Below, in pieces: positions 1 to 64,000 of a stretch of 64,000 nucleotides of DNA (positions are counted from its first letter, which is position 1; every line of letters starts with the position of its first letter). The position numbers were made by a program, and so were the translations under genes. Under the pieces are notes generated by a model. The model did not search any database and had not been told where the DNA came from. It worked only from the letters and a program-made list of their open reading frames with translations. The DNA is from Nitrososphaeria archaeon (GTDB lineage Archaea; Thermoproteota; Nitrososphaeria; JACIWG01). The stretch lies in assembly GCA_050011875.1 (NCBI GenBank), contig JBEKIG010000005.1:1-64000 (forward strand), in the 5' to 3' direction.

Positions 1-515
1 GTAAGGACTTGAGCTATAGGGAAAAAGGGAAGCAGCTTGGAAGGAGCAGTTACAAGGCCTGGGAGCTTATATCACCGTACGAAAACCATCAGCCAAAGAT
101 CACGCAGGTCGCAGAGCTAGACAAAAGGATAGCTGAATTAAATACGAAGGTAAACGAGCTCAGCAAAGTGACCGATGACTTAAGCGCCCAGCTTAAAGGG
201 GTGAAGACGATAAGGGACCTAAGCGAGAGGACGTCACGGATTGATGAACAGCTTAGAGGGGTTTTGGATAGCATCGATCTTATCGGCTTCGGTGCCTTGC
301 AAAAAGTTTCTGACACAGAATATGGCTGTAAAAAAGTGGACAAGGACGGCTTCTGCATAAAATGGGATTGGACCCCTAAGTTAGAGGGACGTACTATGAA
401 ACAGGTAAACTCTGGGGACAAGGTCGTAAATTACTTGAATGTGAAGGAGTATCCGCTAGCATGTGCTGCATGCTCATACTTCGAGCAAAGAGGAAAAAGT
501 AAAACAGAGACCTGA
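1..515 (+). CDS. HTH + coiled-coil + Cys4 (putative Zn) protein, 5' end outside window; paralog of 9359-9925
   Basis: Near-identical to 9359-9925 over GRSSYKAWELISPYE.HQPKITQVAELDKRIAEL; C-terminal CxKxDKDGFC...PLxCxAC. Confidence 0.8.
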   Translation, partial: KDLSYREKGKQLGRSSYKAWELISPYENHQPKITQVAELDKRIAELNTKVNELSKVTDDLSAQLKGVKTIRDLSERTSRIDEQLRGVLDSIDLIGFGALQKVSDTEYGCKKVDKDGFCIKWDWTPKLEGRTMKQVNSGDKVVNYLNVKEYPLACAACSYFEQRGKSKTET

Positions 516-662
516 AGAATCTATCGCTAAGAGGATGGCTAAGTAACATATGATGTATACTGGAGACTATTCTACAATGTTTCCTCAAAAGATGAATAGA
601 GTATTACATAACATATTCCAATTAAACGTGCCCACGGTCAACTTGGGGTCTTCTTGTAAACT

Positions 663-790
663 ATAGCTCTAGCTTTCTAATTAAAAGAAGCTGGGTTCGT
701 CGTACTAGACGACTTGATGGCTAGAAACATTTTTAGAAGGTTGGGTGTAGGCAAGAGGCTTACTGGAACAATAGGCATTCTAAAGTTATG
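663..790 (+). pseudogene. DUF3368/COG2405-like PIN protein fragment
   Basis: Manual translation IALAF*LKEAGFVVLDDLMARNIFRRLGVGKRLTGTIGILKL shows the DD..AR and GT.G.L motifs; internal stop, no start. Confidence 0.65.
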
Positions 791-849
791 CTTTTTCATT
801 TTTAACTGTTTCGCCAGATTTGACGTATGAAAAGTCTATTGTAAGAAGG

Positions 850-880
850 TTTATTAATCAGATAGAATTATTTTCTGATT
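850..880 (+). promoter_or_regulatory. TATA box with overlapping inverted repeat (likely AbrB operator)
   Basis: tttattaa at 850-857; aatcaga...tctgatt inverted repeat 856-880 upstream of the antitoxin. Confidence 0.5.
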
Positions 881-891
881 GTGAAAAACCC

Positions 892-1119
892 GTGACTGAA
901 AAAGTGAAGGTTGGCATACGTGGACAGGTGGTTATCCCAAAGAAGCTTCGAAAGAAGCTAAACATCGAACATGGCGTCATCCTGGAAATCGAGGAGGCGG
1001 AAGAGGGCCTCATCTTAAAGCCCGTTAATCCGGTTGCGGAAATGAAGGGGTTAGGGGAAGGCGTCTTCGAAGATCCTGTTGAATACCAGAGGAAGCTTCG
1101 CAAGGAATGGGAGACCTGA
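892..1119 (+). CDS. vapB: AbrB/MazE/SpoVT-family antitoxin (VapB)
   Basis: KVGIRGQVVIPKKLRKKLNIEHG motif; overlaps the PIN gene; GTG 892 preferred over 820. Confidence 0.9.
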   Translation: MTEKVKVGIRGQVVIPKKLRKKLNIEHGVILEIEEAEEGLILKPVNPVAEMKGLGEGVFEDPVEYQRKLRKEWET

Positions 1120-1538
1120 AGTGGTTGAAAATAGCCCTAGACACAAACATCCTCATCTACCTTCTCGAAGGCATCGAGCCTTACGCCAGCAAGGTTGAAA
1201 ACCTCCTAAGCTCATTCATGAAAGGAGAGAATCACGGAATAATCTCAACAATAAACGTCGCCGAAATCCTGAACGGTTTCTATAGGGCAAAGGAAGAGAA
1301 AAAAGCGGCAAGGGCGAAAACCCTCCTCCAAGATTTAGCCATTAACGACTTCGAAATAGTCCCTGTCACCTTTGAAATTGCTGATTTAGCCGCACGCCTA
1401 AGGGTAAAGAGGGGAGGAAAACTGCCTGAAGCCCTAATTGTAGCAACAGCAATAAACCAAGCAGCCAGCCTTATCTATTCCCAAGACGAAGACCTCCAAA
1501 GATTCAGCGAAGACATCAAAGTCTCAAAAATAGAATAA
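1107..1538 (+). CDS. vapC: PIN-domain toxin VapC
   Basis: LDTNILIY, VAEIL, LPEALIVATA, YSQDED. Confidence 0.9.
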   Translation: MGDLKWLKIALDTNILIYLLEGIEPYASKVENLLSSFMKGENHGIISTINVAEILNGFYRAKEEKKAARAKTLLQDLAINDFEIVPVTFEIADLAARLRVKRGGKLPEALIVATAINQAASLIYSQDEDLQRFSEDIKVSKIE

Positions 1539-1628
1539 CACCACTTATTGTCACTTCTAACTTATGTTACCCTAAAGTGGGAGATCGATTCTATCCTAAC
1601 ATTTACCAGCAAATAGAACAGACGTCGG

Positions 1629-1859
1629 CTAAACTTCTTTAAGCAAATTCATGAACTCTTCTTTTGTTAATCCTGACTCTTTAATGATCTTAAAGAGCAA
1701 GCCTCTTCCTATTTCTTCTCCTTTATGAACTGGGATTACTATTGTTCTTCCATCATTATGTTTCAATATTACATGACTACCCTTCTGCCTTACTGGTCTA
1801 AAACCGATTTTAGTAAGAGCTTTTATAATCTTATCAGCTGAGGTTGGCTTTAGGCTCAC
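1629..1859 (-). CDS. hicA: HicA-family toxin
   Basis: GFRPVRQKGSHVILKH...IPVH..EIGRGLL. Confidence 0.92.
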   Translation of the reverse strand: MSLKPTSADKIIKALTKIGFRPVRQKGSHVILKHNDGRTIVIPVHKGEEIGRGLLFKIIKESGLTKEEFMNLLKEV

Positions 1860-2076
1860 TTAGCTTTACCTCTATAAACTGCACCCCGACAAACTTACTC
1901 TTACTAGTTGTGGGACCTTCAACTTCTAAGTAAAGGTCGACAGCCTCTTTAACTCTCTCCATAAGCTCATCCAAAGACTTAGCTTGAGTATGACAGCCTG
2001 GAAGCTCTGGAACAGATGCTACATAGTATCCATCTTCATCACTTTCAATGACCACGCTAAGCCTCAAAGTGTTCAC
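1834..2076 (-). CDS. hicB: HicB-family antitoxin
   Basis: DEDGYYVASVPELPGCHTQAKSLDEL. Confidence 0.92.
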   Translation of the reverse strand: MNTLRLSVVIESDEDGYYVASVPELPGCHTQAKSLDELMERVKEAVDLYLEVEGPTTSKSKFVGVQFIEVKLSEPKANLS

Positions 2077-2313
2077 CGTTTATTATAAAACTTTCATCTT
2101 TTATAAACTTTTTAGCAAAAGCTCGAGATGAAGTAACAAATTGTGGAAATCAAAGGGCAAATCAAAGGCGTCATTATTGTCCCCCATTATATGGTCGCAT
2201 ACCTATCAGCGCTATAGGTCCAGCAACAAGATATAACCTAAAAGTTTCCTATACACATCCAAATACATTTGCTTTAGATAAGGGACGGCTCAACTGCGAT
2301 GAATTTGATCTAT

Positions 2314-2359
2314 AAATTACATTGATCCTTAATATTCTGCAAAGGCGTTTAACAATCGT
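2314..2359 (+). repeat. 46-bp imperfect direct repeat, copy 1 (copy 2 at 3252-3297)
   Basis: aaattacattgatccttaatattctgcaaaggcgtttaacaatcgt vs aaattatattgattcttaatatgctgcaaaggtgttaaacaatcgt. Confidence 0.8.
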
Positions 2360-2416
2360 GTATCTAAAAGAAAACTTAAATCCTTCTATTATAATTATTA
2401 AAGACTGTGAATTTTT

Positions 2417-2644
2417 GTGAAGGTAAGTACAAAGGTCAAGGTTACAAAAGAAGGAGTTCTTATTCCTGAAGATCTTTTTAAAGAGATAGTGAGTGCACAC
2501 ATTAAGATGGAACAAATACTAGCTACTTTAGAGACCCTTGCTGATGAGGAAGCACTGAAGACCATTGAAAGGAGCAGAGAAGAAGTATCTAAGGGAGAGT
2601 ACGTTGAATGCTCGATAAATGAGTTAGAGACCGTTTTGAAGTAG
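2417..2644 (+). CDS. Putative antitoxin of the downstream RelE; paralog of 46942-47187
   Basis: ATLETLADEEALKTIERSREEVSKGEYV; directly upstream of a RelE-like sequence. Confidence 0.75.
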   Translation: MKVSTKVKVTKEGVLIPEDLFKEIVSAHIKMEQILATLETLADEEALKTIERSREEVSKGEYVECSINELETVLK

Positions 2645-2645
2645 G

Positions 2646-2895
2646 ATGCCCTACAAAGCTAGGTTCTCAAGAATATTCGTCAAGAAAGAGGAAAACCTAC
2701 CGGGCAACATTAAACAGGGAGTGATCGAAGCTCTAAGGAAATTCTTGTGAATCCTTATATTGGAATTCCACTGGTCGGGAATCTTTCGGGCTTATGGAGG
2801 GTAAGAGTTGGAAAATATAGGATTATTTATGAAATTGATGAAAAAGAGAAAATAGTTGTTTTTCACGATGTTGACTTGAGGAAGAGAATTTATTA
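2646..2895 (+). pseudogene. relE: RelE/ParE-family toxin, frameshifted near 2735
   Basis: MPYKARFSRIFVKK...IEAL, then in another frame EILVNPYIGIPLVGNLSGLWRVRVGKYRIIYEIDEKEKIVVFHDVDLRKRIY*. Confidence 0.85.
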
Positions 2896-2989
2896 AAAAG
2901 TGTGATTAGTCTTTCTGAGTTTCTGCAATGACTTGCGTTATCTGTTTAAACTAACTACGCACGTTAAGCTACTCCTTTCAGAAATCCTT

Positions 2990-3127
2990 GAGCGCGCGCT
3001 AGCGGCGTATGTCTGCAAGAAACTACCAACCCGGGCATTAATGATAATGGTTGGATCATTGATCATATCCTCAAGCATAAGGACCCTATATCTGACTCTA
3101 TCATGGAAGGAAGGAGGACTAAGATAA
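2990..3127 (+). pseudogene. C-terminal fragment resembling a TauE/SafE sulfite exporter
   Basis: LAAYVCKKLPTRALMIMVGSLIISSSIRTL; no plausible N-terminus. Confidence 0.45.
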
Positions 3128-3251
3128 TCCCGGATATATCTGATATGCCTATATCTTAAAGGATTGCGATAGGGCTATGGAGTACGAGACTAAAATGGCT
3201 TTTACCAGCCTATCTGACCTACCTTTTTATACTCCTTAATAACCTTAACAC

Positions 3252-3297
3252 AAATTATATTGATTCTTAATATGCTGCAAAGGTGTTAAACAATCGT
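3252..3297 (+). repeat. 46-bp imperfect direct repeat, copy 2
   Basis: See 2314-2359. Confidence 0.8.
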
Positions 3298-3311
3298 CTT
3301 CTGAGGCCTTT

Positions 3312-3635
3312 CTCTGGGGCTTTGTCAATATGTTGTGTCCCAGATGGCCGTCTGCGTCAACGCCTGCCATCAACGTTAGTCTTCTACCATCATCATCAAT
3401 CATCACCCATCAATCAGCGTTGATCATCCGCCATCATTTGGGCAATTGCCATATTTGACAATAGGGTACCCTATTTCCAGAAAAACCCCTGCTAAATGCC
3501 CCAGAGCAATATAGAAATAGAAAAATAGCATTGTACATGTGCGGATATTTTTTGGGTATTAGCCTTTTTTTGGACATCAGCTTTTTTGTCAAACATTATT
3601 ATAAAATGTTTTTATATAACAATAACGTTATTAAA
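3312..3635. repeat. Non-coding element with nested inverted repeats, CATCA array, 16-bp palindrome and an ATAAC/AAYGTT block
   Basis: ctctggggc 3312 / gccccagag 3498; aatagggtaccctatt 3460-3475; segments homologous to 42369-42396, 9249-9265 and 9308-9336. Confidence 0.75.
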
Positions 3636-3786
3636 TTTGATATTTCTCCCTAAAGTTAAAATCCGTTCGGTTGAAATCTGTTCTATTATGACGGTATGTA
3701 GTAAACGAGGTGCCGATAATCCTATAATTAAGGACTCATCCTGAGCGATTACAGCTCATCAAGGTTTCTCATAGGAGTAATTGTCT

Positions 3787-4293
3787 TCAAGCCTGCTTTT
3801 CTTCCCATTTCCATTCCAATGGATTCTCTACACCTATGAAGCTGTATCTTTTGAAGTGTCCTACATTCTCCGTCCATATAGTGTCAACGTTTCCCTTAGC
3901 GGTGTATGCGAGCACGCAATCGAATATGTCACCGTCAATAACAGACCGTTCCTCAGCCGACTCAAACGTCTCGCAATACGAGGCGGATGTTGGAAGCAGC
4001 TTTGTGATAGCTACGCTCTTGGCATAAAGCATACAGACTTCAGTGGCCTCACGTGGTGTCAGCGGGTTTTTCACCCTTCTCCCAGTCATGACCGAGTAGA
4101 ACTCGGACAGGTTCTGATAAGAAACATAAGCTTTGATTAAGCCGTTTATTGAAGCTTTGACGATGAGGGATGCCTTGTCATAATATTGGCTTAACCGGTC
4201 ATGTGCATAGCATAGGATCATGGTGTCAAGAAGGATTCTCTTTTGAGCATAGACGCTTTGCGAGGCATCCCTGTCGTTAACCAATATCCTCAT
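3787..4293 (-). CDS. vapC: PIN-domain toxin VapC
   Basis: LLDTMILCYA, QNLSEFYS, IFDCVLAYT, IWTEN. Confidence 0.85.
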   Translation of the reverse strand: MRILVNDRDASQSVYAQKRILLDTMILCYAHDRLSQYYDKASLIVKASINGLIKAYVSYQNLSEFYSVMTGRRVKNPLTPREATEVCMLYAKSVAITKLLPTSASYCETFESAEERSVIDGDIFDCVLAYTAKGNVDTIWTENVGHFKRYSFIGVENPLEWKWEEKQA

Positions 4294-4513
4294 AGATTTC
4301 CCTTCTGGTTAACCCCTTTGGCACGCCAATTTCACGAGCGTTCGCCAACGCATCAAGAATCTGCTCCTCAGCAGTTTTCCGTTTCAACTCAACCTTAAAG
4401 CTCTTCTTATCCAAAACCGCCACGGTTAACCTGTCCCCTTCCCTCAGGCCAATCTTCTCCTTAACCTCAGCCGGAACATAAATTTTCTTCTTGCGATAAG
4501 TTGTCTCAACCAA
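4277..4513 (-). CDS. vapB: AbrB-family antitoxin
   Basis: IYVPAEVKEKIGLREGD; C-terminal TRREIYED; overlaps the PIN gene. Confidence 0.85.
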   Translation of the reverse strand: MVETTYRKKKIYVPAEVKEKIGLREGDRLTVAVLDKKSFKVELKRKTAEEQILDALANAREIGVPKGLTRREIYEDIG

Positions 4514-4662
4514 CCCACATCACCTATTAACCAAATAATCAATTACCCATATATAAACGTACCCATGATAAAGAACCATTTTCATCCCTCATCACAGAAA
4601 CTACGTCGACCGAAGCTTGTATTCAGATGTACCAGGAAGATTATGATATATATGGTAAAAAG

Positions 4663-4699
4663 TTTATATAGTATTTTGGCAGTATGGCAATATGGTAAT
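4663..4699 (+). promoter_or_regulatory. TATA box plus short direct repeats (likely RHH operator)
   Basis: tttatata then tggcag/tggcaa/tggtaa repeats before ATG 4705. Confidence 0.45.
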
Positions 4700-4704
4700 A
4701 AAGC

Positions 4705-4983
4705 ATGACGCTACGGGTCCAAATCGACAAGAAACTCGAACAGAAATTTAGAGAACTTGCAATGAAAAGATTTGGCTATGCAAAGGGAGCACTAAGCAAA
4801 GCCGCGGAAGAAGCGTTTACACAATGGACCTCAATGCAGGAAAATGAAAAATTAAGCTTCGAAGGTGACCCCGTAGAAGCCATAGACGGCCTACTTTCAG
4901 ACGTCGACATAGATTCGGTTGAACTTCAACACGAAGCCAAAAAGATCTGGGCGATTAAGGTGCTCAAAAATGCTTCTGGTTGA
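4705..4983 (+). CDS. RHH-like antitoxin (VapB)
   Basis: LEQKFRELAMKRFGYAKGALSKAAEEA...DSVELQHE; coupled to the PIN gene. Confidence 0.8.
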   Translation: MTLRVQIDKKLEQKFRELAMKRFGYAKGALSKAAEEAFTQWTSMQENEKLSFEGDPVEAIDGLLSDVDIDSVELQHEAKKIWAIKVLKNASG

Positions 4984-5386
4984 CACCAACATCATTCTAG
5001 AAGTCCTCCTATCAAGAGCCAAAAAAGAGGAATGCAAGGAATTCTTGAAAACACTTGCGGATGCTAAAAAGAGTGGCATAGTCACAGATTTCACCATCCA
5101 CTCAATAATTGTGATCATGGGTAGCCTTAACAAACTGAATGAACTCAAAACATTCCTCCTGAGCCTACAAGCCTACAAAGGGCTACACATACACCATATA
5201 ACTATAGCAGATGAAGTAAGCGCTATAGAGATCGCGATCCAACAACACCTAGACATGGACGACGCCATCCAATACTCATCTGCTCTTTCAACAAATGCAG
5301 AAGCAATAATATCCTTCGACAAACATTTCGACGGCCTAAAAATACCACGGAAAGAACCACAACTAAATGGGAACCCAAAAGCGTGA
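4970..5386 (+). CDS. vapC: PIN-domain toxin VapC
   Basis: MLLVDTNIILE, LDMDDAIQY, ISFDKHFD. Confidence 0.9.
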   Translation: MLLVDTNIILEVLLSRAKKEECKEFLKTLADAKKSGIVTDFTIHSIIVIMGSLNKLNELKTFLLSLQAYKGLHIHHITIADEVSAIEIAIQQHLDMDDAIQYSSALSTNAEAIISFDKHFDGLKIPRKEPQLNGNPKA

Positions 5387-5425
5387 CGTCCTCCAATGGC
5401 TAAAGCCGTTGGCTTCCAACCTCGC
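5384..5425. mobile_element. IS200/IS605-type terminal hairpin remnant (PATE-like)
   Basis: gtcctCCAATGGC-taaa-GCCGTTGGcttcc resembles the GGC-TAAA-GCC hairpin ends of IS605/IS1341; no transposase adjacent. Confidence 0.55.
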
Positions 5426-5579
5426 AAACATTATTTACTTATTTCCAAGAGCTTGATCATACGAAAATTTTTAGAAAATGAAGGGGTATGGAATGTCTTC
5501 TTCAGATACAAAAAAGAAACTTAGGATTAGTCCTGACTTGCCCAAAAACATATCGTCACGATCGTCTGGTCCATTCCGA

Positions 5580-5876
5580 CTAGTTCAAGAACCCCTTTAT
5601 TCTGAAGCCGAACATCAGCACCATGAGCCAGAATCCGAACAGCATGACCGGCAGCGCATAGCTGCTATACAAGCCGAGCATCGCCAACCCTGCGGCGATT
5701 ATAGTTGCAAGGAGGAAGTTTGACAGGCCCCAATATATGTTGACCCTGGGCTTCGATTTCTGGCCAAACGGACTCCTAAAGATCTTCCCGGCAGCGCCGA
5801 ATGCGAAGTGCGGCATGCCGTTCCCGAGCAGGAATCCAATTATGAAATACCATATTAGGAAAAGCTCGAGTGCCAT
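5580..5876 (-). CDS. Small membrane protein, three predicted TM helices
   Basis: Hydrophobic segments; NGMPHF..G...FRSPFG. Confidence 0.75.
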   Translation of the reverse strand: MALELFLIWYFIIGFLLGNGMPHFAFGAAGKIFRSPFGQKSKPRVNIYWGLSNFLLATIIAAGLAMLGLYSSYALPVMLFGFWLMVLMFGFRIKGFLN

Positions 5877-5984
5877 TATATCACGCTTTAGTTATATCGT
5901 GGCGTTTTTAAATACTTCGATAATCTTGTTTGTCTTCACAAGATGTTCCTTGATGTCGTCTTAATATAATTTTTTGGATCTTTC

Positions 5985-6668
5985 TTATTTAATAGTAGTA
6001 GTTGTTGTAGTTGGAGTATTAGTAACAGTTGTCGTTTGTGTTGAAGTAATTGTCGATGTTACAGTAGACGTAATAGTAACTGTACCAGTTGTTGTACCAG
6101 TAGTTGGACTGGCAGTAACAGTTGTCGTCTCAGTGGTAGTAGTTGGTTGCGTAAAAGTTAGGATGATTTCTCCGCTGACCATTTTACTAGATATAGAAGA
6201 AAAGTTGTTGTCCAAGATCAGGTAATAGCTTTGGCCCGCTGGAAGCTTAAGGCTGATTTTCGACGTTGTAACCCGGCCGCTATCATAGTATACACTTGTA
6301 GTGTTACCGTTATACCAGTTATCGTATTGGGTGGTGTTCATGATATATACCTCGATGTCGTTTCCTGACCCACCTGAAGCAGTGAAATTACCGGTCACGG
6401 TCACGTTCATTGCACCGGCTGTAACGTTGAACGGGGAATAATCAAAATAGCTCGCATCAACGGATACTGAACCGTTAAAAAGGTAAACCGTAAAAACGTT
6501 TACGGTACTATTCCCATACTCCACAATTTTTTGTGGCAAAGGAGTAGTTAAAGCTGTTGTCCCCGTAAACACTGCTGCCAAGAATACAACAGCTATCGTA
6601 ATAGCGACAGCGATCAGGATAACAATTACAAATACCCGATTAATACCTTTTTTCTTTCTGAGGTACAA
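5985..6668 (-). CDS. Surface protein with pilin-like (class III) signal peptide, GOLD/emp24-like beta domain and Thr-rich tail
   Basis: RKKKG|INRVFVIVILIAVAI; GGSGNDIEVYIM...YYLILDNNFS; poly-Thr. Confidence 0.7.
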   Translation of the reverse strand: MYLRKKKGINRVFVIVILIAVAITIAVVFLAAVFTGTTALTTPLPQKIVEYGNSTVNVFTVYLFNGSVSVDASYFDYSPFNVTAGAMNVTVTGNFTASGGSGNDIEVYIMNTTQYDNWYNGNTTSVYYDSGRVTTSKISLKLPAGQSYYLILDNNFSSISSKMVSGEIILTFTQPTTTTETTTVTASPTTGTTTGTVTITSTVTSTITSTQTTTVTNTPTTTTTTIK

Positions 6669-6740
6669 CCGAACATAGTATTTTTAAACCGAAATATAAA
6701 TCATTGCGAATAAGGCCAATTCAAGCTTGCGTTATATAAC

Positions 6741-6791
6741 AACGTTTTTAGTATAACATTATTAATAAATAACGTTTTTAGTATAACATTA
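6741..6791 (+). repeat. 21-bp direct repeat x2 (30-bp period), ATAAC motif family
   Basis: aacgtttttagtataacatta at 6741-6761 and 6771-6791. Confidence 0.9.
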
Positions 6792-6839
6792 GTTGAATAT
6801 AAGGGCTCTCCTAACTTCAATGGGGTAGTTTTAATGCCC

Positions 6840-7105
6840 GGATGGATCATGATAGAGAACGACATGGGAGCGTCGATTTTCCTACATTAGATGATTATAT
6901 GATGAAGTATGGAGTATACAAAGATGGTAAATGAGAGTGGTCAGCGGAACCTTTCCCGCTAGACAAGAAAAAGATGGACGAGTTCAAGACAATATACTAT
7001 GATTTGGAAGGTCGGGATACCCAGACGGGATGGCCAACAAGAAATACACTAGAAGGTTGTGGCCTTGGATATGTAGCTGATGTCCTCGAAAAACAGGGAA
7101 AGTGA
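6840..7105 (+). pseudogene. Aldehyde:ferredoxin oxidoreductase C-terminal fragment
   Basis: LDKKKMDEFKTIYYDLEGRDTQTGWPTRNTLEGCGLGYVADVLEKQGK*; stops upstream. Confidence 0.75.
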
Positions 7106-7614
7106 CTTACGCCCTAAATAATAAGTAAAAGACTGTAGAGCTTTTGCTGAAAATGAACGGGTAGGGTATTGATAAAAAGAAACATTCTCGAAGAATTGTC
7201 CAGAATATGGTATACAAGTGAAGGGTTAAAATGTTGAAAGAAATATTGTTACATCGACTAGACCTGTTACAGTTCTTTGTCACATCTCTAGCTGTAGTTT
7301 TCACTCTTACTTCAAAGAAAACCGTTTTTAAAGCAACATGATAAATCATTTAAGTAAGCATTACAATAGAATAAGAAAATGGCATAAAGCGCTAAAGGAA
7401 ATAAACAAACTATGAAATGTGAGTTTTTGTTTTTGGAGCCTATAAAAACAGTTTAAACACCGATGAACCTGATTCTTGATTTTCAAATTGTCCTATTTAA
7501 AACGCATTCAACAGCGTAGGCATATGCCTGTTGCCGATGCATTTTGACCACTTAACCTTAGCCATAAAAATAATTTAAGAACGATTTTATAAGTGATATA
7601 TATATGCAATATAA

Positions 7615-8280
7615 ATGCAAGGGGACAGGTATGTCAGAAAGAGGGTTGCAGAAGGTGCTCTAATCGCGGTGGTAATAGTGTTAATTCTTGGAGAAGGATC
7701 AAACTACCTTTTTCAAAAAACGACACCTACCTACACAATAGTTACAGACAAGACAAGTTACGTTGTAGGTGACACGATAAGGTGGACAGCTTCAGGCTTG
7801 ATAAAAGGAGAAAGCTATACCGTTGGAGCCGACCTAAATGGGAACATTTTACAAACAGGTAGTTTTACTGCAACCGCAAGCACAGTGACAGGTTCTTACA
7901 ATGTAGGAAGTAACGCAGTCGGCGCAACGGAATTTATAATAGGACAGCCAACTTCATCAGGGGCAGTAGAGATCTTAGCCTCCACACCCATTTCTACCAA
8001 CACGATCTCAATAGTTACAGATAGGACAAGTTACGTTGTAGGTGACACAATAAGGTGGACAGCTTCAGGCTTGACGATAGGTGGAAGCTATTTCGTTGGA
8101 GCTGAGCTGAATAATAGCGTTTTACAGTCAGGTAGTTTTAATGCAACCGCAAGTAACATGGCAGGTTATTACAATGTAGGAAGTAACGCAGTTGGCTCAA
8201 CGAGCTTTATAATAGGGCAAGCTATTTCATCAGGCGCCATAGCGATCTTAGCCTCTGCGCCCATTACATTATCACCGTAA
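7615..8280 (+). CDS. Membrane-anchored protein with two tandem ~90-aa Ig-like repeats
   Basis: IVTDKTSYVVGDTIRWTASGL...ILAS repeated; N-terminal hydrophobic segment. Confidence 0.8.
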   Translation: MQGDRYVRKRVAEGALIAVVIVLILGEGSNYLFQKTTPTYTIVTDKTSYVVGDTIRWTASGLIKGESYTVGADLNGNILQTGSFTATASTVTGSYNVGSNAVGATEFIIGQPTSSGAVEILASTPISTNTISIVTDRTSYVVGDTIRWTASGLTIGGSYFVGAELNNSVLQSGSFNATASNMAGYYNVGSNAVGSTSFIIGQAISSGAIAILASAPITLSP

Positions 8281-9248
8281 GAATCATAAAGTTTATAATC
8301 AATATCGATAAAATCTTTTAATTTCTACTTTTTCTTCTTTGTTAGACTCCAGAATTGTAAATACTAGAAAAATAAGATGCTGATTTCTAGTACTTTTTTT
8401 CACATTTTTGGAATAATTTATTAATTTTTTCTCATATTAAATGTACTTTAAAAAATAAAATAAAATAAAATTCATTATCAACTCGGTAAAAAATATATGC
8501 TTACACGAATAATATGGCAAAAAAGTCTGAAGTCTGCTTTGCTATCGAGCATTAAATGGAAATCAGTTTAAAAAATTAAGGTGGGAAAATTTGCAAGAAC
8601 CTAATGCTGGAACTCATGATTCCCGGATGCTCCAAAAAGTGCAGTTTTTACCCTTAAGACGCATGAAAGCGGAAATTGAAAAAAAGTGGGAAACGAAAAA
8701 AATTTCTGCTTTTTCGGTTTTGAGCAAAAAAGTGAAAAAATAACTGAATCAGTAAACAGTTTTTTGGGGGCATGAAACGAGGGAGTTACCATTTTAAAAT
8801 ATCTGAAAAAACAATACGAAACGTTTCCGGCACGCAATCGACGTGCCATACCTCTTTCAAGTTTTAAAAACGGATATCTCAAAATAGGAAACAGAGGTCT
8901 AAAAAATATCCGATTGGGTAAACAGGGTAAAAAAATAAAATGGCTAGCGGTCACGAAAGTGAGCACCTTTTCATTCCTAAATTGGTTAATGCCACCATTT
9001 AGGTATAAATTCCACTCGGTCAACTTCGTATGCTTATCACTTTTTACTTTTTATAAAAAGTTCATAAAAGGCATGATTGCAGCAGTTTAATGGTAGCTTT
9101 AGTAAAAACAGGGGTTGACGCTGTTGAACAGGTTTCCAATATAACGTTTTCCAAAAAAAGGGTTCGAACGTAAAATTTACGCTCAAACGTCAAAGATATC
9201 GTGCGCCTGCTCGCACGATGCAAGGTCATGATGAGAGCCCCCGTACTG

Positions 9249-9350
9249 ATGCCCCAGAGCGATATTGCGCGCACGAACAGGAAATTTTTGTCGCGAGCCG
9301 GATGTCTAACGTTATTATATAATGTTTTTATATAACGTTATCATATAATA
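9249..9350 (+). promoter_or_regulatory. Upstream motif block / promoter of the HTH-coiled-coil gene
   Basis: aacgttattatataatgtttttatataac (9308-9336) is 27/29 identical to 3592-3620; contains tttatata. Confidence 0.65.
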
Positions 9351-9358
9351 CTAATATC

Positions 9359-9925
9359 ATGCCAAGGAAAAAAGGGGACGACGACGAGCTGAGGAGGAGG
9401 GCGCTCGAGCTTAGGAGGAAGGGTTTGAGCTACGTGGAAATAGGAAGGCAACTGGGTAGGAGCAGTTACAAGGCTTGGGAGCTTATATCACCGTACGAAA
9501 GCCATCAGCCCAAGATCACACAGGTCGCAGAGCTAGATAAAAGGATAGCCGAATTAAATGGTAGGATAAACGAGCTCACCAAAGTAACCGACGATATAAG
9601 CGCTCAGCTCAAGAAAGTGAAAACAATAAAAGATCTCAGCGAGAGGATGTCTCGGGTTGATAAAGAATTAACAGTCCTCAAAGAAAGCGTTGACTTGTTG
9701 CAGAGGAGTGCAAGTTTTAGGGTTCTTGATTTTGAATGTCACAAGATCGATAAAGACGGCTTCTGTACGTTTTGGTCTTGGGTAGAGGAGATAAAGGGAA
9801 CGAATATGAGAAAATCCAACTATGAGGGAGCAGTTAGATATCAGATGAACGTGAATGAAAATCCGTTAATATGTACTGCATGCCCAAAGTTTGCAAATAG
9901 GAATATAAGTTTAACGAAGACTTGA
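9359..9925 (+). CDS. HTH + coiled-coil + Cys4 (putative Zn) protein
   Basis: ALELRRKGLSYVEIGRQLGRSSYKAWELI helix-turn-helix; heptad region; CHKIDKDGFC...PLICTAC. Confidence 0.85.
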   Translation: MPRKKGDDDELRRRALELRRKGLSYVEIGRQLGRSSYKAWELISPYESHQPKITQVAELDKRIAELNGRINELTKVTDDISAQLKKVKTIKDLSERMSRVDKELTVLKESVDLLQRSASFRVLDFECHKIDKDGFCTFWSWVEEIKGTNMRKSNYEGAVRYQMNVNENPLICTACPKFANRNISLTKT

Positions 9926-10029
9926 AGGGAGATTACCTCAACATCTAGATATGGACATTTATTGTGTAAAGTTATTATCTGAGGACAGTAAGTTACACGT
10001 TTGTAAAGTTTAAATATTAACTTAGTTAA

Positions 10030-10704
10030 ATGAATTATTCAATGCGGAGCGGACTAATATTAACGGGAGCACTAGTCTGCTTGTTAGCTCTTACAGTAGT
10101 GCCTATGGTTTCCGCTACATCAAACAACGGCTTAAAAACAACATCTCCCGTCCCCCCACCTGCCACAATAGAACTGCCAATGAAAATAAACAATACTTGG
10201 GGCGAATTTTTTTGGGAGTCAGGGACCACTCTATCACCGTTGCCAGGTACATGGTGGGCTGATCAAATCGTGTCAGTCAATGTACCATATGCAATGGTAG
10301 TCAACATTACTGTCACAGACGCCTTTGCTGCAGGAGACAATTTCGAAGTATGGGAAGTTAACGGTATCAGCCCGACTACGGGCACCCTGATAGGTACGAC
10401 ACCACATGTACCAGACAACTACACTATTGGTATAAGTGATCCGAACCTAGCGTTAATTAATCCAGCATATAGCCATGCATCGTTCATTGTTGACTTGACG
10501 CCTGGAACATATTACTTCGCTTTCAGGGAAGTAAGCCATTCTATTGAAGGAGGGGGCGGTGCGTTTGTCAAGTTTTCTGAAGCTATGACTATCGGCGGCT
10601 ATGTTCTACCTACTGGCTTTGACTTCGTGCCTATCGTAGCCTTGCTTGGAATTTTTGGCGTAGCGACCGTCGTGGTAGGGACTAGGAAGGAGCGCAAATT
10701 ATAA
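10030..10704 (+). CDS. Secreted, C-terminally anchored protein (VTD.F..GD.F.V domain)
   Basis: Signal peptide; ITVTDAFAAGDNFEV; C-terminal IGGYVLP + TM + basic tail. Confidence 0.8.
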   Translation: MNYSMRSGLILTGALVCLLALTVVPMVSATSNNGLKTTSPVPPPATIELPMKINNTWGEFFWESGTTLSPLPGTWWADQIVSVNVPYAMVVNITVTDAFAAGDNFEVWEVNGISPTTGTLIGTTPHVPDNYTIGISDPNLALINPAYSHASFIVDLTPGTYYFAFREVSHSIEGGGGAFVKFSEAMTIGGYVLPTGFDFVPIVALLGIFGVATVVVGTRKERKL

Positions 10705-10736
10705 CAGGCACTCCCTATTTTTTTTCCTGAACATAG

Positions 10737-10831
10737 ATGAAGTGGTTTAAGTTAAGCTTTGGGTCCAGGTTGCTTCCTTTGAACCTATTGGGAAGGTTGC
10801 GAAAAAAATCAGATTTAGTGTTTGTAATAAA
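10737..10831 (+). repeat. ~95-bp dispersed element, copy A
   Basis: taagctttgggt...tttgaacct...aaaaaatc.gat.tagtgtttg.aataaa shared with 12190-12306 and 25579-25700. Confidence 0.85.
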
Positions 10832-11083
10832 GTGAGAATAGAGGGGGTTGAGGTGCAATAGTAGCAGGCACTTGGAGGATCGACGCAGTTCTTCTAAATT
10901 TTTATGACCTATCTCCTACTGTACAATTATCACCCTTTTTTCGGGTAAACATGTCGATAGTGGAACAGTTACTTAAAGGAAAATGCGTAATGCATCCATA
11001 ATCCGAGTCCTTGAAAGCGATCAATGGATATTTGGCCTTCAAGTTTATTAACATAATCGGATAAATATTAGTCAGTTGGAGTA

Positions 11084-12152
11084 ATGAAGAGTATGAGAAT
11101 AAAGTTTGCAAGGTTCTTTCTTGTGTCGTTGACTGTTTTGCTGTGTTTGTCTTTGCTACCTTTTGCAGGGGCAACCGACGATTGGACGATGTTTCGCCAT
11201 GACGCTGCGCATTCTGGATACTCTACCTCAAGTTCTTCTGGTGGTGTTAAACTTTGGAGCTTCCCTACTGGAGACCAGGTGGAATCTTCTCCTGCTGTTG
11301 CTGGAGGGGTCGTTTACGTCGGCTCATATGACCACAATGTTTACGCTTTGAACGCTTCTACTGGTGCTAAAATCTGGAGCTACACTACTGGAGACTGGGT
11401 GACTTCTTCTCCTGCTGTTGTTGGAGGTGTCGTTTACGTCGGCTCATATGACAACAATACTTACGCACTGAATGCTTCTAGTGGTGTTAAGCTTTGGAGT
11501 TTCACTACTGGAGGCTGGGTGTTTTCTTCTCCTGCTGTTGTTGGGGGTGTCGTTTACGTTGGCTCAGAGGATGGTAATGTTTATGCTTTGAACGCTCTCA
11601 TATGGCAATAATGTTTACGCTTTGAACGCTGCTAGTGGTGCTAAAATCTGGAGCTACACTACTGGAGACTCTGTTTATTCTTCTCCTGCTGTTGTTGGAG
11701 GTGTCGTTTACGTCGGCTCAGCTGACAACAAAACTTATGCCTTGAACGCTGCTACTGGTGCTGAAATCTGGAGCTTCCATACTAAAGGCGCTGTTTATTC
11801 TTCTCCTGCTGTTGTTGGGGGTGTCGTTTACGTTGGCTCAGAGGATGGTAATGTTTATGCTTTGAACGCTGCTAGTGGTGTTAAGCTTTGGAGCTTCCCT
11901 ACTGGAGACCAGGTGGAATCTTCTCCTGCTGTTGTCGGAGGCGTCGTTTACGTTGGCTCAGCTGACGGCAAGGTTTATTCTATTGGGACTCACACAACAA
12001 CAACCGGGACTAAGACTGTTACCTCTATTCCTCAAGCAGTCATGGATCTGTTTCTACAGTTGCTTTGGATACCCCTGCTGATAATCGTAGCACTGTTGGC
12101 AGTTGCTCTATTACGTAAACGTAAAGCCTCCTCGAAGGGTAAACAAATTTGA
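11084..12152 (+). pseudogene. PQQ-like beta-propeller surface protein, frameshifted by a 34-bp partial repeat unit (11597-11630)
   Basis: WTMFRHDAAHSG, repeated SSPAVVGGVVYVGS.D..VYALNA..G...WSF.TG, C-terminal TM; the two ORFs join in frame if the 34 bp are removed. Confidence 0.85.
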
Positions 12153-12189
12153 AGTTTACTGGTCCCCTATTTTTATATCATGAGCTTAA

Positions 12190-12306
12190 ATGGTGTGGTG
12201 TAAGCTTTGGGTACAAATGGTTTCCTTTGAACCTGTTGGGATGGTTCCCAAAAAATCGGATATAGTGTTTGCAATAAATAAATTGATAAGTCAAATGTCA
12301 ATCAGG
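12190..12306 (+). repeat. Dispersed element, copy B
   Basis: See 10737-10831. Confidence 0.85.
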
Positions 12307-12527
12307 AAAATTAAGAAACAAAAAGGGTTGGTAAAATGTTCCTTGGAAACCAAGAACTTGCAGAAGCGGAAAAAAACTTAGTAAAAGAAGCAGATAAAAT
12401 AATAATGCCTAAGATCGATATCCTGTTAAAGTAAGCAAAGAAAAGCTACAAGTGATTCTATGAAAATACATGTTTTAGTCGTTGGATGAATGCAGTCAAA
12501 ATATTTATATCGTAAAACGATTGATTA

Positions 12528-13424
12528 TTAACTTTGTCTAACCCCAACTACCTTATTCCTTATTTTGCCTACCTTCTCTATCTCAATTTCTACAGTCTGG
12601 CCTACCTTGAGAAGCTTAGGTGTAGGCTTGGCGAACACTCCAACTCCTGCAGGCGTGCCTGTAGCGATTATGTCCCCTGGATCAAGGGTCATCACCATGC
12701 TGATGAAGGAGACCAGTTCAGGGATTTTGAAGATCATCTTTGAGGTGCTTGAGTCCTGTCTTATCTCCCCGTCAACTCGAGTCATTACCTTTAGCGAGTT
12801 TGTATCAGGGATCTCGTCCTTTGTTACTATCCACGGTCCAACGGGTGCAAAGGTATCGAATGATTTGCCTCGAACCCATTGGCCATCCCTAAACTGTATA
12901 TCCCTTGCTGAGACATCGTTGAAGACTGTATAGCCTATTACATAGCCTAATGCATCCTCTTGTTTCACACCTCTACATTTTTTTCCGATGACAGCTCCAA
13001 GCTCGCCCTCATAGTCGAGCTGAGATGTGATCGAAGGATACTCTATTGGATCAAAAGGCCCCGTAATAGCTGTGTACGGTTTCATGAAGATAATCGGTTC
13101 GGCGGGCGGCTTAACCTTGCCTTCTTCTGCGTGATCATAGTAATTTAGACCTATACAGATCACCTTAGGTCTGTTATCTAGAGGGGGTAACAGCTTGACC
13201 CGATCTAATGTCAGCAGATTTGATGCTGTATTCTTCTGCTCCATCATTTTAGACATCTTTTCATTAATATCCCTGTCGGTAAGCATCAGCTCCTCAAAAT
13301 CTCCTATGTTTTTCGGAAGGTGTATGCCAAGCCTTTTTTCAAGTTCCTTCCTTGTAAATACTATATCTTGATTCAAAACAGCATAGGTCTCTTTGTCATC
13401 TAAATCTACACGCGCTATTCTCAT
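12528..13424 (-). CDS. Fumarylacetoacetate hydrolase family protein
   Basis: KVICIGLNYYDH, LDYEGEL, NDVSARD, GKSFDTFAPVGP, GDIIATGTPAGVG. Confidence 0.95.
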   Translation of the reverse strand: MRIARVDLDDKETYAVLNQDIVFTRKELEKRLGIHLPKNIGDFEELMLTDRDINEKMSKMMEQKNTASNLLTLDRVKLLPPLDNRPKVICIGLNYYDHAEEGKVKPPAEPIIFMKPYTAITGPFDPIEYPSITSQLDYEGELGAVIGKKCRGVKQEDALGYVIGYTVFNDVSARDIQFRDGQWVRGKSFDTFAPVGPWIVTKDEIPDTNSLKVMTRVDGEIRQDSSTSKMIFKIPELVSFISMVMTLDPGDIIATGTPAGVGVFAKPTPKLLKVGQTVEIEIEKVGKIRNKVVGVRQS

Positions 13425-13511
13425 ATTTTATTGCCCTGCGAGTTTCTATACAAAAGGAGTTTACCTTATAAAGATTCAATTCAATAATTTGTCTTTTTGT
13501 ATATTCAACTA

Positions 13512-14339
13512 TTACTTGAGTTCAGTCAGCTTAGCTGAAAGTTCCCAGAGGTCGTGTGCGAGCTTTGCATCTTGGGCTTGCTTGCTAGGTTTCTTGATCT
13601 TTCTTTTCTGGTAGTATTCACCGGGTTGCCAATCTTTACCCGGCTCAGATGTAGCCAGCCACACCAGAGTATCGGCACCTTCAGCCGGGGAAAGAAAGAG
13701 ACGGTTGATGAATGTTGTATATATAAAGCTCCAGCCACCACCGAATTCAGAAGAAAAGCTGGTTCTCACTATGCCCGGGTGGAATGCTGCGGCCGCTATA
13801 CCTTGTGCATAATATCGCTTATGCAATTCTTTCGTGAAAAGAATATCCATAAGCTTAGCTTTGCCGTAGGCGCTCAGTCTTGTATATCCATGCTCGATAT
13901 CGATATCATCTAGGTCAAGCTTGCCTGCCCCTCTGTGACCGACGCTCGTTGTCGCGATGACAGTTGCCTTTGAAGAGATGAGCGTATCGAGCAGCAGGTT
14001 TGTCAGGAGGAATGGTGCAAGATAATTAACTTGGACGGTCATTTCGTGTCCGTCAACAGTAAGCATTCGTTCGCCGCCCATAACTCCGCCTGCATTGTTA
14101 GCCAGAACATCAATCTGTGGGAAGTCCCTTTTAAGCTGGGCAGCTAGCTTTCGTACATCATCTAACCTTGTAAAGTCAGCAAGATAGTGGGGGGCGTTAA
14201 GCTCCCTCGCCACCGTTTCAGTCTTTTGAGGTGATCTACCGACAATAACAACGTGAGCGCCCTGAGCCTTCAGTAGCCGCGCAGCTGTTGCCCCGATGCC
14301 ATCGCTGGCGCCGGTTATGATGATGACTTTATCAACCAT
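13512..14339 (-). CDS. SDR family oxidoreductase
   Basis: TGASDGIG, NNAG, YGKAK. Confidence 0.95.
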   Translation of the reverse strand: MVDKVIIITGASDGIGATAARLLKAQGAHVVIVGRSPQKTETVARELNAPHYLADFTRLDDVRKLAAQLKRDFPQIDVLANNAGGVMGGERMLTVDGHEMTVQVNYLAPFLLTNLLLDTLISSKATVIATTSVGHRGAGKLDLDDIDIEHGYTRLSAYGKAKLMDILFTKELHKRYYAQGIAAAAFHPGIVRTSFSSEFGGGWSFIYTTFINRLFLSPAEGADTLVWLATSEPGKDWQPGEYYQKRKIKKPSKQAQDAKLAHDLWELSAKLTELK

Positions 14340-14563
14340 GATGGTAACCTCCTCTCTTGATTAGTTTATCGTGAGCGTTTAACTTATAAATATTAAATTC
14401 TCTGCTTTTTAGGTTCTGGCAACTTAGCATGGGGCAATTCTCACTGTTAACTGTCGTCGGTTTGCTGGGCCCACTATTACATATCACATTTTTATTTAGA
14501 GGTTAGAAAGCTTTCGTTAAAAAGTACACCTTTTTTAATGACTTCTAAATAGGAGTATTAAAT

Positions 14564-15283
14564 ATGAGTTCGGATACACTAAAATGCCCAAGTTGTGGCG
14601 CATTACTAGAATCTAAGGACATTCAGAAATGTAAATACTGCGGTGCAATCTTGGTATTTGATTATCGAAAGAATATTTACACTGCTCAGCTGGACTTGAC
14701 ATGCCCGAAATGTAATACGTTGAACGAAAAGGGACGGTGGTACTGTAAGCATTGTCTCTCAATATTCTCTAAGACATTGTCTTCAAAGGAATTGGAAAAG
14801 GTAAAGGAAGAACAGAAGAGTGTAAGGTTTAAACAAGAAAAAGCTAGAAATATTTTACCAAGCAATGTATTACAAGCCTTAGGTTTGGTTGAATACATAC
14901 ACTATGTTTTACAAAGGGGTTCAAAAGATAATAATTTTATTGAATTGATTACAAATGAGCAAATCATACACTATCATTTCCAGAAAGGCTTCATGGGAAT
15001 AGGTAAACGTGAAGAGCTTTGGAAAGCATTATACGATGATATCATATCCTTTCGTGAGCAAAAAGAAAGCAGTTGGAAGGAGGTTATTGAAGAGTATGAA
15101 AGCACTCACTTTTTATGGATTCACGCATCTTCAGGCGATTATACGATCTCTGTGGACACATCATCAGCTAATGGCTTGGATAGTTTTTTGAAGATTCAAG
15201 AGGAGTTGAAGAATGCCTTCTTTAAACATACAAACCATATCCTAGACGCAGATATAGTATATTATCTTGGAGAAATACTATAG
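14564..15283 (+). CDS. Double zinc-ribbon protein with PH-like C-terminal region
   Basis: CPSCG..CKYCG, CPKC..CKHC; LITNEQII. Confidence 0.7.
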   Translation: MSSDTLKCPSCGALLESKDIQKCKYCGAILVFDYRKNIYTAQLDLTCPKCNTLNEKGRWYCKHCLSIFSKTLSSKELEKVKEEQKSVRFKQEKARNILPSNVLQALGLVEYIHYVLQRGSKDNNFIELITNEQIIHYHFQKGFMGIGKREELWKALYDDIISFREQKESSWKEVIEEYESTHFLWIHASSGDYTISVDTSSANGLDSFLKIQEELKNAFFKHTNHILDADIVYYLGEIL

Positions 15284-15461
15284 AAATTTGTTGGCACATA
15301 GCAAGAAGAGAGCTTCTACCTATCCTTAAAGATACTAAACTGAGCCTCAAACCTCCAATAGTTTAATTATCTTGGTGTTAACCTCCTTCATTGAGTAAGA
15401 TGCATTCCATTCCAGCCTTCCTGGCCGCTTTAAATCCAACCAGAGGTCGGCGAAGCGGGGG

Positions 15462-17369
15462 TTAGTGTTTTTTCCCACGCCTCAATATTACGACCACAGC
15501 TGCCACGGCGACAATCAAGCCTCCGATCAGGCCGAAAAGCAGTAAGTTGTACGAATAGTTCAAAGTGACAGTATTCGATTGCACAATGTACCCGGCGTCG
15601 TCGGTGATCCTGACCGATATCTGCTGCTGTCCCATCTTGTTGAAATAATAAGTCCATCTAGGGAACGTCGTGTTGGCCATCGACTCGCCGTTCAGAACCC
15701 AATCGTAAGAGTAGGAGCCCGAGTCACCCGAACAGGACACCGAAACGAAAGCTTCTGTATCAGAATACAGAAGGCCCGAGGATAATGGTGTGGCCGTGAA
15801 GTTCGTGATACTCGGTTTGCTGTTAACCGTCATGGTAATGGAATTGGAGGTCGCTTGGGTACTATTGTTGTCTTGTACAGTTGAGTAGATGTTATAAGTT
15901 CCTGAGGTTGTGGAGCTGAACGCATAGGCCAAACCAGTGGCACCAGTTACAGGATTGCCATTGATATACCACTGATATCCATATGGCAAGGTTCCCCCCA
16001 TCGCCAAGGCAGCGAAGTTCACTGTGAGCCCAACATCTGTAGTGGCGCTTGGCACAGAGATTTCGAGAACCAAAGATGTGGTATTGACAAGTTGTAAGGT
16101 CTCCGAATCAGATTCGTTCGTTGCATGGTTATCAGAAACGTAAGCGTAAGTATCAACCATAACTATTCTATCGCTAAAACCCGTCCTATTTGTGTCCGTG
16201 AATTGGTAGTTTAAGACGCCACTTGCGCAATTGAAGGTGTAAAAGACAGGGTTAACGCCACCGTCTCGACTGCTTTCTTCAAATAGCACCGTGTTAGAAT
16301 CAAGCATGTTAACGTTAGGGTGGTTCTCCCCCCTCCTTACAGTAAGACCCGTATCGTACTGAAGCCAGCTCCCCGTGCCCGGCCAATATTCTATTCTATA
16401 GGTGTTTATGCCCGTTGTGTCGTTTGAGATTAACCCGCAGGCGATCCAGTTTGAATTAGAAGTTATGTGGCTAAAGAAGTTACCTTGAGCGTAGACTTGG
16501 AATAAGGGGCCTGACCAAGTTGTAAGGCTTGAAGAATTAAACACCATTTCGTCGTGGTAATTTTGAGGTGTTCCAGCGATAGCCATGACGAGAGTGTATA
16601 CACTGTTTTTGAAAAGTACCGTGTGAGTTTCATAACCTGTCTCGTTAGTAATATACGCGTTGTTGGTGATTGTGACGCCCACATAGTCGGCGTTGTTGGT
16701 TATTTCAGAGGGTGGGCATTTCAATATCCATATATTGTTAGATTTGCAGGGCCCAATAGATAAGTCGAACAGCATTACGTTCTGCAACGGGTCGTAAATC
16801 GCTGAGACAATGTTGGTGCTAATCGTTTCGTTATAGGCCATTATGTAGTTGTGAATAGGAGCCAGCGTAGATTCATTATATGTGTCAACGAACCCCGTCA
16901 CTACGGAGTCTGGATATTCCCAACCAACCACATACACGACCCCACCGTAAACGTAAGGGCTGTATGCCTCAGACCACTTCGTCGGTGGTGTTACGTTCCC
17001 TAATAACTTCATGGTGGTCGCGTTATATTTATAGAGACAATTATATCCACCGCCGCCACCTGCATAACCCGAAGTGGCAACCCACATATATCCGTCGTAA
17101 AATGACGTATATGAATTGCTACTTTTTGAAGTGTAATTAAGCCTATTATTTATTGAAAAGTGGCTCCTGATAGATGGCGCCGTAGATGTAGTCATCGTAG
17201 TGGGCGTAGTCGTTATGTCTTGTCCATACTCATAACCTGACAACCAACTGCCTGTGGCGTGAGCTACATTTTCTTCAAAATACATTGGAAAAGAAGAAAA
17301 CATTGTAAACAAGGAAAGAAGTGTTAAAGCAACCAATGCAGTCTTCTTAAGATTTAGAGAAGAATTCAC
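15462..17369 (-). CDS. Cell-surface protein (propeller-like region + PKD/Ig-like domains, C-terminal TM)
   Basis: Signal peptide; GGTLPYGYQWYING and SYSYDWVLNG repeats; TM + RRGKKH. Confidence 0.85.
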   Translation of the reverse strand: MNSSLNLKKTALVALTLLSLFTMFSSFPMYFEENVAHATGSWLSGYEYGQDITTTPTTMTTSTAPSIRSHFSINNRLNYTSKSSNSYTSFYDGYMWVATSGYAGGGGGYNCLYKYNATTMKLLGNVTPPTKWSEAYSPYVYGGVVYVVGWEYPDSVVTGFVDTYNESTLAPIHNYIMAYNETISTNIVSAIYDPLQNVMLFDLSIGPCKSNNIWILKCPPSEITNNADYVGVTITNNAYITNETGYETHTVLFKNSVYTLVMAIAGTPQNYHDEMVFNSSSLTTWSGPLFQVYAQGNFFSHITSNSNWIACGLISNDTTGINTYRIEYWPGTGSWLQYDTGLTVRRGENHPNVNMLDSNTVLFEESSRDGGVNPVFYTFNCASGVLNYQFTDTNRTGFSDRIVMVDTYAYVSDNHATNESDSETLQLVNTTSLVLEISVPSATTDVGLTVNFAALAMGGTLPYGYQWYINGNPVTGATGLAYAFSSTTSGTYNIYSTVQDNNSTQATSNSITMTVNSKPSITNFTATPLSSGLLYSDTEAFVSVSCSGDSGSYSYDWVLNGESMANTTFPRWTYYFNKMGQQQISVRITDDAGYIVQSNTVTLNYSYNLLLFGLIGGLIVAVAAVVVILRRGKKH

Positions 17370-17500
17370 TTTTCCATCTATTATTATCCATAATTTCTGA
17401 TATATTATCTTTTTACCATTAACATTTTTTCCAAATCCTCAAGAACTTTAAGTGCGTTAATGCGATCGACTTTGGTGAATATCCTTGATGTTTAATATTG

Positions 17501-18322
17501 TTATCTATTTGGCATACATGCTTTTTTTGTCTCAGCTAGATGTAAGTATGGGCCGATTTTTTTGGCAATCATAATATCTATTATTTTACTAATATTAATT
17601 TTCGTTATTGTTGTGGGAATTTTCAACTTATCTTTTAACATCATCTCCAAAGCGGTGATTAAGCGACTTAGAACCTCTGGATAATCTTCTTTCTTAAGAG
17701 CGAGTATAGCCTGGGCTATTTTATCATCAACGCTATCAAAAATACTTTTCTTACTTGAAGTAGAAGTTGATTTTCCATCCCTGAACGACGATGAGGAAAT
17801 CGTTATTTGCTGTGTCACCGTGAATGTGGCACCCCAAATCTCGTAATCACTGACACTGGTTGTTGTCTTCCCTAAAAATTTGCTAAGGGCCTCTACGGGA
17901 TGTACACCGCCGTACGTGTGTGGAACCGTGAACACGACACTTGTGTTAAATTCGCCGTTTGATCCCGTCGTCGCGTTGTTAGTCAAATAGTATGTAAGGT
18001 CGCCATACGTATCTTGATACCAGTATAGGTAGACATCTATGTTTGACGGGAAACCGTAAGCTTGCACACTTACTGAGGTGAAGATGGGTCCATTGCTTGG
18101 AGTCAGTATCATCGTAGGCAGCACTGTAAGAGTGAAGTTGAAGAGTGTATCAACATTGACGTAGTTATTAGTGTTTAATGAAGTGTCTGTGAGAAGGTTG
18201 TAGCTTAGGATGGTGGGATCTGAGGAAACGGAAGCATGTGCAGGAATCATTGAAGCCGTTAATGAAGTGGAGAAAGGTAAAAACAGGAGACAGATTGTTA
18301 AGAACACAATCATTGACTTCAA
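17501..18322 (-). pseudogene. Chimeric ORF: truncated secreted Ig-like protein fused to a helical cytoplasmic fragment
   Basis: Signal peptide + LTPSNGP..V.V.AYGFP domain, then a Lys-rich helical region that continues out of frame to about 17410. Confidence 0.55.
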
Positions 18323-18699
18323 AGTTCTCGTTTAATTGCCACATTCCGAGTATATAAGATTTGTTCGTAGTAAAACGAGCGCAGACAACGATTATTAAAG
18401 AATCATATTAAGAAAAAAAAACGACCAGACATATAAACTCCTTTCATTACTTAAATCGAACATATGTTATTGTAAAACCTAGACTAGTGCAATCGTTTAG
18501 AAAGCTTAAGGTGATGGTTGTTTTGTATGATTAATTCATAATGCATGAAACATCTTTTTTTAAATGCTGCAGACTATAACTACCTGAAGACCTTCCTAGG
18601 AAATGGGATCTGCTACTACACAACTTTTATTGATGATGACTTAAAAGTTTAAAAGAAGATATCTTTTGCCCCCATAGCAAAAGCAAGTGAAGGTTTCAT

Positions 18700-19197
18700 A
18701 TGGTCACATTAATTGATTATACGGCACTCATATCTGCCGCAGCCGGAATTTTTGCTGTCATTTTTACAGTAATTCAGCTACAGCACATGGAAAAGCATAG
18801 AAACGTTGACGTTTCAATGAAACTGTTTGAAAGGGCGGAAAGCGAAAGGCTTCTTAAGGCTTTTAAGTGGGTGGAGGAAGACTTCAAATTTGAAAACTTA
18901 GAGGTATATAGGAGACAAAGCGGGGAAAATTCTGAATTAAGGGATTACCCTTATGAGGTAACCGCATTTTTTGAAGAAACAGGATTCCTAGTCAAAAAAA
19001 AGTTTGTGGACCTAGATGTTATCGTTGATTATCTAGGTCCTCGTATAATCTCAGATTGGCAGAAGCTCGAGCCGTGGGTACTCGAATTGAGAAAAAAAAA
19101 GATTAATCAGTCATTCGGTATACATTTTCAAGGATTATACAACGACACAGTTAAATATAACGAGAAGACCCAGCGGGTTACTTCAGTAACCCCATAA
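18700..19197 (+). CDS. DUF4760-like hypothetical protein with N-terminal TM
   Basis: FFEETGFLVKKKFVDLDVI...W.KL.P.V..LR. Confidence 0.65.
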   Translation: MVTLIDYTALISAAAGIFAVIFTVIQLQHMEKHRNVDVSMKLFERAESERLLKAFKWVEEDFKFENLEVYRRQSGENSELRDYPYEVTAFFEETGFLVKKKFVDLDVIVDYLGPRIISDWQKLEPWVLELRKKKINQSFGIHFQGLYNDTVKYNEKTQRVTSVTP

Positions 19198-19526
19198 TAC
19201 TTTCAATTTATAGGTCAGCCTTCCTTCTATCCTCTTCTGTTATTCTCCCTTTCACCATTATCTGAGGCTCAAGGGCATTCAAACTTAGCTCTGTGAGCTG
19301 TTGGAGATGTCGTTGATCTGAACCCGCTGATATGCTAAGACAAAAAAGTGTTAGATGCCCCAGTACAATCAATAGGATTATGCAACAAAGCATATGACTT
19401 TACAGAACCTGAGAAAAAAGTCAGGAAAGAGATATTGCTCAACCAATCCTTCTTGTTGGCGACGAACTTCCCTCTGCCGTATTAGACCTTGACGACCTTA
19501 ATGTCAGCGTATTTATGGATCCGAGC

Positions 19527-20591
19527 TCAGCTGACCAGTGGCGTATCGACGCTGGTGTTCCACCAAGGCTTAGTCCACTTCTTATCGACCGAGGGAAGGG
19601 CCTTCAGGATAGCCCCAGCGGCATCGCTCACCCTTGAAATCTGGGATTCTGTAAGTCTTTTATCGTGCAACCATTCTGCCCTTACCACAATATTTTCCAG
19701 ATTAAGCCGAAACGTAAGCAGAAACTTCTCATCACGCTTGAGAAGCGAAGCTAGCTTGGTCGGATTTACTCCATCCTCCTGAGGAGGGTGATCATGAAGC
19801 AAAGCGCACACATCCAGGAAATCCTTTTCCTCCAATCCTAATATGATGCGCCTTGGATCGTAGTACCTGTAACCGAGGATCCTGAACTCTTGAGCGGATT
19901 CCTTTACGAGCCCCAGATCCTTCGCCTGTATGTCATTGATCGACTGGCACTTGGACATAAGCATCTTCTCGAGGCCTATTGTGTAAATATTCCTCCTAGC
20001 CTCCGTGAACTCCTCCATGATCTCTATCCTATGTCTCATGTCAATCCTTCCAACGAAAATGTCCAACCAACCTACAATAGGATCGCAGTACAGGGTCCAG
20101 TCGACGCAATGAATGCGAAACCTGTCACCGGCTCGGATTGCGTTAAACCTTCGGTCTCCCTGGGTCAGGAAGTGATGATACCTTGTGCCCGCCACATATG
20201 AAAGGAGCGAAAGTAACTTGGTGAACTTCGAACCCTCACTTTTTGGGACTACAAAATCTAGGTCATTTACCTTCCTTTCCATGGGGCCGAAGGGTTTATT
20301 GGCTACTGGGCAGAGCATCTTAACCGCTGCCCCGCCCAAGAGTAGAGGGGTGACCGGCGTTGAAATTCCAGTACCGCCCATGACAGATCCCAGGATACGC
20401 GAAGCGTTAAATGAGGCCCAAATTGAAACGCAGGCTCTCTCTATGGCTGGAACAGCTAAATCAACGTAATCGGGAAGACCCAGCTCCTTTGCCACGGTCG
20501 TCACGTCAACGAGACAGGAGGGGAGCTTATCTAACTGGTACAGTGTGCCGTCTGGATCACGATACAGAATTATCTTTTTGCTGCCCTCCAA
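19527..20591 (-). CDS. Nucleotidyltransferase-fold hypothetical protein
   Basis: LLLGGAAV...RKVNDLDFVV (hGG...DxD). Confidence 0.65.
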   Translation of the reverse strand: MEGSKKIILYRDPDGTLYQLDKLPSCLVDVTTVAKELGLPDYVDLAVPAIERACVSIWASFNASRILGSVMGGTGISTPVTPLLLGGAAVKMLCPVANKPFGPMERKVNDLDFVVPKSEGSKFTKLLSLLSYVAGTRYHHFLTQGDRRFNAIRAGDRFRIHCVDWTLYCDPIVGWLDIFVGRIDMRHRIEIMEEFTEARRNIYTIGLEKMLMSKCQSINDIQAKDLGLVKESAQEFRILGYRYYDPRRIILGLEEKDFLDVCALLHDHPPQEDGVNPTKLASLLKRDEKFLLTFRLNLENIVVRAEWLHDKRLTESQISRVSDAAGAILKALPSVDKKWTKPWWNTSVDTPLVS

Positions 20592-20669
20592 GGCACTCGT
20601 ATCTTTTGAAGGTTTATGTTATTAAAAGTATAGCGAAAGATTTATAACTAAATTTTTGGAGGGTTATTT

Positions 20670-22235
20670 ATGACTGAAAAGTCAGACGTTTTTATTAGGC
20701 AAAGTACAGGTCTGGTTAAGAACGTTTCTTTTTTTGATGCTGTCGCCCTCAACATAAGCAATATGTCGGGGGGAGCCGCCCTCGCCACCATTGGCCTGAC
20801 AATGGTGTTGTTTCCCATTATCGGCATATCTGTGACTGGAATGAACCTTGTTTACGGTTCAATCCTGGCATTCCTATTTTCAATACCTCAGATTATCGTC
20901 TACACCATAATGACAAGACGTCTCTCACGAACTGGAGGTGACTACATTTGGGTTTCAAGAACCCTCGGCGGCATGTTCGGAAGTGCTTTATCTTTTATGG
21001 GTTACACGCTCGAGACACTGGCCTACCTCGCCTTGATAGTGCTATCGGCGGTCTTCGCTGTTGGCTCGGTTGGTGTTATCATGGGGAATGGAGGGTTCTT
21101 AGGCTTAGCCCTTCCAGGTAGCATCCCAGGAGCGGACACAACATCGCAGTTTCTGCTGGGAAGCCTCATATTTCTTGTACTGGTGCTCTTAAACATATTC
21201 AAGCCGAAGGCTGGTTACAAGTTGGTCTCCATACTGACGATCGTTGGGGTGGCTACTCTTCTCATCGCTGTAGCAGTTATCCTGGGAGCGGGTAAGGAGG
21301 GCGTAGTTAGCTACGCAAACTCCATAGCCAGTTCGTCCAATAATGCGAACTTGACCTATAATGCTATATCAGGTTCCTATAGTGGGACTTCCTTCGATTT
21401 TGGTGCGACCCTCCTCCTGCTTCCGTTCTTTGCCATCTTTGTCTACCCTTGGCTGAACGCTGGTCCTGCGGTTGCTTCCGAGATCAGAGGTAGGAAGGCC
21501 ATTAAGTGGAATGTACCGTTGGCGTCTTTCATCATCTTCGCCCTAGTCACCGGCGGTTTCGCTGTAATGTATTACGTAGGCGGAGTCCCGTTCACTAACG
21601 CCGCACTTTCCAACCCCATCTACGTGTACGATAATTTCTTCAACTTTTGGACCCTCGCAATGGGCGTGACCAGCAACGTGGTCCTCCAGTGGATAATCGG
21701 GATCGGCTGGATAGTCTGGAATCTATCGGTGCTAGCCTACGGAATCATAGTATTCTCTAGATATATGTTCGCACAGTCCTTCGACAGGTTCCTCCCATCT
21801 AGGTTGGCCTACATAAGTCCCAAGTACGGATCCCCGGTCATCGTACACGTCGTTGACCTCGTGATCACTGTGGGGTTGATCGGCGCTGTCTCATACTACT
21901 ATGGAACCCTGACATCTCTCTTCGGGGCCGTCATAGCGTCTATGATATACTTCGTATTCATAGGTCTCGCGGCCGCGGTCTACGGTTCCAGAAAGGAGAA
22001 AGGCGGCACAAAGGCCACCCTCATCGTGTGCGGCCTCCTTCAGGCAGTGGTATTCCTATTCATAATATACGAGTTCCTGGCCTACTCGGGCGTCTGGGGA
22101 GGAAACATACTGGCCTACGGCTACGCGGCAGGCTCTTTTATCGCAGGCTTGGCTATTTATTTGACATCCAAGTGGTATCATGCGAAGAAGGGCATGAACA
22201 TAGACCTTGCTTTCAAAGAAATACCACCTGAATAG
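20670..22235 (+). CDS. APC-family permease
   Basis: FIRQSTGLVK, RTGGDYIWVSR, SRYMFAQSFDRFLP; many TM segments. Confidence 0.9.
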   Translation: MTEKSDVFIRQSTGLVKNVSFFDAVALNISNMSGGAALATIGLTMVLFPIIGISVTGMNLVYGSILAFLFSIPQIIVYTIMTRRLSRTGGDYIWVSRTLGGMFGSALSFMGYTLETLAYLALIVLSAVFAVGSVGVIMGNGGFLGLALPGSIPGADTTSQFLLGSLIFLVLVLLNIFKPKAGYKLVSILTIVGVATLLIAVAVILGAGKEGVVSYANSIASSSNNANLTYNAISGSYSGTSFDFGATLLLLPFFAIFVYPWLNAGPAVASEIRGRKAIKWNVPLASFIIFALVTGGFAVMYYVGGVPFTNAALSNPIYVYDNFFNFWTLAMGVTSNVVLQWIIGIGWIVWNLSVLAYGIIVFSRYMFAQSFDRFLPSRLAYISPKYGSPVIVHVVDLVITVGLIGAVSYYYGTLTSLFGAVIASMIYFVFIGLAAAVYGSRKEKGGTKATLIVCGLLQAVVFLFIIYEFLAYSGVWGGNILAYGYAAGSFIAGLAIYLTSKWYHAKKGMNIDLAFKEIPPE

Positions 22236-22244
22236 GGACGAACC

Positions 22245-23195
22245 GTGACACTCAGGCTATTCTTTGCCAGCGACGTTCACGGCTCCGAGGTCTGTTTCCG
22301 CAAGTTCCTTAATGCGGCCAAGTTCTACAAAGCCAACATCATCGTCCTTGGAGGAGACCTAACGGGGAAGGCCTTGGTACCGGTAGTGATGCTCCCTGAT
22401 GGAAGGTACCGGCTGACGGTGGACGATAAGCGGCTTATAGCGAAGGACAGTGCTCTTGAGGAGTACAAGACGAAGCTGAGGAACTCTGGCTTCTACCTTT
22501 TCACGACGACAGAAGAGGAGCTGGAGGAGATCACGAAGGATAAGAAGAAGATGGATGCGGTCTTCTTGGAAGCAATAAAGTCCTCTTTGAAGTCTTGGAT
22601 GGAGCTGGCAGGCCAGAGGCTTGGAGGTTCGGGTGTGAAGTGCTACATTTCGCCTGGGAACGACGACAGGTTCGAGCTTGACGAGGTGCTGAAGGAACGC
22701 AACTTTGTGATTAACCCCGAGGGGAGGGTCGTTGAACTGGAGGGTGACTATGAGATGATAACACTAGGGTATAGCAACCCAACACCCTGGCACAGCCCGC
22801 GAGAGGTTCCAGAGGAGCAGCTGGCCGACATGATAGGCCACCTTGCCGACGGGATAAGGGACCGAGCCAAGTCCATCTTCAATATCCACGTTCCTCCATA
22901 TTCGACGGAGATAGATAAGGCGCCTGCCGTCGATTCCGAGCTCCGCTTTCAGCGCCAAGGCCTAGGGTCGGTCAAGATGACATCGGCTGGCAGCACGGCA
23001 GTGAGGGCATATATAGAGAAGTACCAGCCGTTGCTGGGACTGCACGGCCACATCCACGAATCCAGAGGCTTCGTGAAGCTCGGGAGGACGCTCTGTGTAA
23101 ACGCCGGTAGCGACTACGGCCAGGGTATTCTAAGAGGTGCACTTATAGACTTAAATGGCAGCTCGGTGAAGGAATACATACTCACAACCGGCTGA
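22245..23195 (+). CDS. Metallophosphoesterase (Icc-like)
   Basis: SDVHG, GGDLTG, PGNDD, HVPP, HGHIHE. Confidence 0.92.
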   Translation: MTLRLFFASDVHGSEVCFRKFLNAAKFYKANIIVLGGDLTGKALVPVVMLPDGRYRLTVDDKRLIAKDSALEEYKTKLRNSGFYLFTTTEEELEEITKDKKKMDAVFLEAIKSSLKSWMELAGQRLGGSGVKCYISPGNDDRFELDEVLKERNFVINPEGRVVELEGDYEMITLGYSNPTPWHSPREVPEEQLADMIGHLADGIRDRAKSIFNIHVPPYSTEIDKAPAVDSELRFQRQGLGSVKMTSAGSTAVRAYIEKYQPLLGLHGHIHESRGFVKLGRTLCVNAGSDYGQGILRGALIDLNGSSVKEYILTTG

Positions 23196-24184
23196 CAACG
23201 TTTCTATTACAATAATAAGCTAACTCTTCGCTCCTAATCTGATAAAAAAAGTAGAAGTTTTCTAGTTGCGGTTTATGAACGAAGCTATTTCGTAGATCGC
23301 CTTAATCATATCCATGTGCGAACTCGGTGCAATCTAATTTAATTTTATTATTATCTAACCTTTTTTGTCAGCATATTTTTCACTGCTGTATTCATCATCG
23401 CGGTGACGTGAACGTTGACCTTTTCCGTGATACAACTCATATTAATCGGGATGGTGTGTCGAAGGTTAGGACTTTTTGGATGTGCAGGCTTATAGCTTAC
23501 ATCTTCCTTTCAGAGGCGGCACTTTCGATCTAGAACCCCACCAATTCTTCTGTGTAACTCGTATCGTCCGAATTATCACTGGTCTATTTCTAATGAGAGC
23601 ATTCTAACGTATATTGGTTATGTTTACTTTGTTAGGGTGTGCTGTTATTATGTGGAATTTGATAATGATTTATGGTCGTTTAAGAAAATTAGTTAGAAGA
23701 CGCGTCAAGATCCCAAATGAACAAGAAATAGAAAAGCCATATGAAAGCATCCGCTAAAGCAAATTGCCAAAAATCTGGATAACATACACTTGGAAGATAT
23801 TAATATAAACCATAAGACCTGATAGCAACGATGATAAAAAGCATAACCAATAATCCTATACGCCAACTATCTAAACTCACTCTTATCAGGTTCTGTTACC
23901 TCTTCGTCGGATTCTTGGTGGTGTTACTTTTCGTCGGAAGGAAAAACCTCCCTTTTCAATGATAGCTTAGTTTTTCTTGGTTTGGGGTTCTTTGCATAAT
24001 CAGGTTTCTTTTAAAATTTCTTCAACCGTTTTTAAAGTTATTTCCAAGTTCTGTTCATTTGTTGCTCTTGCAACTTCCTCGTAAGCCCCTTTTCACCAGA
24101 AGGTCAGGTAGAAAATGGCTGGAATAAAGCTTATAAACATAGTCGGATGAACTCGGATACTAGTTGGTTGGGGAAATTAAGGGT

Positions 24185-25540
24185 ATGAGAATAAAGTTTG
24201 AAAGATTTTTTCTTGTGTCGTTGACTGTTTTGCTGTGTTTGTCTTTGTTGCCTTCTGCTGTTGGGGCTAGCGACGATTGGGCGATGTTTCGTCATGATGC
24301 TGCGCATTCTGGATACTCTACCTCAAGTTCTTCTGGTGGTGTCCAACTTTGGAGCTTCACTACTGGAAGCAATGTGTTATCTTCTCCTGCTGTTGTTGGG
24401 GGTGTCGTTTACGTCGGCTCATTTGACGGCTATGTTTACGCTTTGAACGCTTCTAGTGGTACTCCAATCTGGGGCTTCCCTACTGGAGACCAGGTGGAAT
24501 CTTCTCCTGCTGTTGTTGGGGGCGTCGTTTATGTTGGCTCAGCTGATGACTATGTTTACGCTTTGAACGCTTCTAGTGGTACTCCAATCTGGGGCTTCCC
24601 TACTGGAGGCGCTGTGACTTCTTCTCCTGCTGTTGCTGGAGGGATCGTTTACGTCGGCTCATGGGACAACAGTACTTACGCTTTGAACGCTGCTACTGGT
24701 GCTGTAATCTGGAGCTACCCTACTGGAGGAGCTGTGGCTTCTTCTCCTGCTGTTGCTGGAGGGATCGTTTACGTCGGCTCATATGACAACAGTACTTACG
24801 CTTTGAACGCTATTACTGGTGATCCGATCTGGAGCTTCCATACTGGAAGCATTGTTTATTCTTCTCCTGCTGTTGTCGGAGGTGTCGTTTACGTCGGCTC
24901 AAATGACGGCAATGTTTACGCTTTGAACGGTACTACTGGTGCTGTAATCTGGAGCTACCCTACTGCAAGCGCTGTGGTTTCTTCTCCTGCTGTTGCTGGG
25001 GGCGTCGTTTACGTCGGCTCATGGGACAAAAATACTTACGCTTTGAATGCTTCTAGTGGTGCCAAAATCTGGAGCTTCGTCACTGGAGGTGCTGTTACTT
25101 CTTCTCCTGCTGTTGCTGGGGGCGTCGTTTACGTCGGCTCAAATGACTACAATGTTTATGCTTTGAAAGCTTCTAGTGGTGCCAAAATCTGGAGCTTCAC
25201 TACTGGAAGCTATGTGGAATCTTCTCCTACTGTTGTTGGAGGTATCGTTTACGTCGGCTCATGCGACAACAATACTTATGCTATTGGGACTCACACAAAC
25301 ACTATTACTGTAACTACGAGTGTTCCTAACACTATTACAACGATTATACAAACATCTACTATTTTCAAAACCATTACTCAACCGCCAACAACCGAGACTG
25401 AGACCGTTACCACTTCTGCTCCTGCAGTTACAGATCTGTTTATGCAGTTGCTTTGGATACCTCTGCTGGCAGTCGTAGCGCTTTTGGCGGTCGCCCTATT
25501 GCGTAAAAATAAAACCTCCCCGGAGGGTAAACAAATTTGA
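24185..25540 (+). CDS. PQQ-like 8-bladed beta-propeller surface protein
   Basis: Eight 40-aa (120-bp) units, Thr-rich linker, C-terminal TM; ATG 24185 by homology to the 11084 locus. Confidence 0.9.
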   Translation: MRIKFERFFLVSLTVLLCLSLLPSAVGASDDWAMFRHDAAHSGYSTSSSSGGVQLWSFTTGSNVLSSPAVVGGVVYVGSFDGYVYALNASSGTPIWGFPTGDQVESSPAVVGGVVYVGSADDYVYALNASSGTPIWGFPTGGAVTSSPAVAGGIVYVGSWDNSTYALNAATGAVIWSYPTGGAVASSPAVAGGIVYVGSYDNSTYALNAITGDPIWSFHTGSIVYSSPAVVGGVVYVGSNDGNVYALNGTTGAVIWSYPTASAVVSSPAVAGGVVYVGSWDKNTYALNASSGAKIWSFVTGGAVTSSPAVAGGVVYVGSNDYNVYALKASSGAKIWSFTTGSYVESSPTVVGGIVYVGSCDNNTYAIGTHTNTITVTTSVPNTITTIIQTSTIFKTITQPPTTETETVTTSAPAVTDLFMQLLWIPLLAVVALLAVALLRKNKTSPEGKQI

Positions 25541-25578
25541 AGTTTGCTGATTCCCCTATTTTTATATCATGAGCTTAA

Positions 25579-25700
25579 ATGAAGTGATTTAAGTTAAGCT
25601 TTGGGTACAGGTGGCTTTCTTTGAACCTGTTGAGATGGTTCCGAAAAAATCGGATGTAGTGTTTGTAATAAATAGATTGATAAGTCAAATGTCAATCAGG
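25579..25700 (+). repeat. Dispersed element, copy C
   Basis: See 10737-10831. Confidence 0.85.
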
Positions 25701-26063
25701 TAAATTCCTATGTTGCTAATAGATCAGGGAGGAAAAGGAAGGGGACTTTATCGTAGGGTTGACTAGGTGATCTTTAATATGCAAATATTGCAAAAGAGAG
25801 GGGCATACTAAAAGGTTCATTTGATCCTTTTTGTGGTCATGTAAGAATACGGGAAAAATCTAAACCTAAAATAAGTCCAAGCTAGAACTAGAATGAGGAA
25901 GAGGAAGCAGAGTTTCAAGTTATTGCCAAAGATCTGGGCAGCTGAAGGGTACACTCCGATTGTACTCTAAATGCTATTGATCTATTGGATTCGTCGCCCT
26001 CAGGTGAAGGAAGGAAAAAAGTTATAGAAATCTTTGAACTAAGTCTGTAAGTTGAAAACTGAG

Positions 26064-26549
26064 TTAGGTGGAAGGCGCAGACCTCCAAGACCTCAAGGCC
26101 TCGTACCAATAGATGGATGATGCCAAATACAGGAGTATCAAGAGCGCCGTGACCAACGGCTCGCCGAAGCGAAGGGGGAGGGAGACGATCGTAAGGTAGA
26201 TTGTGAAGACTGTGAAGAAGACGGCGTACATGACAAGCCTAGGCACCAGCAGCGTGCCCACCCTCAGGAAATCCCTCATGACGTCGACCTTAACCTCATT
26301 CGCGATTTCGTAGGAACCACCATTTTCTCTGACCAAGCCCATCTCATTCAGCTTGTTCAAGTGATACTGTGCAAGGGAGGGGTTAGAAAAGTGCAGGGCG
26401 TGCTGTACCTCTCTTACACCAACCTTTCCTTTCTTAAGAACGTAAACGTAAACCCTAAGCGTATTGCCCTTTAACTGCACTTCCACCTGCTTTGGGCTCA
26501 TTAATACGCCTGTCAGACCTGCATTTATTACCTTTTCCTGTCCGTTCAA
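26064..26549 (-). CDS. Membrane-anchored winged-HTH regulator
   Basis: LKGNTLRVYVY..VGVREVQHALHFSNPSLAQYHLNKL + two C-terminal TM helices. Confidence 0.85.
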   Translation of the reverse strand: MNGQEKVINAGLTGVLMSPKQVEVQLKGNTLRVYVYVLKKGKVGVREVQHALHFSNPSLAQYHLNKLNEMGLVRENGGSYEIANEVKVDVMRDFLRVGTLLVPRLVMYAVFFTVFTIYLTIVSLPLRFGEPLVTALLILLYLASSIYWYEALRSWRSAPST

Positions 26550-26632
26550 GGAAATTGAACATCATTATTTTAGCTTCTAGAGCACCGTTCAAAAATACTC
26601 TATTATATCATCACCGTTGCTAAGATGGGCGC

Positions 26633-27883
26633 ATGAGCACAAAAAGGAACGTAATAACGACAGGCGTCGTAACATTCATCGTATCGATGTTTATAATTTC
26701 AATATTAACATTCGGAGGATTTGGATTAATTCCCTCCAACGCAGTCAGCACAACAACGTTGACAGTTACAACCGGAACTTTATCATCTACAACTTTAACC
26801 TCAACGGCCTCTTCGAGCTATACAACATCGTCAACTACACCCATTTCGACAACTTCAACAATAACTTCTACGACCACAGCTACTTCAACAACTCCCATTC
26901 CACAAGGGGAAGGCATATTGTCGATACAGCTCACTGACCCACCTCACGTACCAATAGGGGTGACAGGGGTTTACGTCAACTATAGCGACATAATGGTCCA
27001 TGTAGCTGAGGCAAACGGGAGCAGGGGGTGGTTGAAAGTCCAATCGCAGGGGTCAATAAACCTTACTAGTCTCACCAATGTAGCTCAGACCATTTCAACA
27101 GCCCTAATAGAAAATGGTACATATAACGCCGTAAGGTTCAATATAACTTCCGCTCTAGTGACCTTCAACGACATGAACTATACCGCATTTGTCAGAACAG
27201 CCATGTTAACTGTGCCGATAGTTGGTGGGATAGAGGTTAATAGTTCAAGTACCGCCGTTACTTTGTTAGATCTACAACCGACGGTCATCAACATCGGTAG
27301 CAAATCAACTCCAGAATTTATCATAAGCGCAGTTGCAACAGCTTATACGGTACCCCCAACAGCTTATAGGGTGCCCCCAGTTGGTCACAGGATAAACCTG
27401 AACAATATAAACTGGTGGAATAGACTCATGGAACAAATCCCCAGACAGATCGATATAAAATCAGCATCTCTAACTCAGAATTCTCTTAACGTTGTTGTAA
27501 ACAATACAGGTTATGAAAATTTGACTCTGGAACTAGTGATCGTATCACAACCTGAAGCGATATCACAAGGAAACCTTATGTCCTCCTTAGCTGGAACAGC
27601 AGTCTTTGCAATACAAAAGAACGGAACACTGACACCACTAAAGGTAGTTCAGGGGATGCGTAAAGTTGCAGATGACTCTAAAATAGTCTTTGGAGGTTCG
27701 GGCTACAATCTTCCTGTATCATCAAATGTGGGACTGTCCTACAAGGGTGGGATAACACTTGGATTTGGCCTTCCCTCGGGAAAGAGTACGGTAACACCTC
27801 TTCAAATAACCTCTGGGACAAAATATTACGTAACTGTAGTAGCCGAAGGAGCAATAGCGACCTATCTGGTAACAGCAGGCTAG
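26633..27883 (+). CDS. DUF4382-like extracellular protein
   Basis: GILSIQLTDPP motif after N-terminal TM and Ser/Thr linker. Confidence 0.75.
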   Translation: MSTKRNVITTGVVTFIVSMFIISILTFGGFGLIPSNAVSTTTLTVTTGTLSSTTLTSTASSSYTTSSTTPISTTSTITSTTTATSTTPIPQGEGILSIQLTDPPHVPIGVTGVYVNYSDIMVHVAEANGSRGWLKVQSQGSINLTSLTNVAQTISTALIENGTYNAVRFNITSALVTFNDMNYTAFVRTAMLTVPIVGGIEVNSSSTAVTLLDLQPTVINIGSKSTPEFIISAVATAYTVPPTAYRVPPVGHRINLNNINWWNRLMEQIPRQIDIKSASLTQNSLNVVVNNTGYENLTLELVIVSQPEAISQGNLMSSLAGTAVFAIQKNGTLTPLKVVQGMRKVADDSKIVFGGSGYNLPVSSNVGLSYKGGITLGFGLPSGKSTVTPLQITSGTKYYVTVVAEGAIATYLVTAG

Positions 27884-28216
27884 ACGCCTCCACTCTATTT
27901 TTTGAACTTTCTAATAACAAACTTTTTTTGGATTACATCAATTGCGTTCACACAGGTGTATGCGACGCTCCACAAGGAGCCTTTATCGGGAAATTAATGG
28001 CACAACAGTGAAGTCAAGTGTTTTTTAATGAAATTTTACTCACGAAATCGTCTATCTTTCTAAGCAACTACCCTAGTGTTGGCGAGCTAAGATTTGTTCC
28101 AGAAAGAGCTTTAAAAAAATTGATTATTCTAGACAAGTTCTGGAATATTCAGTATTATAAGATTCTGAAAAGAAAGATATATAGGATATATCATAAGATG
28201 CTGGAAAGATAGAGAT

Positions 28217-28468
28217 ATGAGTTCGATGGCAAATCAGGGGAAGATAATAAAGGGCACTGTAACAATTCCAGTAGAATTGAGAATAAAGTACAAGATGTAC
28301 GAATACGCCCCGGTTATCTTTATAGGGATGGATGATGGAATCATGATAAAGCTCCTAGGAAGTGGTAATAATACTAAGGATACTAAAAAGAAGATCGTTA
28401 AAGAGAAAAGCGGTCAAGGTTATCCAAATTTAGATGACGAAATAATCACGCTTATCAAGGGTTTATGA
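28217..28468 (+). CDS. AbrB-like small protein
   Basis: KGTVTIPVELRIKY...DDGIMIK. Confidence 0.6.
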   Translation: MSSMANQGKIIKGTVTIPVELRIKYKMYEYAPVIFIGMDDGIMIKLLGSGNNTKDTKKKIVKEKSGQGYPNLDDEIITLIKGL

Positions 28469-28483
28469 GATAGAAGATTATAC

Positions 28484-28708
28484 ATGAAAATAAGGATACC
28501 AATGTCGAGATATCGTGCAATATTCCTAATCCTTGCTTTAATATTCTTCGGTGGTGTTGTCTTCGCCTACGCATATTTAAATGATATTTCTATAATGTAC
28601 CCTCTTATTGCCGGGGAAGGAATCTGCCTTGCTATCTATTTTGTCTTGGGTTTGTCGAAAAAGGGCAAGTCCAAACCTGGAATTAATACTGTAAAAGAAA
28701 AAAGATAA
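28484..28708 (+). CDS. Small two-TM hypothetical protein
   Basis: Two hydrophobic helices, basic tail. Confidence 0.6.
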   Translation: MKIRIPMSRYRAIFLILALIFFGGVVFAYAYLNDISIMYPLIAGEGICLAIYFVLGLSKKGKSKPGINTVKEKR

Positions 28709-29105
28709 AATGCTTTATCTTTACCACAAGAAAAAGACGACTATACAACTACTATTCATATTGCTGTCTCAAGTCATTTCTGGGCGAAAACAGAAAACAT
28801 GCACGTCCCTTGTAAATATTATTTGAGATGAAAAAGATATAGTCGGAGCTAAAGCAGTTATTACAGCATTAGAAGTCCCTAAAATGAAGCTTTACCTTAA
28901 AATCTCATCTTAGAGAAGATGATGGTCATCAGAAGTTCACGATAGACTTATATTGTTGAGAATATTCTTTGGCTATATTGGGGAGGGTTATCTCAATTGA
29001 ATTTTAGGCTTTTTCTTTCTTCTCTTCTGCTGTCCTCCTCCGTTCTCCTCCTCGTCATCCTTCACCCAAATCGTCCAACTTCGTATCTATGAATCGTATC
29101 CGTAC

Positions 29106-29864
29106 TTGTATGGTCTTGCGTTCAGGGAATCCATAATCAGGATAACCTTTTTCACGCATTCTGTTGACCTTTTGCTTCTCTTTATTATTACTGCGTCTGC
29201 ATTTTTGGTTCTCACCTTCGATTTTCCAAGGTTTCATGTTATGTTACCAGTTTGCATTTTATCTTTGGCAGTAGGCTATTATATGTCGAACCTACAGCTT
29301 GTGATCCCCTCAGCCATTACAGCCATAAACCTGTACCTCTTTTATTTGAGGGCAAGAGCTGAATCGTATCCAAGATATATCCTCTTTCCCCCTATTCTAA
29401 TTGCCATCGTAATAGCAGCAGCCTCATTATTTGAGCAGGTATCCTTCTTCATTTTAGGAAAGTATATCTTTCAGGGTAACGGCATTCAAACAAGCTGGTA
29501 CCTTTCAAACATCACCTACTTTCTGACTGTGCCCTTTCTTGTGATAATTCTATTCTCTTGGCTGCTCTGGCTGTCCTTTGACAAGACGAGAACTGATGGG
29601 AATGACATGACCGTGGGAAAAAAATATTTTATTTTACTCTTCACATCAGCTCTGGCTCTTTCGTTCATCATCCCACTTGTACCGTATCTTGCAAACAAGC
29701 CTGCGGGCATGGTCGGAGTCGACGCTAATAGCTACATGAATATCGTCGACCAAATGAAGTCTGAGCCCAAGGCGGCTTTTGGCGTGGCAATTTGGTCTTT
29801 TGAAATGGATTCCATCCATCGTAAAATTTATATACCTATCTGTACCACGCTACGTAAGTTTTAG
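29106..29864 (+). pseudogene. Multi-TM protein (glycosyltransferase-C-like), apparently truncated
   Basis: Many TM segments, GVDANSY; frame appears broken upstream and ends abruptly. Confidence 0.45.
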
Positions 29865-30110
29865 TTTATATTCTTGTTCACTTTTGGAAGTTCATATAGA
29901 TTTTTTATGAAAAATAAATTAGTATATTTTCCGCAACCTTCATCATCCGGTTCCGTTTAAATTAAAGGAAACGAATAAATTTGGACGGTTCGCACGAGAT
30001 GCTTGGGTATAACATTGAGGTATAACAACAGAATGTTTTTAAATGGAATTTACAAGAAGTGCAATTTTTTGTGAAAACAGAACCAAAAGGTGAGCGAGTA
30101 GACGAGTGCA

Positions 30111-30530
30111 ATGAATAGGCAAGAAATTTTCTTTAAAGTCTTCGGCGATCTGAATAGGGAAATAATGGCAAAGAGAAAGGAAAAGGAGAATGTAACTACA
30201 AAAATATATCATAAGAATTATGTATTGACTGCAACCAAAAGAAAAGGTAAAACTCTATGCCCAGAATGTGGGATAGTTGGAAACGTTTATCAGATAATAA
30301 ATTTGAACATTCGCACCAACCGTATCGCACAAACTACTTTCATTCAGCATTCTAATGGCCTTGAAAATTATGTGCATAAAACAGGATACACCTCTATCAT
30401 ACTCCCAAAAATATGCAGTAAAGATGTGCCTCTCAAGATCTGGAAGAAATACAAAAATGTTGAGAAAAAAGAAACATACCAGCATGAAACCGTTTCAGAA
30501 CCATTATTAATAGGTGAGAAACTATTTTAG
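30111..30530 (+). CDS. Basic Zn-ribbon-like hypothetical protein (virus/plasmid-like)
   Basis: LCPECGIVG...QH; Lys-rich. Confidence 0.6.
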   Translation: MNRQEIFFKVFGDLNREIMAKRKEKENVTTKIYHKNYVLTATKRKGKTLCPECGIVGNVYQIINLNIRTNRIAQTTFIQHSNGLENYVHKTGYTSIILPKICSKDVPLKIWKKYKNVEKKETYQHETVSEPLLIGEKLF

Positions 30531-30628
30531 AGGTACAGCAAAGCCTCAACACCAGCGAAAGGATAAGGGCTGACCTCGCTAAAATAATAACCAAGGCGGG
30601 AAGGTCTGGTGAAATAAGGTAAAAAGGA

Positions 30629-30823
30629 ATGAAACTTGAAGAATATCACAAAAAATATGGCTATCTTTCTGATGGGTGGCATAAGTTAAATCCTATTAAT
30701 ATTGTTTGCGATGAATGTGGAAGTTCTAATATTTTGTGGTTGTGGAATAACGGTGACGTTGTCGGCGAAAAGTGCAGAAATTGTGGCAATATAAGTCTTA
30801 AGGAAAGGCAAGAAGAAAGGTGA
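30629..30823 (+). CDS. Small zinc-ribbon protein
   Basis: CDECGS...CRNCG; stop overlaps the next start. Confidence 0.65.
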   Translation: MKLEEYHKKYGYLSDGWHKLNPINIVCDECGSSNILWLWNNGDVVGEKCRNCGNISLKERQEER

Positions 30824-31656
30824 TAGAAACGAAGACAGTATGTATAGTAGGTCTTGGTGTGATTGGTTTTCCAACAGCACTACATATTTCAAAATATCAT
30901 AAAGTAATAGGATACGACATAAATCCAGAGAAAGTAAAAGATGCTTCTAATCACTTTTTCGCTACTACAGAATGGTCAGAAGTTCCAGAGTCAGATGTTT
31001 ATGTCGTGTGTGTGAATACTTGGTATAGAAACGGTAAACCTGACATGAGTGCAGTTGAATTGGTGTGCCAGAAAATATCGGAGAGCCTAATACGAAAGGC
31101 ATTGATTAGTATTGAAAGTACAGTTCTAGTTGGAACTACTCGTGGAATCTATGAAGATGTATTCAAGAGACAGCACTACGTTGCGAATTGTCCACATAGG
31201 CTTTGGGAACTTGGTACTCTGTCTTCAGAAGATATGAAAAGTTACGGAGTAAATCAACTCCGCATACTTGGAGCTGTTAATGAAGAAAGTTTGAAGATGT
31301 CAGAAGATTTCTTCCACTCCATTCACACACCTGTACAACTTGTTTCATCATCTGAAATTTCTGAGATGAGTAAGATTGTGGAGAACTCTTATCGGTACAT
31401 AGAGATAGCTTATGCAGAAGAACTTTCCATTACCTGTAAGAAATACAAACTGAACTTCAGTGAAGTACGTAAAGCTTGTAATACTCTTAAACGGGAAAAA
31501 GAAGGATGGCAAGTCCAGATTATGGAAGCTAGAGATGGTATTGGTGGCACATGTCTTCCTAAAGATATAGAGTATTTGAATTATCTAAGTAATCCCGGAG
31601 AATTACTTAAAGGCGCAATCAAAACAGACGAATATTATAGGAAGCTGCTTAAATGA
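30820..31656 (+). CDS. UDP-glucose/GDP-mannose (WecC-like) dehydrogenase family, lacking C-terminal domain
   Basis: VGLGVIG, IESTV..GTT, KIVENSYR, GGTCLPKD. Confidence 0.85.
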   Translation: MIETKTVCIVGLGVIGFPTALHISKYHKVIGYDINPEKVKDASNHFFATTEWSEVPESDVYVVCVNTWYRNGKPDMSAVELVCQKISESLIRKALISIESTVLVGTTRGIYEDVFKRQHYVANCPHRLWELGTLSSEDMKSYGVNQLRILGAVNEESLKMSEDFFHSIHTPVQLVSSSEISEMSKIVENSYRYIEIAYAEELSITCKKYKLNFSEVRKACNTLKREKEGWQVQIMEARDGIGGTCLPKDIEYLNYLSNPGELLKGAIKTDEYYRKLLK

Positions 31657-32933
31657 GCTTTTTCGGTATAAAGTCTAAAAGAGACATACTCTTCTGTTTT
31701 CTTATTTGGATTACAGGGCCGGTTATGCTAGTAGTGGCTTTTTTTCATTTAGTTAATCAGCCACATACTGGTATAATTAATTTAACTTTCTTAACTTATC
31801 CTGTTACTATCATTATAACGCTTATAATGTCAATTTCTGCTTTTTATGGAGTTTGGACTTTGTTCTTGAAAGAAAAATCATTTAAAGGACATTGTTTCAC
31901 AGGAAAATTCTCTGTTTTGATTGGAGCGAGAAACGAAGAAAAAGTAATTGCTAAATTACTTAGAAATATACTTGAACAGACATATAAGAACTTTGAAATT
32001 TTAGTAGTTTGCCACAACTGTAGTGACAGAACTTACGAAGTCGTAAGTCAGATAAAAGACGAACGGATTAAGCCTTTAGAGTTGAAAGATGCTCCTTTGG
32101 GAAAGAGTGTGGCTCTAAATTACGGAGCTAAATGTGCTACAGGTGAGGTGGTTGTGGTTTTTGATGCGGATAATAACATACCAGAGGATTTTCTAGAAAA
32201 GTTGACATATTATTTTCCGGATTATGATGCTGTACAGACAAAAATAGAAACGAAAAATCCTAAATTTAATCTTTTGACGAGACTTCAGGACTTAGAGTTC
32301 TTCGTGTTCACAGATATCTTTCAAAAATCTAGACAAGCATTAGGTTTAAATGCCTTACTTGGAGGGACTGGCGAAGCTGTGAAAAGAGAAGTTCTTGAAA
32401 AAGTGGGTTACTATGATGAATGGGCTTTCAGTGAAGATTTCGCACTTTGCACAAAACTAACAGTTAATCACTATAAAATCGGGTGGTGTACAGATACTTA
32501 CGTACTTGATGAAAAGACTCCTTGGTGGTCTGACTTTTTCAGACAGAGAGCACGGTGGACTAAAGGGCATTTTCAGCTAATTACTCGTTACTTGAAATAC
32601 TATTGGAACAGACCCTTAGATTTTCATTACCTCATAGCTCCAATTGCTGTTACATCGTCTTATCTTACTTTCTTTCTATGGATATGTTTCTTCTTGAAAC
32701 TGCCTATTGTAGCGTCTATGTTGCCTCTTCTGGTGTGGACGTCTCCTTGGGTAATATGGAACTTGACTATAGCTATAAGAATTTATAGAAAAAGAGGTTT
32801 AAAATCTTTAATGCTTTATCCGTTGCTATTTCTCTACTATTATCACTGGCTAGCAGTATTAGGATATCTTTGGAAAATTAAAACGTGGCCGAAGACTACA
32901 CATGGCTTCGAAAGCGAGGTAACGAAAATATGA
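31653..32933 (+). CDS. Processive GT2 glycosyltransferase (cellulose/PNAG-synthase-like)
   Basis: ARNEE, DAD, SED, QRARW; flanking TM segments. Confidence 0.92.
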   Translation: MSFFGIKSKRDILFCFLIWITGPVMLVVAFFHLVNQPHTGIINLTFLTYPVTIIITLIMSISAFYGVWTLFLKEKSFKGHCFTGKFSVLIGARNEEKVIAKLLRNILEQTYKNFEILVVCHNCSDRTYEVVSQIKDERIKPLELKDAPLGKSVALNYGAKCATGEVVVVFDADNNIPEDFLEKLTYYFPDYDAVQTKIETKNPKFNLLTRLQDLEFFVFTDIFQKSRQALGLNALLGGTGEAVKREVLEKVGYYDEWAFSEDFALCTKLTVNHYKIGWCTDTYVLDEKTPWWSDFFRQRARWTKGHFQLITRYLKYYWNRPLDFHYLIAPIAVTSSYLTFFLWICFFLKLPIVASMLPLLVWTSPWVIWNLTIAIRIYRKRGLKSLMLYPLLFLYYYHWLAVLGYLWKIKTWPKTTHGFESEVTKI

Positions 32934-33742
32934 AAAGAAAGTATATTTTAATTATAGCTTTAGCCACAATTATTTTCTTTTCAGAATATGCCATAATGGC
33001 ATCGTGGTTAGCTTCGATAACTTATAGTAGTGAGATTCAAGATGTTAATAATTTATATGACATAAGGTTCACTAATATACAATACTATAACGATTCTCTT
33101 TCGGACTCTAATGGTAACAGGGCATTTACTTGGGGAATAGAAGTTTGGAGTGGGTCTCCGAGTTCATATTTTACTCCTGGACAAGTTAACTTAACAGGGC
33201 ATTCCCTTAACGATGCTCTTGTACTAGCTATTCCTGACCCTATTGATAAACCCATAGTTACAGCTGGAGTTAGTTATACTCAAGCATTCGAAATAAAATT
33301 AGACAATGTTCAAGGACATGGCGTTAGATTAATTTATCAGTCATTCAACTCCTCTAATGCATATATTTGGCCCACACAAATCGTCTACGGAAAATGGGAG
33401 ACTGGCACTTCAGGCTGGCATACTATATACTTAACAGCTACTCCTATTAACGGAAGTGTGAGAGGAGATGTAATTTGCGAATTGTGGGGAACTGGAACAG
33501 TATATATCCGAAATCCAGAATTTCATATTACTACTATAGTTGATACACTTAATCAAATATCGATTCAAATATCGATTAATAGTATAACTCCGTGGATAGT
33601 TGCAGGTTTAGTAATAGTAATACTAAGTATGGCAATGATTTCGATATTATCACTTATAGTTGTACCTCTTCGTAGAAAGGAAAATGAATTATTAAGGCGT
33701 TTAAAACATCAGAAGATTACTGAATCAGGCGAAAATAGATGA
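32930..33742 (+). CDS. Membrane-anchored carbohydrate-binding (galactose-binding-like) protein
   Basis: GTSGWHTIYLTATP...GTGTVYI; ATGA overlap with GT2; TM at both ends. Confidence 0.65.
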   Translation: MKRKYILIIALATIIFFSEYAIMASWLASITYSSEIQDVNNLYDIRFTNIQYYNDSLSDSNGNRAFTWGIEVWSGSPSSYFTPGQVNLTGHSLNDALVLAIPDPIDKPIVTAGVSYTQAFEIKLDNVQGHGVRLIYQSFNSSNAYIWPTQIVYGKWETGTSGWHTIYLTATPINGSVRGDVICELWGTGTVYIRNPEFHITTIVDTLNQISIQISINSITPWIVAGLVIVILSMAMISILSLIVVPLRRKENELLRRLKHQKITESGENR

Positions 33743-34716
33743 AATCTAAGGAAATGACTTTTGCCATAGGTTTAGTTTTAGTTATGGCTATTATTACAGC
33801 TTCTAATAATTTTGTTTTTGCATTACAATCTAATCATACTACAATTTTAATCACTAATAATAGTGCATTTACATCTGTTAGCGGTGTCACTAGCGGTTCT
33901 GGAACTGCACTAAACCCGTACATTATCGAGAACCTATCGATAGACGCATCAGGAGCAAACGGGATTCAAATTCAAAACACGACTGTCTACTTCATAATCC
34001 GTAACTGTTTAGTCGAGAATGAAGGAACTAATTTTTACGGAATTTACTTAGATAACACAACTAACGGAGAAATTATGAATAACGTTTGCAATAACAATCA
34101 TATCGGCATCATCTTATCTAACTCATCATATGAAAATTTAACTAATAATGTTTGTAAGAACAACTATCTCGGAATCTATCTGGAGTCTTCATCCTACAAT
34201 AACTTGTCTAGTGATATTTGTGTCAGTAACAGTTATGGTATTAGCTTAGAAGATAACGTATCAAATAACAACATTATATATCATAATACTTGCTTGAACA
34301 ACGATGTTGATGGAATCTTTCTGAACTCGCCATCTTACAACAATTTAATCAATAACACTTGTAAGTATAATAAAAATGGTATCTATTTACTATCATCGTT
34401 ACACAATAATATGACTGCTAATATTTGTTCGTATAACTACTTATACGGTATTAAACTGGATAACTCTTCTTACAATACTTTATTTAAAAATACTTGCAAT
34501 AACAACCTTTATGAAAATAATATCCAACTAGACCAGTTTTCTATTGATAATGTTTTGTCTAACAACAATACAACTATGCCTCAAACAATCGTTTCGACAC
34601 CTACTCCAATCGCATTCAATCTCATCTTCACAAGTCTTGTTTTCTTACCATCGTTAGTCCTAATCGTACTGGTTTCCAATAAATTGTCGAAACGTAATAA
34701 AAAGGAGAATCAATGA
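33739..34716 (+). CDS. NosD/pectin-lyase-like right-handed beta-helix protein
   Basis: GSGTALNPYIIENL; repeated GIYL.SSSYNNL.NN.C. Confidence 0.9.
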   Translation: MKSKEMTFAIGLVLVMAIITASNNFVFALQSNHTTILITNNSAFTSVSGVTSGSGTALNPYIIENLSIDASGANGIQIQNTTVYFIIRNCLVENEGTNFYGIYLDNTTNGEIMNNVCNNNHIGIILSNSSYENLTNNVCKNNYLGIYLESSSYNNLSSDICVSNSYGISLEDNVSNNNIIYHNTCLNNDVDGIFLNSPSYNNLINNTCKYNKNGIYLLSSLHNNMTANICSYNYLYGIKLDNSSYNTLFKNTCNNNLYENNIQLDQFSIDNVLSNNNTTMPQTIVSTPTPIAFNLIFTSLVFLPSLVLIVLVSNKLSKRNKKENQ

Positions 34717-34717
34717 T

Positions 34718-35818
34718 ATGATATCAATTATTTTAGGAACTCGTCCAGAGATTGTTAAGTTCTCTTCAATCATTCGAGAATGTGAACGTCTGAACCTAGA
34801 TTATTTCATACTCCACACTGGTCAACACTATTCTTACGATATGGATAAAGTCTTCTTTGAACAATTGGAACTTCCAGAACCTAAATACAATCTAGGTACT
34901 GGTTCAGGAACTCATGCAGAACAGACTGGAAAGATGATGATTGAAATAGAAAAGGTTCTGAAGAGAGAATCTCCAAACATCGTCTTGGTGCTAGGGGATA
35001 CTAATACGGCTTTGGCTGGAGCTTTAGTTGCCACAAAACTTGGTATAAAAGTTGGGCATATAGAAGCTGGACTGAGAAGTTATGATCGTACTATGCCAGA
35101 GGAAATTAACAGGATATTAGTTGACCACTGCTCGGATTACTTATTCACTCCAACTGAAAAGGCTAGTAATATATTGCTTAACGAAGGTATCCCAAAAGAT
35201 AAAATCTTCATGACTGGAAACACGATTGTAGATGCGGTTTACCAGAATCTTGGATTAGCAGAGAAGAAAGCTGAAGTCCTCAACAAACTGAACTTATCAA
35301 AACACAGTTACTTCTTAGCTACTATTCACAGACAAGAAAATGTTGACAACAAGTCTAGGTTCGAGAACATATTAAAAGGTCTCGATAGAGTTAGTGAACG
35401 TTTCGATATACCAATTTTCTATGCTATCCATCCAAGAGCTAAGAAACAAATGGAAGTGTTCGGTCTTAAATCAGATAAAATAAACTTTATCGAGCCACTG
35501 GATTACTTGAACTTTCTTTATATGGAGAGTAAAGCTAAACTAGTGTTGACCGACTCTGGAGGAGTCCAAGAAGAGACTTGCATATTAAATGTTCCATGCG
35601 TAACTTTGAGGAATAATACTGAGAGACCTGAAACTTTAGAAGTTGAATCTAGTATCCTATCTGGAACTAATCCTAAAGACATAGTTAATAAAGTAGAGTT
35701 TATGCTGAAGAAAGATATTAAGTGGAAAAATCCCTTCGGTGATGGGAATGCTGGAGCAAAGATAATTAAAATTTTATTGTTAAATAAGTTTATTGTTATT
35801 AAAAAGATTGCGGATTGA
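34718..35818 (+). CDS. wecB: UDP-N-acetylglucosamine 2-epimerase (non-hydrolysing)
   Basis: GTRPEIVK, HTGQHY, GDTNT, HIEAGLRS, MPEEINR, TDSGGVQEE, NPFGDG. Confidence 0.95.
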   Translation: MISIILGTRPEIVKFSSIIRECERLNLDYFILHTGQHYSYDMDKVFFEQLELPEPKYNLGTGSGTHAEQTGKMMIEIEKVLKRESPNIVLVLGDTNTALAGALVATKLGIKVGHIEAGLRSYDRTMPEEINRILVDHCSDYLFTPTEKASNILLNEGIPKDKIFMTGNTIVDAVYQNLGLAEKKAEVLNKLNLSKHSYFLATIHRQENVDNKSRFENILKGLDRVSERFDIPIFYAIHPRAKKQMEVFGLKSDKINFIEPLDYLNFLYMESKAKLVLTDSGGVQEETCILNVPCVTLRNNTERPETLEVESSILSGTNPKDIVNKVEFMLKKDIKWKNPFGDGNAGAKIIKILLLNKFIVIKKIAD

Positions 35819-36058
35819 CAAGGTAAATTGAATGATAGGGAGAATTATTAAAGTGACCAATACAGGTGCTACAGTTTTCTTATATCCAGATGGAGAAGGT
35901 GCAGGTAACATACGGTAGAAAACTTCGTCAAACAATACTATCTTGTTGCCAGACGCGTCAATGTTGGTACTATTAATATGTCACAAATCTCAGATAGATT
36001 TTCACTCCCTTGCTATACAATGCAGAACACTACGACTTTTTCAGATTTTTAGCAAATC

Positions 36059-36265
36059 GTGAACCAAGCTAACAATTCAACAGTCGTCATAATATACTAT
36101 CATAAAATTGATAAGAATCAACATGGTGCTGGATACGCAAATGTCGTTAATGAAGATGAAGATTCAGTAGTTGAAGGTATAGTCTATGAGATAGATGAAA
36201 ATGACCTCCATGAGCTTATAGATTGCGCTCAGAAACTCCAACTAAAAAGACTGAGAACCAGATAA
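36059..36265 (+). pseudogene. Gamma-glutamylcyclotransferase-like fragment
   Basis: GYANVV....SVVEGIVYEI. Confidence 0.55.
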
Positions 36266-36430
36266 AATAAGTATTAGCTAAATTCATGAACGATTCTGTT
36301 GCCAATCAACTTCATAACCTTCTCAATAGAGCAAGTGTTTTATACTTAGATGGATTCAAATCTATTCCTAGTTAAAAAAGTAAGGTCTGACCGTTTCAAT
36401 TAACTCTTTCGCACGGTCAGAAAACTAGGC

Positions 36431-36457
36431 GTTTGACATAATCCTTTTATCGGGCCT
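36431..36457 (-). other. dif/Xer-like site
   Basis: Reverse strand AGGCCCGATAA-aagga-TTATGTCAAAC; arms resemble E. coli dif but spacer is 5 bp, not 6. Confidence 0.4.
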
Positions 36458-36590
36458 GGGCGCCACCTCTTTCCGTTTATATCCCTTCCTCCGCTTTTTA
36501 AGCCCTCAAGCTACTTCACTGGCAGGCAATACCTTTATCCGAATCGCAAATATTTTACTGGATACTTTTTACCCAATTAATTAGAATGAA

Positions 36591-37412
36591 TCATATTAAG
36601 CTTAGCACCTTGTTTCTTTTCTTAATTAACAGAAATCCCAGCGTAACTAAAAGTATTATTAGAAGCACTATGACAGCGCTGTACTGAGACAGCAAAACTA
36701 TAATCAAGGATAGTTTGTCAATAGGCAATATTTCTCCACCAACTTGGTTTGAAGGATCCACTGCAAAAGACACTTGATAGTTCTGTGTGGTTGAGGTAGT
36801 TGTTGTAGGAGTAGTAGTTGTTGTCGACGTTGTAGTAGTTGTTGAAGTTTGAGTTATTGTTGAGGTAGTTGTCGAAGTTGTTGACCAATATATTGCCCAA
36901 GTATCAGGCATGGAATTTAATTTATTCCAAATAGAGAGAGTTTCATTATTAACATAGGAGTAATTTCCAGTAAGGACGTTGTTTACGTAAACCTTTTGTG
37001 GATTTCCTTGATTTCCGCACTATACTTTAATAAGATAGCTACTTCCGCTTGATCCGGTTACATTAAATTCTGCTACGTTAAATCCGGATATGCTATATAA
37101 TGAAATGATAACTAAATTATTAGCCGTCTCCCACCCTATATTAGGCGAATACGCATTACCGGTTGAAAGGGTCCAAAAATCTATCGCATCACTATCACCG
37201 TACGTTAAATTGTCGAAGTAAATAGTGGGGACGGAAAAATGAACTTGAGCACCGTTACCTAATTGAAAATAATAAGTTGAAGTATCTAAACTATAAAGAT
37301 AACTTGAATCAGCATAAACCAAAGAAAAAGGAATTGATAATAAAAAAACAGATGAGAGTAATAGTGCAATTATAATATTTCTTTTTTTTGGGTTAAGATA
37401 GCAAATTTGCAT
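36591..37412 (-). pseudogene. Secreted Thr-rich anchored protein interrupted by one in-frame TAG (37020-37022)
   Basis: YLIKV*CGNQGNPQKVYVN... reads in frame into 36911; C-terminal VGGEILP + TM. Confidence 0.75.
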
Positions 37413-37549
37413 TTTATTACCTCATATCAACCGCTAACCTGATAAACAGAAACTGCTGGTGCAGCGGTGAAAGCTTCGAAATTTATGTGCATTCCTTGAC
37501 TAGACCTAAATGCTGAAAGTGATGTAAGACCTGATGCTAGTTGATAACA

Positions 37550-37846
37550 TTACCAGACGTTGGAGGCAAGATCACTCGTTTTAACCCGAGCCGAAGCGAG
37601 AACAGTGTTACCTAGGTTGCAGCAGACATCGATGTACACGACGTCACTGGAACTTATATTGGATGAAACCTTGAGTTTGAAGAATGCCGTATACTGTCTA
37701 CCCAACATGCTTCCACCCCCCTGCTCAGTACTGATGTGCGGTCCATACAGCATCGCACCATTCGCAGAAGAAGGATCGCTTACCTTCACCCACGAGCTGC
37801 CTGACTGAGGTTTATTTGACGCAGCCTCAGAGTACACGGTCGTCAT
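37550..37846 (-). pseudogene. Decayed C-terminal domain of the 37847-39982 gene
   Basis: In frame after the TAG; homologous to the C-terminus of 60937-63165 but with a deletion and an early TAA. Confidence 0.8.
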
Positions 37847-39982
37847 CTAAGACGGACCTACTGCCACGATAGTATAGGTGTCACCATCGCCAGGGTTGTT
37901 CACGAACCCGTCACCGTTCGTGTCATTCCATTTGACGATGACCCAGCTGTACGGGTAGGAGGCTAAGTTGGGGTATATCATGGTGTTAAAGTACTTACCC
38001 GCAGCATACGTGCCCTTCCAGCCAAAGCCATAACATAGCATCACAGGCCTGTTGCTAGCATCTTTGTAAACCTCTATGACGAACATGTCCTGTCCTTGGT
38101 TTATGATTGAAGAAGGTAAGCTGGCTCCTGGTATTGTTGATCCGTTCCAAAGTTGGAAGCTGTCAGTTTGTGATACAGAGTCGTAGTGGAATCTGATTGG
38201 GGCTCTATCCTGCAGGGGTGTCGAATCGATCTCAGCATATTTCACCACAGGGTTCACGTATTGGCCGCCGAAGCTGATGATTCCAGTACCTGAATTGCCG
38301 ATCGCTCTACCTGTGCTCTGGTTCACGAACATACTTTCCGTATCCAAACCTTCAGTATAATTACCAAGCTTCGTCGAAATAGCCATCGAAGCCAGCCAGT
38401 CGCTCACGGAAGCAGCCCCACAACCTAGAGGCTTCGTTGTACTGTTCGAAGGATAAATCATGCTTACATTGCTTTCAGCGAACATCGAATCGAAGTCAGA
38501 AATAGTCATCTTAGTAGTTGTTGAAGTGGTTGTAGTTGTTGTACTCGTCCAAGAAGCGACTTCAGTTATAGGATTATTCATGGTAGCTGACTCAGATATT
38601 GCCAAACCAGTGTAACTTTCAGTTCCTGAGCCAGCCCAAGAAGTGAAAGTGTATCCTGATGATGGGGTTGTTACATTAAATGAAGCAGATGTTCCTGAAT
38701 TATACCACCCCTGCCCAGTTGGAGAACCATGAGCTGAAGATACTGTTAGATAATATTGAGTTGTGGAAGCAAACTGAATAGTATGAGCTACATTCATAGT
38801 TATACTAGGTGTCATAAGATTTCCAGAAGTCTGTAACGTAGGATTCTGATTGTTGGTTGGTGCTTCAGAAGGAGTATTAGTTATGGTCATGTTAGCCCAA
38901 TACGTTAATGAAGATTCATCATACATTACTACTGCTCCAGATGCTAACTGAGGAGACATGGTTGTATCTACGTAGTTTATTACTTCTGTTCCGTTCAGCC
39001 AAAATTGTATATGGTTTCCGACAGCGCTAATCTGATAATCTGTCCAGTCGCCTAATGTAAACGTCGGCCCTGAACTGGTAGTATAACAATAAAGCTGAGT
39101 TAGGTTCCCTTGATATTTCCCTAATTCTAAATCATTATTTGCAAACAGAACGTAATAGAAATTCTCGCTGTTAGTATATCTGAAGAATACCCAAGCTACT
39201 TCCCATGGGTTCGGAGCACTATTTTGACGTAGCTGTGAAGCAGTGTTTACTTCTACGTTGGCTGTAAAGTTTGCATAATTCAGAGTAGTAGCTACTAAAC
39301 CTGCATGTCCTACAGAAGGGCTGGTTGGTGCTTGTGGTTCTATGAAGAAAACATTTTTACCATTTACAGTTGTAACTCCTGTCTCTCCATAGCCAGCATA
39401 CTGACAAGTCCACAATCCATTAGAAGATGTTTGACCGTCAACTATATTATAGGTTGCACCGGCAAAATTGTCGATTAAGTTCTGGCTAGTGCCATCTAGT
39501 TCATAATTTGTTATAGCTGTTCTCGATTGTCCCGCAACAGTATTCCAAACCCAGTTAGAAGAAGCATTTGCAGTAGCTCCTGCATTATACCAGCCTTGAC
39601 CAGATTCGCTGTTTCCTCCAGTCACAGTTAAGTAATATTGAAGCTGATAATTAGCTGTAACAGTAGCATTACTACTTGGAACTGTATAAGTTTGAGTTTG
39701 AGAGCCATCGTTACTCCAACTAGTGTAGACGTACTGCTCTTGGTTGACTACAACTGTATTTGATTTCGCATATAGTGCATGTGTACTGCCAATAGTCCAA
39801 GAGAAAGTGTTTGGCGTAGTTATAAGATTACCATCTACATATATTAGCCCACTTCCTACTGGGCTGTCAGTTATCGTTATAGAAACGAGAGATGTGGCAT
39901 GAACTCTTATTGACACCGTTGCGAAAAGAGCCACTGCAAAAAGAACTACTAATAAAGAAATGAATCTGGGTTTACCCTTCAC
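37847..39982 (-). CDS. Modular surface protein: InlB-B-like repeats, DUF1080/LamG-like domain, S-layer-like C-terminal domain
   Basis: QYYLTV...GQGWYN repeats; NPWEVAWVFFRY; C-terminal domain shared with 60937-63165. Confidence 0.8.
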   Translation of the reverse strand: MKGKPRFISLLVVLFAVALFATVSIRVHATSLVSITITDSPVGSGLIYVDGNLITTPNTFSWTIGSTHALYAKSNTVVVNQEQYVYTSWSNDGSQTQTYTVPSSNATVTANYQLQYYLTVTGGNSESGQGWYNAGATANASSNWVWNTVAGQSRTAITNYELDGTSQNLIDNFAGATYNIVDGQTSSNGLWTCQYAGYGETGVTTVNGKNVFFIEPQAPTSPSVGHAGLVATTLNYANFTANVEVNTASQLRQNSAPNPWEVAWVFFRYTNSENFYYVLFANNDLELGKYQGNLTQLYCYTTSSGPTFTLGDWTDYQISAVGNHIQFWLNGTEVINYVDTTMSPQLASGAVVMYDESSLTYWANMTITNTPSEAPTNNQNPTLQTSGNLMTPSITMNVAHTIQFASTTQYYLTVSSAHGSPTGQGWYNSGTSASFNVTTPSSGYTFTSWAGSGTESYTGLAISESATMNNPITEVASWTSTTTTTTSTTTKMTISDFDSMFAESNVSMIYPSNSTTKPLGCGAASVSDWLASMAISTKLGNYTEGLDTESMFVNQSTGRAIGNSGTGIISFGGQYVNPVVKYAEIDSTPLQDRAPIRFHYDSVSQTDSFQLWNGSTIPGASLPSSIINQGQDMFVIEVYKDASNRPVMLCYGFGWKGTYAAGKYFNTMIYPNLASYPYSWVIVKWNDTNGDGFVNNPGDGDTYTIVAVGPS

Positions 39983-40374
39983 TATTATCGAAATGGGATT
40001 AACTTAAAGCAGTTAATAAAGCTTATCATGTTTATATAATAGAATTAATTTACTATGTTACTCATAGCACGTTTAAAATACACCGTTTTATTCATAAAAA
40101 TCACGACCTTCTTTCTTTTTCATTCCCAAATAGTTTTTTATCTCTACCGTCAACGTCTTCAAAGTCAATATCTTGGTCTAATACGTTCCCATCATCGGGC
40201 CCATCGTTAACCATATGAAAACCTGCAAATTGGTCTGGTGACATCTGCTGTGATAACTCATCCACAACCTTTTGAAGCGTCAATATACTTTTAGATAATT
40301 AAATACATATTGCGAGTTTAAGAGAGACTTTTTAATATTATGCAGTTTATTATATATAATTGTCGAGTGAAAGT

Positions 40375-40725
40375 TTACCTGTGGCTATGTCGTTCCGCTC
40401 CCTTTTTGCCTCGGTTGATCACTAGGATGCTGGTGAAGCACACCACCAACGCTGTGAAAACAATTATCGGCAGAAGTGTGACGTTAACGCTACTCACTTT
40501 AGGTGGTGTAGACGTTGAGGTTGTAGATGCTATTGTAAGCGGGGGAACATAGACACCTCCACCAGACGGAGCTGAAGAAGTTGAAGTTGTTGTGGCTGTA
40601 GTCGTTGAGGTAGTTGTTGTCGGAACAGTTGTAGTCGTGGTTGAAGTAGTTGTGGATGAAGGGGTTGGAGTTGAGCTGTAAACGTAGGGCAGAACCATCT
40701 TGTCGAGTTTTGGCGTCTCCATCAT
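40375..40725 (-). pseudogene. C-terminal fragment of a Thr-rich anchored surface protein
   Basis: Thr linker + TM + basic tail, no signal peptide. Confidence 0.55.
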
Positions 40726-40829
40726 CCGTGGAGTTGCGTCTCTGGGGGTATCAACGTATGAGGATTTCTACGAATCATGACCAGAAATGTTTGCTCAAGT
40801 CTCTTTCTGATGCCCTGCACTCTTCTTCA

Positions 40830-41339
40830 TACCTATTCGGAAGCTTAAGCGTGTGGAATCTAATAATCAGCCAAGGAAGGACAGAGGTCTACATGAAACT
40901 AAATCTTATATCTGTAGCATTAGGTCTTCCCCTAGGCTTAGTATTGATTCCTAGGCTTGGAATAATCGGCTTAGTCGTAACAGCGCTCATAGACGGAATA
41001 CCAAGCCTGATCGCGATGCTCTGGTACGTTGGAAGGCATTATGCAGCAACAGTAGACTGGGTGTCTTCAACAAAAATACTTTCAGCCTCCACAATCTCCG
41101 CCCTAGCCGCATACCTCATCTTATCCCAGCTGTCTCTTCCAAGCTGGATGGAACTTATCATCGGAGCCACAGTCTTTCTAACAGCATACATAACAGTAGC
41201 CTCACTCATAGGAGCAGTAAACAGGACAGACATCGAAAACATAAAAGAGATGCTGAAAGAACTTGGCCCATTATCAAAGTTGCTCAGCCCACCATTAAAC
41301 CTCATCGAAAAACGGATGCTGAAAATCCATAAGACTTGA
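40830..41339 (+). pseudogene. Polysaccharide flippase C-terminal fragment
   Basis: LIISQGRT...LIPRLGIIGL; N-terminal part missing. Confidence 0.7.
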
Positions 41340-41477
41340 CACAAAGCGCGCACGCAGCCCCACAAAGCACAGAAACTAAGCTTCTTTATTATGGCGTTGG
41401 TTATGGCAAATCAAAGGGCACCTTCATTATCCCCATTTCTGACATTTTCACCCCAACCCCTTAAAGACCGTTAAAGA

Positions 41478-41950
41478 ACTCGTAACTCGTAAATTTACGC
41501 GCACATATCAGTTTAACTGGGAAAAGAGGGAAACAAGCGTAAAATAAAGGTAAGTGCCTTAAACTGCTTCATGCAATTACGGAAAGCTTGGCGTAATTTA
41601 CGCCATTTACGACACTTTACGACAGCGTAAAAAGTTTACGTGTTTTACGTAATTACGGCATTTTACGCAGCGTAAAAAAAAGTTTTACGACATTTTACGA
41701 TCTTTACGACGATTTTACGGGGCGTAAAATATGGGTTTACGATGTTCTATGTGCGCGTAAAAGTCATTTTACGGCGACGTAAAAAAAAGTTTACGATGAT
41801 TTTACGACATTTTACGGCGACGTAAAAAAAAGTTTACGATGATTTTACGAGGTCGTAAAGGCTCTTACGGGAATTTACGGGACGTAAAAGACTGGGTTAC
41901 GGTATTTTGTATGCTCGTAAAAATCATTTTACGGGCCAGTTTACGGGAAA
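41478..41950. repeat. Dense helically phased TTACG/CGTAA array with a perfect 43-bp tandem duplication
   Basis: About 25 TTACG and about 14 CGTAA by hand count; 41765-41807 equals 41808-41850. Confidence 0.95.
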
Positions 41951-42280
41951 TTTTATGGTCGATAAAAAAAGTTTATAGGATTTTATGGGACTATAGGCTT
42001 TAGGTTATAAAGGCTCTGATTTAACTAAACCTATTAGATGAGCCTTACTTTTTTTTGATTATTTATCTTAAACTTATAATCTTCTGAACTGCTCCCTAGT
42101 CGAGCCTCTATATCTTTTTGTTTATCCCGACAAGTTGACAGAATCCTATAAACTATAAAATAAAGGCGCTTAAGAGTTTAGCTGGGAACAGAGGGTAAAT
42201 AGGGGAAAATATAGGAAACTGTTAAGAACGCTTCATGGGGTTAAGCACTTTAATAAGGGAATAAAAAAGGTATGCACATG

Positions 42281-42396
42281 TCATCATCAGTCATCATCAA
42301 CGGTCATCATCAGCCATCAACACCCGTCATCAGCCATCATCAGCCATCATCAGCCATCATCAGCCATCATCAGCGTTCATCGTTCGTCATCATTTG
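42281..42396 (+). repeat. 10-bp tandem array CAGCCATCAT
   Basis: Four perfect copies 42331-42370 flanked by degenerate copies. Confidence 0.95.
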
Positions 42397-42461
42397 ACCA
42401 GTTGACGTGGTTGACGCCAAACTTATATTCTACTCTAATGATATGGTATCATTGGCAGAAG

Positions 42462-43991
42462 ATGGAAACTGTTGAAAATATAGTCAGGAAGCTTCTTGAT
42501 CTTGCCAAGAAGAAGCCGCTTGGGCCTGAAGAGCTAGAGGAAGCGAAAGAATGCATGAGGATCCTTCGGCGAAATGGTTTTACAAGCTACGAAATATCCG
42601 AATTAAGTGGTCACGCTTGGGACGCGTCGACGGTGAGAAATTATGTGGTCGGCGTCAAGGTTGTGGACTCTAAGGCCAGAGCTAGGGTAATCGGCCTGTT
42701 CGTCAAAACGATGGAGGAAGATCTCTACCTTGACGAAGTGGATGGGGCCCTTTCCATAAAGTCATCTTTGGACCGAGAGGGAGCTAACATAGAAGACTTC
42801 GCCGGTCTACTGAAGTTAGCGAAAGGTTCGAAGGTCAGCTCAGGCGAGCTGGTAAAGATGTACAATGATTTAAAAGCTTCAAACCTCAACGTTGACCAGC
42901 TAAAACAGGTACTGGAATATAAACTGGGCTTTGAATCATCCAAACTGACATTGGACAACCTAAAGAAAATACGGGACCTGTTGATAAAATTTGGTAGGTT
43001 TAACGATGTCGTAGAAGCCATAACGGCCTACGTCGATCTCAAAGCGCTTAAACAGGAAGTTGAAGACATAAGCCTGGAAAAAACTTCTCGAGAATCAGAA
43101 GTTAAAATGTTAACTAAAGAAATCCTTATTCTTAATAACAAGAAAGAAGAGCTTAAGGCCCCATTTAGCAGATTGGAGCATCTAAGAGGAATAGGCTTTA
43201 ATGATGCAACTCTAGTTGGATTAGCTAAAGCCTGTGATAAGCTAGGTGGTGTAGATGCTGTCCTGAAGGCGGTTGACAGCTTCTCTGACCAGAGGGTGAT
43301 AGAGGCAAGAACCTCTGAACTAGAACGTGTCATGGAAAACCTGGAAATCAAGATAAAGAGATTGGATGTGGAAAACTCTCAGATAATTGAAGGCGTGAGA
43401 ACGTGCAGGGAGCTGATCTTCACCCATGGGTTCAATACAGGTGACATCGTAGGTGTGATGACAGCTGCCAAGAGGTATGGTAACTCAATAGATGTGCTAA
43501 GGGCGGTTGAAGACTATGGCAAGCTTAAGGCCATCCAAGATAAGGTCAACGAACTAGAGGGCTTAAAAGGAGGACTTGAGAAAGAGATAGTACAGCAGAA
43601 GGAAGAAACTAAAGACCTACGTCAAAAGGAGGAAGCCCTAACTAGGGGGGTAAGGGATTACTCCAACCAACGAGATGCTCTCAGGAAAAACGCGGATAAA
43701 TTTGATGAAGAGCTTAGAGAGGCAAAGGTGTTCTTGGCTCTAAGAAGGTACCCTTCGGAGCTGAAGATAGACAGCCTGCAATATTTGGCTCAGGCGATCA
43801 GAAGCTTGGCCACAAACGCTAAGAGCCTTGGAATAAACCAGACGTTCACGCTTAAGGATATCGTTGAGCCAAAACACAAAATCATAAACTTCACGTGGAA
43901 GATAGAGCTTTCGGATGTTCTAGGCTGGGCGAACACGGCCCTGACAACGATCATCGTGAAAACATCGCTGAATCCATCAGGTGCCAGATAA
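42462..43991 (+). CDS. HTH + long coiled-coil protein
   Basis: GFTSYEISELSGHAWDASTVRNYV; heptad repeats; TATA-like cttatatt at ~42423 supports ATG 42462. Confidence 0.8.
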   Translation: METVENIVRKLLDLAKKKPLGPEELEEAKECMRILRRNGFTSYEISELSGHAWDASTVRNYVVGVKVVDSKARARVIGLFVKTMEEDLYLDEVDGALSIKSSLDREGANIEDFAGLLKLAKGSKVSSGELVKMYNDLKASNLNVDQLKQVLEYKLGFESSKLTLDNLKKIRDLLIKFGRFNDVVEAITAYVDLKALKQEVEDISLEKTSRESEVKMLTKEILILNNKKEELKAPFSRLEHLRGIGFNDATLVGLAKACDKLGGVDAVLKAVDSFSDQRVIEARTSELERVMENLEIKIKRLDVENSQIIEGVRTCRELIFTHGFNTGDIVGVMTAAKRYGNSIDVLRAVEDYGKLKAIQDKVNELEGLKGGLEKEIVQQKEETKDLRQKEEALTRGVRDYSNQRDALRKNADKFDEELREAKVFLALRRYPSELKIDSLQYLAQAIRSLATNAKSLGINQTFTLKDIVEPKHKIINFTWKIELSDVLGWANTALTTIIVKTSLNPSGAR

Positions 43992-43992
43992 C

Positions 43993-44823
43993 ATGAGCTT
44001 GGAAAAGATCGAACAGCATATAAAGGAACTTGAAGCGCTAAAATACTATAGCGGAACCAAGCAGGAAAGAGATGAAGCTTTGAAAAAAGTAGGCGAACTA
44101 GAGAGCGTCAAGACCGAACTAGAGAAAAGGATAGCCGACCTTGAGCAGATAAAGGTTACTTCAGAGGGGAAGACGATAAAGGAAGCCGAAGAAGCCTTCC
44201 TAAGGGCTGAGCAAGAGGAGATAAGCAGAAAAGCTGAAGAAAAGTCCAACGAAAAATATGAGAAATGGCGAAAGGATGAGAAACCTAAGGAGGTATTCGA
44301 TTCGTCTGTCAAAGAGCTCAAGACGATCCTGCAAAGCCTATCTGAAGCCCCATACCAAGCAATTCCTTCTAAGTTGGCACAGGCCGGATTAGATGTTGAA
44401 GTTAAGAAGGCATTAAATGTAGAAGTTCAGAAAAGGTTACATGTGGAATTCAATAAGAGAGTCGAAGCGAGGGCGCACGAAACCGCTTTAAAATGGTTCG
44501 AAAATTGGAAGAAATCTGAGTTAAATAGATGGCATAATGAAAAAATAATGCCTGAAATAGCAAGATTGGAAACAGTCTTCAGCTCAAACATCATGACCGT
44601 ATTGAGGGACACCGACTTCGAAATAACCTGTAACAAATGTGACCAAATATCTCAGATAAAATTTACAGGTCAAATGATTTCAAACCTAATCACAAAAGGG
44701 AAATCCAATTTGCCATGCATCAACCCTAACTGCAACGACCCATGGACAGGCAGACATCAGATTCAGATCAACCTCGCAGATCTCATAGATTCCATGATAA
44801 CGCTCAAGAGTGGATATCCATAA
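43993..44823 (+). CDS. Coiled-coil protein with C-terminal Zn finger
   Basis: Coupled to the upstream gene; CNKC...CINPNC...H. Confidence 0.8.
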   Translation: MSLEKIEQHIKELEALKYYSGTKQERDEALKKVGELESVKTELEKRIADLEQIKVTSEGKTIKEAEEAFLRAEQEEISRKAEEKSNEKYEKWRKDEKPKEVFDSSVKELKTILQSLSEAPYQAIPSKLAQAGLDVEVKKALNVEVQKRLHVEFNKRVEARAHETALKWFENWKKSELNRWHNEKIMPEIARLETVFSSNIMTVLRDTDFEITCNKCDQISQIKFTGQMISNLITKGKSNLPCINPNCNDPWTGRHQIQINLADLIDSMITLKSGYP

Positions 44824-45430
44824 AAGGCACGCTTCTCCAGAACATGGAGAAAAGAGTTCAGGATCTGATCAAACAATGAGTTACCAGGTTGTCATCGCCA
44901 AGCTGGAGATCTAGATGAATGAAAAATCCAAAAACCAGCAAGGGACCCCGGCTGAAGATAACACGGATCTAAAGGGAAGGTGAAGAGAAAAGTTAGCTCT
45001 ATTTAAATATTTTAATGATCTAAGCTATTTTCAAAGTTATTATGGTCGAAGAAATCTATATACCTACGCCTCTCTACAGCCATAATACAATCTTAATAGT
45101 TAAGGTCATTGAAGTAAATCATATACATATTTTCTTTTTACCTCCGATTTTTTAATTGCATGATCATGGTACGTCAATATTTTTGATGCTTCCCTCACTT
45201 TCCTTTCTAAAGCTAGACTAGGTCATAGTCCTGCCATTTGATAGATAGGTATGTGGAAAGTGCTTTATTGCTCTTGGGCGGTTCTAACCTCTGGGGCGGC
45301 TCTGATAACGTATCGGGATATTTTCTAAACCCAATCTCGCCGATAACTAACGGGGTAAGAGTTAAATCGATGATTCTAATAACTTCTTGGGGTATTCAAA
45401 TATCTCAATTACTGGTAAGGTATTGCAGAA

Positions 45431-46669
45431 ATGACTGACAAAACGAAGGGGCCAAAACGGGAAGTGTTGCTCCGAATGGTTGAGTTCGTAGCTTCAGTCT
45501 TATACATAATTGATTTCCTTGTAAGCCATAAGGTTCCGAATTATCTTTCATTAGAGTTGGGAAGCGGTCTTGGGAATGCATTATCAATCGGAATATTCAT
45601 CCTCGCTTGGATTGGCGTAATCGTAATAGGGGGTTTGAGTGCTATTGTCAGATTGGTTAGGAAGCTCACCGTAACTAAAAAACCGAAATCAGTTGCACCA
45701 TCACCTAGTATTAGCCCGATTCCTAAAGAAGTGGCAAAGGAATCAGTTAGTGAAGAACTAAATAAAGTTAAGACTAAGCCATTTCAAGAAGCCCACTTAA
45801 CAAAAATACCTAAAGAAACAACTGAAGCTGAAATTAAGAAGCACTATCATGATGTGGCACAGAGCTATTTCGTGCTACTTTCTCGGATGAATCTCTCGGA
45901 TATGGAAGGATCGGTGGCTTACCGACAACTAGGAGGTAATCTGAATGTTATACCGCGGGAAGGTTTTGAACAAGTGGAAGCGCATTTGAAATCGGACATA
46001 CCAGATTTTTTCACCAACTTGTCAAAAATTGAGATGGAGATTAAAGATCTGAATAAAGAACCCTTAGTAATTGAAGCTTTAGTGAAAGAAAAAGCTACAA
46101 CGGCATTGAGTCAAATAGCTCCCATTGCCAAAATTCCAAATAAAAACTGGTTACTTGATCCTTGCAGGTACATGTCTGAAATCGACAATTCTGAGTTACA
46201 AGCTATATCCACTTGGCTAAGCTCCCCTAGCATATTCATAACTCCTGTCTTAGAAATATTACGAGATTGTTACATCAAAATTTTTTACATCAGACGTTTC
46301 AAAGGTGAACCAGAGTACAAAATACTCCAAGATATGCAACTTCCGAACAGTTTTATTGTTCACGGAGATATTAACCGATCAATAGCTCTGTATTCTACAC
46401 CCGATGTAGACGCCAAAGTACCTCTTGGAAAGGCATTATCCGCACAACAAAAAGAGAGCGTTGTGAAAACGCTAAACTCGCTCTTAACTGATTCTAAGAT
46501 TAGAGAAAAAATCGATGCAGCCATCAACAGGAAGAAGAAAATATTTGATGAGGTTGCTACACTAAGAGAAAAAATTCAAGTCATTCTCAATCGAATTGAA
46601 AAGGGTGAAGGTGGTGCGTATGATACGAGAGTTGAATGTTGCAAGAAAATTCTCGAAAGCAGTGTTTAG
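45431..46669 (+). CDS. Hypothetical protein with two N-terminal TM helices
   Basis: 412-aa ORF, no recognised motif. Confidence 0.7.
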   Translation: MTDKTKGPKREVLLRMVEFVASVLYIIDFLVSHKVPNYLSLELGSGLGNALSIGIFILAWIGVIVIGGLSAIVRLVRKLTVTKKPKSVAPSPSISPIPKEVAKESVSEELNKVKTKPFQEAHLTKIPKETTEAEIKKHYHDVAQSYFVLLSRMNLSDMEGSVAYRQLGGNLNVIPREGFEQVEAHLKSDIPDFFTNLSKIEMEIKDLNKEPLVIEALVKEKATTALSQIAPIAKIPNKNWLLDPCRYMSEIDNSELQAISTWLSSPSIFITPVLEILRDCYIKIFYIRRFKGEPEYKILQDMQLPNSFIVHGDINRSIALYSTPDVDAKVPLGKALSAQQKESVVKTLNSLLTDSKIREKIDAAINRKKKIFDEVATLREKIQVILNRIEKGEGGAYDTRVECCKKILESSV

Positions 46670-46709
46670 GACTTTGACAAATACTCGCTTAGTATATATC
46701 TTATCGTTT

Positions 46710-46811
46710 CATCATTATGTTTCAATATTACATGACTACCTTTCTGCCTTACTGGTCTAAAACCGATTTTAGTAAGAGCTTTTATAATCTTATCAGCTGA
46801 GGTTGGCTTTA
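46710..46811 (-). pseudogene. hicA: hicA 5' fragment, near-identical copy of 1751-1852
   Basis: 101/102 nt identical by eye. Confidence 0.9.
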
Positions 46812-46941
46812 AGTTATATTAGGTTAAGTCATCTAGATGAGCGAAAGGAAACTTTGGAGAGGTTAATTGAGGAAGCCTTGGTTGAATAGGAAAGAAGTCT
46901 ATAAGCTCATCAGAAAAGTTCTTACAAATTAAAATGAGGCA

Positions 46942-47187
46942 ATGTTAATTAAGGTGTGTGAGGAAAATTCGTCAGTGAATGGTTTGGCGGAAACTGTTAG
47001 TGTACCCAAAGAACTGTTAAAAGACCTTTATACTGAACTGGTCAAGGTTGAAGAGGTTCTCACAACACTTGAAGAATTAATGGACAAGGAAGGCTTAGAA
47101 AGAATACATAGAGCAGAGCAGGAATACGCAAAAGGAGAATATGTAACCGTTAAAGATAGTAGTGAAATTAAAGAAATTATTAAGTGA
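46942..47187 (+). CDS. Putative antitoxin, paralog of 2417-2644
   Basis: LTTLEELMDKEGLERIHRAEQEYAKGEYV. Confidence 0.75.
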   Translation: MLIKVCEENSSVNGLAETVSVPKELLKDLYTELVKVEEVLTTLEELMDKEGLERIHRAEQEYAKGEYVTVKDSSEIKEIIK

Positions 47188-47195
47188 ACAACCTT

Positions 47196-47320
47196 TTGAC
47201 TTACAAGGCTGCTCTAACCAAAAGTTTTCTCAGAGCACTTGGAAAACTTCCAGAAGATATAATAGACAAGGCCTTAACGGCTGTCGACGAAATAGTTTAG
47301 TTGCTAACCCCCTTTCCCTG
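47196..47320 (+). pseudogene. relE: RelE-like toxin, truncated
   Basis: MTYKAALTKSFLRALGKLPEDIIDKALTAVDEIV* with a TAGTT duplication before ANP. Confidence 0.7.
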
Positions 47321-47539
47321 TTATCCTAAGTAAAGCGCGTTCGTCATAGAGGTAAGTTAAACGACGATGGGAAATTCATGTTTATAATATATTCGTGCTT
47401 AATTACGGTCGAACACCATCGGACTTAAACCTAATTGCCCTCCCAATAATTTACTAGAAGACTAATGCGCGAACCCCACCCCCCGCAAATTTGAAAAAAC
47501 TTATAAACTAAGAAATTATTATGAAAAGAGAATCTTTTA

Positions 47540-47761
47540 ATGAGCCAAGAACCCAAGAAGATGGATAGAAGAAAATTCATTTATGCCGCTCTTGGCGCTG
47601 CGGTTATAATAGTCAGTGGTTCTGCGATTTACTTTGTCACCAAACCACCTGAAATGACAACCGCTTTACTTAGCGACGTTGGAATGGGTGAAGAGCCAAT
47701 AGACAGCTTGGCCAACAAATTATCAAATACAAATGATAATCAAATCGAAGGCATCGTTTAG
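47540..47761 (+). pseudogene. Tat-signal fragment fused to a GGCT-like fragment
   Basis: MDRRKFIYAALG..., then QIEGIV*EVE. Confidence 0.5.
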
Positions 47762-47842
47762 GAAGTGGAAAAAAATGCTGTGGTTCAGTTCTGTTATTTA
47801 ATTTGACAATAGGTTAAATTTGGAATCTTATATTATAGCATT

Positions 47843-48018
47843 TTATCTCCTAATCTTCTCTTTTATTATTTTAACTGCGTCGTACCTTCCAAGTGTATAG
47901 TAGACGCCGAGGATCTTAGAACCACGCTTTTTCATCTCTTCGTACGACTTTATTTGATGAGCGATAAATTCCTTTGTTGGCTTCTTCCTAAATTTTGCTA
48001 AAGTTATGAAAATCATAT
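47843..48018 (-). pseudogene. GYD-domain protein, truncated
   Basis: FITLAKFRKKPTKE...YYTLGRYDAV. Confidence 0.7.
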
Positions 48019-48116
48019 TATCGCTTGACGTTTGATAAATTACAATCATTACTTAGGCTTTTAAAAATATCATCAATATTACATTTGTAGCCCTATAAGC
48101 AGACATAATCAGATTT

Positions 48117-48704
48117 TCAAGTACTTTTACTCTTTCTTAATCTATGGGTGACTGCTATTGTCTTAGCCATCATCTTGCCCAGATATCTTGCACCTTTAAT
48201 TCCCTCTTTATCTTTGGCGACTTCCCCCCTCTTATTGCCGATTGCGAAGACTCTCCCACCACTTGGGATTATCATCCTGACAGCTGTTATGAAAGTAATC
48301 ATCTGGTCACAAGTTCTCATTAAACCGGAGCGACGGGCGACAGCGATGACTCCACCCACCTTACCTGTGAAGTCCTTTCTTCCTCGTGCTAGGGCAAGGT
48401 AGCCAATCCTGTCTATGAAGACCTTCATCTGTGCCGTGACCCCCTGAAAGTATGAGGGACTGGCCAGAATGATTCCGTCAGCTTCGAGGATTTCCTTATA
48501 CACCTTCTCGCCATCGTCGTCGATGACACACTTCTTAGTTCTGAAGCAGGTCCTACAAGCATTACATGGTTGGAGACTGTAATCTTTGATGTATATGAGT
48601 TTCACATTCGCGCCTTGTTTCTTTGCAGCAGCCAAAGCCTCTTGCAGTATCAAGTCAGTATTGCCCTTAACCCTAGGGCTACCACTTACCCCTAAAATGA
48701 GCAT
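48117..48704 (-). CDS. Iron-sulfur flavoprotein / NADPH-dependent FMN reductase family
   Basis: GSPRVKGNT, CNACRTC...C, ASPSYF, KVFIDR. Confidence 0.92.
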   Translation of the reverse strand: MLILGVSGSPRVKGNTDLILQEALAAAKKQGANVKLIYIKDYSLQPCNACRTCFRTKKCVIDDDGEKVYKEILEADGIILASPSYFQGVTAQMKVFIDRIGYLALARGRKDFTGKVGGVIAVARRSGLMRTCDQMITFITAVRMIIPSGGRVFAIGNKRGEVAKDKEGIKGARYLGKMMAKTIAVTHRLRKSKST

Positions 48705-48818
48705 TCTTCTATCTTCTATAGCGCAGAAAATTCATGTATTAAAGTCTATTCGCAGATAGCTGCCAGCCTTAAAGCTGCAAAAGCAAACATTTACTTTATT
48801 CATTAACACGATTGCAAA

Positions 48819-48862
48819 AATTATTTTTGGTGTAGAGTATAATTATCTTTGGTGTAGAGTAT
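48819..48862. promoter_or_regulatory. 22-bp tandem repeat between divergent genes
   Basis: aattat(t/c)tttggtgtagagtat x2. Confidence 0.6.
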
Positions 48863-48909
48863 AAAAATAATTTTCTAAGAATAGCCTTTAAAACAAGATT
48901 TAAATATTT

Positions 48910-49938
48910 ATGTTGAATACACCAGCGACTTCGTTGGCTAGAATTTTTACATGCGGGTTTGTCGTAGTTGACATTTTGGCAGCAGGTTTGCCAAAGATTC
49001 CTGAGCCGGGTGAAGGAATTCCAGCTCCATTGGGAATTAAATTTTCTCTTGGAGGACATCCTGCCAACGTCTCTGTGGATTTGGAACAGCTGGACCTTAA
49101 AAGGGGGGACGTTAGAGTCGCCTTAGCTGCTGGCAGGGACATGTTCGGCGACTTCATTCAAGGTTTTCTGAGGTCCAGGGGCGTTGTCGGAAGACTTCAA
49201 CGTGTTAAGGATGCTCCGACAGGTATATCGCTTCTCTGGATTAAAACGGGTGAAGACAAGAGGGTGGTTATAATGTTGGGTGCCAACCTTTTCTTGGACT
49301 TTAATTACGTAATGCGCGCTGTTAGAGAGTGCAGGCCTAAGATACTTTACGTAGCATCCGGAGTACTTGGAAACTTCGATTTCAGACTTAAGGACCTTCT
49401 CGAATACTGTCATAATAACAATATCCGGACCGTATTAGATCTGACTACACCATATCAGAAGGAATGGAACTACAGCCATTCGGCGTTGCCCTACGTTGAT
49501 GTCCTGCACAGCAATGTTGAGGAGCTTCAGGGCATCACTGGTCAGCTTAACCCTTTAGACGGCCTCAGATGGGTGGCTAAGATGGGTGTTAAGTGTCCAA
49601 TTGTCAGTGACGGTAAGAATGGGTCGACGCTGCTCTTTAAAGGCAAGTTCATAAAGCAGCCTGCCTTCGATGTAAAGCTCATTGATCCCAGTGGGGCCGG
49701 CGACGCCATGACAGCTGGGACCGTGAGAAAGCTTCTAGATGTTATTGAGGCAGGGCGATCCATTGAAGACTTGACCGTTCAGGAGGCTGCGGAAATTCTT
49801 CTTTTCGCTCAGGCTACAGGAGGAGCATGCGTTGAAGAAATAGGTACAACTCCTGGTGTTAATACAGAACATGTTAATCGCATTCTGGATCAACAGAGGG
49901 AAACAGTCTTGTCTAAAACCACTATTGTGGAATCTTAG
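48910..49938 (+). CDS. PfkB-family carbohydrate kinase
   Basis: GGHPANV, NVEE, DPSGAGDA. Confidence 0.92.
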   Translation: MLNTPATSLARIFTCGFVVVDILAAGLPKIPEPGEGIPAPLGIKFSLGGHPANVSVDLEQLDLKRGDVRVALAAGRDMFGDFIQGFLRSRGVVGRLQRVKDAPTGISLLWIKTGEDKRVVIMLGANLFLDFNYVMRAVRECRPKILYVASGVLGNFDFRLKDLLEYCHNNNIRTVLDLTTPYQKEWNYSHSALPYVDVLHSNVEELQGITGQLNPLDGLRWVAKMGVKCPIVSDGKNGSTLLFKGKFIKQPAFDVKLIDPSGAGDAMTAGTVRKLLDVIEAGRSIEDLTVQEAAEILLFAQATGGACVEEIGTTPGVNTEHVNRILDQQRETVLSKTTIVES

Positions 49939-50134
49939 AATCGTAGAATAGCTGTTCTTGAATGTCTCCCAAAGTGGGCTATTAGGTCCTGCATTCCAGG
50001 TATCATCAAGAAGTTTTCATTAATTCGAGGTTTCCTTTTACGCCCATCTTGTTTACCTCAACATGTATTTAGTGCAAAATGCTAATAAAGTTTGCATAAA
50101 AACCTGCCTGAAGAATTTGCGAATAATATCATTC

Positions 50135-50580
50135 TCAATTGTTAGTTCTCCAGACAAATCGCATGGAAATGAGGTATTGGATTGGATAAGCAACTAAAGC
50201 CCCTACAATATTGCCGAGTGCAGGTGAAAGTGATAGGGTTCCTAGTAGCAGGAGTTGAATTAATACGCCTATCGAGCTTCCAATACCATTTAAGCCTTCA
50301 AATTTCAGTAACCTTATGGTTAATTGATCTTTCTGGTCATTTCCAACATGGATGGTTATCCGTTCATTAATGAAAAAGGCGACTGCAATACCTATTCCTT
50401 GTGCAAGAATGTTCAGCGCTAAGAGTGCTGGCGAAGAGTAAGTGTTGCTTGGAATGATGAGATTTCCGTATATAACTAGTAAACCAATCAATAGAACTAG
50501 TTCTGAGATAACACCGCCACTTGTATTTGCAAAGACAAACTTGGCAAACTTGAAAATGCTGCGAATTCTTTTCGAAATTC
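50135..50580 (-). CDS. GtrA-like membrane protein (start uncertain, possibly pseudogene)
   Basis: Frame open upstream to FKFAKF; AFFINERIT; YLISMRFVW; in-frame TAA near 50583. Confidence 0.65.
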
Positions 50581-50732
50581 TTTATCCCTTACTTAAAGCC
50601 GTCCTATCTGTTCTTAAGCATTGTGGCAAGCTTGGTAGTTGTGGTAAATGAAAGAAAGGCCCCAATAAGCTTTATTTAATATATCATTTAATAATGATGT
50701 TCTTTAGACAGGTTTTAGATAGCTACACGACT

Positions 50733-51230
50733 TTATTTTACAGTTTTAAATTGTTCTGCTATGTTTCGCGCCCATTCTTTAGATTTGTTGACGTCTACCA
50801 TGTCTTGACTCGTTTTTCCTAGGAATTTCATTCTTCCACCAAACACTTCCACATCGAACGGTTTCAGCTTTGTGTTCTTTTCAAGTATTTTGTCGACATA
50901 TTTTTTAATAGCCTCGTCCTTTGGCTCAAGAGACGAAAGGAATATCGCCACTTTCCTGTCCCCGAAGTCGTTTTCCAAAAACTTGCGGCCGTCATCGTGC
51001 AACCTCTGTATTTTAACTCCACAGCCCAAGATCACGTTCTGGTACTGTGTCAATTCAGGATGATGATTTCTCCTGAGATCGACCAGATCCACCTCTAATT
51101 TGAATTCCTCTCTTAGAACAGATGCAATGGCGTTTGCATACTCTTCCGTTGTCCCGCCTTTTGTTGCATATGCGATTAGAGTTTTGTTTTCACTTATATC
51201 TTTCGCCAAGCATGCGTTGGCTTTTACCAT
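50733..51230 (-). CDS. Flavodoxin-domain protein (HemG-like)
   Basis: LIAYATKGGTTEEYA; FGGR. Confidence 0.85.
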   Translation of the reverse strand: MVKANACLAKDISENKTLIAYATKGGTTEEYANAIASVLREEFKLEVDLVDLRRNHHPELTQYQNVILGCGVKIQRLHDDGRKFLENDFGDRKVAIFLSSLEPKDEAIKKYVDKILEKNTKLKPFDVEVFGGRMKFLGKTSQDMVDVNKSKEWARNIAEQFKTVK

Positions 51231-51341
51231 TTTTATGCATTACCATTTAACTTAGGGTGTGAACTCTAACCTTTAAATGTCAGTTTTTCTATATTTAAAA
51301 CATGAAAAACAAAACCTTTCTCTCAATTATCTTGGATTACC

Positions 51342-52634
51342 TTATGAAGGCAAAAATGAGCGTGTTTTAAATGCTGCTTTTCCCATAAACTGTCCTCTAC
51401 TTCCCAGTTCCTTCTCAATCATGGTCACTCTATTAGTAGTATCGTCGAGTCCCCCTTCTCTCATTTGACCAGTATTAAGGCCGACAGCGTAGTCTGCTAT
51501 ATCTGCTCCTTCTCCCCGGCTACTGCATGGCATAACAGCATAACCGTGTTTGTACGCATATTCAACCATCTCGAACGCTTCTGTTATAGACCCTATTTGA
51601 TTGACTTTTAAAAGGACGGTGTTGCATGCTTTTCCTTCAATTCCCCTTTTTACACGTTCGATATTTGTTGTAAAGAAATCGTCACCGACTATCTGAATGC
51701 CTAGTTCCTTAGTTAAGATGGCGTGTCCCTCAACATCGTTTTCGTCCATTGGGTCTTCTAAGACCAGGAACGGATAGTCTTTGACAGCTTCTTTATATAG
51801 TTCAATCAGATCTTCAGGAGTTTTGTCTTCTGCAGAGAATAAGCCTACAAATTTTTTCTTGTTCTTATCCCAGTAAGTGCCTGCAGCTACATCCATCTGG
51901 ATTCCAACTCTGTTCTTATATCCCAGGTTCTCAATGGTCTCGGCCATAATTTCCCAGAGTTGGCGGTCATGTTTGATCTTTTCAGACTTCTTAACCAAAA
52001 GCATAGAGTAAAAGCCGGAATATGTTCTCTGTCCTAACTTTTCATAGACTATTCTGTAAAATTCTCTTTTTAACTCCCAACATGCATAAGATGCTTCAGA
52101 GAAGGTCTTAAATCCGTAAGCCATGAAAGTGACACTTGGCTTTTCGCCTGATCTCTGGCCTCCTCCATATCTGGTACCTCCGATGTAGCCTGCGACTCCT
52201 GGTACTGGTAATATTCGAGCGAACACTCCACCAATATGCTGATAAAGCGGTATATGAAGAAAGTTTGCAGCTGCTTTGAGGCATGCCGCTGATATGCTTG
52301 CAGTAGAGTTGCCTCCGAGCTTTGTTTTCAGAGGGGTTCCATCGAGCTTAATCATTGTATCATCGATTTTATTTTGGTCTATTATATCGAAGCCTACAAG
52401 CTTTGGTGCAATGACGTTGTTTACGATATCAACCGCTTTAGTTAATCCAAGACCATTGTATCTCTTACCTCCATCATGAATAAAGAATACCTCATGTTCA
52501 CCAACTGATACACCTGCTTGAACAATACCAGTTCCACTTGAGCCGTCTTCTGTAACAACAGTAGTTTCTATACCAGGATGTCCTCTTATAGACATGATTT
52601 CTCTCGCAAAAATAATTTTAATTTTGGAACTCAA
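51342..52634 (-). CDS. Divergent enolase-family protein
   Basis: AREI...RGHP, GVSVGEHE, LGGN, MDVAA, EDP, VGDD, LLKVNQIGSITE; several canonical motifs altered. Confidence 0.85.
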   Translation of the reverse strand: MSSKIKIIFAREIMSIRGHPGIETTVVTEDGSSGTGIVQAGVSVGEHEVFFIHDGGKRYNGLGLTKAVDIVNNVIAPKLVGFDIIDQNKIDDTMIKLDGTPLKTKLGGNSTASISAACLKAAANFLHIPLYQHIGGVFARILPVPGVAGYIGGTRYGGGQRSGEKPSVTFMAYGFKTFSEASYACWELKREFYRIVYEKLGQRTYSGFYSMLLVKKSEKIKHDRQLWEIMAETIENLGYKNRVGIQMDVAAGTYWDKNKKKFVGLFSAEDKTPEDLIELYKEAVKDYPFLVLEDPMDENDVEGHAILTKELGIQIVGDDFFTTNIERVKRGIEGKACNTVLLKVNQIGSITEAFEMVEYAYKHGYAVMPCSSRGEGADIADYAVGLNTGQMREGGLDDTTNRVTMIEKELGSRGQFMGKAAFKTRSFLPS

Positions 52635-53016
52635 CTTAATCCCTATTTGTAACGCACGAATTGTCTAATATAAGGGTTATCCGGATCTTAGAATAAATCA
52701 GATAATCAAGCACCTCTGTCCAAGATGCGATCTGAAGAAAACAATAGTGCTCTTCATGATCATCTAGTTTAAGATATTAGGAACTAGAATAGAACACAGA
52801 ATCCGTTAATTTATGATTGTTAATTCCATAATGTAAACTGAACTGATTCATACTTGCAGGGAGGAAATTTCAAACAATAGAAAAATTCTGACAATCCCTT
52901 ACACTTACCAGTAGGAGTTTTGTAAGTACTGCAAGTTTTTACTTTTATCTTTGCTTAGTTTAGGCTTTCAAAAAAAGGGTTGGATAAGGTTATCATTTGT
53001 AATGTTGATGCTGATC

Positions 53017-54051
53017 CTAGAAGTTTCCCTGTTCAACCATTTTCGCCACAGATTCTAGCTTCACGGGTAGGAGCTCCCTGATTGGAAGATGGTATGGACA
53101 TCTTGATTCGCATTCGCCGCAATTAAGACAGGTTGGAACAAGCTGTTTAGCCTTTTGGAGCCCGCTTTGAAAGAAGGGCGTCAAACCCATTCGCTTTAAA
53201 GACCATGTTGAGCGCAATACGAAGGATATAGATATCCCCTGAGGACAAGGTTGGCAGTAGTCGCAGCCGTGGCAGTACTCGGTTCCGAGCTCTTTCCTAT
53301 CCTTTTCTATGACTTCAAGCTCCTCTGAGCTCAGTGCATGAGAAGCTGATGCGATGGCGACATTCTCTTCAACTTCCTTTAAACTCATCATTCCTGGAAC
53401 TATTACATCTACGTTCTTATCGTTCAGTAGGAACTTAAGTGCCGTTCTTGCATTGCTGAAGGCTCCTCCTCCAAACGGCTTCATTATTACTGTACCAACG
53501 TGGTTCCTATGGCAAAAAGGAAGCAACTCCTCCCCCGGCTGCCTTGTGAGATAATTATATTGTACTAAGATGGTTTCAAAGATATTTTCTTGTACGATCT
53601 CTTTCAGAAGCAACGGATTATGACTTGTAATTCCCAGATGCCTTATTCTCCCATCATCATGTGCCTCAATTAATGCTTCCAGCGCTCCACCCGGGGCTTT
53701 AGCCTGCTTCCAATCCTCCTCTGTTGCCACATTATGTAGTTGGTAGATATCGACCCATTCCGTTCTAAGATTTTTTAGGCTTGTCTCAAGTTCCCCGAGA
53801 ACTTCCATTTTTTTTAGTCTCTGAGTTTTGGTCGCTATGACCACTTGGTCTCTCACATCTTCAAGAGCTTTCCCTATCACCCCTTCGCTTACGGTGTACG
53901 CCCTTGCCGTATCGAAATAATTAATACCACAATCGTAGCAGCAGCGGACGACCTTAACAGCTTCCTCCTCAGAAATCCTCTGAATCGGGATACCACCGAA
54001 GCCCAGGACCCTAACCTTCAGGCCTGTTCTACCTAGAATTCTTTCTTTCAA
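53017..54051 (-). CDS. Aldo/keto reductase with C-terminal 4Fe-4S dicluster
   Basis: FDTARAY, IATK, YQLHN; CHGCDYCQPCP, CLNCGECESRCP; TTG 54051 after ggtgagg. Confidence 0.92.
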   Translation of the reverse strand: MKERILGRTGLKVRVLGFGGIPIQRISEEEAVKVVRCCYDCGINYFDTARAYTVSEGVIGKALEDVRDQVVIATKTQRLKKMEVLGELETSLKNLRTEWVDIYQLHNVATEEDWKQAKAPGGALEALIEAHDDGRIRHLGITSHNPLLLKEIVQENIFETILVQYNYLTRQPGEELLPFCHRNHVGTVIMKPFGGGAFSNARTALKFLLNDKNVDVIVPGMMSLKEVEENVAIASASHALSSEELEVIEKDRKELGTEYCHGCDYCQPCPQGISISFVLRSTWSLKRMGLTPFFQSGLQKAKQLVPTCLNCGECESRCPYHLPIRELLPVKLESVAKMVEQGNF

Positions 54052-54563
54052 TATGTTTATCCTCACCACGCGAGGATAATTGATTATATAACCCTTAAGT
54101 ATTAGCATATCAAATGAATACATCACTCGATCGTTTATTCAAACGACCGTCTACTTTACATTGTGTCTCAGATTAATCGTATTTGCTGCCCTTATTTTAT
54201 CCCCTTCAGCTTGGGTGCGATGGCCGCCCTGTATACTTTGTCGGAGTATCGACTATCCCATGCGAAGGTAGGCTGTGTCAATTTGGTTGTGCTGTCAGTA
54301 TTATTCGCATACTCCTTCGTTGCGTCTTATGAGCTTATCCATCACTATACGTTACCTAGTTTACTGTTTGACTGCTTCGCTAGATTTAGCGTATGAAAAA
54401 GCATTCGTCCAAAATAGAATAACACCACAACCTCTCATCATATTCATAAGCGTTCTACGCTCCAAGGGTCTGTAAATTGAGGAATTATGGATCTATGAAA
54501 AAATAACCTGTCCACTTGAAAAGATTTAAATACGCTTGAAATTCTATAGAAAAAGGGTTAAGA

Positions 54564-55925
54564 TTGGAGAAGAAATCAAGCCTAATTTTCGGATTGTTTA
54601 TTATAGCTGCAATTCTATGTGCGTTTTCAGCCAACGCTTTAGTTACACCTTGGACGATGTTCCGCCACGACGCTGCGCATACTGGATACTCTACCCAAAG
54701 CCCTTTTGTTGGAGGCGTCGTTTATTTCGGCTCAGATGACCAAAAAGTTTATGCTACTAGTGCTTTTATCTGGAGTTTCCCTACTGGAGGTGTTGTGGAA
54801 TCTTCTCCTGCTGTTGTTGGGGGTGTCGTTTACGTCGGCTCATTTGACGGCAATGTTTATGCTTTGAATGCTTCTAGTGGTGCTAAAATCTGGAACTTCA
54901 CTACTGGAGGCGCTGTGGATTCTTCTCCTGCTGTTGTTGGGGGTGTCGTTTACGTTGGCTCATATGACAAAAATGTTTATGCTTTGAACGCTTCTACTGG
55001 TGTTAAACTTTGGAGCTTTCCTACTGGAAACATTGTGTATTCTTCTCCTGCTGTTGCTGGAGGGGTTGTTTACGTTGGCTCATATGACAAAAATGTTTAC
55101 GCTTTGAATGCTTCTACTGGTGCTTTTATCTGGAGTTTCCCTACTGGAAACATTGTGTATTCTTCTCCTGCCGTTGTTGGGGGTGTCGTTTACGTTGGCT
55201 CAGGTGACAATGTTTATGCTTTGAACGCTTCTACTGGTGCTTTTATCTGGAGTTTCCCTACTGGAGACGGTGTGTATTCTTCTCCTGCTGTCGCTGGAGG
55301 GGTCGTTTACGTCGGCTCAGATGACCACAATGTTTACGCTTTAAACGCTTCTAGTGGTTCTGAAATCTGGAGCTTCCCTACTGAAAGCGCTGTGGAATCT
55401 TCTCCTGCTGTCGCTTTAGGCGTCGTTTACGTCGGCTCATATGACTACAATGTTTATGCTTTGAACGCTTCTAATGGCGCTAAGCTTTGGAGCTTTCCTA
55501 CTGGAAGCTATGTGGAATCTTCTCCTGCTGTCGCTGGAGGGGTCGTTTACGTCGGCTCAGATGACCACAATGTTTATGCTTTGAACGCTTCTAATGGTGC
55601 TAAGCTTTGGAACTTCACTACTGGAAGCGCTGTAGAATCTTCCCCTGCTGTTATTGCGACTTCTACTACTACTACTACGACTACTACTTCTACTACTAGC
55701 ACCACTACTTCTACTACTACTACGACTACTTCTACTACTACTAGCACCACTACTTCTACTACTACTACGACTACTTCTACTACTACTAGCACAACTACTT
55801 CTGTACCAGTTGGTGGAGTGTTGACGTCAGGTGGTATAATTGGTATGGAGGGGTTGCTGTTGGCAGCTTTGGTCGCAGCATTCTGTGCAGCAACGGTAAT
55901 TGTGGCTAGGAAACTTAAGAAATAA
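54564..55925 (+). CDS. PQQ-like beta-propeller surface protein with Thr linker and PVGG-TM tail
   Basis: 120-bp units; poly-Thr; VPVGG + TM + RKLKK. Confidence 0.9.
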   Translation: MEKKSSLIFGLFIIAAILCAFSANALVTPWTMFRHDAAHTGYSTQSPFVGGVVYFGSDDQKVYATSAFIWSFPTGGVVESSPAVVGGVVYVGSFDGNVYALNASSGAKIWNFTTGGAVDSSPAVVGGVVYVGSYDKNVYALNASTGVKLWSFPTGNIVYSSPAVAGGVVYVGSYDKNVYALNASTGAFIWSFPTGNIVYSSPAVVGGVVYVGSGDNVYALNASTGAFIWSFPTGDGVYSSPAVAGGVVYVGSDDHNVYALNASSGSEIWSFPTESAVESSPAVALGVVYVGSYDYNVYALNASNGAKLWSFPTGSYVESSPAVAGGVVYVGSDDHNVYALNASNGAKLWNFTTGSAVESSPAVIATSTTTTTTTTSTTSTTTSTTTTTTSTTTSTTTSTTTTTTSTTTSTTTSVPVGGVLTSGGIIGMEGLLLAALVAAFCAATVIVARKLKK

Positions 55926-56079
55926 TTCTTACCTTTGTGGCTAGGAGACTTAATCTATTATGTTTTGTTTCTAGAGAATTACAGTCAATATTTCAATATT
56001 GGTTCAACAGCCTTAAACTTGTTCTTTTACCAAAAGGCATAAAAGGGCCTCGTTCACTATCATATCAAGTACATGTACT

Positions 56080-56871
56080 ATGGTCGGTAGAATCAGGAGG
56101 ATAAGAAGAGCTATCAGCAGAAATAGGCGGAAATTTACAAAGAAGAGGGTTCTGCTTGTAGCCGCCACCATTGTCCTAATATTCATCGTTTCCGACTTTG
56201 CCTTGACCTACCACTATGGGCCAACTCTCACTCCCACTTCAACTTTATCGCCAACTCCAACCAAGCCATTGGCAGCGATCATAGACTCACTTTATGTGAT
56301 GGATAACAACAGCTACTTCGACAAAACAGCTAACTCTATCCTATCGAACGCCGGCTACAAGGTCAATGTCATCTTAGGGGCAAACGTGACCGTAGACTCA
56401 TTTAAGAACATCACCGGATACAAGATAATAGTCCTAAGAGTTCACACAGCACAGGAAGGCAGCCTCGTCGTCTTCTTCACCGGAACCCAGGCGAAGGACC
56501 CCAACCAAGATACTGGATATATGCTTGAAAAGATGATGGGGTGGGTCAGGATAGGAGAAGTAGGTGAACAGTACTTCTACGCGGTCACGCCTACCATGAT
56601 CACGCAAGATGCCGGTCAAACAAAATTCGAAAATACGACCGTTATCGTGGACAGCTGCTATGGACTTGCTGCCGATTCGATGGCTCAAGCCTTTACAGGA
56701 GATGGCGCATCGACCTACATAGCGTGGAACAGTGGCGTCTACCCACAGTATTCGGATAACGCAACACTCCAACTGTTGGGACTCATATCGGAGCATGTGC
56801 CGGTGGCGCAGGCGATAAGCCAGATTCCAAAGGAACCTGACTTCGGAAGCACACTTTCCGCCTACCCATGA
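56080..56871 (+). CDS. Membrane-anchored protein with caspase/gingipain-like His-Cys motifs
   Basis: IIVLRVH...IVDSCYG...GASTYIAW. Confidence 0.6.
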   Translation: MVGRIRRIRRAISRNRRKFTKKRVLLVAATIVLIFIVSDFALTYHYGPTLTPTSTLSPTPTKPLAAIIDSLYVMDNNSYFDKTANSILSNAGYKVNVILGANVTVDSFKNITGYKIIVLRVHTAQEGSLVVFFTGTQAKDPNQDTGYMLEKMMGWVRIGEVGEQYFYAVTPTMITQDAGQTKFENTTVIVDSCYGLAADSMAQAFTGDGASTYIAWNSGVYPQYSDNATLQLLGLISEHVPVAQAISQIPKEPDFGSTLSAYP

Positions 56872-56878
56872 GGTTCTG

Positions 56879-57298
56879 TCAAGTCTTCGGGTGACACCTA
56901 GCTGACTTGGATCGACTTTGAGGGTTAGGGTATATCCATTCCTCTGCCATCGCTTCATTTATTTGATGCGGACAATAACCGCGCATACCAAGACTACAAT
57001 CACAGTTAAGACAAAGGACCCTATAACCTTCTGGAAAATGATTCTTTTTTAGCCAGTAGTACAATTGCTTTCCACCGAATGAATGTAAATGTCCTCCAGC
57101 CTTTTTTCCGTTTATCCGGTCTATTGTTAGAAATTCCAACACCTTTTCTCCACAGCAAGCACACTTAGGTTCCCCTTTGCTATAGTAAGTGAGAGCCTCC
57201 ACACGGATTCTCTCACATATTCTGTTAATTACTCCTTTGCATTTTTCAGGGTGTTTTTGTCGAAAACTATTGTAAATAGGTTTAAAAGTAAAATTTTC
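56879..57298 (-). pseudogene. Degenerate HNH-type (virus-like) endonuclease
   Basis: CACCGE..FLTIDRING...YRVLCLNCD...CPH; frame stays open upstream of GTG 57202 with no further start. Confidence 0.65.
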
Positions 57299-57367
57299 TT
57301 AATAAGTCAAGGAGTAAAAAGATTTTTTAAATTATGATACATTGATATCCGTTTTTTATCATTAAAT

Positions 57368-57385
57368 AAAAGTTTATATATAAAT
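57368..57385 (+). promoter_or_regulatory. BRE/TATA promoter of the S-layer gene
   Basis: aaaagtttatatataaat, about 30 nt upstream of ATG 57411. Confidence 0.6.
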
Positions 57386-57410
57386 CTGATTCATGTACTG
57401 TACGACCGAA

Positions 57411-60038
57411 ATGAATAATAAACATTCGATAATGGCTTTATCGGCGCTTATCATATTACTAGCACCGTCAGTAACAGCATTTGCATACACCACGATAACC
57501 AATCCTGTTCCACCTGCCTCTGATCCAGTAAGCTGGTACAAGACAGTGAATGGGGTTCTAACCAGCGACTATTACACACTATACCCATACAAACTACAGA
57601 GCTTAGACATAGGATTTTCAAAATACGGTGAACTGATAAACTCAACTGGTGGCGGACCAGGAGTTGTCAAAGTCGGTATGCAGTATCCAGGTCATGATGT
57701 AGTAAATACATACGACCAATCTCTAGGAACTTCACGAGATCCATTCGCTAATGAGCTCGTTTCAGAGAACTACTGGGTAAACGGATGGCTAGCCAACATA
57801 ACATACAGAGACAGATTATTCGAAGGAACACCCTACCCAGCGTACAGGGTTGTCTGGGCTTTTGCACTCTATTCAGATGGTATAACCTACGGTGGACCTT
57901 GGAATAATATGCAGGCATCTCCAACCGTCGGCGTCGGAGGAAGACAGACAAACGGGAACGCATCGACTCTACCGATACAGATACTCTACGATGGCCCAAG
58001 GGAGACGATAGCACTTTTGGTAACTAACATAAACGACACACAAAAACTGTCGTCAGGACTTGTTGAATCATGGCCAGTAGCACAACTACAGATCACGATA
58101 ATATTCGACAAAGCCAAGAAGGAAATAGTCGAATACAAGGACATGAAGCTCAAACTGGAGACAAAGGTACTAGACGGCTTAGCGAACATACAATTCGGTG
58201 ACAGAGGAGAATGGGACTTAGGTCCTCCAACTGGCCCGAATAAACTAAACAGCTACGCAGAATTCTACCCAAGTGCCGCGGCAGTAGGACTAAATACTGT
58301 CTATGGTGCAGATTGGGAGAATGTCACAGGGACCGAGGGCGGCGCAGCGAATCCGCCATACAACGGAACGACATGGTTGCTACGTGACCTTGTACAGAGC
58401 TTTACAGCTTCATCCGGACAAACCAATGTCAATCTAACGCACGATGATTACGAAAACACTGAAGCAGTATTCGTAAACGGAATATATCAGCTTCCGGGTA
58501 CAAACTATGTAGTAGAAAATCCCAATGCAGCAGGTACTGCTAACAGAACTATCTACTTCCTCAAGGCACTGAATTCAGGCGACACTGTTACGGTTCAGTA
58601 CAAGTACGTATTCGAGGAGTTCGACAATGATTACAGCCTCGCGCAGATCATATCAGCCGACAAAACATACGTTGGCGCAGTAGCATACTGGCCACAGGTG
58701 TCAGACTGGACAGTTAACGGATGGGATGCAAGGCTAACCGCACTTTTCAACGTTCAAACTAATATTATGCCCACAGAACCTAGCATACCATTTGTCTCAG
58801 GAGAATGGGATATCGCTCTTAGCATTGGACAGTCGTTCAGAGGCGTTACCGTATACGTATTGACGGATAACGTGAACGGAACTGTAACACCGGAGGGTAA
58901 GCCAGCACACATAGACAGCGAAGTACAGTACCAGCTCAACGAAGTCTTCAACCCATGGGACCTGAATATGGCAGCAGACAAGAAGGCCAGCACATGGCTT
59001 GAATGGAAGCCCCAAGATGAAAGTAGCATTACACTAACAAATGCTCCATTCCTGTTAGGAACATGGAACGGATACAATACACAAGCTGAACGCGTAATGG
59101 ACGAAGATAACAACGGAGCGCTTCTCGTCAGAGGAGTAGACTATACTATATCCATTAATGGTACAGGTTATGCTACACTAACAGCAATTTCAGATGCATT
59201 CTACTTTGACTTACTCAAGATAGAATATTCGACAGGTACTACTGTCATGCCTACTGGTGCTGCTCCTAGCGCAGATGCTTATAGTCTAAAAACAGCAGGA
59301 GGACGCTACGAGTGGATTGTTGTAGGAAGAGACGCCGCTTCAGTTGACTCAGCAGGCGCAGCCATGATAGCAAAATCGTTGTGTTTCAAAAATGTAACGT
59401 TAGGTATCACAGGAGAAGACATGATGGATCCAGTATTAGCTAACTCGATACCAAACGTGATGTATCAGTTTGGAACAGGAAGCTCAATGGCAAACTACAA
59501 GGATTCAATGGGCAGGGCAGCGATCAAAGACGATTGGTGCACTCGATGGCCAATTACAACATCTAACATGATTGGCGTAGGAGGACTACTTGCCAACATG
59601 GTCACCTACTACACAAACGACTTCACAACCGCATTCTATGGTAACCCAACATACACACCAACAACTAGTAAATGGTATGGCGCGATAGGTGCAATATCAT
59701 GCTGGAGCAAGAACGCATACGTTGACACATCAACAGACGGCTACGCAGTTATCAGCACATATCAGGACATAAACGGAACGACATTCTTAGTCGTTTGGGG
59801 ACTGCAAGGCAGAGACACATACTACGCTTCACAGTGGATATATGGCAATGACTGGAACCAAGTACTAGGCACAAGCCCAGGAATATTCACTCTACAAGGA
59901 CTGAACCCTGGAACGACAAGTCTAATACTAGACATAAGCTACGGCACGACTACTTTCACACAACATCATCCTGTCATCACAATAGTAGAGAACCTCGGAA
60001 CGATAAGCGAAAAGTTACCGACACATCCAGATCCATAA
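57411..60038 (+). CDS. Probable S-layer protein (Bathyarchaeia/TACK type)
   Basis: Signal peptide, many N-x-S/T sequons, GRYEWIVVGRDAASVDSAGA, NMIGVGGLLAN, distinct codon bias. Confidence 0.75.
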   Translation: MNNKHSIMALSALIILLAPSVTAFAYTTITNPVPPASDPVSWYKTVNGVLTSDYYTLYPYKLQSLDIGFSKYGELINSTGGGPGVVKVGMQYPGHDVVNTYDQSLGTSRDPFANELVSENYWVNGWLANITYRDRLFEGTPYPAYRVVWAFALYSDGITYGGPWNNMQASPTVGVGGRQTNGNASTLPIQILYDGPRETIALLVTNINDTQKLSSGLVESWPVAQLQITIIFDKAKKEIVEYKDMKLKLETKVLDGLANIQFGDRGEWDLGPPTGPNKLNSYAEFYPSAAAVGLNTVYGADWENVTGTEGGAANPPYNGTTWLLRDLVQSFTASSGQTNVNLTHDDYENTEAVFVNGIYQLPGTNYVVENPNAAGTANRTIYFLKALNSGDTVTVQYKYVFEEFDNDYSLAQIISADKTYVGAVAYWPQVSDWTVNGWDARLTALFNVQTNIMPTEPSIPFVSGEWDIALSIGQSFRGVTVYVLTDNVNGTVTPEGKPAHIDSEVQYQLNEVFNPWDLNMAADKKASTWLEWKPQDESSITLTNAPFLLGTWNGYNTQAERVMDEDNNGALLVRGVDYTISINGTGYATLTAISDAFYFDLLKIEYSTGTTVMPTGAAPSADAYSLKTAGGRYEWIVVGRDAASVDSAGAAMIAKSLCFKNVTLGITGEDMMDPVLANSIPNVMYQFGTGSSMANYKDSMGRAAIKDDWCTRWPITTSNMIGVGGLLANMVTYYTNDFTTAFYGNPTYTPTTSKWYGAIGAISCWSKNAYVDTSTDGYAVISTYQDINGTTFLVVWGLQGRDTYYASQWIYGNDWNQVLGTSPGIFTLQGLNPGTTSLILDISYGTTTFTQHHPVITIVENLGTISEKLPTHPDP

Positions 60039-60078
60039 GGGATAAAAAAATAATATCCCTCTTCCCTTTTATTTTTTT
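60038..60078 (+). terminator. Hairpin + T-rich terminator
   Basis: agggata...tatccct followed by a pyrimidine/T tract. Confidence 0.65.
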
Positions 60079-60313
60079 AAAATCAGATTATATTATATTA
60101 CATAAGTTCTGTTTCAATTAATATTGAGCAGTTATTTTGGCTGTAGGGCGCCGCACGATATAAATAAAAAGTTAATTAAAGTTACAAGCGAACTGTTGAA
60201 ATTGTCGTTGCAAAATCATCCGTATAACGCTTTCAGATGACTTTACGTTTATGGATTGGAAGAACGACAGCTTTTCAACCTTATCTTTATAGTTTCTTTT
60301 TTCGAGTTAAATG

Positions 60314-60865
60314 TTAGGGCGGCGGAACTTTTAAGGAGGAACCGACAATGATTAGAAGCCAGCTTCCACCTTGAGTCGTTTTCCCTCTAGCTACAATGGA
60401 CATTGGATAGGTATCATTCGGGACACCGCTTGGGATAATGACTGTTAAATTTATACTTGTAGAATCACCTGGCTGGAGCGTTACCGATGTCGGCTTGAAG
60501 TCAGCTACATATCCTGGGATATTTGAATGCGTCTCAAGATCAAGTACTTCGCTAGTATTCAGCTTTGTCGCTTTCAACGTAATAGACACATTGACCGATC
60601 CACCACTATCTGAAATGTTGACAACGGCTGTGCTTAGCAAAACGTCGAAATCTGGGTTTGCGAAAGGGGGTAGTCCTCCCATAGTCGATATTTGTGTTTG
60701 CTGGCTTAAAACAGTTGAATTGAGCATTGAAACCTCGGATGTGAGACTGGAAACTTGGCTTTCATAGCTTCTTATTTGCGGTTCATACATCGTATATCCT
60801 AAGCCGTAACCACCAAAACCTACAAGTATAACGACTATCAGTAAGGCGACCATACTCATCTTCAA
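60314..60865 (-). CDS. Membrane-anchored coiled-coil + Ig-like protein
   Basis: N-terminal TM; PTSVTLQPGDST..LTV.IP..VP..TY. Confidence 0.75.
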   Translation of the reverse strand: MKMSMVALLIVVILVGFGGYGLGYTMYEPQIRSYESQVSSLTSEVSMLNSTVLSQQTQISTMGGLPPFANPDFDVLLSTAVVNISDSGGSVNVSITLKATKLNTSEVLDLETHSNIPGYVADFKPTSVTLQPGDSTSINLTVIIPSGVPNDTYPMSIVARGKTTQGGSWLLIIVGSSLKVPPP

Positions 60866-60936
60866 GGCGTACTCACCCAGTATATATCACAGGAAATATA
60901 TATATATCAAAGTTACTCGAAAAGGATTAAGAGAAA

Positions 60937-63165
60937 ATGAATTCGAGAAGTATACGGAAGGTTCTCATTGCGTCATCAATCTTAATGCTGGTTCTATCTG
61001 TAATCAGTACTGGCATTGCACGTTCAGATTCGACCGACTCCGCCTCGGGTAAACCGATACCTGAGCTGACTTGGACCTCGGGAGAGGAATTTCCCGTAGT
61101 TGATGGACGCACCATATTTCCGACACTAGCACCTCCTGTATCTCTGCCTCCAGAATATATGACCCATTGGTACGCTGGGAGCGTATATCCTTCGGAATTA
61201 CCCACCCAGAACGCGCAAACCGTTAACATGAGTATTAAGATTCCCTATTCTCAGCCTAAATCAGATGAGTTCTATTACGTACTTCTTTCAGCTTGGGATA
61301 GTGCAGGGAGCTACGATCAAATTGGTTTTTCTAACAACTATGGCACTTGGGGGTTAACCTACTCGTGGTCAAGTGGATCGCCAGATAATCCGACCTATCA
61401 TTATTCACCGAACGCGACGGATCTGTCCCTGGGAGTCACGTATACATTCTACATTACCACTGTTAGCGGCGTCACCCACTTCGTAGCCTATCAAAATTCG
61501 ACACAGGTTTGGTCCTTGGACGCACCTACTGGAGGAAACTACCTAGTTTTAACTAACATATATGCGGGATACTATGACTATGCGGATTATGAGGAAGTCT
61601 GGCAGACGTCTATCCCAGGAGGCTCCCCAGCTTTCAACTTCAATTTTATCAACAACTATTGGGTATCAACTGGTGGTGTCGCGAACGCTACGACATGGAG
61701 TGCTTGGTCACTTGCGGCGCCAGGCAATGTAGCTGAGAAAATAAATGGTAACGCTGTACTCATTGATAATCCTAGGGGAACAGTATTGTTTGAGACGAAT
61801 CCCACAAGTTTTGTTGCTTCCCCTGGAACGATCACCTTTAACAACAGCGCTTATTATAATGGCCAGAGTTTGGACTATGCAGATGGCAACTATCAGGCTA
61901 CCGCTAACGCTCCAGCAGACTATAAATTTAGCCATTGGGAGTACAGCGGTTCTTCTGGGAGTGGCGTCTATGTCGCTAACATAAGCAGTAATCCGACGAC
62001 GGTCCAAGTTCAGGGGGACGGTTTCCTCAAAGCTGTATTCTCCATTGGGATAACCATTTCTGATTTCGATTCAATGTTCGCTGCAAACAATGTAAGCATG
62101 ATTTATCCTTCTAACAGTACAACGAAGCCTTTAGGTTGTGGAGCTGCTTCTGTAAGCGACTGGCTGGCATCGATGGCGATTTCGACGAAACTGAAGAATT
62201 ATACAGAAGGGTTGGACACAGAAAGTAAATTCGTGAACCAGAGAACAGGAAGAGCGATCGGTAATCCAGGTACTGGAATCATCAGCTTCGGCGGCCAATA
62301 CGTGAACCCCGTAGTAAAATATGCTGAACTCGATTCAACACCTTTAGCCGATCGGGCGCCAATAAGGTTCTACCGCGACTCGGCTAACGACATATTCCAC
62401 TTCCAATACTGGAATGGCACAAACATCCCCGGAGCAAGCCTACCACACTCTGTCATAAACCGAGGTGAAGATATGTTCGTCATAGAGGTTTACAAAGATG
62501 CAAACAATAGATTCGTAATGTTATGCTATGGCTTTGGCTGGAAAGGCACATACGCTGCGGGAAAATATTTCAACATCATGATATACCCCAACTTAGGCTC
62601 TTACGCTTATGGTTGGATCATCGTTAAATGGAATGACACAAATGGTGATGGGTTCGTCAACAACCCTGGCGACGGTGATACGTATACAATTGTAGCCGCA
62701 GATCCGTCTTCGATGACAACCGTATACTCCGAGGCTGCGTCAAACAAACCTCAGTCAGGCAGCTCCTGGGTGAAGGTAAGCGATCCTTCGTCCTCGTCTG
62801 GTACAGTGATGAAGGCTTCCAAATCGTCCCCAAATGGTGCAATGCTATATGGACCGTACATCAGTACAGAGCAGGGAGGTGGAAGCATGTTGGGCAGACA
62901 GTATACAGCATTCTTCAAACTCAAAGTTACATCCAACCTGACCTCAAGAGAGGTAGCGTACATCGATGTTTGTTGCAACAATGGTACAACTGTCCTCGCT
63001 TCGGCTCGGGTTAAAGCTGACGATCTTACCTCCAATGTATGGCAGTGTTATCAGCTGAACTTCGTAGTGCCCAACAGTATGATCAATGGTCTCGAATTTC
63101 GTGTTCAGAACTTTAATTACGGCGTCACAGATGTTTACATCGACCAGATACAGATCAAAAGATAG
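60937..63165 (+). CDS. Modular secreted protein: lectin-fold/glutamic-peptidase-like N-terminus, S-layer-like domain, carbohydrate-binding C-terminus
   Basis: HWYAG..YDQIGF..YEEVW; shared domain with 37847-39982; LEFRV...DVYIDQI. Confidence 0.75.
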   Translation: MNSRSIRKVLIASSILMLVLSVISTGIARSDSTDSASGKPIPELTWTSGEEFPVVDGRTIFPTLAPPVSLPPEYMTHWYAGSVYPSELPTQNAQTVNMSIKIPYSQPKSDEFYYVLLSAWDSAGSYDQIGFSNNYGTWGLTYSWSSGSPDNPTYHYSPNATDLSLGVTYTFYITTVSGVTHFVAYQNSTQVWSLDAPTGGNYLVLTNIYAGYYDYADYEEVWQTSIPGGSPAFNFNFINNYWVSTGGVANATTWSAWSLAAPGNVAEKINGNAVLIDNPRGTVLFETNPTSFVASPGTITFNNSAYYNGQSLDYADGNYQATANAPADYKFSHWEYSGSSGSGVYVANISSNPTTVQVQGDGFLKAVFSIGITISDFDSMFAANNVSMIYPSNSTTKPLGCGAASVSDWLASMAISTKLKNYTEGLDTESKFVNQRTGRAIGNPGTGIISFGGQYVNPVVKYAELDSTPLADRAPIRFYRDSANDIFHFQYWNGTNIPGASLPHSVINRGEDMFVIEVYKDANNRFVMLCYGFGWKGTYAAGKYFNIMIYPNLGSYAYGWIIVKWNDTNGDGFVNNPGDGDTYTIVAADPSSMTTVYSEAASNKPQSGSSWVKVSDPSSSSGTVMKASKSSPNGAMLYGPYISTEQGGGSMLGRQYTAFFKLKVTSNLTSREVAYIDVCCNNGTTVLASARVKADDLTSNVWQCYQLNFVVPNSMINGLEFRVQNFNYGVTDVYIDQIQIKR

Positions 63166-63485
63166 TACGGCATTTCTTACACACTTAACTCTTTATTATC
63201 TATAGCGTTAAAAAAACAGGAGAAATCAAAACTAAACTTGTATTATTACTCAGGCTTATAGGGATTTATACCTAAGTGTGATTTAAGTCCTCAATATAGC
63301 AAAGCTGAAGAAATCTATAAGAAAAAAGTGGAAAAATACAGCTTCACTATTGACTCGCTGTAACTTTTCAGCAGCGTCAGGAATTTTGTTTTCTTGCCAA
63401 AATAGTCTCTCTTCAGTTCGGATTCTTCTCTTATATTAAGCAACCAAAGAATCGAGCTAAGTACGGTGTTCTCTTCGCCATTCTT

Positions 63486-64000
63486 TTACTTGTTCTCTAT
63501 GTGTTTGGTAGTATGATGTTCTTTTCGCCACACGTAAAAAGATATTATGATGCCTACTACTGTTATTATCGATCCTATGGCCATCATAGGATATATCAGA
63601 GGGTTAACATTCCAGCCGTACCATTCTTCAATGATATTAACATCCGCAGTCGTATTAACCGGTATCACGTTGTATATAACTAGATCATACTGGCCGCTTT
63701 GATTGATGTTTTTGACAAAGAAGGAGGTTGTGTTTCCAATACCGTACGCATGAAAAAAGAGGTAGTTAGGGCTCTGGTTGTTTTCTATCAAAGTCATATT
63801 AGAATTGTCAACCATTATTATGTCAAGAAAAAGGGGGTTTACCGTAGTGTTATAGACAATGGGAAGACTAAGATAAACCTCAAGTGTATGTGAAGGCGTC
63901 CAGTTATCTAATGTAAAACCAAGCACCGAACCTCCTTCGCTGTTAATTTCGGTGGACAGCCGGTAAAGCACCCTTCCATCCTTGCCATAGGCTAATGTAG
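63486..64000 (-). CDS. C-terminal part of a membrane-anchored surface protein (start outside window)
   Basis: Frame open to the window edge; SGQYDLVIYN; TM + basic tail. Confidence 0.65.
   Translation of the reverse strand, partial: TLAYGKDGRVLYRLSTEINSEGGSVLGFTLDNWTPSHTLEVYLSLPIVYNTTVNPLFLDIIMVDNSNMTLIENNQSPNYLFFHAYGIGNTTSFFVKNINQSGQYDLVIYNVIPVNTTADVNIIEEWYGWNVNPLIYPMMAIGSIITVVGIIISFYVWRKEHHTTKHIENK

Follow-up and report, generated by a model that had tools for sequence, protein, structure and literature searches.

A gene-less, repeat-bearing stretch of a Nitrososphaeria genome as the probable decayed copy of a two-gene cassette's control region

The locus considered here raises the question of how a stretch of DNA rich in repeats and palindromes, and resembling the upstream regions of two genes of the same contig, came to stand before no gene at all. 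It lies near the beginning of a 64,000-nt window (the whole stretch of DNA that was analysed, G000:C5:1-64000) from a Nitrososphaeria archaeon, whose source assembly, G000, comprises 2.64 Mb in 119 contigs. A first-pass annotation, made from the sequence alone, had placed the element at 3312-3635 and read it as a non-autonomous or relic copy of one element family, in which the upstream signatures of two families of helix-turn-helix (HTH) coiled-coil proteins were joined. These are called here family A (gene at 9359-9925) and family B (gene at 42462-43991), and the element was thought to link their two loci into a single system.

Homology with a second place in the same genome, on contig C16, begins at 3252, and the homologous unit runs from there to 3633, i.e. 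its left end, which is fuzzy, lies ~60 nt before the one first proposed. The unit and the sequence that follows it are made up of the parts listed below; copies of the unit were compared in an alignment (n = 9) and in a block-by-block module matrix (n = 11).

3252-3365, + strand: left arm of the conserved unit, holding the 12-mer ATGCTGCAAAGG (3272-3283) and one inverted-repeat arm (3309-3323)
3366-3440, + strand: CATCA array with a 10-nt period, its inner part varying among copies and its 3' end (3413-3440) conserved
3441-3450, no strand assigned: palindrome GGCAATTGCC, read from the sequence, with the surrounding spacer partly conserved in 4/11 copies
3460-3475, no strand assigned: palindrome AATAGGGTACCCTATT, with 15-16/16 bases in 6/11 copies and 12/16 in the metagenome locus L046
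3474-3481, + strand: junction at which a small winged-helix (wHTH) ORF is missing, as placed by alignment with L046
3476-3568, + strand: middle region of the V1 type, with ATGCCCCAGAGCAATAT (3496-3512) and the right inverted-repeat arm (3495-3509)
3569-3633, + strand: family A promoter-proximal region, with the TATA-like TTTTTATATAA (3609-3619) and, in degenerate form, a copy of the AACGTTAT repeats of 13 nt
3634-3786 (153 nt), no strand assigned: unrelated sequence replacing the family A coding region, with no credible ORF

The motifs that had been listed for the element were all found at the places given for them or a few bases away, and none of the three motifs tested by shuffling is expected by chance. 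The array end ATCAGCGTTGATCATCCGCCATCATTTG at 3413-3440 had 1 match, against 0/100 shuffles, and ATGCCCCAGAGCAATAT, for which a copy with one mismatch at 9249-9265 had been claimed correctly, had 2 matches, a number reached in 0/100 shuffles. The 29-mer at 3592-3620 does agree with 9308-9336 in 27/29 positions, and in 31/34 when extended (3587-3620 versus 9303-9336). The palindromes GGCAATTGCC and AATAGGGTACCCTATT were likewise confirmed, and TAGGGTACCCTA has four occurrences genome-wide, three of them within family A-type units. The claim of nested inverted repeats held for the outer pair (3309-3323 with 3495-3509, 13/15 complementary); the inner pair (~3321-3330 with 3451-3461) forms only with a 1-nt bulge, being absent from the gap-free list and present in the MFE fold. 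That the motifs might be no more than low-complexity background of the genome is spoken against both by the shuffles and by the rarity of the arrays, of which the 2.64-Mb genome has five under a strict definition and eight when looser ones found by TRF are counted.

A blastn search with 3250-3760 aligned 3252-3620 in one piece with G000:C16:27650-28056 (79.6% over 412 columns) and gave partial matches at C5:64549-64267(-) and at five places in a genome of the same genus, G001, with no match in the other 39 of the 41 related genomes searched. The copies are modular, the modules being the left arm, a variable array, the conserved array end, a spacer, the palindrome, a middle region of type V1 or V2 and the promoter-proximal block. 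The left arm of the relic has 82/114 bases in common with the C16 copy and 63/114 with the copy at G001:C12:88k, and its 12-mer ATGCTGCAAAGG is seen again at L019 and L064, ~100 nt upstream of genes whose products are distant homologues of family A. For the V1 middle region these figures are 90/93 with C16 and 70/93 with G001:C12:1.7k. The array end has 19-28/28 bases in common with 8/11 copies (14/28 with a ninth, L046), and the promoter-proximal region 31-50/65, also with 8/11.

What stands downstream of the other copies shows to which family such units belong. On C16 the unit runs into a family A gene in decay, which has lost its ATG and can be recognised only over aa 43-97 (76-78% identical, one TAA stop). 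At C5:64549-64083(-) the unit leads into a truncated family A gene (aa 1-56), on G001:C14 into a full-length one (66% identical) and at G001:C12:150.7k into a remnant with stops (aa 1-41); in these last three copies, both inverted-repeat arms are absent and the array, palindrome and promoter are kept. Since family A genes lie downstream of array-bearing copies, the CATCA array is native to the family A upstream region. It is present in 3/4 visible family A-type upstream regions of G000 and in 5/5 copies of G001, and the notion that the element joins the signatures of two families had to be given up, the array itself being part of the family A signature. The copy before the 9359 gene, the array-less exception, is the one that lost it. 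A fifth family A paralogue (3-515) runs off the start of the contig, with its upstream region out of view.

Full-length homology to the upstream regions of paralogues, as a decayed paralogue would be expected to have, is thus directly observed, with modules common to the C16 copy and 10 further copies. In three gene-less or gene-decayed copies the non-coding modules are kept at 80-88% identity, and this good keeping could be due to selection rather than simple decay. That non-coding modules persist and are reshuffled where their genes are gone is the one aspect of the locus that could hide something less ordinary.

The coding parts that the relic has lost can be read from the metagenome locus L046, whose family A protein is 75% identical. 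It has an array at 290-325, a palindrome at 349-362 and a 144-aa ORF at 381-815, followed by a V1-like region, a promoter and family A; the product of the small ORF has a weak winged-helix match (WH_Rok, E 0.007, below the cut-off). The relic aligns with this locus in two blocks, 3423-3474 with 311-362 (90%) and 3481-3633 with 908-1067 (82%), and has nothing corresponding to 363-907, the small ORF included. The family A match in L046 starts at 1067, and the homology of the relic stops between 3633 and 3634, at the position of the start codon. As the two blocks flank the small ORF and end at the family A start, both genes have been lost here, the small ORF by internal deletion and family A from its first codon onward. 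Both breakpoints are seen in the alignment, so that the relic has the absent coding sequence and the definable breakpoints of a decayed paralogue.

Copies of the V2 form retain just aa 20-66 of the small ORF, those of the V1 form, the relic among them, retain none of it, and no intact small wHTH ORF was found in G000. A search of 3600-3800 for a family A remnant returned nothing (tblastn at E<=50, blastn at E<=10), and the sole + strand ORF downstream is a 52-aa TTG frame at 3586-3744, in agreement with the earlier statement that no ORF follows. With homology to family A upstream regions from end to end and both cassette genes missing, the part of the first-pass annotation that spoke of a relic copy of one element family has stood. 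Its alternative, a non-autonomous mobile element, is not supported: the inverted repeats are internal to the unit, and the copies are mosaics with differing module sets.

The promoter-proximal end of the relic has a counterpart at the 9-kb locus of the window.

9303-9925, + strand: family A gene in intact form (188 aa, 9359-9925), preceded by its promoter repeats but by no CATCA array

The encoded protein has an N-terminal HTH, one long helix (70 residues) and a beta-rich domain with four invariant Cys. Its own Pfam matches are sub-threshold; relatives pass the HTH_23 and HTH_38 cut-offs, and no Pfam model was found for the C-terminal 4-Cys domain. An AlphaFold model reached a mean pLDDT of 68.9, and a Foldseek search of the PDB yielded only small HTH domains, none of them at E<=0.001. 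Searches of PHROGs and PADLOC with families A and B and their neighbours returned only low-scoring matches in coiled-coil regions. A word-indexed search gave 14 related proteins and a profile search 443 cluster representatives at E<=1e-3, 25 of them at E<=1e-30; 49 metagenome loci and 3 genome loci were gathered for the family.

Phased ACG[CT]T repeats, defined by a spacing of 12-14 or 25-27 nt within the 90 nt before the start, occur in 14/23 distinct family A upstream regions (six exact duplicates removed beforehand; homologues 23-100% identical), as against 39/2000 control windows drawn at random from the same loci. The 29-mer noticed at first therefore forms part of a family-wide 13-nt repeat that overlaps a TATA-like box, TTTTTATATAA at 3609-3619 being the putative TATA box of the relic. 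In the relic the first AACGTT of the promoter repeats has become AACATT and the register of the repeats is disturbed. The conservation of the promoter repeats is observed across the family. Of the distal motifs, G/C-core palindromes of the GGGTACCC type lie upstream in L044, L046, L048, L057 and L058, and GGGGCCCC in L019 and L064, several of these being distant homologues. Clear CATCA arrays are confined to a close clade comprising G000, G001, L044 and L046 (74-75% identical); among the 26 metagenome upstream regions that were scanned, arrays were seen in L044 and L046, with a short one in L048 (37%).

The same array motif recurs at the 42-kb locus, before the family B gene.

42272-42395, + strand: CATCA array before the family B gene (42462-43991), period 10, 9 copies

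Its resemblance to the array end of the relic, which had been claimed before, was borne out (24/28), and a further ~25 nt after the array are also common to both loci; blastn of 3366-3459 against 42313-42415 gave 71% over 103 nt (E 3e-8). The family B protein has 509 aa, and the array ends ~30 nt before a TATA-like box. This array-to-promoter distance of ~30 nt in family B compares with 170-250 nt in family A and 1.5 kb at the paralogue on contig C18. Family B paralogues were found in G000 on C18, C17 and C3, and also in G001. The C18 gene has a CATCA-type array 1.5 kb upstream, past two ORFs of the opposite strand, the C3 gene has arrays of other motifs (TGCACC and ATTGCCTTT), and the C17 gene has no CATCA array, with a short array of another motif and a 10-nt period ~1 kb upstream. 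In G001, one of the three family B paralogues has a CATCA array. Upstream relics of the family B type persist too, e.g. at C3:17372-17524.

Counted over the genome, 3 of the 8 CATCA-type arrays belong to family A-type units, 2 lie upstream of family B and 3 adjoin neither family, in tallies where paralogous copies are non-independent events. Homology between family A and family B was undetectable (hhalign probability 10%), and one family B relative besides the query was found among 8000 candidates scored. Since the array also stands before the unrelated family B gene, and since 3/8 arrays lie by neither family, any factor that binds the arrays need not be a cassette protein. In G001 a gene-less unit of the V1 type directly follows the homologue of window positions 41180-41361, in synteny with the 42-kb array. 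On account of that position, the array common to the relic and the 42-kb locus looks, by sequence comparison, like a module moved by recombination. The proposal that the relic and the 42-kb locus form a single system is accordingly weakly supported: the array and the ~25 nt after it are held in common, and against this the two proteins are not detectably homologous and three arrays belong to neither family.

The surroundings of the relic are those of a toxin-antitoxin gene island.

2314-2359, + strand: the opening 46 nt of the left arm in a second copy (89% identical), 938 nt upstream
3787-4293 and 4277-4513, - strand: convergent VapBC-like pair, a PIN gene and a MazE/AbrB-type gene respectively, with weak Pfam matches

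Both matches of the VapBC-like pair are below the curated cut-offs (PIN_3, E 0.002; MazE_antitoxin, E 3e-4), and a ParE-type cassette lies between the 2314-2359 copy and the unit (ParE_toxin at 2747-2896, 30.8 bits with a cut-off of 23). A Pfam scan of 58 ORFs of the window brought up no Rep, no integrase and no other hallmark of mobile elements, and no att pair was found around the relic. The whole window gave 0 Rfam matches at gathering thresholds and 0 tRNA or tmRNA genes with ARAGORN. Among the sequencing runs listed as containing this DNA, none was of RNA. Metagenome contigs from four peat runs covering 1500-5500 show that the assembly breaks at the repeat. One candidate for an empty site, a joint from 2669 to 3728, was distrusted (depth 2.1, side 38, 36 other letters in between, from a diverged relative).

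A link with plasmids comes from distant homologues of the family. L057 and L058 represent the same contig, circularly permuted, and the terminal overlap of L058 (123 nt) closes it into a 2081-nt circle. By the ORFs listed, this circle carries just two genes, one for a rolling-circle Rep (PF23343, 33.7 bits with a cut-off of 27.8; phrog_12863, 9e-19), the other for a homologue of family A (4/4 Cys kept, 26% identical, E 1e-29). The intergenic region of the circle carries an extended palindrome, one CATCA and phased repeats. At L050, family A is likewise paired with this Rep. Other distant family A loci have NikA-like, P-loop ATPase and topoisomerase-like neighbours. Since tblastn found no homologue of the Rep of the circle in G000, and the window has no integrase or Rep, a plasmid origin of the cassette, whose copies would now be scattered over the chromosome, has to be inferred.

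The explanation that we consider probable derives 3252-3633, by paralogy and decay, from the 5' control region of a cassette of two genes. In its complete form this cassette would consist, in this order, of the CATCA array, a palindrome with a GGGTACCC core, the small winged-helix ORF, the V1 spacer, a promoter with AACGTTAT repeats of 13 nt and lastly the gene of family A, and it may be derived from a plasmid-like element. At the relic locus the small ORF would have been deleted internally, and family A would have been swapped, from the start codon, for sequence running into the VapBC-like pair. The 13-nt repeats over the TATA box are a putative operator of the family A protein itself, which would thus be autoregulated, with little or no leader on the transcript, and the palindrome and the helically phased CATCA repeats would be putative protein-docking sites of the upstream half of the cassette. 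To take these motifs as operators is a suggestion from their conservation and from analogy. As for the relic, it most likely has no function, or at most that of a promoter or binding site left orphaned. Several observations sit awkwardly with this explanation: no intact small wHTH ORF exists in G000, yet the arrays are well kept; the CATCA array is not general to family A and is also found before the unrelated family B gene; hallmarks of mobile elements were not found in the window, nor a homologue of the plasmid Rep in the genome; and three copies with lost or decayed genes keep their non-coding modules well.

Among the other explanations, we regard as unlikely that the unit is an orphan iteron or operator platform, kept by selection, to which family A proteins encoded at 9359 and 3-515 would bind in trans. 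Such a platform could act by decoying protein, by silencing or activating the genes next to it, or as a site of pairing or of partition, and the idea overlaps partly with the explanation by decay. Two intact family A genes do remain in the window, the relic, C16 and G001:C12:1.7k keep the array end, palindrome and V1 region at 70-100% identity, and the strong conservation of the palindrome (15-16/16 in 6/11 copies) and the survival of family B-type upstream relics point the same way. The three V1-type copies may, however, be young duplicates of one already-deleted ancestor, the promoter repeat is altered from AACGTT to AACATT with its register disturbed, and neither a partition NTPase nor a Rep is encoded nearby. 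Very improbable, in our judgement, is a MITE-like non-autonomous mobile element bounded by the inverted repeats and spreading both upstream signatures, even though two genomes of the genus have the unit in several copies, the inverted repeat 3309-3323/3495-3509 is real, the depth over 3376-3643 is ~3x that of the flanks in contigs of two runs, and family A units are placed differently with respect to the flanking genes that G000 and G001 have in common. The repeats are not terminal, for the C16 homology extends 57 nt past the left arm and 124 nt past the right arm; the copies have no common ends and differ in their module sets, three of them keeping array, palindrome and promoter without either arm. 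Reading of the ends by eye, the left one being fuzzy, revealed no target duplication, and the ends of the sole empty-site hint (2669 to 3728, depth 2.1) mismatch those of the unit.

A promoter that still fires, starting near 3640 and running antisense into the VapBC-like pair as an antisense regulator of this toxin-antitoxin module, is quite improbable. Its box (3609-3619, TTTTTATATAA) has the very sequence found at the intact 9359 copy, the PIN gene of the other strand ends at 3787, and, because the ATG of the intact gene comes ~25 nt after the box, the transcript would begin just past the junction. Against this, the argument is purely positional, the upstream repeat that accompanies the box is mutated here, and nothing comparable is seen at other relics. 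There is a very slight chance that the unit encodes a structured non-coding RNA, in which the array would be enclosed by a long stem of the nested inverted repeats: the fold z-scores of 3300-3520 (-2.3 on the + strand, -2.8 on the - strand) would favour it, and yet there was no Rfam match at gathering thresholds in the whole window, the inner stem is not kept in C16, where two changes in the 3' arm have no compensating change, intact-gene copies lack both outer arms and array length differs freely. No covariation supports this RNA-structure reading despite z-scores of -2.3 and -2.8, and it was rejected. The consensus fold of a 15-copy GGGAACAG module had no structure. We also think it rather unlikely that the helically phased CATCA arrays and their palindrome are transferable docking platforms from small rolling-circle-plasmid cassettes, which would outlive their genes through trans binding by the remaining family A proteins and wire scattered loci (the family B operon, gene-less sites) into one regulatory or DNA-pairing network; the arrays of other motifs in the genome would then be analogous platforms for other factors.

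Among known systems, the closest parallel is offered by ORF80 of pRN1 and Stf76 of pSSVx from Sulfolobus. According to the available text of the report (PMC4027180), these plasmid proteins bind TTAA-N7-TTAA sites, which are spaced by a turn of the helix within the promoters of their own genes and in one case overlap the BRE, and cooperative binding and autoregulation were proposed there. Family A is likewise of the type of a small plasmid-encoded DNA-binding protein with phased motifs over its own promoter, binding being predicted in its case, and short phased repeats over the own promoter were indeed found in family A upstream regions. ORF80 and Stf76 are winged-helix proteins of 76-80 aa, whereas family A, with ~190 aa, a transposase/resolvase-type HTH, a long helix and a 4-Cys domain, is set apart by its architecture, and family A units have the distal CATCA array and palindrome in addition.

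Iteron plasmid origins and centromeres of the parC type (ParR/parC of plasmid R1) consist of tandem direct repeats at about a helical turn, in variable number, upstream of the gene for a DNA-binding protein, and their defining partner genes are Rep for iteron origins and an NTPase for ParR/parC. CATCA arrays are similar in that they too are repeats at about a helical turn upstream of a DNA-binding-protein gene, with a number that varies between copies; the period of 10 gives them the tandem direct repeats and helical spacing of an iteron origin. They differ in that the CATCA unit has just 10 nt, with a 5-nt core. The Rep initiator of an iteron origin was not found beside any array examined, nor was the partition NTPase (ParA, ParM or TubZ) of a parC/ParR system found in the window or beside the arrays.

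Small cryptic integrated elements of Thaumarchaeota, in the available text of Krupovic et al. 2019 (PMC6563490), carry (w)HTH and toxin-antitoxin genes, and one of them a rolling-circle Rep. As far as that text describes them, they bear the same host lineage label, and the relic likewise sits in a toxin-antitoxin-rich island; they are att-bounded and integrase-bearing, whereas none of integrase, att pair or Rep was found around the relic. With an ordinary solo-promoter relic or pseudogene, the unit shares the upstream-only homology, the deleted coding part and a sister copy, on C16, at an intermediate stage of decay. The difference is that here the non-coding modules outlast the genes in several copies and recombine, among other places before an unrelated family.

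By itself the relic, as an ordinary decayed paralogue, changes little, and its value is as a lead to the two-gene cassette and the poorly known, plasmid-linked protein family behind it. That family would be a variant of the theme of the plasmid self-regulator. The host belongs to an uncultured soil and peat lineage in which, to our knowledge, plasmids are almost unknown. If the phased repeats are operators, family A would provide a second, unrelated archaeal example of plasmid self-regulation in the style of ORF80 and Stf76.

The relic (3252-3633), a gene-less copy of the family A 5' control region with its CATCA array, sits within a dense toxin-antitoxin island at 820-5386:

820-1538: MazE/PIN
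1629-2076, reverse strand: HicBA
2417-2896: ParE-type
3787-4513, reverse strand: PIN/MazE-type
4705-5386: PIN pair

A 46-nt direct repeat (89% identical; 2314-2359 and 3252-3297) flanks a 938-nt segment, inside which lie a possible antitoxin (2417-2644) and a fragment of a ParE-type toxin (2747-2896). The repeat may be the trace of an insertion, or of two left arms having recombined (that of the relic being 3252-3365). Among the metagenome contigs compared with 1500-5500 in run X4, one links 2669 to 3728, with 36 other letters between them, including an AACGTTATCATAT word. This contig has low depth and comes from a diverged relative; the joint was considered too weak for an empty site.

Both family A genes (at 114-136 and 9530-9552) share a 23-nt repeat of 91% identity, coding for ELDKRIA-like residues, with a 280-aa gene (43981-44823; repeat at 44116-44138) that lies downstream of family B and has a Cys-rich stretch at its end. 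Ahead of family B paralogues there is often a divergent gene, 255-309 aa long, as at two loci of the source genome:

C18:4100-5029, reverse strand: divergent gene before a family B paralogue
C17:3155-3922, forward strand: divergent gene before a family B paralogue

When the C18 gene alone was scanned with PADLOC, weak Csa3/CasR-like HTH matches were obtained (best E 1e-5). Separately, a 2081-nt circular contig present in two metagenome records (L057 and L058) has, among its listed ORFs, one for a rolling-circle Rep and one for a homologue of family A. Its intergenic region contains CTTGATA, a motif similar to the pC194-type plasmid nick site.

The source genome also holds 15 copies of a ~120-nt module with the core CTGGGAACAGAGGGTAAATAAGGG, often adjoined by arrays of 10-11-nt repeats; RNAalifold returned no consensus structure for the module on either strand.

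Window 42140-42260 and 41510-41573: module copies
C14:72959 and 74004; C3:24932 and 17524; C11:18100: further copies
C6:7139, 5441 and 5817; C18:17300 and 3537; C4:3983 and 1794; C5:133692: further copies

Short-motif arrays at 10-11-nt spacing were numerous elsewhere, with differing cores (TTTACG, TGCACC, ATTGCCTTT, CTTAAC, CTTTATAG and others); TRF gave 34 rows with a period of 10-11 and at least 3.4 copies.

Window 41658-41850: array
C3:143214-143490; C16:28691-28773; C11:17383-17768; C2:144140-144315: arrays
C6:5295-6109: 800-nt array block; a neighbouring ORF of 195 aa contains an HTH-like GLGYREISERTF stretch
C14 of a same-genus genome (G001; locus L013), about 9650-9780, reverse strand: array

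The genome has a third repeated non-coding element, in which a CATCAAC/GTCAAC array is linked to a GACAGATGCCCCAGACAAG stretch; certain copies link it to a CTTAAC array as well. This element and the relic have the ATGCCCCAGA word in common.

C16:16950-17420; C22:4474-4949; C30:4040-4308: third element
C7:114137-114355; C14:52682-52899; C12:52487-52628: third element

One copy adjoins putative type I restriction-modification genes (HsdM-like N-terminus, read by eye rather than by scan).

The word GGGTACCC occurs just 13 times in the whole source genome, against ~81 expected under uniform base use, and three of these sites fall within family A-type units. Its scarcity could stem from the genome avoiding a restriction site.

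Follow-up and report, generated by a model that had tools for sequence, protein, structure and literature searches.

The direct repeats of the plasmid centromere parC are spaced by about one helical turn in R1 (11 bp) and by about two turns in pSK41 (20 bp). Plasmid iterons and the omega-type heptad operators of pSM19035 combine direct and inverted short words with small dimeric repressors, the copy number varying among promoters, and the archaeal SegB and AspA systems use a few palindromic sites and are not known to use long phased arrays. In parC-type centromeres, the tandem repeats are described as lying upstream of the operon, either continuous or split around the promoter, and as being bound cooperatively in a superhelical nucleoprotein complex that also represses this promoter (PMC5016525). 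DUF536 has been reported in pSK1 Par and RocS (PMC11500499), SegB and AspA are described as site-specific binders acting beside their own operons (PMC8682754, PMC12139799), and in Beggiatoaceae, TAACTGA heptamers form many intergenic sets of direct repeats that are presumably regulatory (PMC4679880).

Here, we analyze a 64-kb stretch of Nitrososphaeria DNA (the window), in which a sequence-only reading had proposed that a phased TTACG array and the two genes behind it (A and B) form one centromere- or origin-like unit. The window makes up the initial 64 kb of contig C5 (134.7 kb) in a metagenome-assembled genome, and with genes for enolase, a permease, a PfkB kinase, and glycosyltransferases, its setting is chromosomal. 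The Pfam scan of the window covered 20 ORFs (19 of the 51 ORFs of at least 120 aa, plus one of 81 aa). In agreement with the proposal that no ParA, ParM, or integrase is visible, no AAA_31 (ParA-type) or tyrosine-integrase match was found on contig C5, and A, B, and the next ORF had no Pfam, NCBIfam, or PHROG match to a ribbon-helix-helix ParR or an actin-like ParM.

Homology searches indicate that the 1-kb spacer ahead of gene A (41.43-42.46 kb) is made up of two head-array modules in tandem, which belong to a repeat family restricted to the genus. The spacer is non-coding, as had been claimed, with no ORF of at least 60 aa in 41340-42461. A head of ~115 nt comprises a TATA-like box/palindrome and a conserved ~70-nt block beginning about 27-30 nt further; the array word is private to each module, 6-10 bp long, and repeated about once per helical turn with unconstrained spacers. 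The head of module 1 (type II; 41466..41592, plus strand; nhmmer 1.1e-19; CM 41480-41586 at 4e-17) was aligned with 18 other heads. It includes two word copies, a 12-bp palindrome (41488-41499) as its TATA-like box, and a ~70-nt block ending CTTCATG, and its homology to a sister-genome flank ends at about 41433. The head of module 2 is of type I (42136..42253, plus strand; nhmmer 5.8e-26; CM 2e-23), and 42001-42245 shares 91% identity with C14:72844-73085, where the head precedes another (TGAACA) array and a small helix-turn-helix gene.

Searches with nhmmer and a CM yielded 19 heads in this genome; a sister species has four, and the 39 other relatives searched gave none. Heads often occur in tandem (four on C6, three on C11, and two each on C4, on C14, and in the window) and next to unrelated genes, and about half of the modules face convergent genes. 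An array lies directly downstream in 13 of the 19, by the criterion that the top 5-mer occurs at least seven times in 290 nt. The head pattern had no matches in viral contigs and 13 loci in metagenome contigs. Seven of these loci hold 12 head-model matches that repeat the genome's own copies with the same bit scores, while among the remainder one has a weak partial match and five have none, giving no independent new instance.

The locus resembles parC/ParR of R1 and pSK41 in having phased tandem repeats upstream of an operon, and type II modules carry words on both sides of the promoter-like head. It differs in having no ribbon-helix-helix ParR or ParM, in being chromosomal rather than on a low-copy plasmid, and in that dozens of arrays carry different words and all modules share a conserved head, many of them without an adjacent operon. 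In contrast to iterons and omega operators, the words are not contiguous; they lie one turn apart with free spacers, in up to about 35-39 copies, behind a conserved head. The Beggiatoaceae heptamers are likewise abundant, intergenic, short direct repeats, but here the word is module-private, the head is conserved, and the phasing is helical. A literature search returned nothing like a chromosomal multi-copy family that pairs one conserved head with many phased words, and to our knowledge, such a family has not previously been described.

The TTACG array of module 1 (41577..41945, plus strand) has 24 forward and 11 reverse copies within 41575-41960 and a mean period of 10.7 bp. The sequence-only reading had counted about 25 TTACG, which agrees with the plus strand; in all, we find 39 in 41481-41945 (25 on the plus strand and 14 on the minus strand) versus 123 in the other 63.5 kb. 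Over both strands of the window, this makes 162 matches, compared with 104 +/- 11 in shuffled sequences (0 of 100 shuffles reach 162). The plus-strand spacings are, in order, 21, 9, 10, 19, 9, 8, 10, 22, 10, 9, 11, and 22, followed by 32, 22, 11, 10, 22, 11, 20, 10, 22, 32, and 12. The helical phasing that had been claimed was borne out, with the best period at 10.7 bp and a power of 12.1 versus 8.3 at the 99th percentile for random positions. The core TTTACG is sharp (2 bits), whereas the spacers are random (0.0-0.4 bits), and behind the array a degenerate tail of TTTATG/TTTATAG reaches about 42010. Inverted TTACG-N3-7-CGTAA pairs (n=8), everted pairs (n=13), and segmental duplications of 43 and 160 bp occur inside the array. 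By sequence repeat analysis, the first of these duplications is a perfect tandem copy spanning four helical turns (41765-41807 / 41808-41850, plus strand). The inverted copies, this duplication, and the palindromes read from the sequence (that of the head and one at 41589-41605) were all present as previously noted.

Because such an array could reflect misassembly, as the sequence-only reading had warned, we compared it with Logan contigs from two studies (X1, possibly the source, and X2, which is independent). These cover 40600-41794 and 41821-42154 with 0 differences and break solely inside the 43-bp duplication, the junction of which is spanned by an X2 record (41778-41837). The 43-mer of the duplication has about double depth (15.9 vs 7.7). 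The TTACG array is genuine, and an assembly artefact is ruled out. Logan joints at 41481 -> 42211/42283 and 42273 -> 42335/42345 were considered as deletions and rejected, being cross-links to the genome's other head copies.

Phasing extends to other words of the family. Best periods are 10.8 and 10.9 for two TAAAG arrays, 10.7 for TTATA, 10.6 for TTTAAAG, and 10.0 for TCAAC (C18), and in each of these five arrays, as in TTACG, period power exceeds the 99th percentile for random positions, with single spacings jittering between 9 and 12; the phasing test was negative for the C4 TTAAGT array. Type II arrays have cores of 2 bits and spacers of about 0-0.4 bits. Genome-wide, a strict array caller finds 21 phased arrays in 2.64 Mb, where an initial, noisy version had made 104 calls; this number is approximate, since the strict caller missed the TTACG array itself. 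With respect to the head, words show a strong orientation bias (37 vs 3, 26 vs 7, and 15 vs 0), and the array word recurs in its own head. The matched sum is 23, compared with 8.9 +/- 3.6 when head/array pairs are permuted (P about 1e-4, which overstates independence because the heads are related copies), and the window TTACG head has a word count of 3 versus 0.11 in other heads. This match is seen in type II modules; type I heads before CATCA or GAACA arrays score 0.

Altogether, the common 10.6-10.9-bp period across words, with sharp cores and random spacers, points to proteins that bind one face of the DNA. At a probability of about 0.5, we suggest that the arrays are DNA-level, one-face docking tracks, set in chromosomal head-array modules, on which sequence-specific DNA-binding proteins would dock cooperatively. 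The arrays would then build a nucleoprotein filament over or beside a promoter, as iterons, parC, or operator arrays do. The distal TTACG array would be a separate module read by a factor of its own, whose sites would include the copies of TTACG that make up the TATA-like palindrome in the head of this module.

Alternatively, the modules may be selfish or neutral repeats, mobile and MITE- or satellite-like, possibly moved by IS200/IS605 elements, with arrays that grow by slippage and unequal exchange and serve no cellular function. Mobility would fit a 198-bp head segment that is 98% identical between the two species without flanking synteny and is followed by an array in only one of them, as well as the head that precedes different arrays (91% identity over 246 bp) and the restriction to one genus. 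Three of the five TnpB matches in the genome are within 1.3 kb of a head, but the heads lie outside the IS ends seen in C4, and inspection short of a systematic search revealed neither terminal inverted repeats nor target duplications. When 19 kb was searched for synteny with the sister genome, the matches were scattered, with no clean filled/empty site definable. Growth by duplication is evident in the 43- and 160-bp repeats, yet slippage copies the whole unit, and since the cores are exact and the spacers random, plain tandem duplication would not yield such arrays. Moreover, different words share a helical period, and in orthologous modules (the TTACG module and the ATTATC arrays), the word is kept across species while copy number changes. 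We consider a selfish or neutral origin unlikely.

The heads themselves raise another alternative, that the modules are non-coding RNA genes in which the head is a promoter plus 5' leader and the transcribed array acts as RNA, e.g., by sequestering an RNA-binding protein on its many hairpins. In both head types, the TATA-like box stands 27-30 nt before the conserved block, in keeping with the genome-wide peak of TATA-like words at -42 to -29 (1032 ORFs), so the heads are predicted to have promoter activity. The modules that face convergent genes would accordingly be stand-alone transcription units, and the polarity of the words relative to the head also counts in favor. The TTACG array folds better than shuffled sequences (-120.1 kcal/mol, z -3.39), but this is a trivial outcome of the inverted word copies; RNAalifold on the 19 heads gave no consensus structure (0 pairs), and Rfam gave no match at gathering score. 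A 10.6-10.9-bp period with jittered spacings is a property of the DNA helix that an RNA function does not need. This RNA reading seems to us improbable, to the same degree as selfish repeats.

A/T tracts phased at about one helical turn bend DNA, and each of the type II words (TTTACG, TTTATAG, TTTAAAG, and ATAAAG) is a T/A-tract word, with a single orientation throughout. Type II arrays might thus be chromatin elements, i.e., degenerate BRE/TATA words (TTTAnnG) in helical phase whose role is to titrate TBP/TFB or to place chromatin proteins by intrinsic curvature, with no dedicated specific binders. Hexamers enriched at the genome's promoters (AAGTTT, GTTTAA, TTAAAT, CTTAAA) do recur in the arrays, where AAAAAGTTTACG occurs three times. 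Neither a TATA role nor curvature requires the CG of TTTACG, which is invariant (2 bits), and the CATCA, GAACA, CTGCACC, and ATTATC arrays use words other than A/T tracts. The genome encodes two full TBPs, one half-TBP, and two TFBs, i.e., no paralog expansion for reading many word variants. We regard promoter-like or curved-DNA elements as very unlikely.

A second array stands at the promoter of gene A. The 10-bp CATCATCAGC array that had been reported there is present in nine copies (42282-42374), within a CATCA-type array (42279..42391, plus strand) of 14 words with a 10-bp period and a single orientation, one of eight such arrays in the genome. Three TTGAC, also reported before, abut the gene A promoter when read from the sequence (42394, 42402, and 42411, spaced 8 and 9 bp; 42394..42415, plus strand); TTGAC is the inverted form of GTCAAC, a variant of the array word that is also present in the C18 and C16 arrays. 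A TATA-like box with a predicted promoter role (42419..42434, plus strand) lies 43-28 nt ahead of the ATG at 42462. The CATCA array adjoins the canonical TATA position of gene A, which was counted in favor of protein docking. Taken alone, its phasing is not significant (power 5.6 vs 7.1 at the 99th percentile), as the word overlaps itself. Six of the eight CATCA arrays do not adjoin an A gene, and the five other genomes of the class that carry A yielded no phased TCAWC array. Two candidate identities were rejected. The best C/D-box sRNA match on the reverse strand of the CATCA array was sR5, whose 24.5 bits fall short of the cut-off (40 bits), as do the scores of all ten Rfam matches; these matches are due to TGATGA/CTGA words inside the 10-nt repeat. 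CRISPR repeats are about 25-40 nt with unique spacers of similar length, versus words of 5-10 nt and a period of about 10.7 bp here.

Gene A (42462..43991, plus strand; 509 aa) and gene B (43993..44823, plus strand; 276 aa) are coupled, the TAA stop of A being followed after 1 nt by the ATG of B, and their claimed architecture held up. An AF2 model of A built on a 35-row alignment (mean pLDDT 78.7; a 4-row alignment gave a poor model, pLDDT 58) predicts an all-helical N-terminal four-helix region with a helix-turn-helix-like pair (helices 42-48 and 55-62), helical modules, three long coiled-coil helices (180-243, 264-320, and 342-429), and a small C-terminal alpha/beta part; the C-terminus (483-503) is helical. 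Gene B encodes a coiled coil and a C-terminal zinc ribbon (CxxC...Cx4C), the four cysteines of which are invariant in 9/9 aligned homologs. B homologs follow A at three of four loci here and at two of three in the sister genome; prediction of an A + B complex, run without controls, scored 0.00 and so speaks neither for nor against an interaction. An exhaustive profile search yielded 484 homologs of A at E<=1e-3, where a word-based search gave one relative; a search for related loci gave one locus with the 4-row alignment and no conserved stretch with the 35-row one. Coiled-coil noise aside, A could be placed in no family of Pfam, PHROG, NCBIfam, or the PDB, and a Foldseek search of the PDB had no match at E<=0.001. 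With VIA-align wide, the matches were all coiled-coil look-alikes (Z <=6.8) that span residues 179-434 and hardly probe the N-terminal domain. ESM Atlas offered no usable feature match (structure rows TM <=0.26), and the similarities seen with PADLOC were confined to the coiled coil of JetC and, for neighboring regulators, to the helix-turn-helix.

These features bear on the proposal that A and B are an NTPase-less partition module, in which A would bind arrays upstream of its own gene and segregate the replicon like pSK1 Par. The layout recalls parC as far as it is described (PMC5016525), with phased repeats ahead of an operon that begins with the gene for a helix-turn-helix/coiled-coil protein, and pSK1 Par and RocS, too, are described as having a helix-turn-helix followed by a coiled coil and being encoded beside repeats (PMC11500499). 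The analogy holds for this order of domains and fails for DUF536, which Pfam did not detect in A (the single match was a sub-threshold spectrin repeat). A is also twice as long, with three long helices and interspersed small helical modules, is coupled to a zinc-ribbon partner, and has no sequence or fold match to those proteins. The N-terminus of A has a weak local fold likeness to the Spo0J/ParB and DnaA helix-turn-helix (Foldseek E 1.4-1.7, probability 0.6-0.8), which is not significant. SegB and AspA belong to systems with a ParA-type ATPase (SegA, ParA), in contrast to contig C5, which has no AAA_31. In addition, the context is chromosomal, and the genome carries 19 or more modules as well as four paralogs of A. 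In the sister species, the ortholog of the TTACG module, with a ~110-bp TTTACG array, precedes an SDR (dehydrogenase) gene and not A/B, which indicates that this module has no fixed link with the A/B operon. The 19-head family, this ortholog, the chromosomal context, and the lack of arrays at A homologs outside the genus speak against the TTACG array and the operon being a single centromere or origin unit, and we find a partition role highly doubtful.

A replication origin with an ORB-like head and iterons is scarcely credible. The phased repeats are iteron-like, A/T-rich tracts are present, and the head core may resemble origin recognition boxes. The 19 heads are dispersed or in tandem, however, and the sole over-cut-off orc1/cdc6 match (Cdc6_C, C10:65894-66160) is on a contig with none of them; no GC-skew turn was found at the TTACG/module site.

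Returning to docking proteins, the A paralogs themselves are associated with arrays. Arrays lie 70-1500 nt upstream of A at 4/4 loci here and 2/3 in the sister genome, including ATTATC arrays upstream of orthologous A genes in both species. The expectation that homologs carry upstream arrays whose word tracks the recognition helix therefore stands within the genus, and it fails outside it, where the roughly 2 kb upstream of A contain an array at 0/5 loci. The word CATCA[AT]C accompanies one variant of the recognition helix (3/3 loci) and ATTATC accompanies another (2/2), a match confounded by orthology, as gene and array are inherited together. At three loci, a divergent winged-helix gene lies between the array and A and could encode the binder instead. 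The CATCA/TTGAC array is probably tied to the A/B operon, judging from this association. It would be the probable cognate site of protein A, with zinc-ribbon B as partner, and binding there may let A regulate its own gene and possibly bridge this DNA to the chromosome's other seven CATCA arrays.

A broader proposal, which we think distinctly unlikely, is that the modules make up a DNA "address" system, in which promoter-like heads are wired to phased private-word arrays that A-family helix-turn-helix/coiled-coil proteins, with zinc-ribbon partners, and other regulators would read, forming long one-face filaments and bridging distant arrays. If true, this would be an NTPase-less way of organizing, silencing, or segregating archaeal chromosomal DNA. 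If the modules are instead selfish repeats, they would be a new kind of archaeal repeat, the growth of which respects the helical repeat of DNA. If the arrays are docking tracks, they would provide an initial clue to the function of the gene A homologs, several hundred proteins that lack annotation. They would also offer naturally matched pairs of proteins and sites, and a directly testable handle on how uncultured Nitrososphaeria of peat and soil organize their DNA and control their genes.

The window covers the first 64 kb of contig C5 (134.7 kb), part of a 2.64-Mb genome in 119 contigs (97% complete), and the organism is present in peat metagenomes. Positions 41340-42461 contain no ORF of at least 60 aa, and it is here that TTACG is concentrated: the window holds 162 copies on both strands (104 ± 11 in shuffled sequences), 39 of which lie within 41481-41945, 25 on the plus strand and 14 on the minus strand. 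The plus-strand starts in this array have a best period of 10.7 bp (power 12.1, versus a 99th percentile of 8.3 for random positions). The other features that the sequence-only reading had reported were all recovered: a perfect 43-bp duplication (41765-41850), palindromes at 41488-41499 and 41589-41605, a CATCATCAGC array (42282-42374), and three TTGAC (42394-42415). Two studies provide Logan contigs that match 40600-41794 and 41821-42154 with 0 differences; their breaks are confined to the 43-bp duplication, the junction of which is spanned by an independent run. Thus, the array is not an assembly artefact, a concern raised in the sequence-only reading. The regular 27/93-nt TTACG spacing outside the array is due to three paralogous ORFs (11084-12152, 24164-25540, and 54564-55925) built of 120-bp (40-aa) tandem repeats (TRF), which are PQQ/BamB-like beta-propeller blades (Pfam, second ORF only).

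Used as a query against its own genome, the spacer proved to be partly multi-copy. When the genomic copies were laid side by side, a conserved unit of ~115 nt could be recognized, which we call the head: one (41466-41592) precedes the TTACG array and another (42136-42253) the CATCA array. A profile search found 19 heads in the genome, frequently in tandem on the same strand (four on contig C6, three on C11, and two each on C4, on C14, and in the window). Within 290 nt downstream, 13 of the 19 have a one-word array (top 5-mer at least seven times in 290 nt), and the words differ among modules: TTTACG, CATCATCAGC, (C)ATAAAG, TTTAAAG, TTTATAGG, TTTAAGTA, GGGTATAACGA, GGAATAGG, and TGAACA. There are two head subtypes, types I and II; in both, a TATA-like word or palindrome stands ~27-30 nt ahead of an invariant core and CTTCATG forms the end. 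Together with a genome-wide peak of TATA-like words at -42 to -29 from start codons (1032 ORFs), this makes the head look like a promoter, from which a transcript would start at the conserved block. Besides two full TBP and two TFB genes, the genome encodes a TBP-like ORF with a single repeat (C4:205322-205564, 115 aa).

Type II heads carry their own TATA-like palindrome built from the array word; palindrome 41488-41499, for example, consists of two TTACG words. Head and array words match 23 times, versus 8.9 ± 3.6 after permutation (P about 1e-4, an overstatement of independence given that heads are copies related to one another); for type I heads followed by CATCA or GAACA arrays the count is 0. 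The mean period is common to arrays of different words: 10.8 bp for TAAAG on C6 (power 18.8), 10.9 bp for TAAAG on C11 (27.8), 10.7 bp for TTATA (12.6), 10.6 bp for TTTAAAG (10.1), and 10.0 bp for TCAAC on C18 (13.0), with single spacings jittering from 9 to 12. Phasing of the TTAAGT array on C4 was not significant. The window's CATCA array did not pass the phasing test alone because its word self-overlaps; TRF and a pattern search give it a 10-bp period.

Aligned on their word, type II arrays reach 2 bits per core position, and most spacer positions carry 0.0-0.4 bits. Plain tandem duplication does not account for this, since it would copy the spacers as well. Protein-binding site arrays have this anatomy of exact cores and free spacers, with a period locked to the helical repeat of DNA; with a period slightly above 10.5 bp, successive sites would wind slowly round the axis, as in superhelical partition complexes. 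We read the spacer as a pair of head-array modules, the arrays serving as DNA-level docking tracks for specific binders, at a probability of about 0.5. The promoter-like head also fits head-driven non-coding RNAs, a reading we consider unlikely: RNAalifold detected no shared RNA structure among the heads, Rfam gave no match at gathering score, and an RNA function is less apt because RNA does not need a helical period. Promoter-like or curved-DNA chromatin elements seem less probable still.

Of 41 genomes searched with the head model, two gave matches: this genome and that of the genus's only other species (4 heads). The 8 other genomes of the family and 31 others of the class gave none. The sister species has an ortholog of the TTACG module, with the same palindrome, head subtype, and word; its array is only ~110 bp, and it sits behind another module and ahead of a short-chain dehydrogenase gene, not the A/B genes that follow the spacer here. 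The two species also share, at 98% identity over 198 bp, a further head segment whose flanks are not syntenic; only one of them has an array (~250 bp) on it. Within this genome, 42001-42245 has a 91% identical counterpart at C14:72844-73085, in which the same head is followed by a TGAACA array and a small HTH gene. Thus, these comparisons indicate that modules are shuffled and arrays expand or contract while each module retains its word. The genes flanking modules are mostly unrelated from locus to locus (aminotransferase, thermopsin, methyltransferase, surface proteins), and about half of the modules face a convergent gene.

Selfish or mobile repeats are about as unlikely a reading as non-coding RNAs. 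Two modules on C4 adjoin IS200/IS605 elements, an element with tnpA and tnpB plus a tnpB-only copy being wedged between them (C4:504-4013), and, of the genome's five TnpB matches, three are no more than 1.3 kb from a head; however, the heads are situated outside the IS ends. Directly upstream of the TTACG module, the ORF at 40650-41339 is a truncated gene: in a membrane-protein family of ~520 aa (full paralog at C3:29941-31509), it corresponds to no more than the C-terminal 229 aa. Sister-genome homology stops at ~41433, roughly 30 nt ahead of the module's head. Separately, three genes of a small HTH-like protein family (C14:73407-73808, C3:25082-25768, and C6:6369-6956; no Pfam hits in the two scanned) each have a type I head upstream, together with a TGAACA array that partly overlaps the predicted N-terminus.

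On the docking-track reading, the TTACG array is an independent module, and the CATCA/TTGAC array is probably the operator or assembly site of protein A, encoded at 42462-43991 and separated by one base from gene B (43993-44823). Protein A belongs to no family in Pfam, PHROG, NCBIfam, PADLOC, or PDB beyond coiled-coil noise; its own family numbers 484 proteins at E ≤ 1e-3 and 181 at 1e-30. The AF2 model (35-row alignment, mean pLDDT 78.7) has an N-terminal helical domain with an HTH-like pair (helices 42-48 and 55-62), further short helical modules, long helices at 180-243, 264-320, and 342-429, and a small alpha/beta part at the C-terminus. Fold searches returned nothing significant, the weak local Foldseek matches being to HTH domains of DnaA and Spo0J (E 1.4-1.7). 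Protein B, with few relatives (seven), is a coiled coil followed by an invariant CxxC...Cx4C zinc ribbon. A is patchy, occurring in 7 of 301 class genomes (both of the genus, 4/39 of one other family, and 1/9 of another), and multi-copy, with four paralogs in this genome, three with a B partner.

All four paralogs have an array upstream: CATCATCAGC 70 nt upstream in the window; CATCAACGAT about 1.5 kb upstream on C18 and ATTATC/GATAAT about 1 kb upstream on C17, both with a divergent winged-helix gene between; and CTGCACC (nine copies), then an 11-bp word (four copies), within 370 nt on C3. By rough estimate this is far above chance, as strict calling yields just 21 phased arrays across 2.64 Mb. 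The sister genome has CATCAAC about 250 nt and CATTATCC about 800 nt upstream of A at two loci, and a weak array signal at a third, where A is split in two frames. The link of A homologs to upstream arrays holds within the genus; outside it, none of five loci showed an array in the ~2 kb upstream of an A homolog. The HTH sequence varies with the word: one variant goes with CATCA[AT]C (3/3 loci) and another with ATTATC (2/2), a pattern confounded by orthology, as genes and arrays are co-inherited. The divergent winged-helix regulators, which are ArsR/Lrs14-like, are alternative candidate binders.

Phased TCAWC arrays occur only in the genus's two genomes (34 and 8 matches), the other 299 yielding plain microsatellites in 2 and nothing else. 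Only two of eight CATCA-type arrays in this genome adjoin an A paralog; the rest adjoin toxin-antitoxin, chaperonin, and pilin-like genes. At 3355-3520, C5:64460-64561 (just past the window), and C16:27750-27950 there is another multi-copy element, in which a CATCA-type 10-bp array leads into a conserved block of ~90 nt containing two short palindromes; it stands beside unrelated genes, toxin-antitoxin and chaperonin genes among them. As a candidate archaeal C/D-box sRNA, the minus strand of 42278-42398 was rejected (best Rfam score 24.5 bits, cut-off 40); the sub-threshold matches come from TGATGA and CTGA words in the reverse-complemented CATCA repeat.

The sequence-only reading had proposed a partition or origin module that works like a centromere or iteron array. 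In parC-type centromeres, repeats lying ahead of a promoter or on both sides of it are bound up in a superhelical complex, and the promoter is thereby repressed (PMC5016525). In anatomy the likeness is real; here, however, the partners that define such a system are absent, and the element forms a dispersed family. The neighborhood is chromosomal (enolase, amino-acid permease, PfkB kinase, FMN reductase, and a glycosylation cluster), and the reported lack of ParA and integrase in the window was confirmed, as the genome's single AAA_31 and four integrase matches are all on other contigs. Pfam did not find DUF536 in A, the domain that the RocS paper (PMC11500499), in its remarks on pSK1 Par, assigns to that protein. 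Partition is thus improbable. A replication origin is far more so, with the only over-cut-off orc1/cdc6 match on a contig without a head (C10) and no turn of GC skew at the array site. Of the sequence-only reading, then, the specific mechanism lacks support, but the idea of something working in the manner of an iteron or centromere array is supported. Elsewhere in the window, a low-GC block (29000-36000; 0.34-0.37) with glycosyltransferase, NosD-like beta-helix, and UDP-GlcNAc 2-epimerase genes is probably a variable surface-glycan island.

Our literature search, with supplementary files outside its scope, found no description of such a head-array family. Altogether, the finding is real and unusual.
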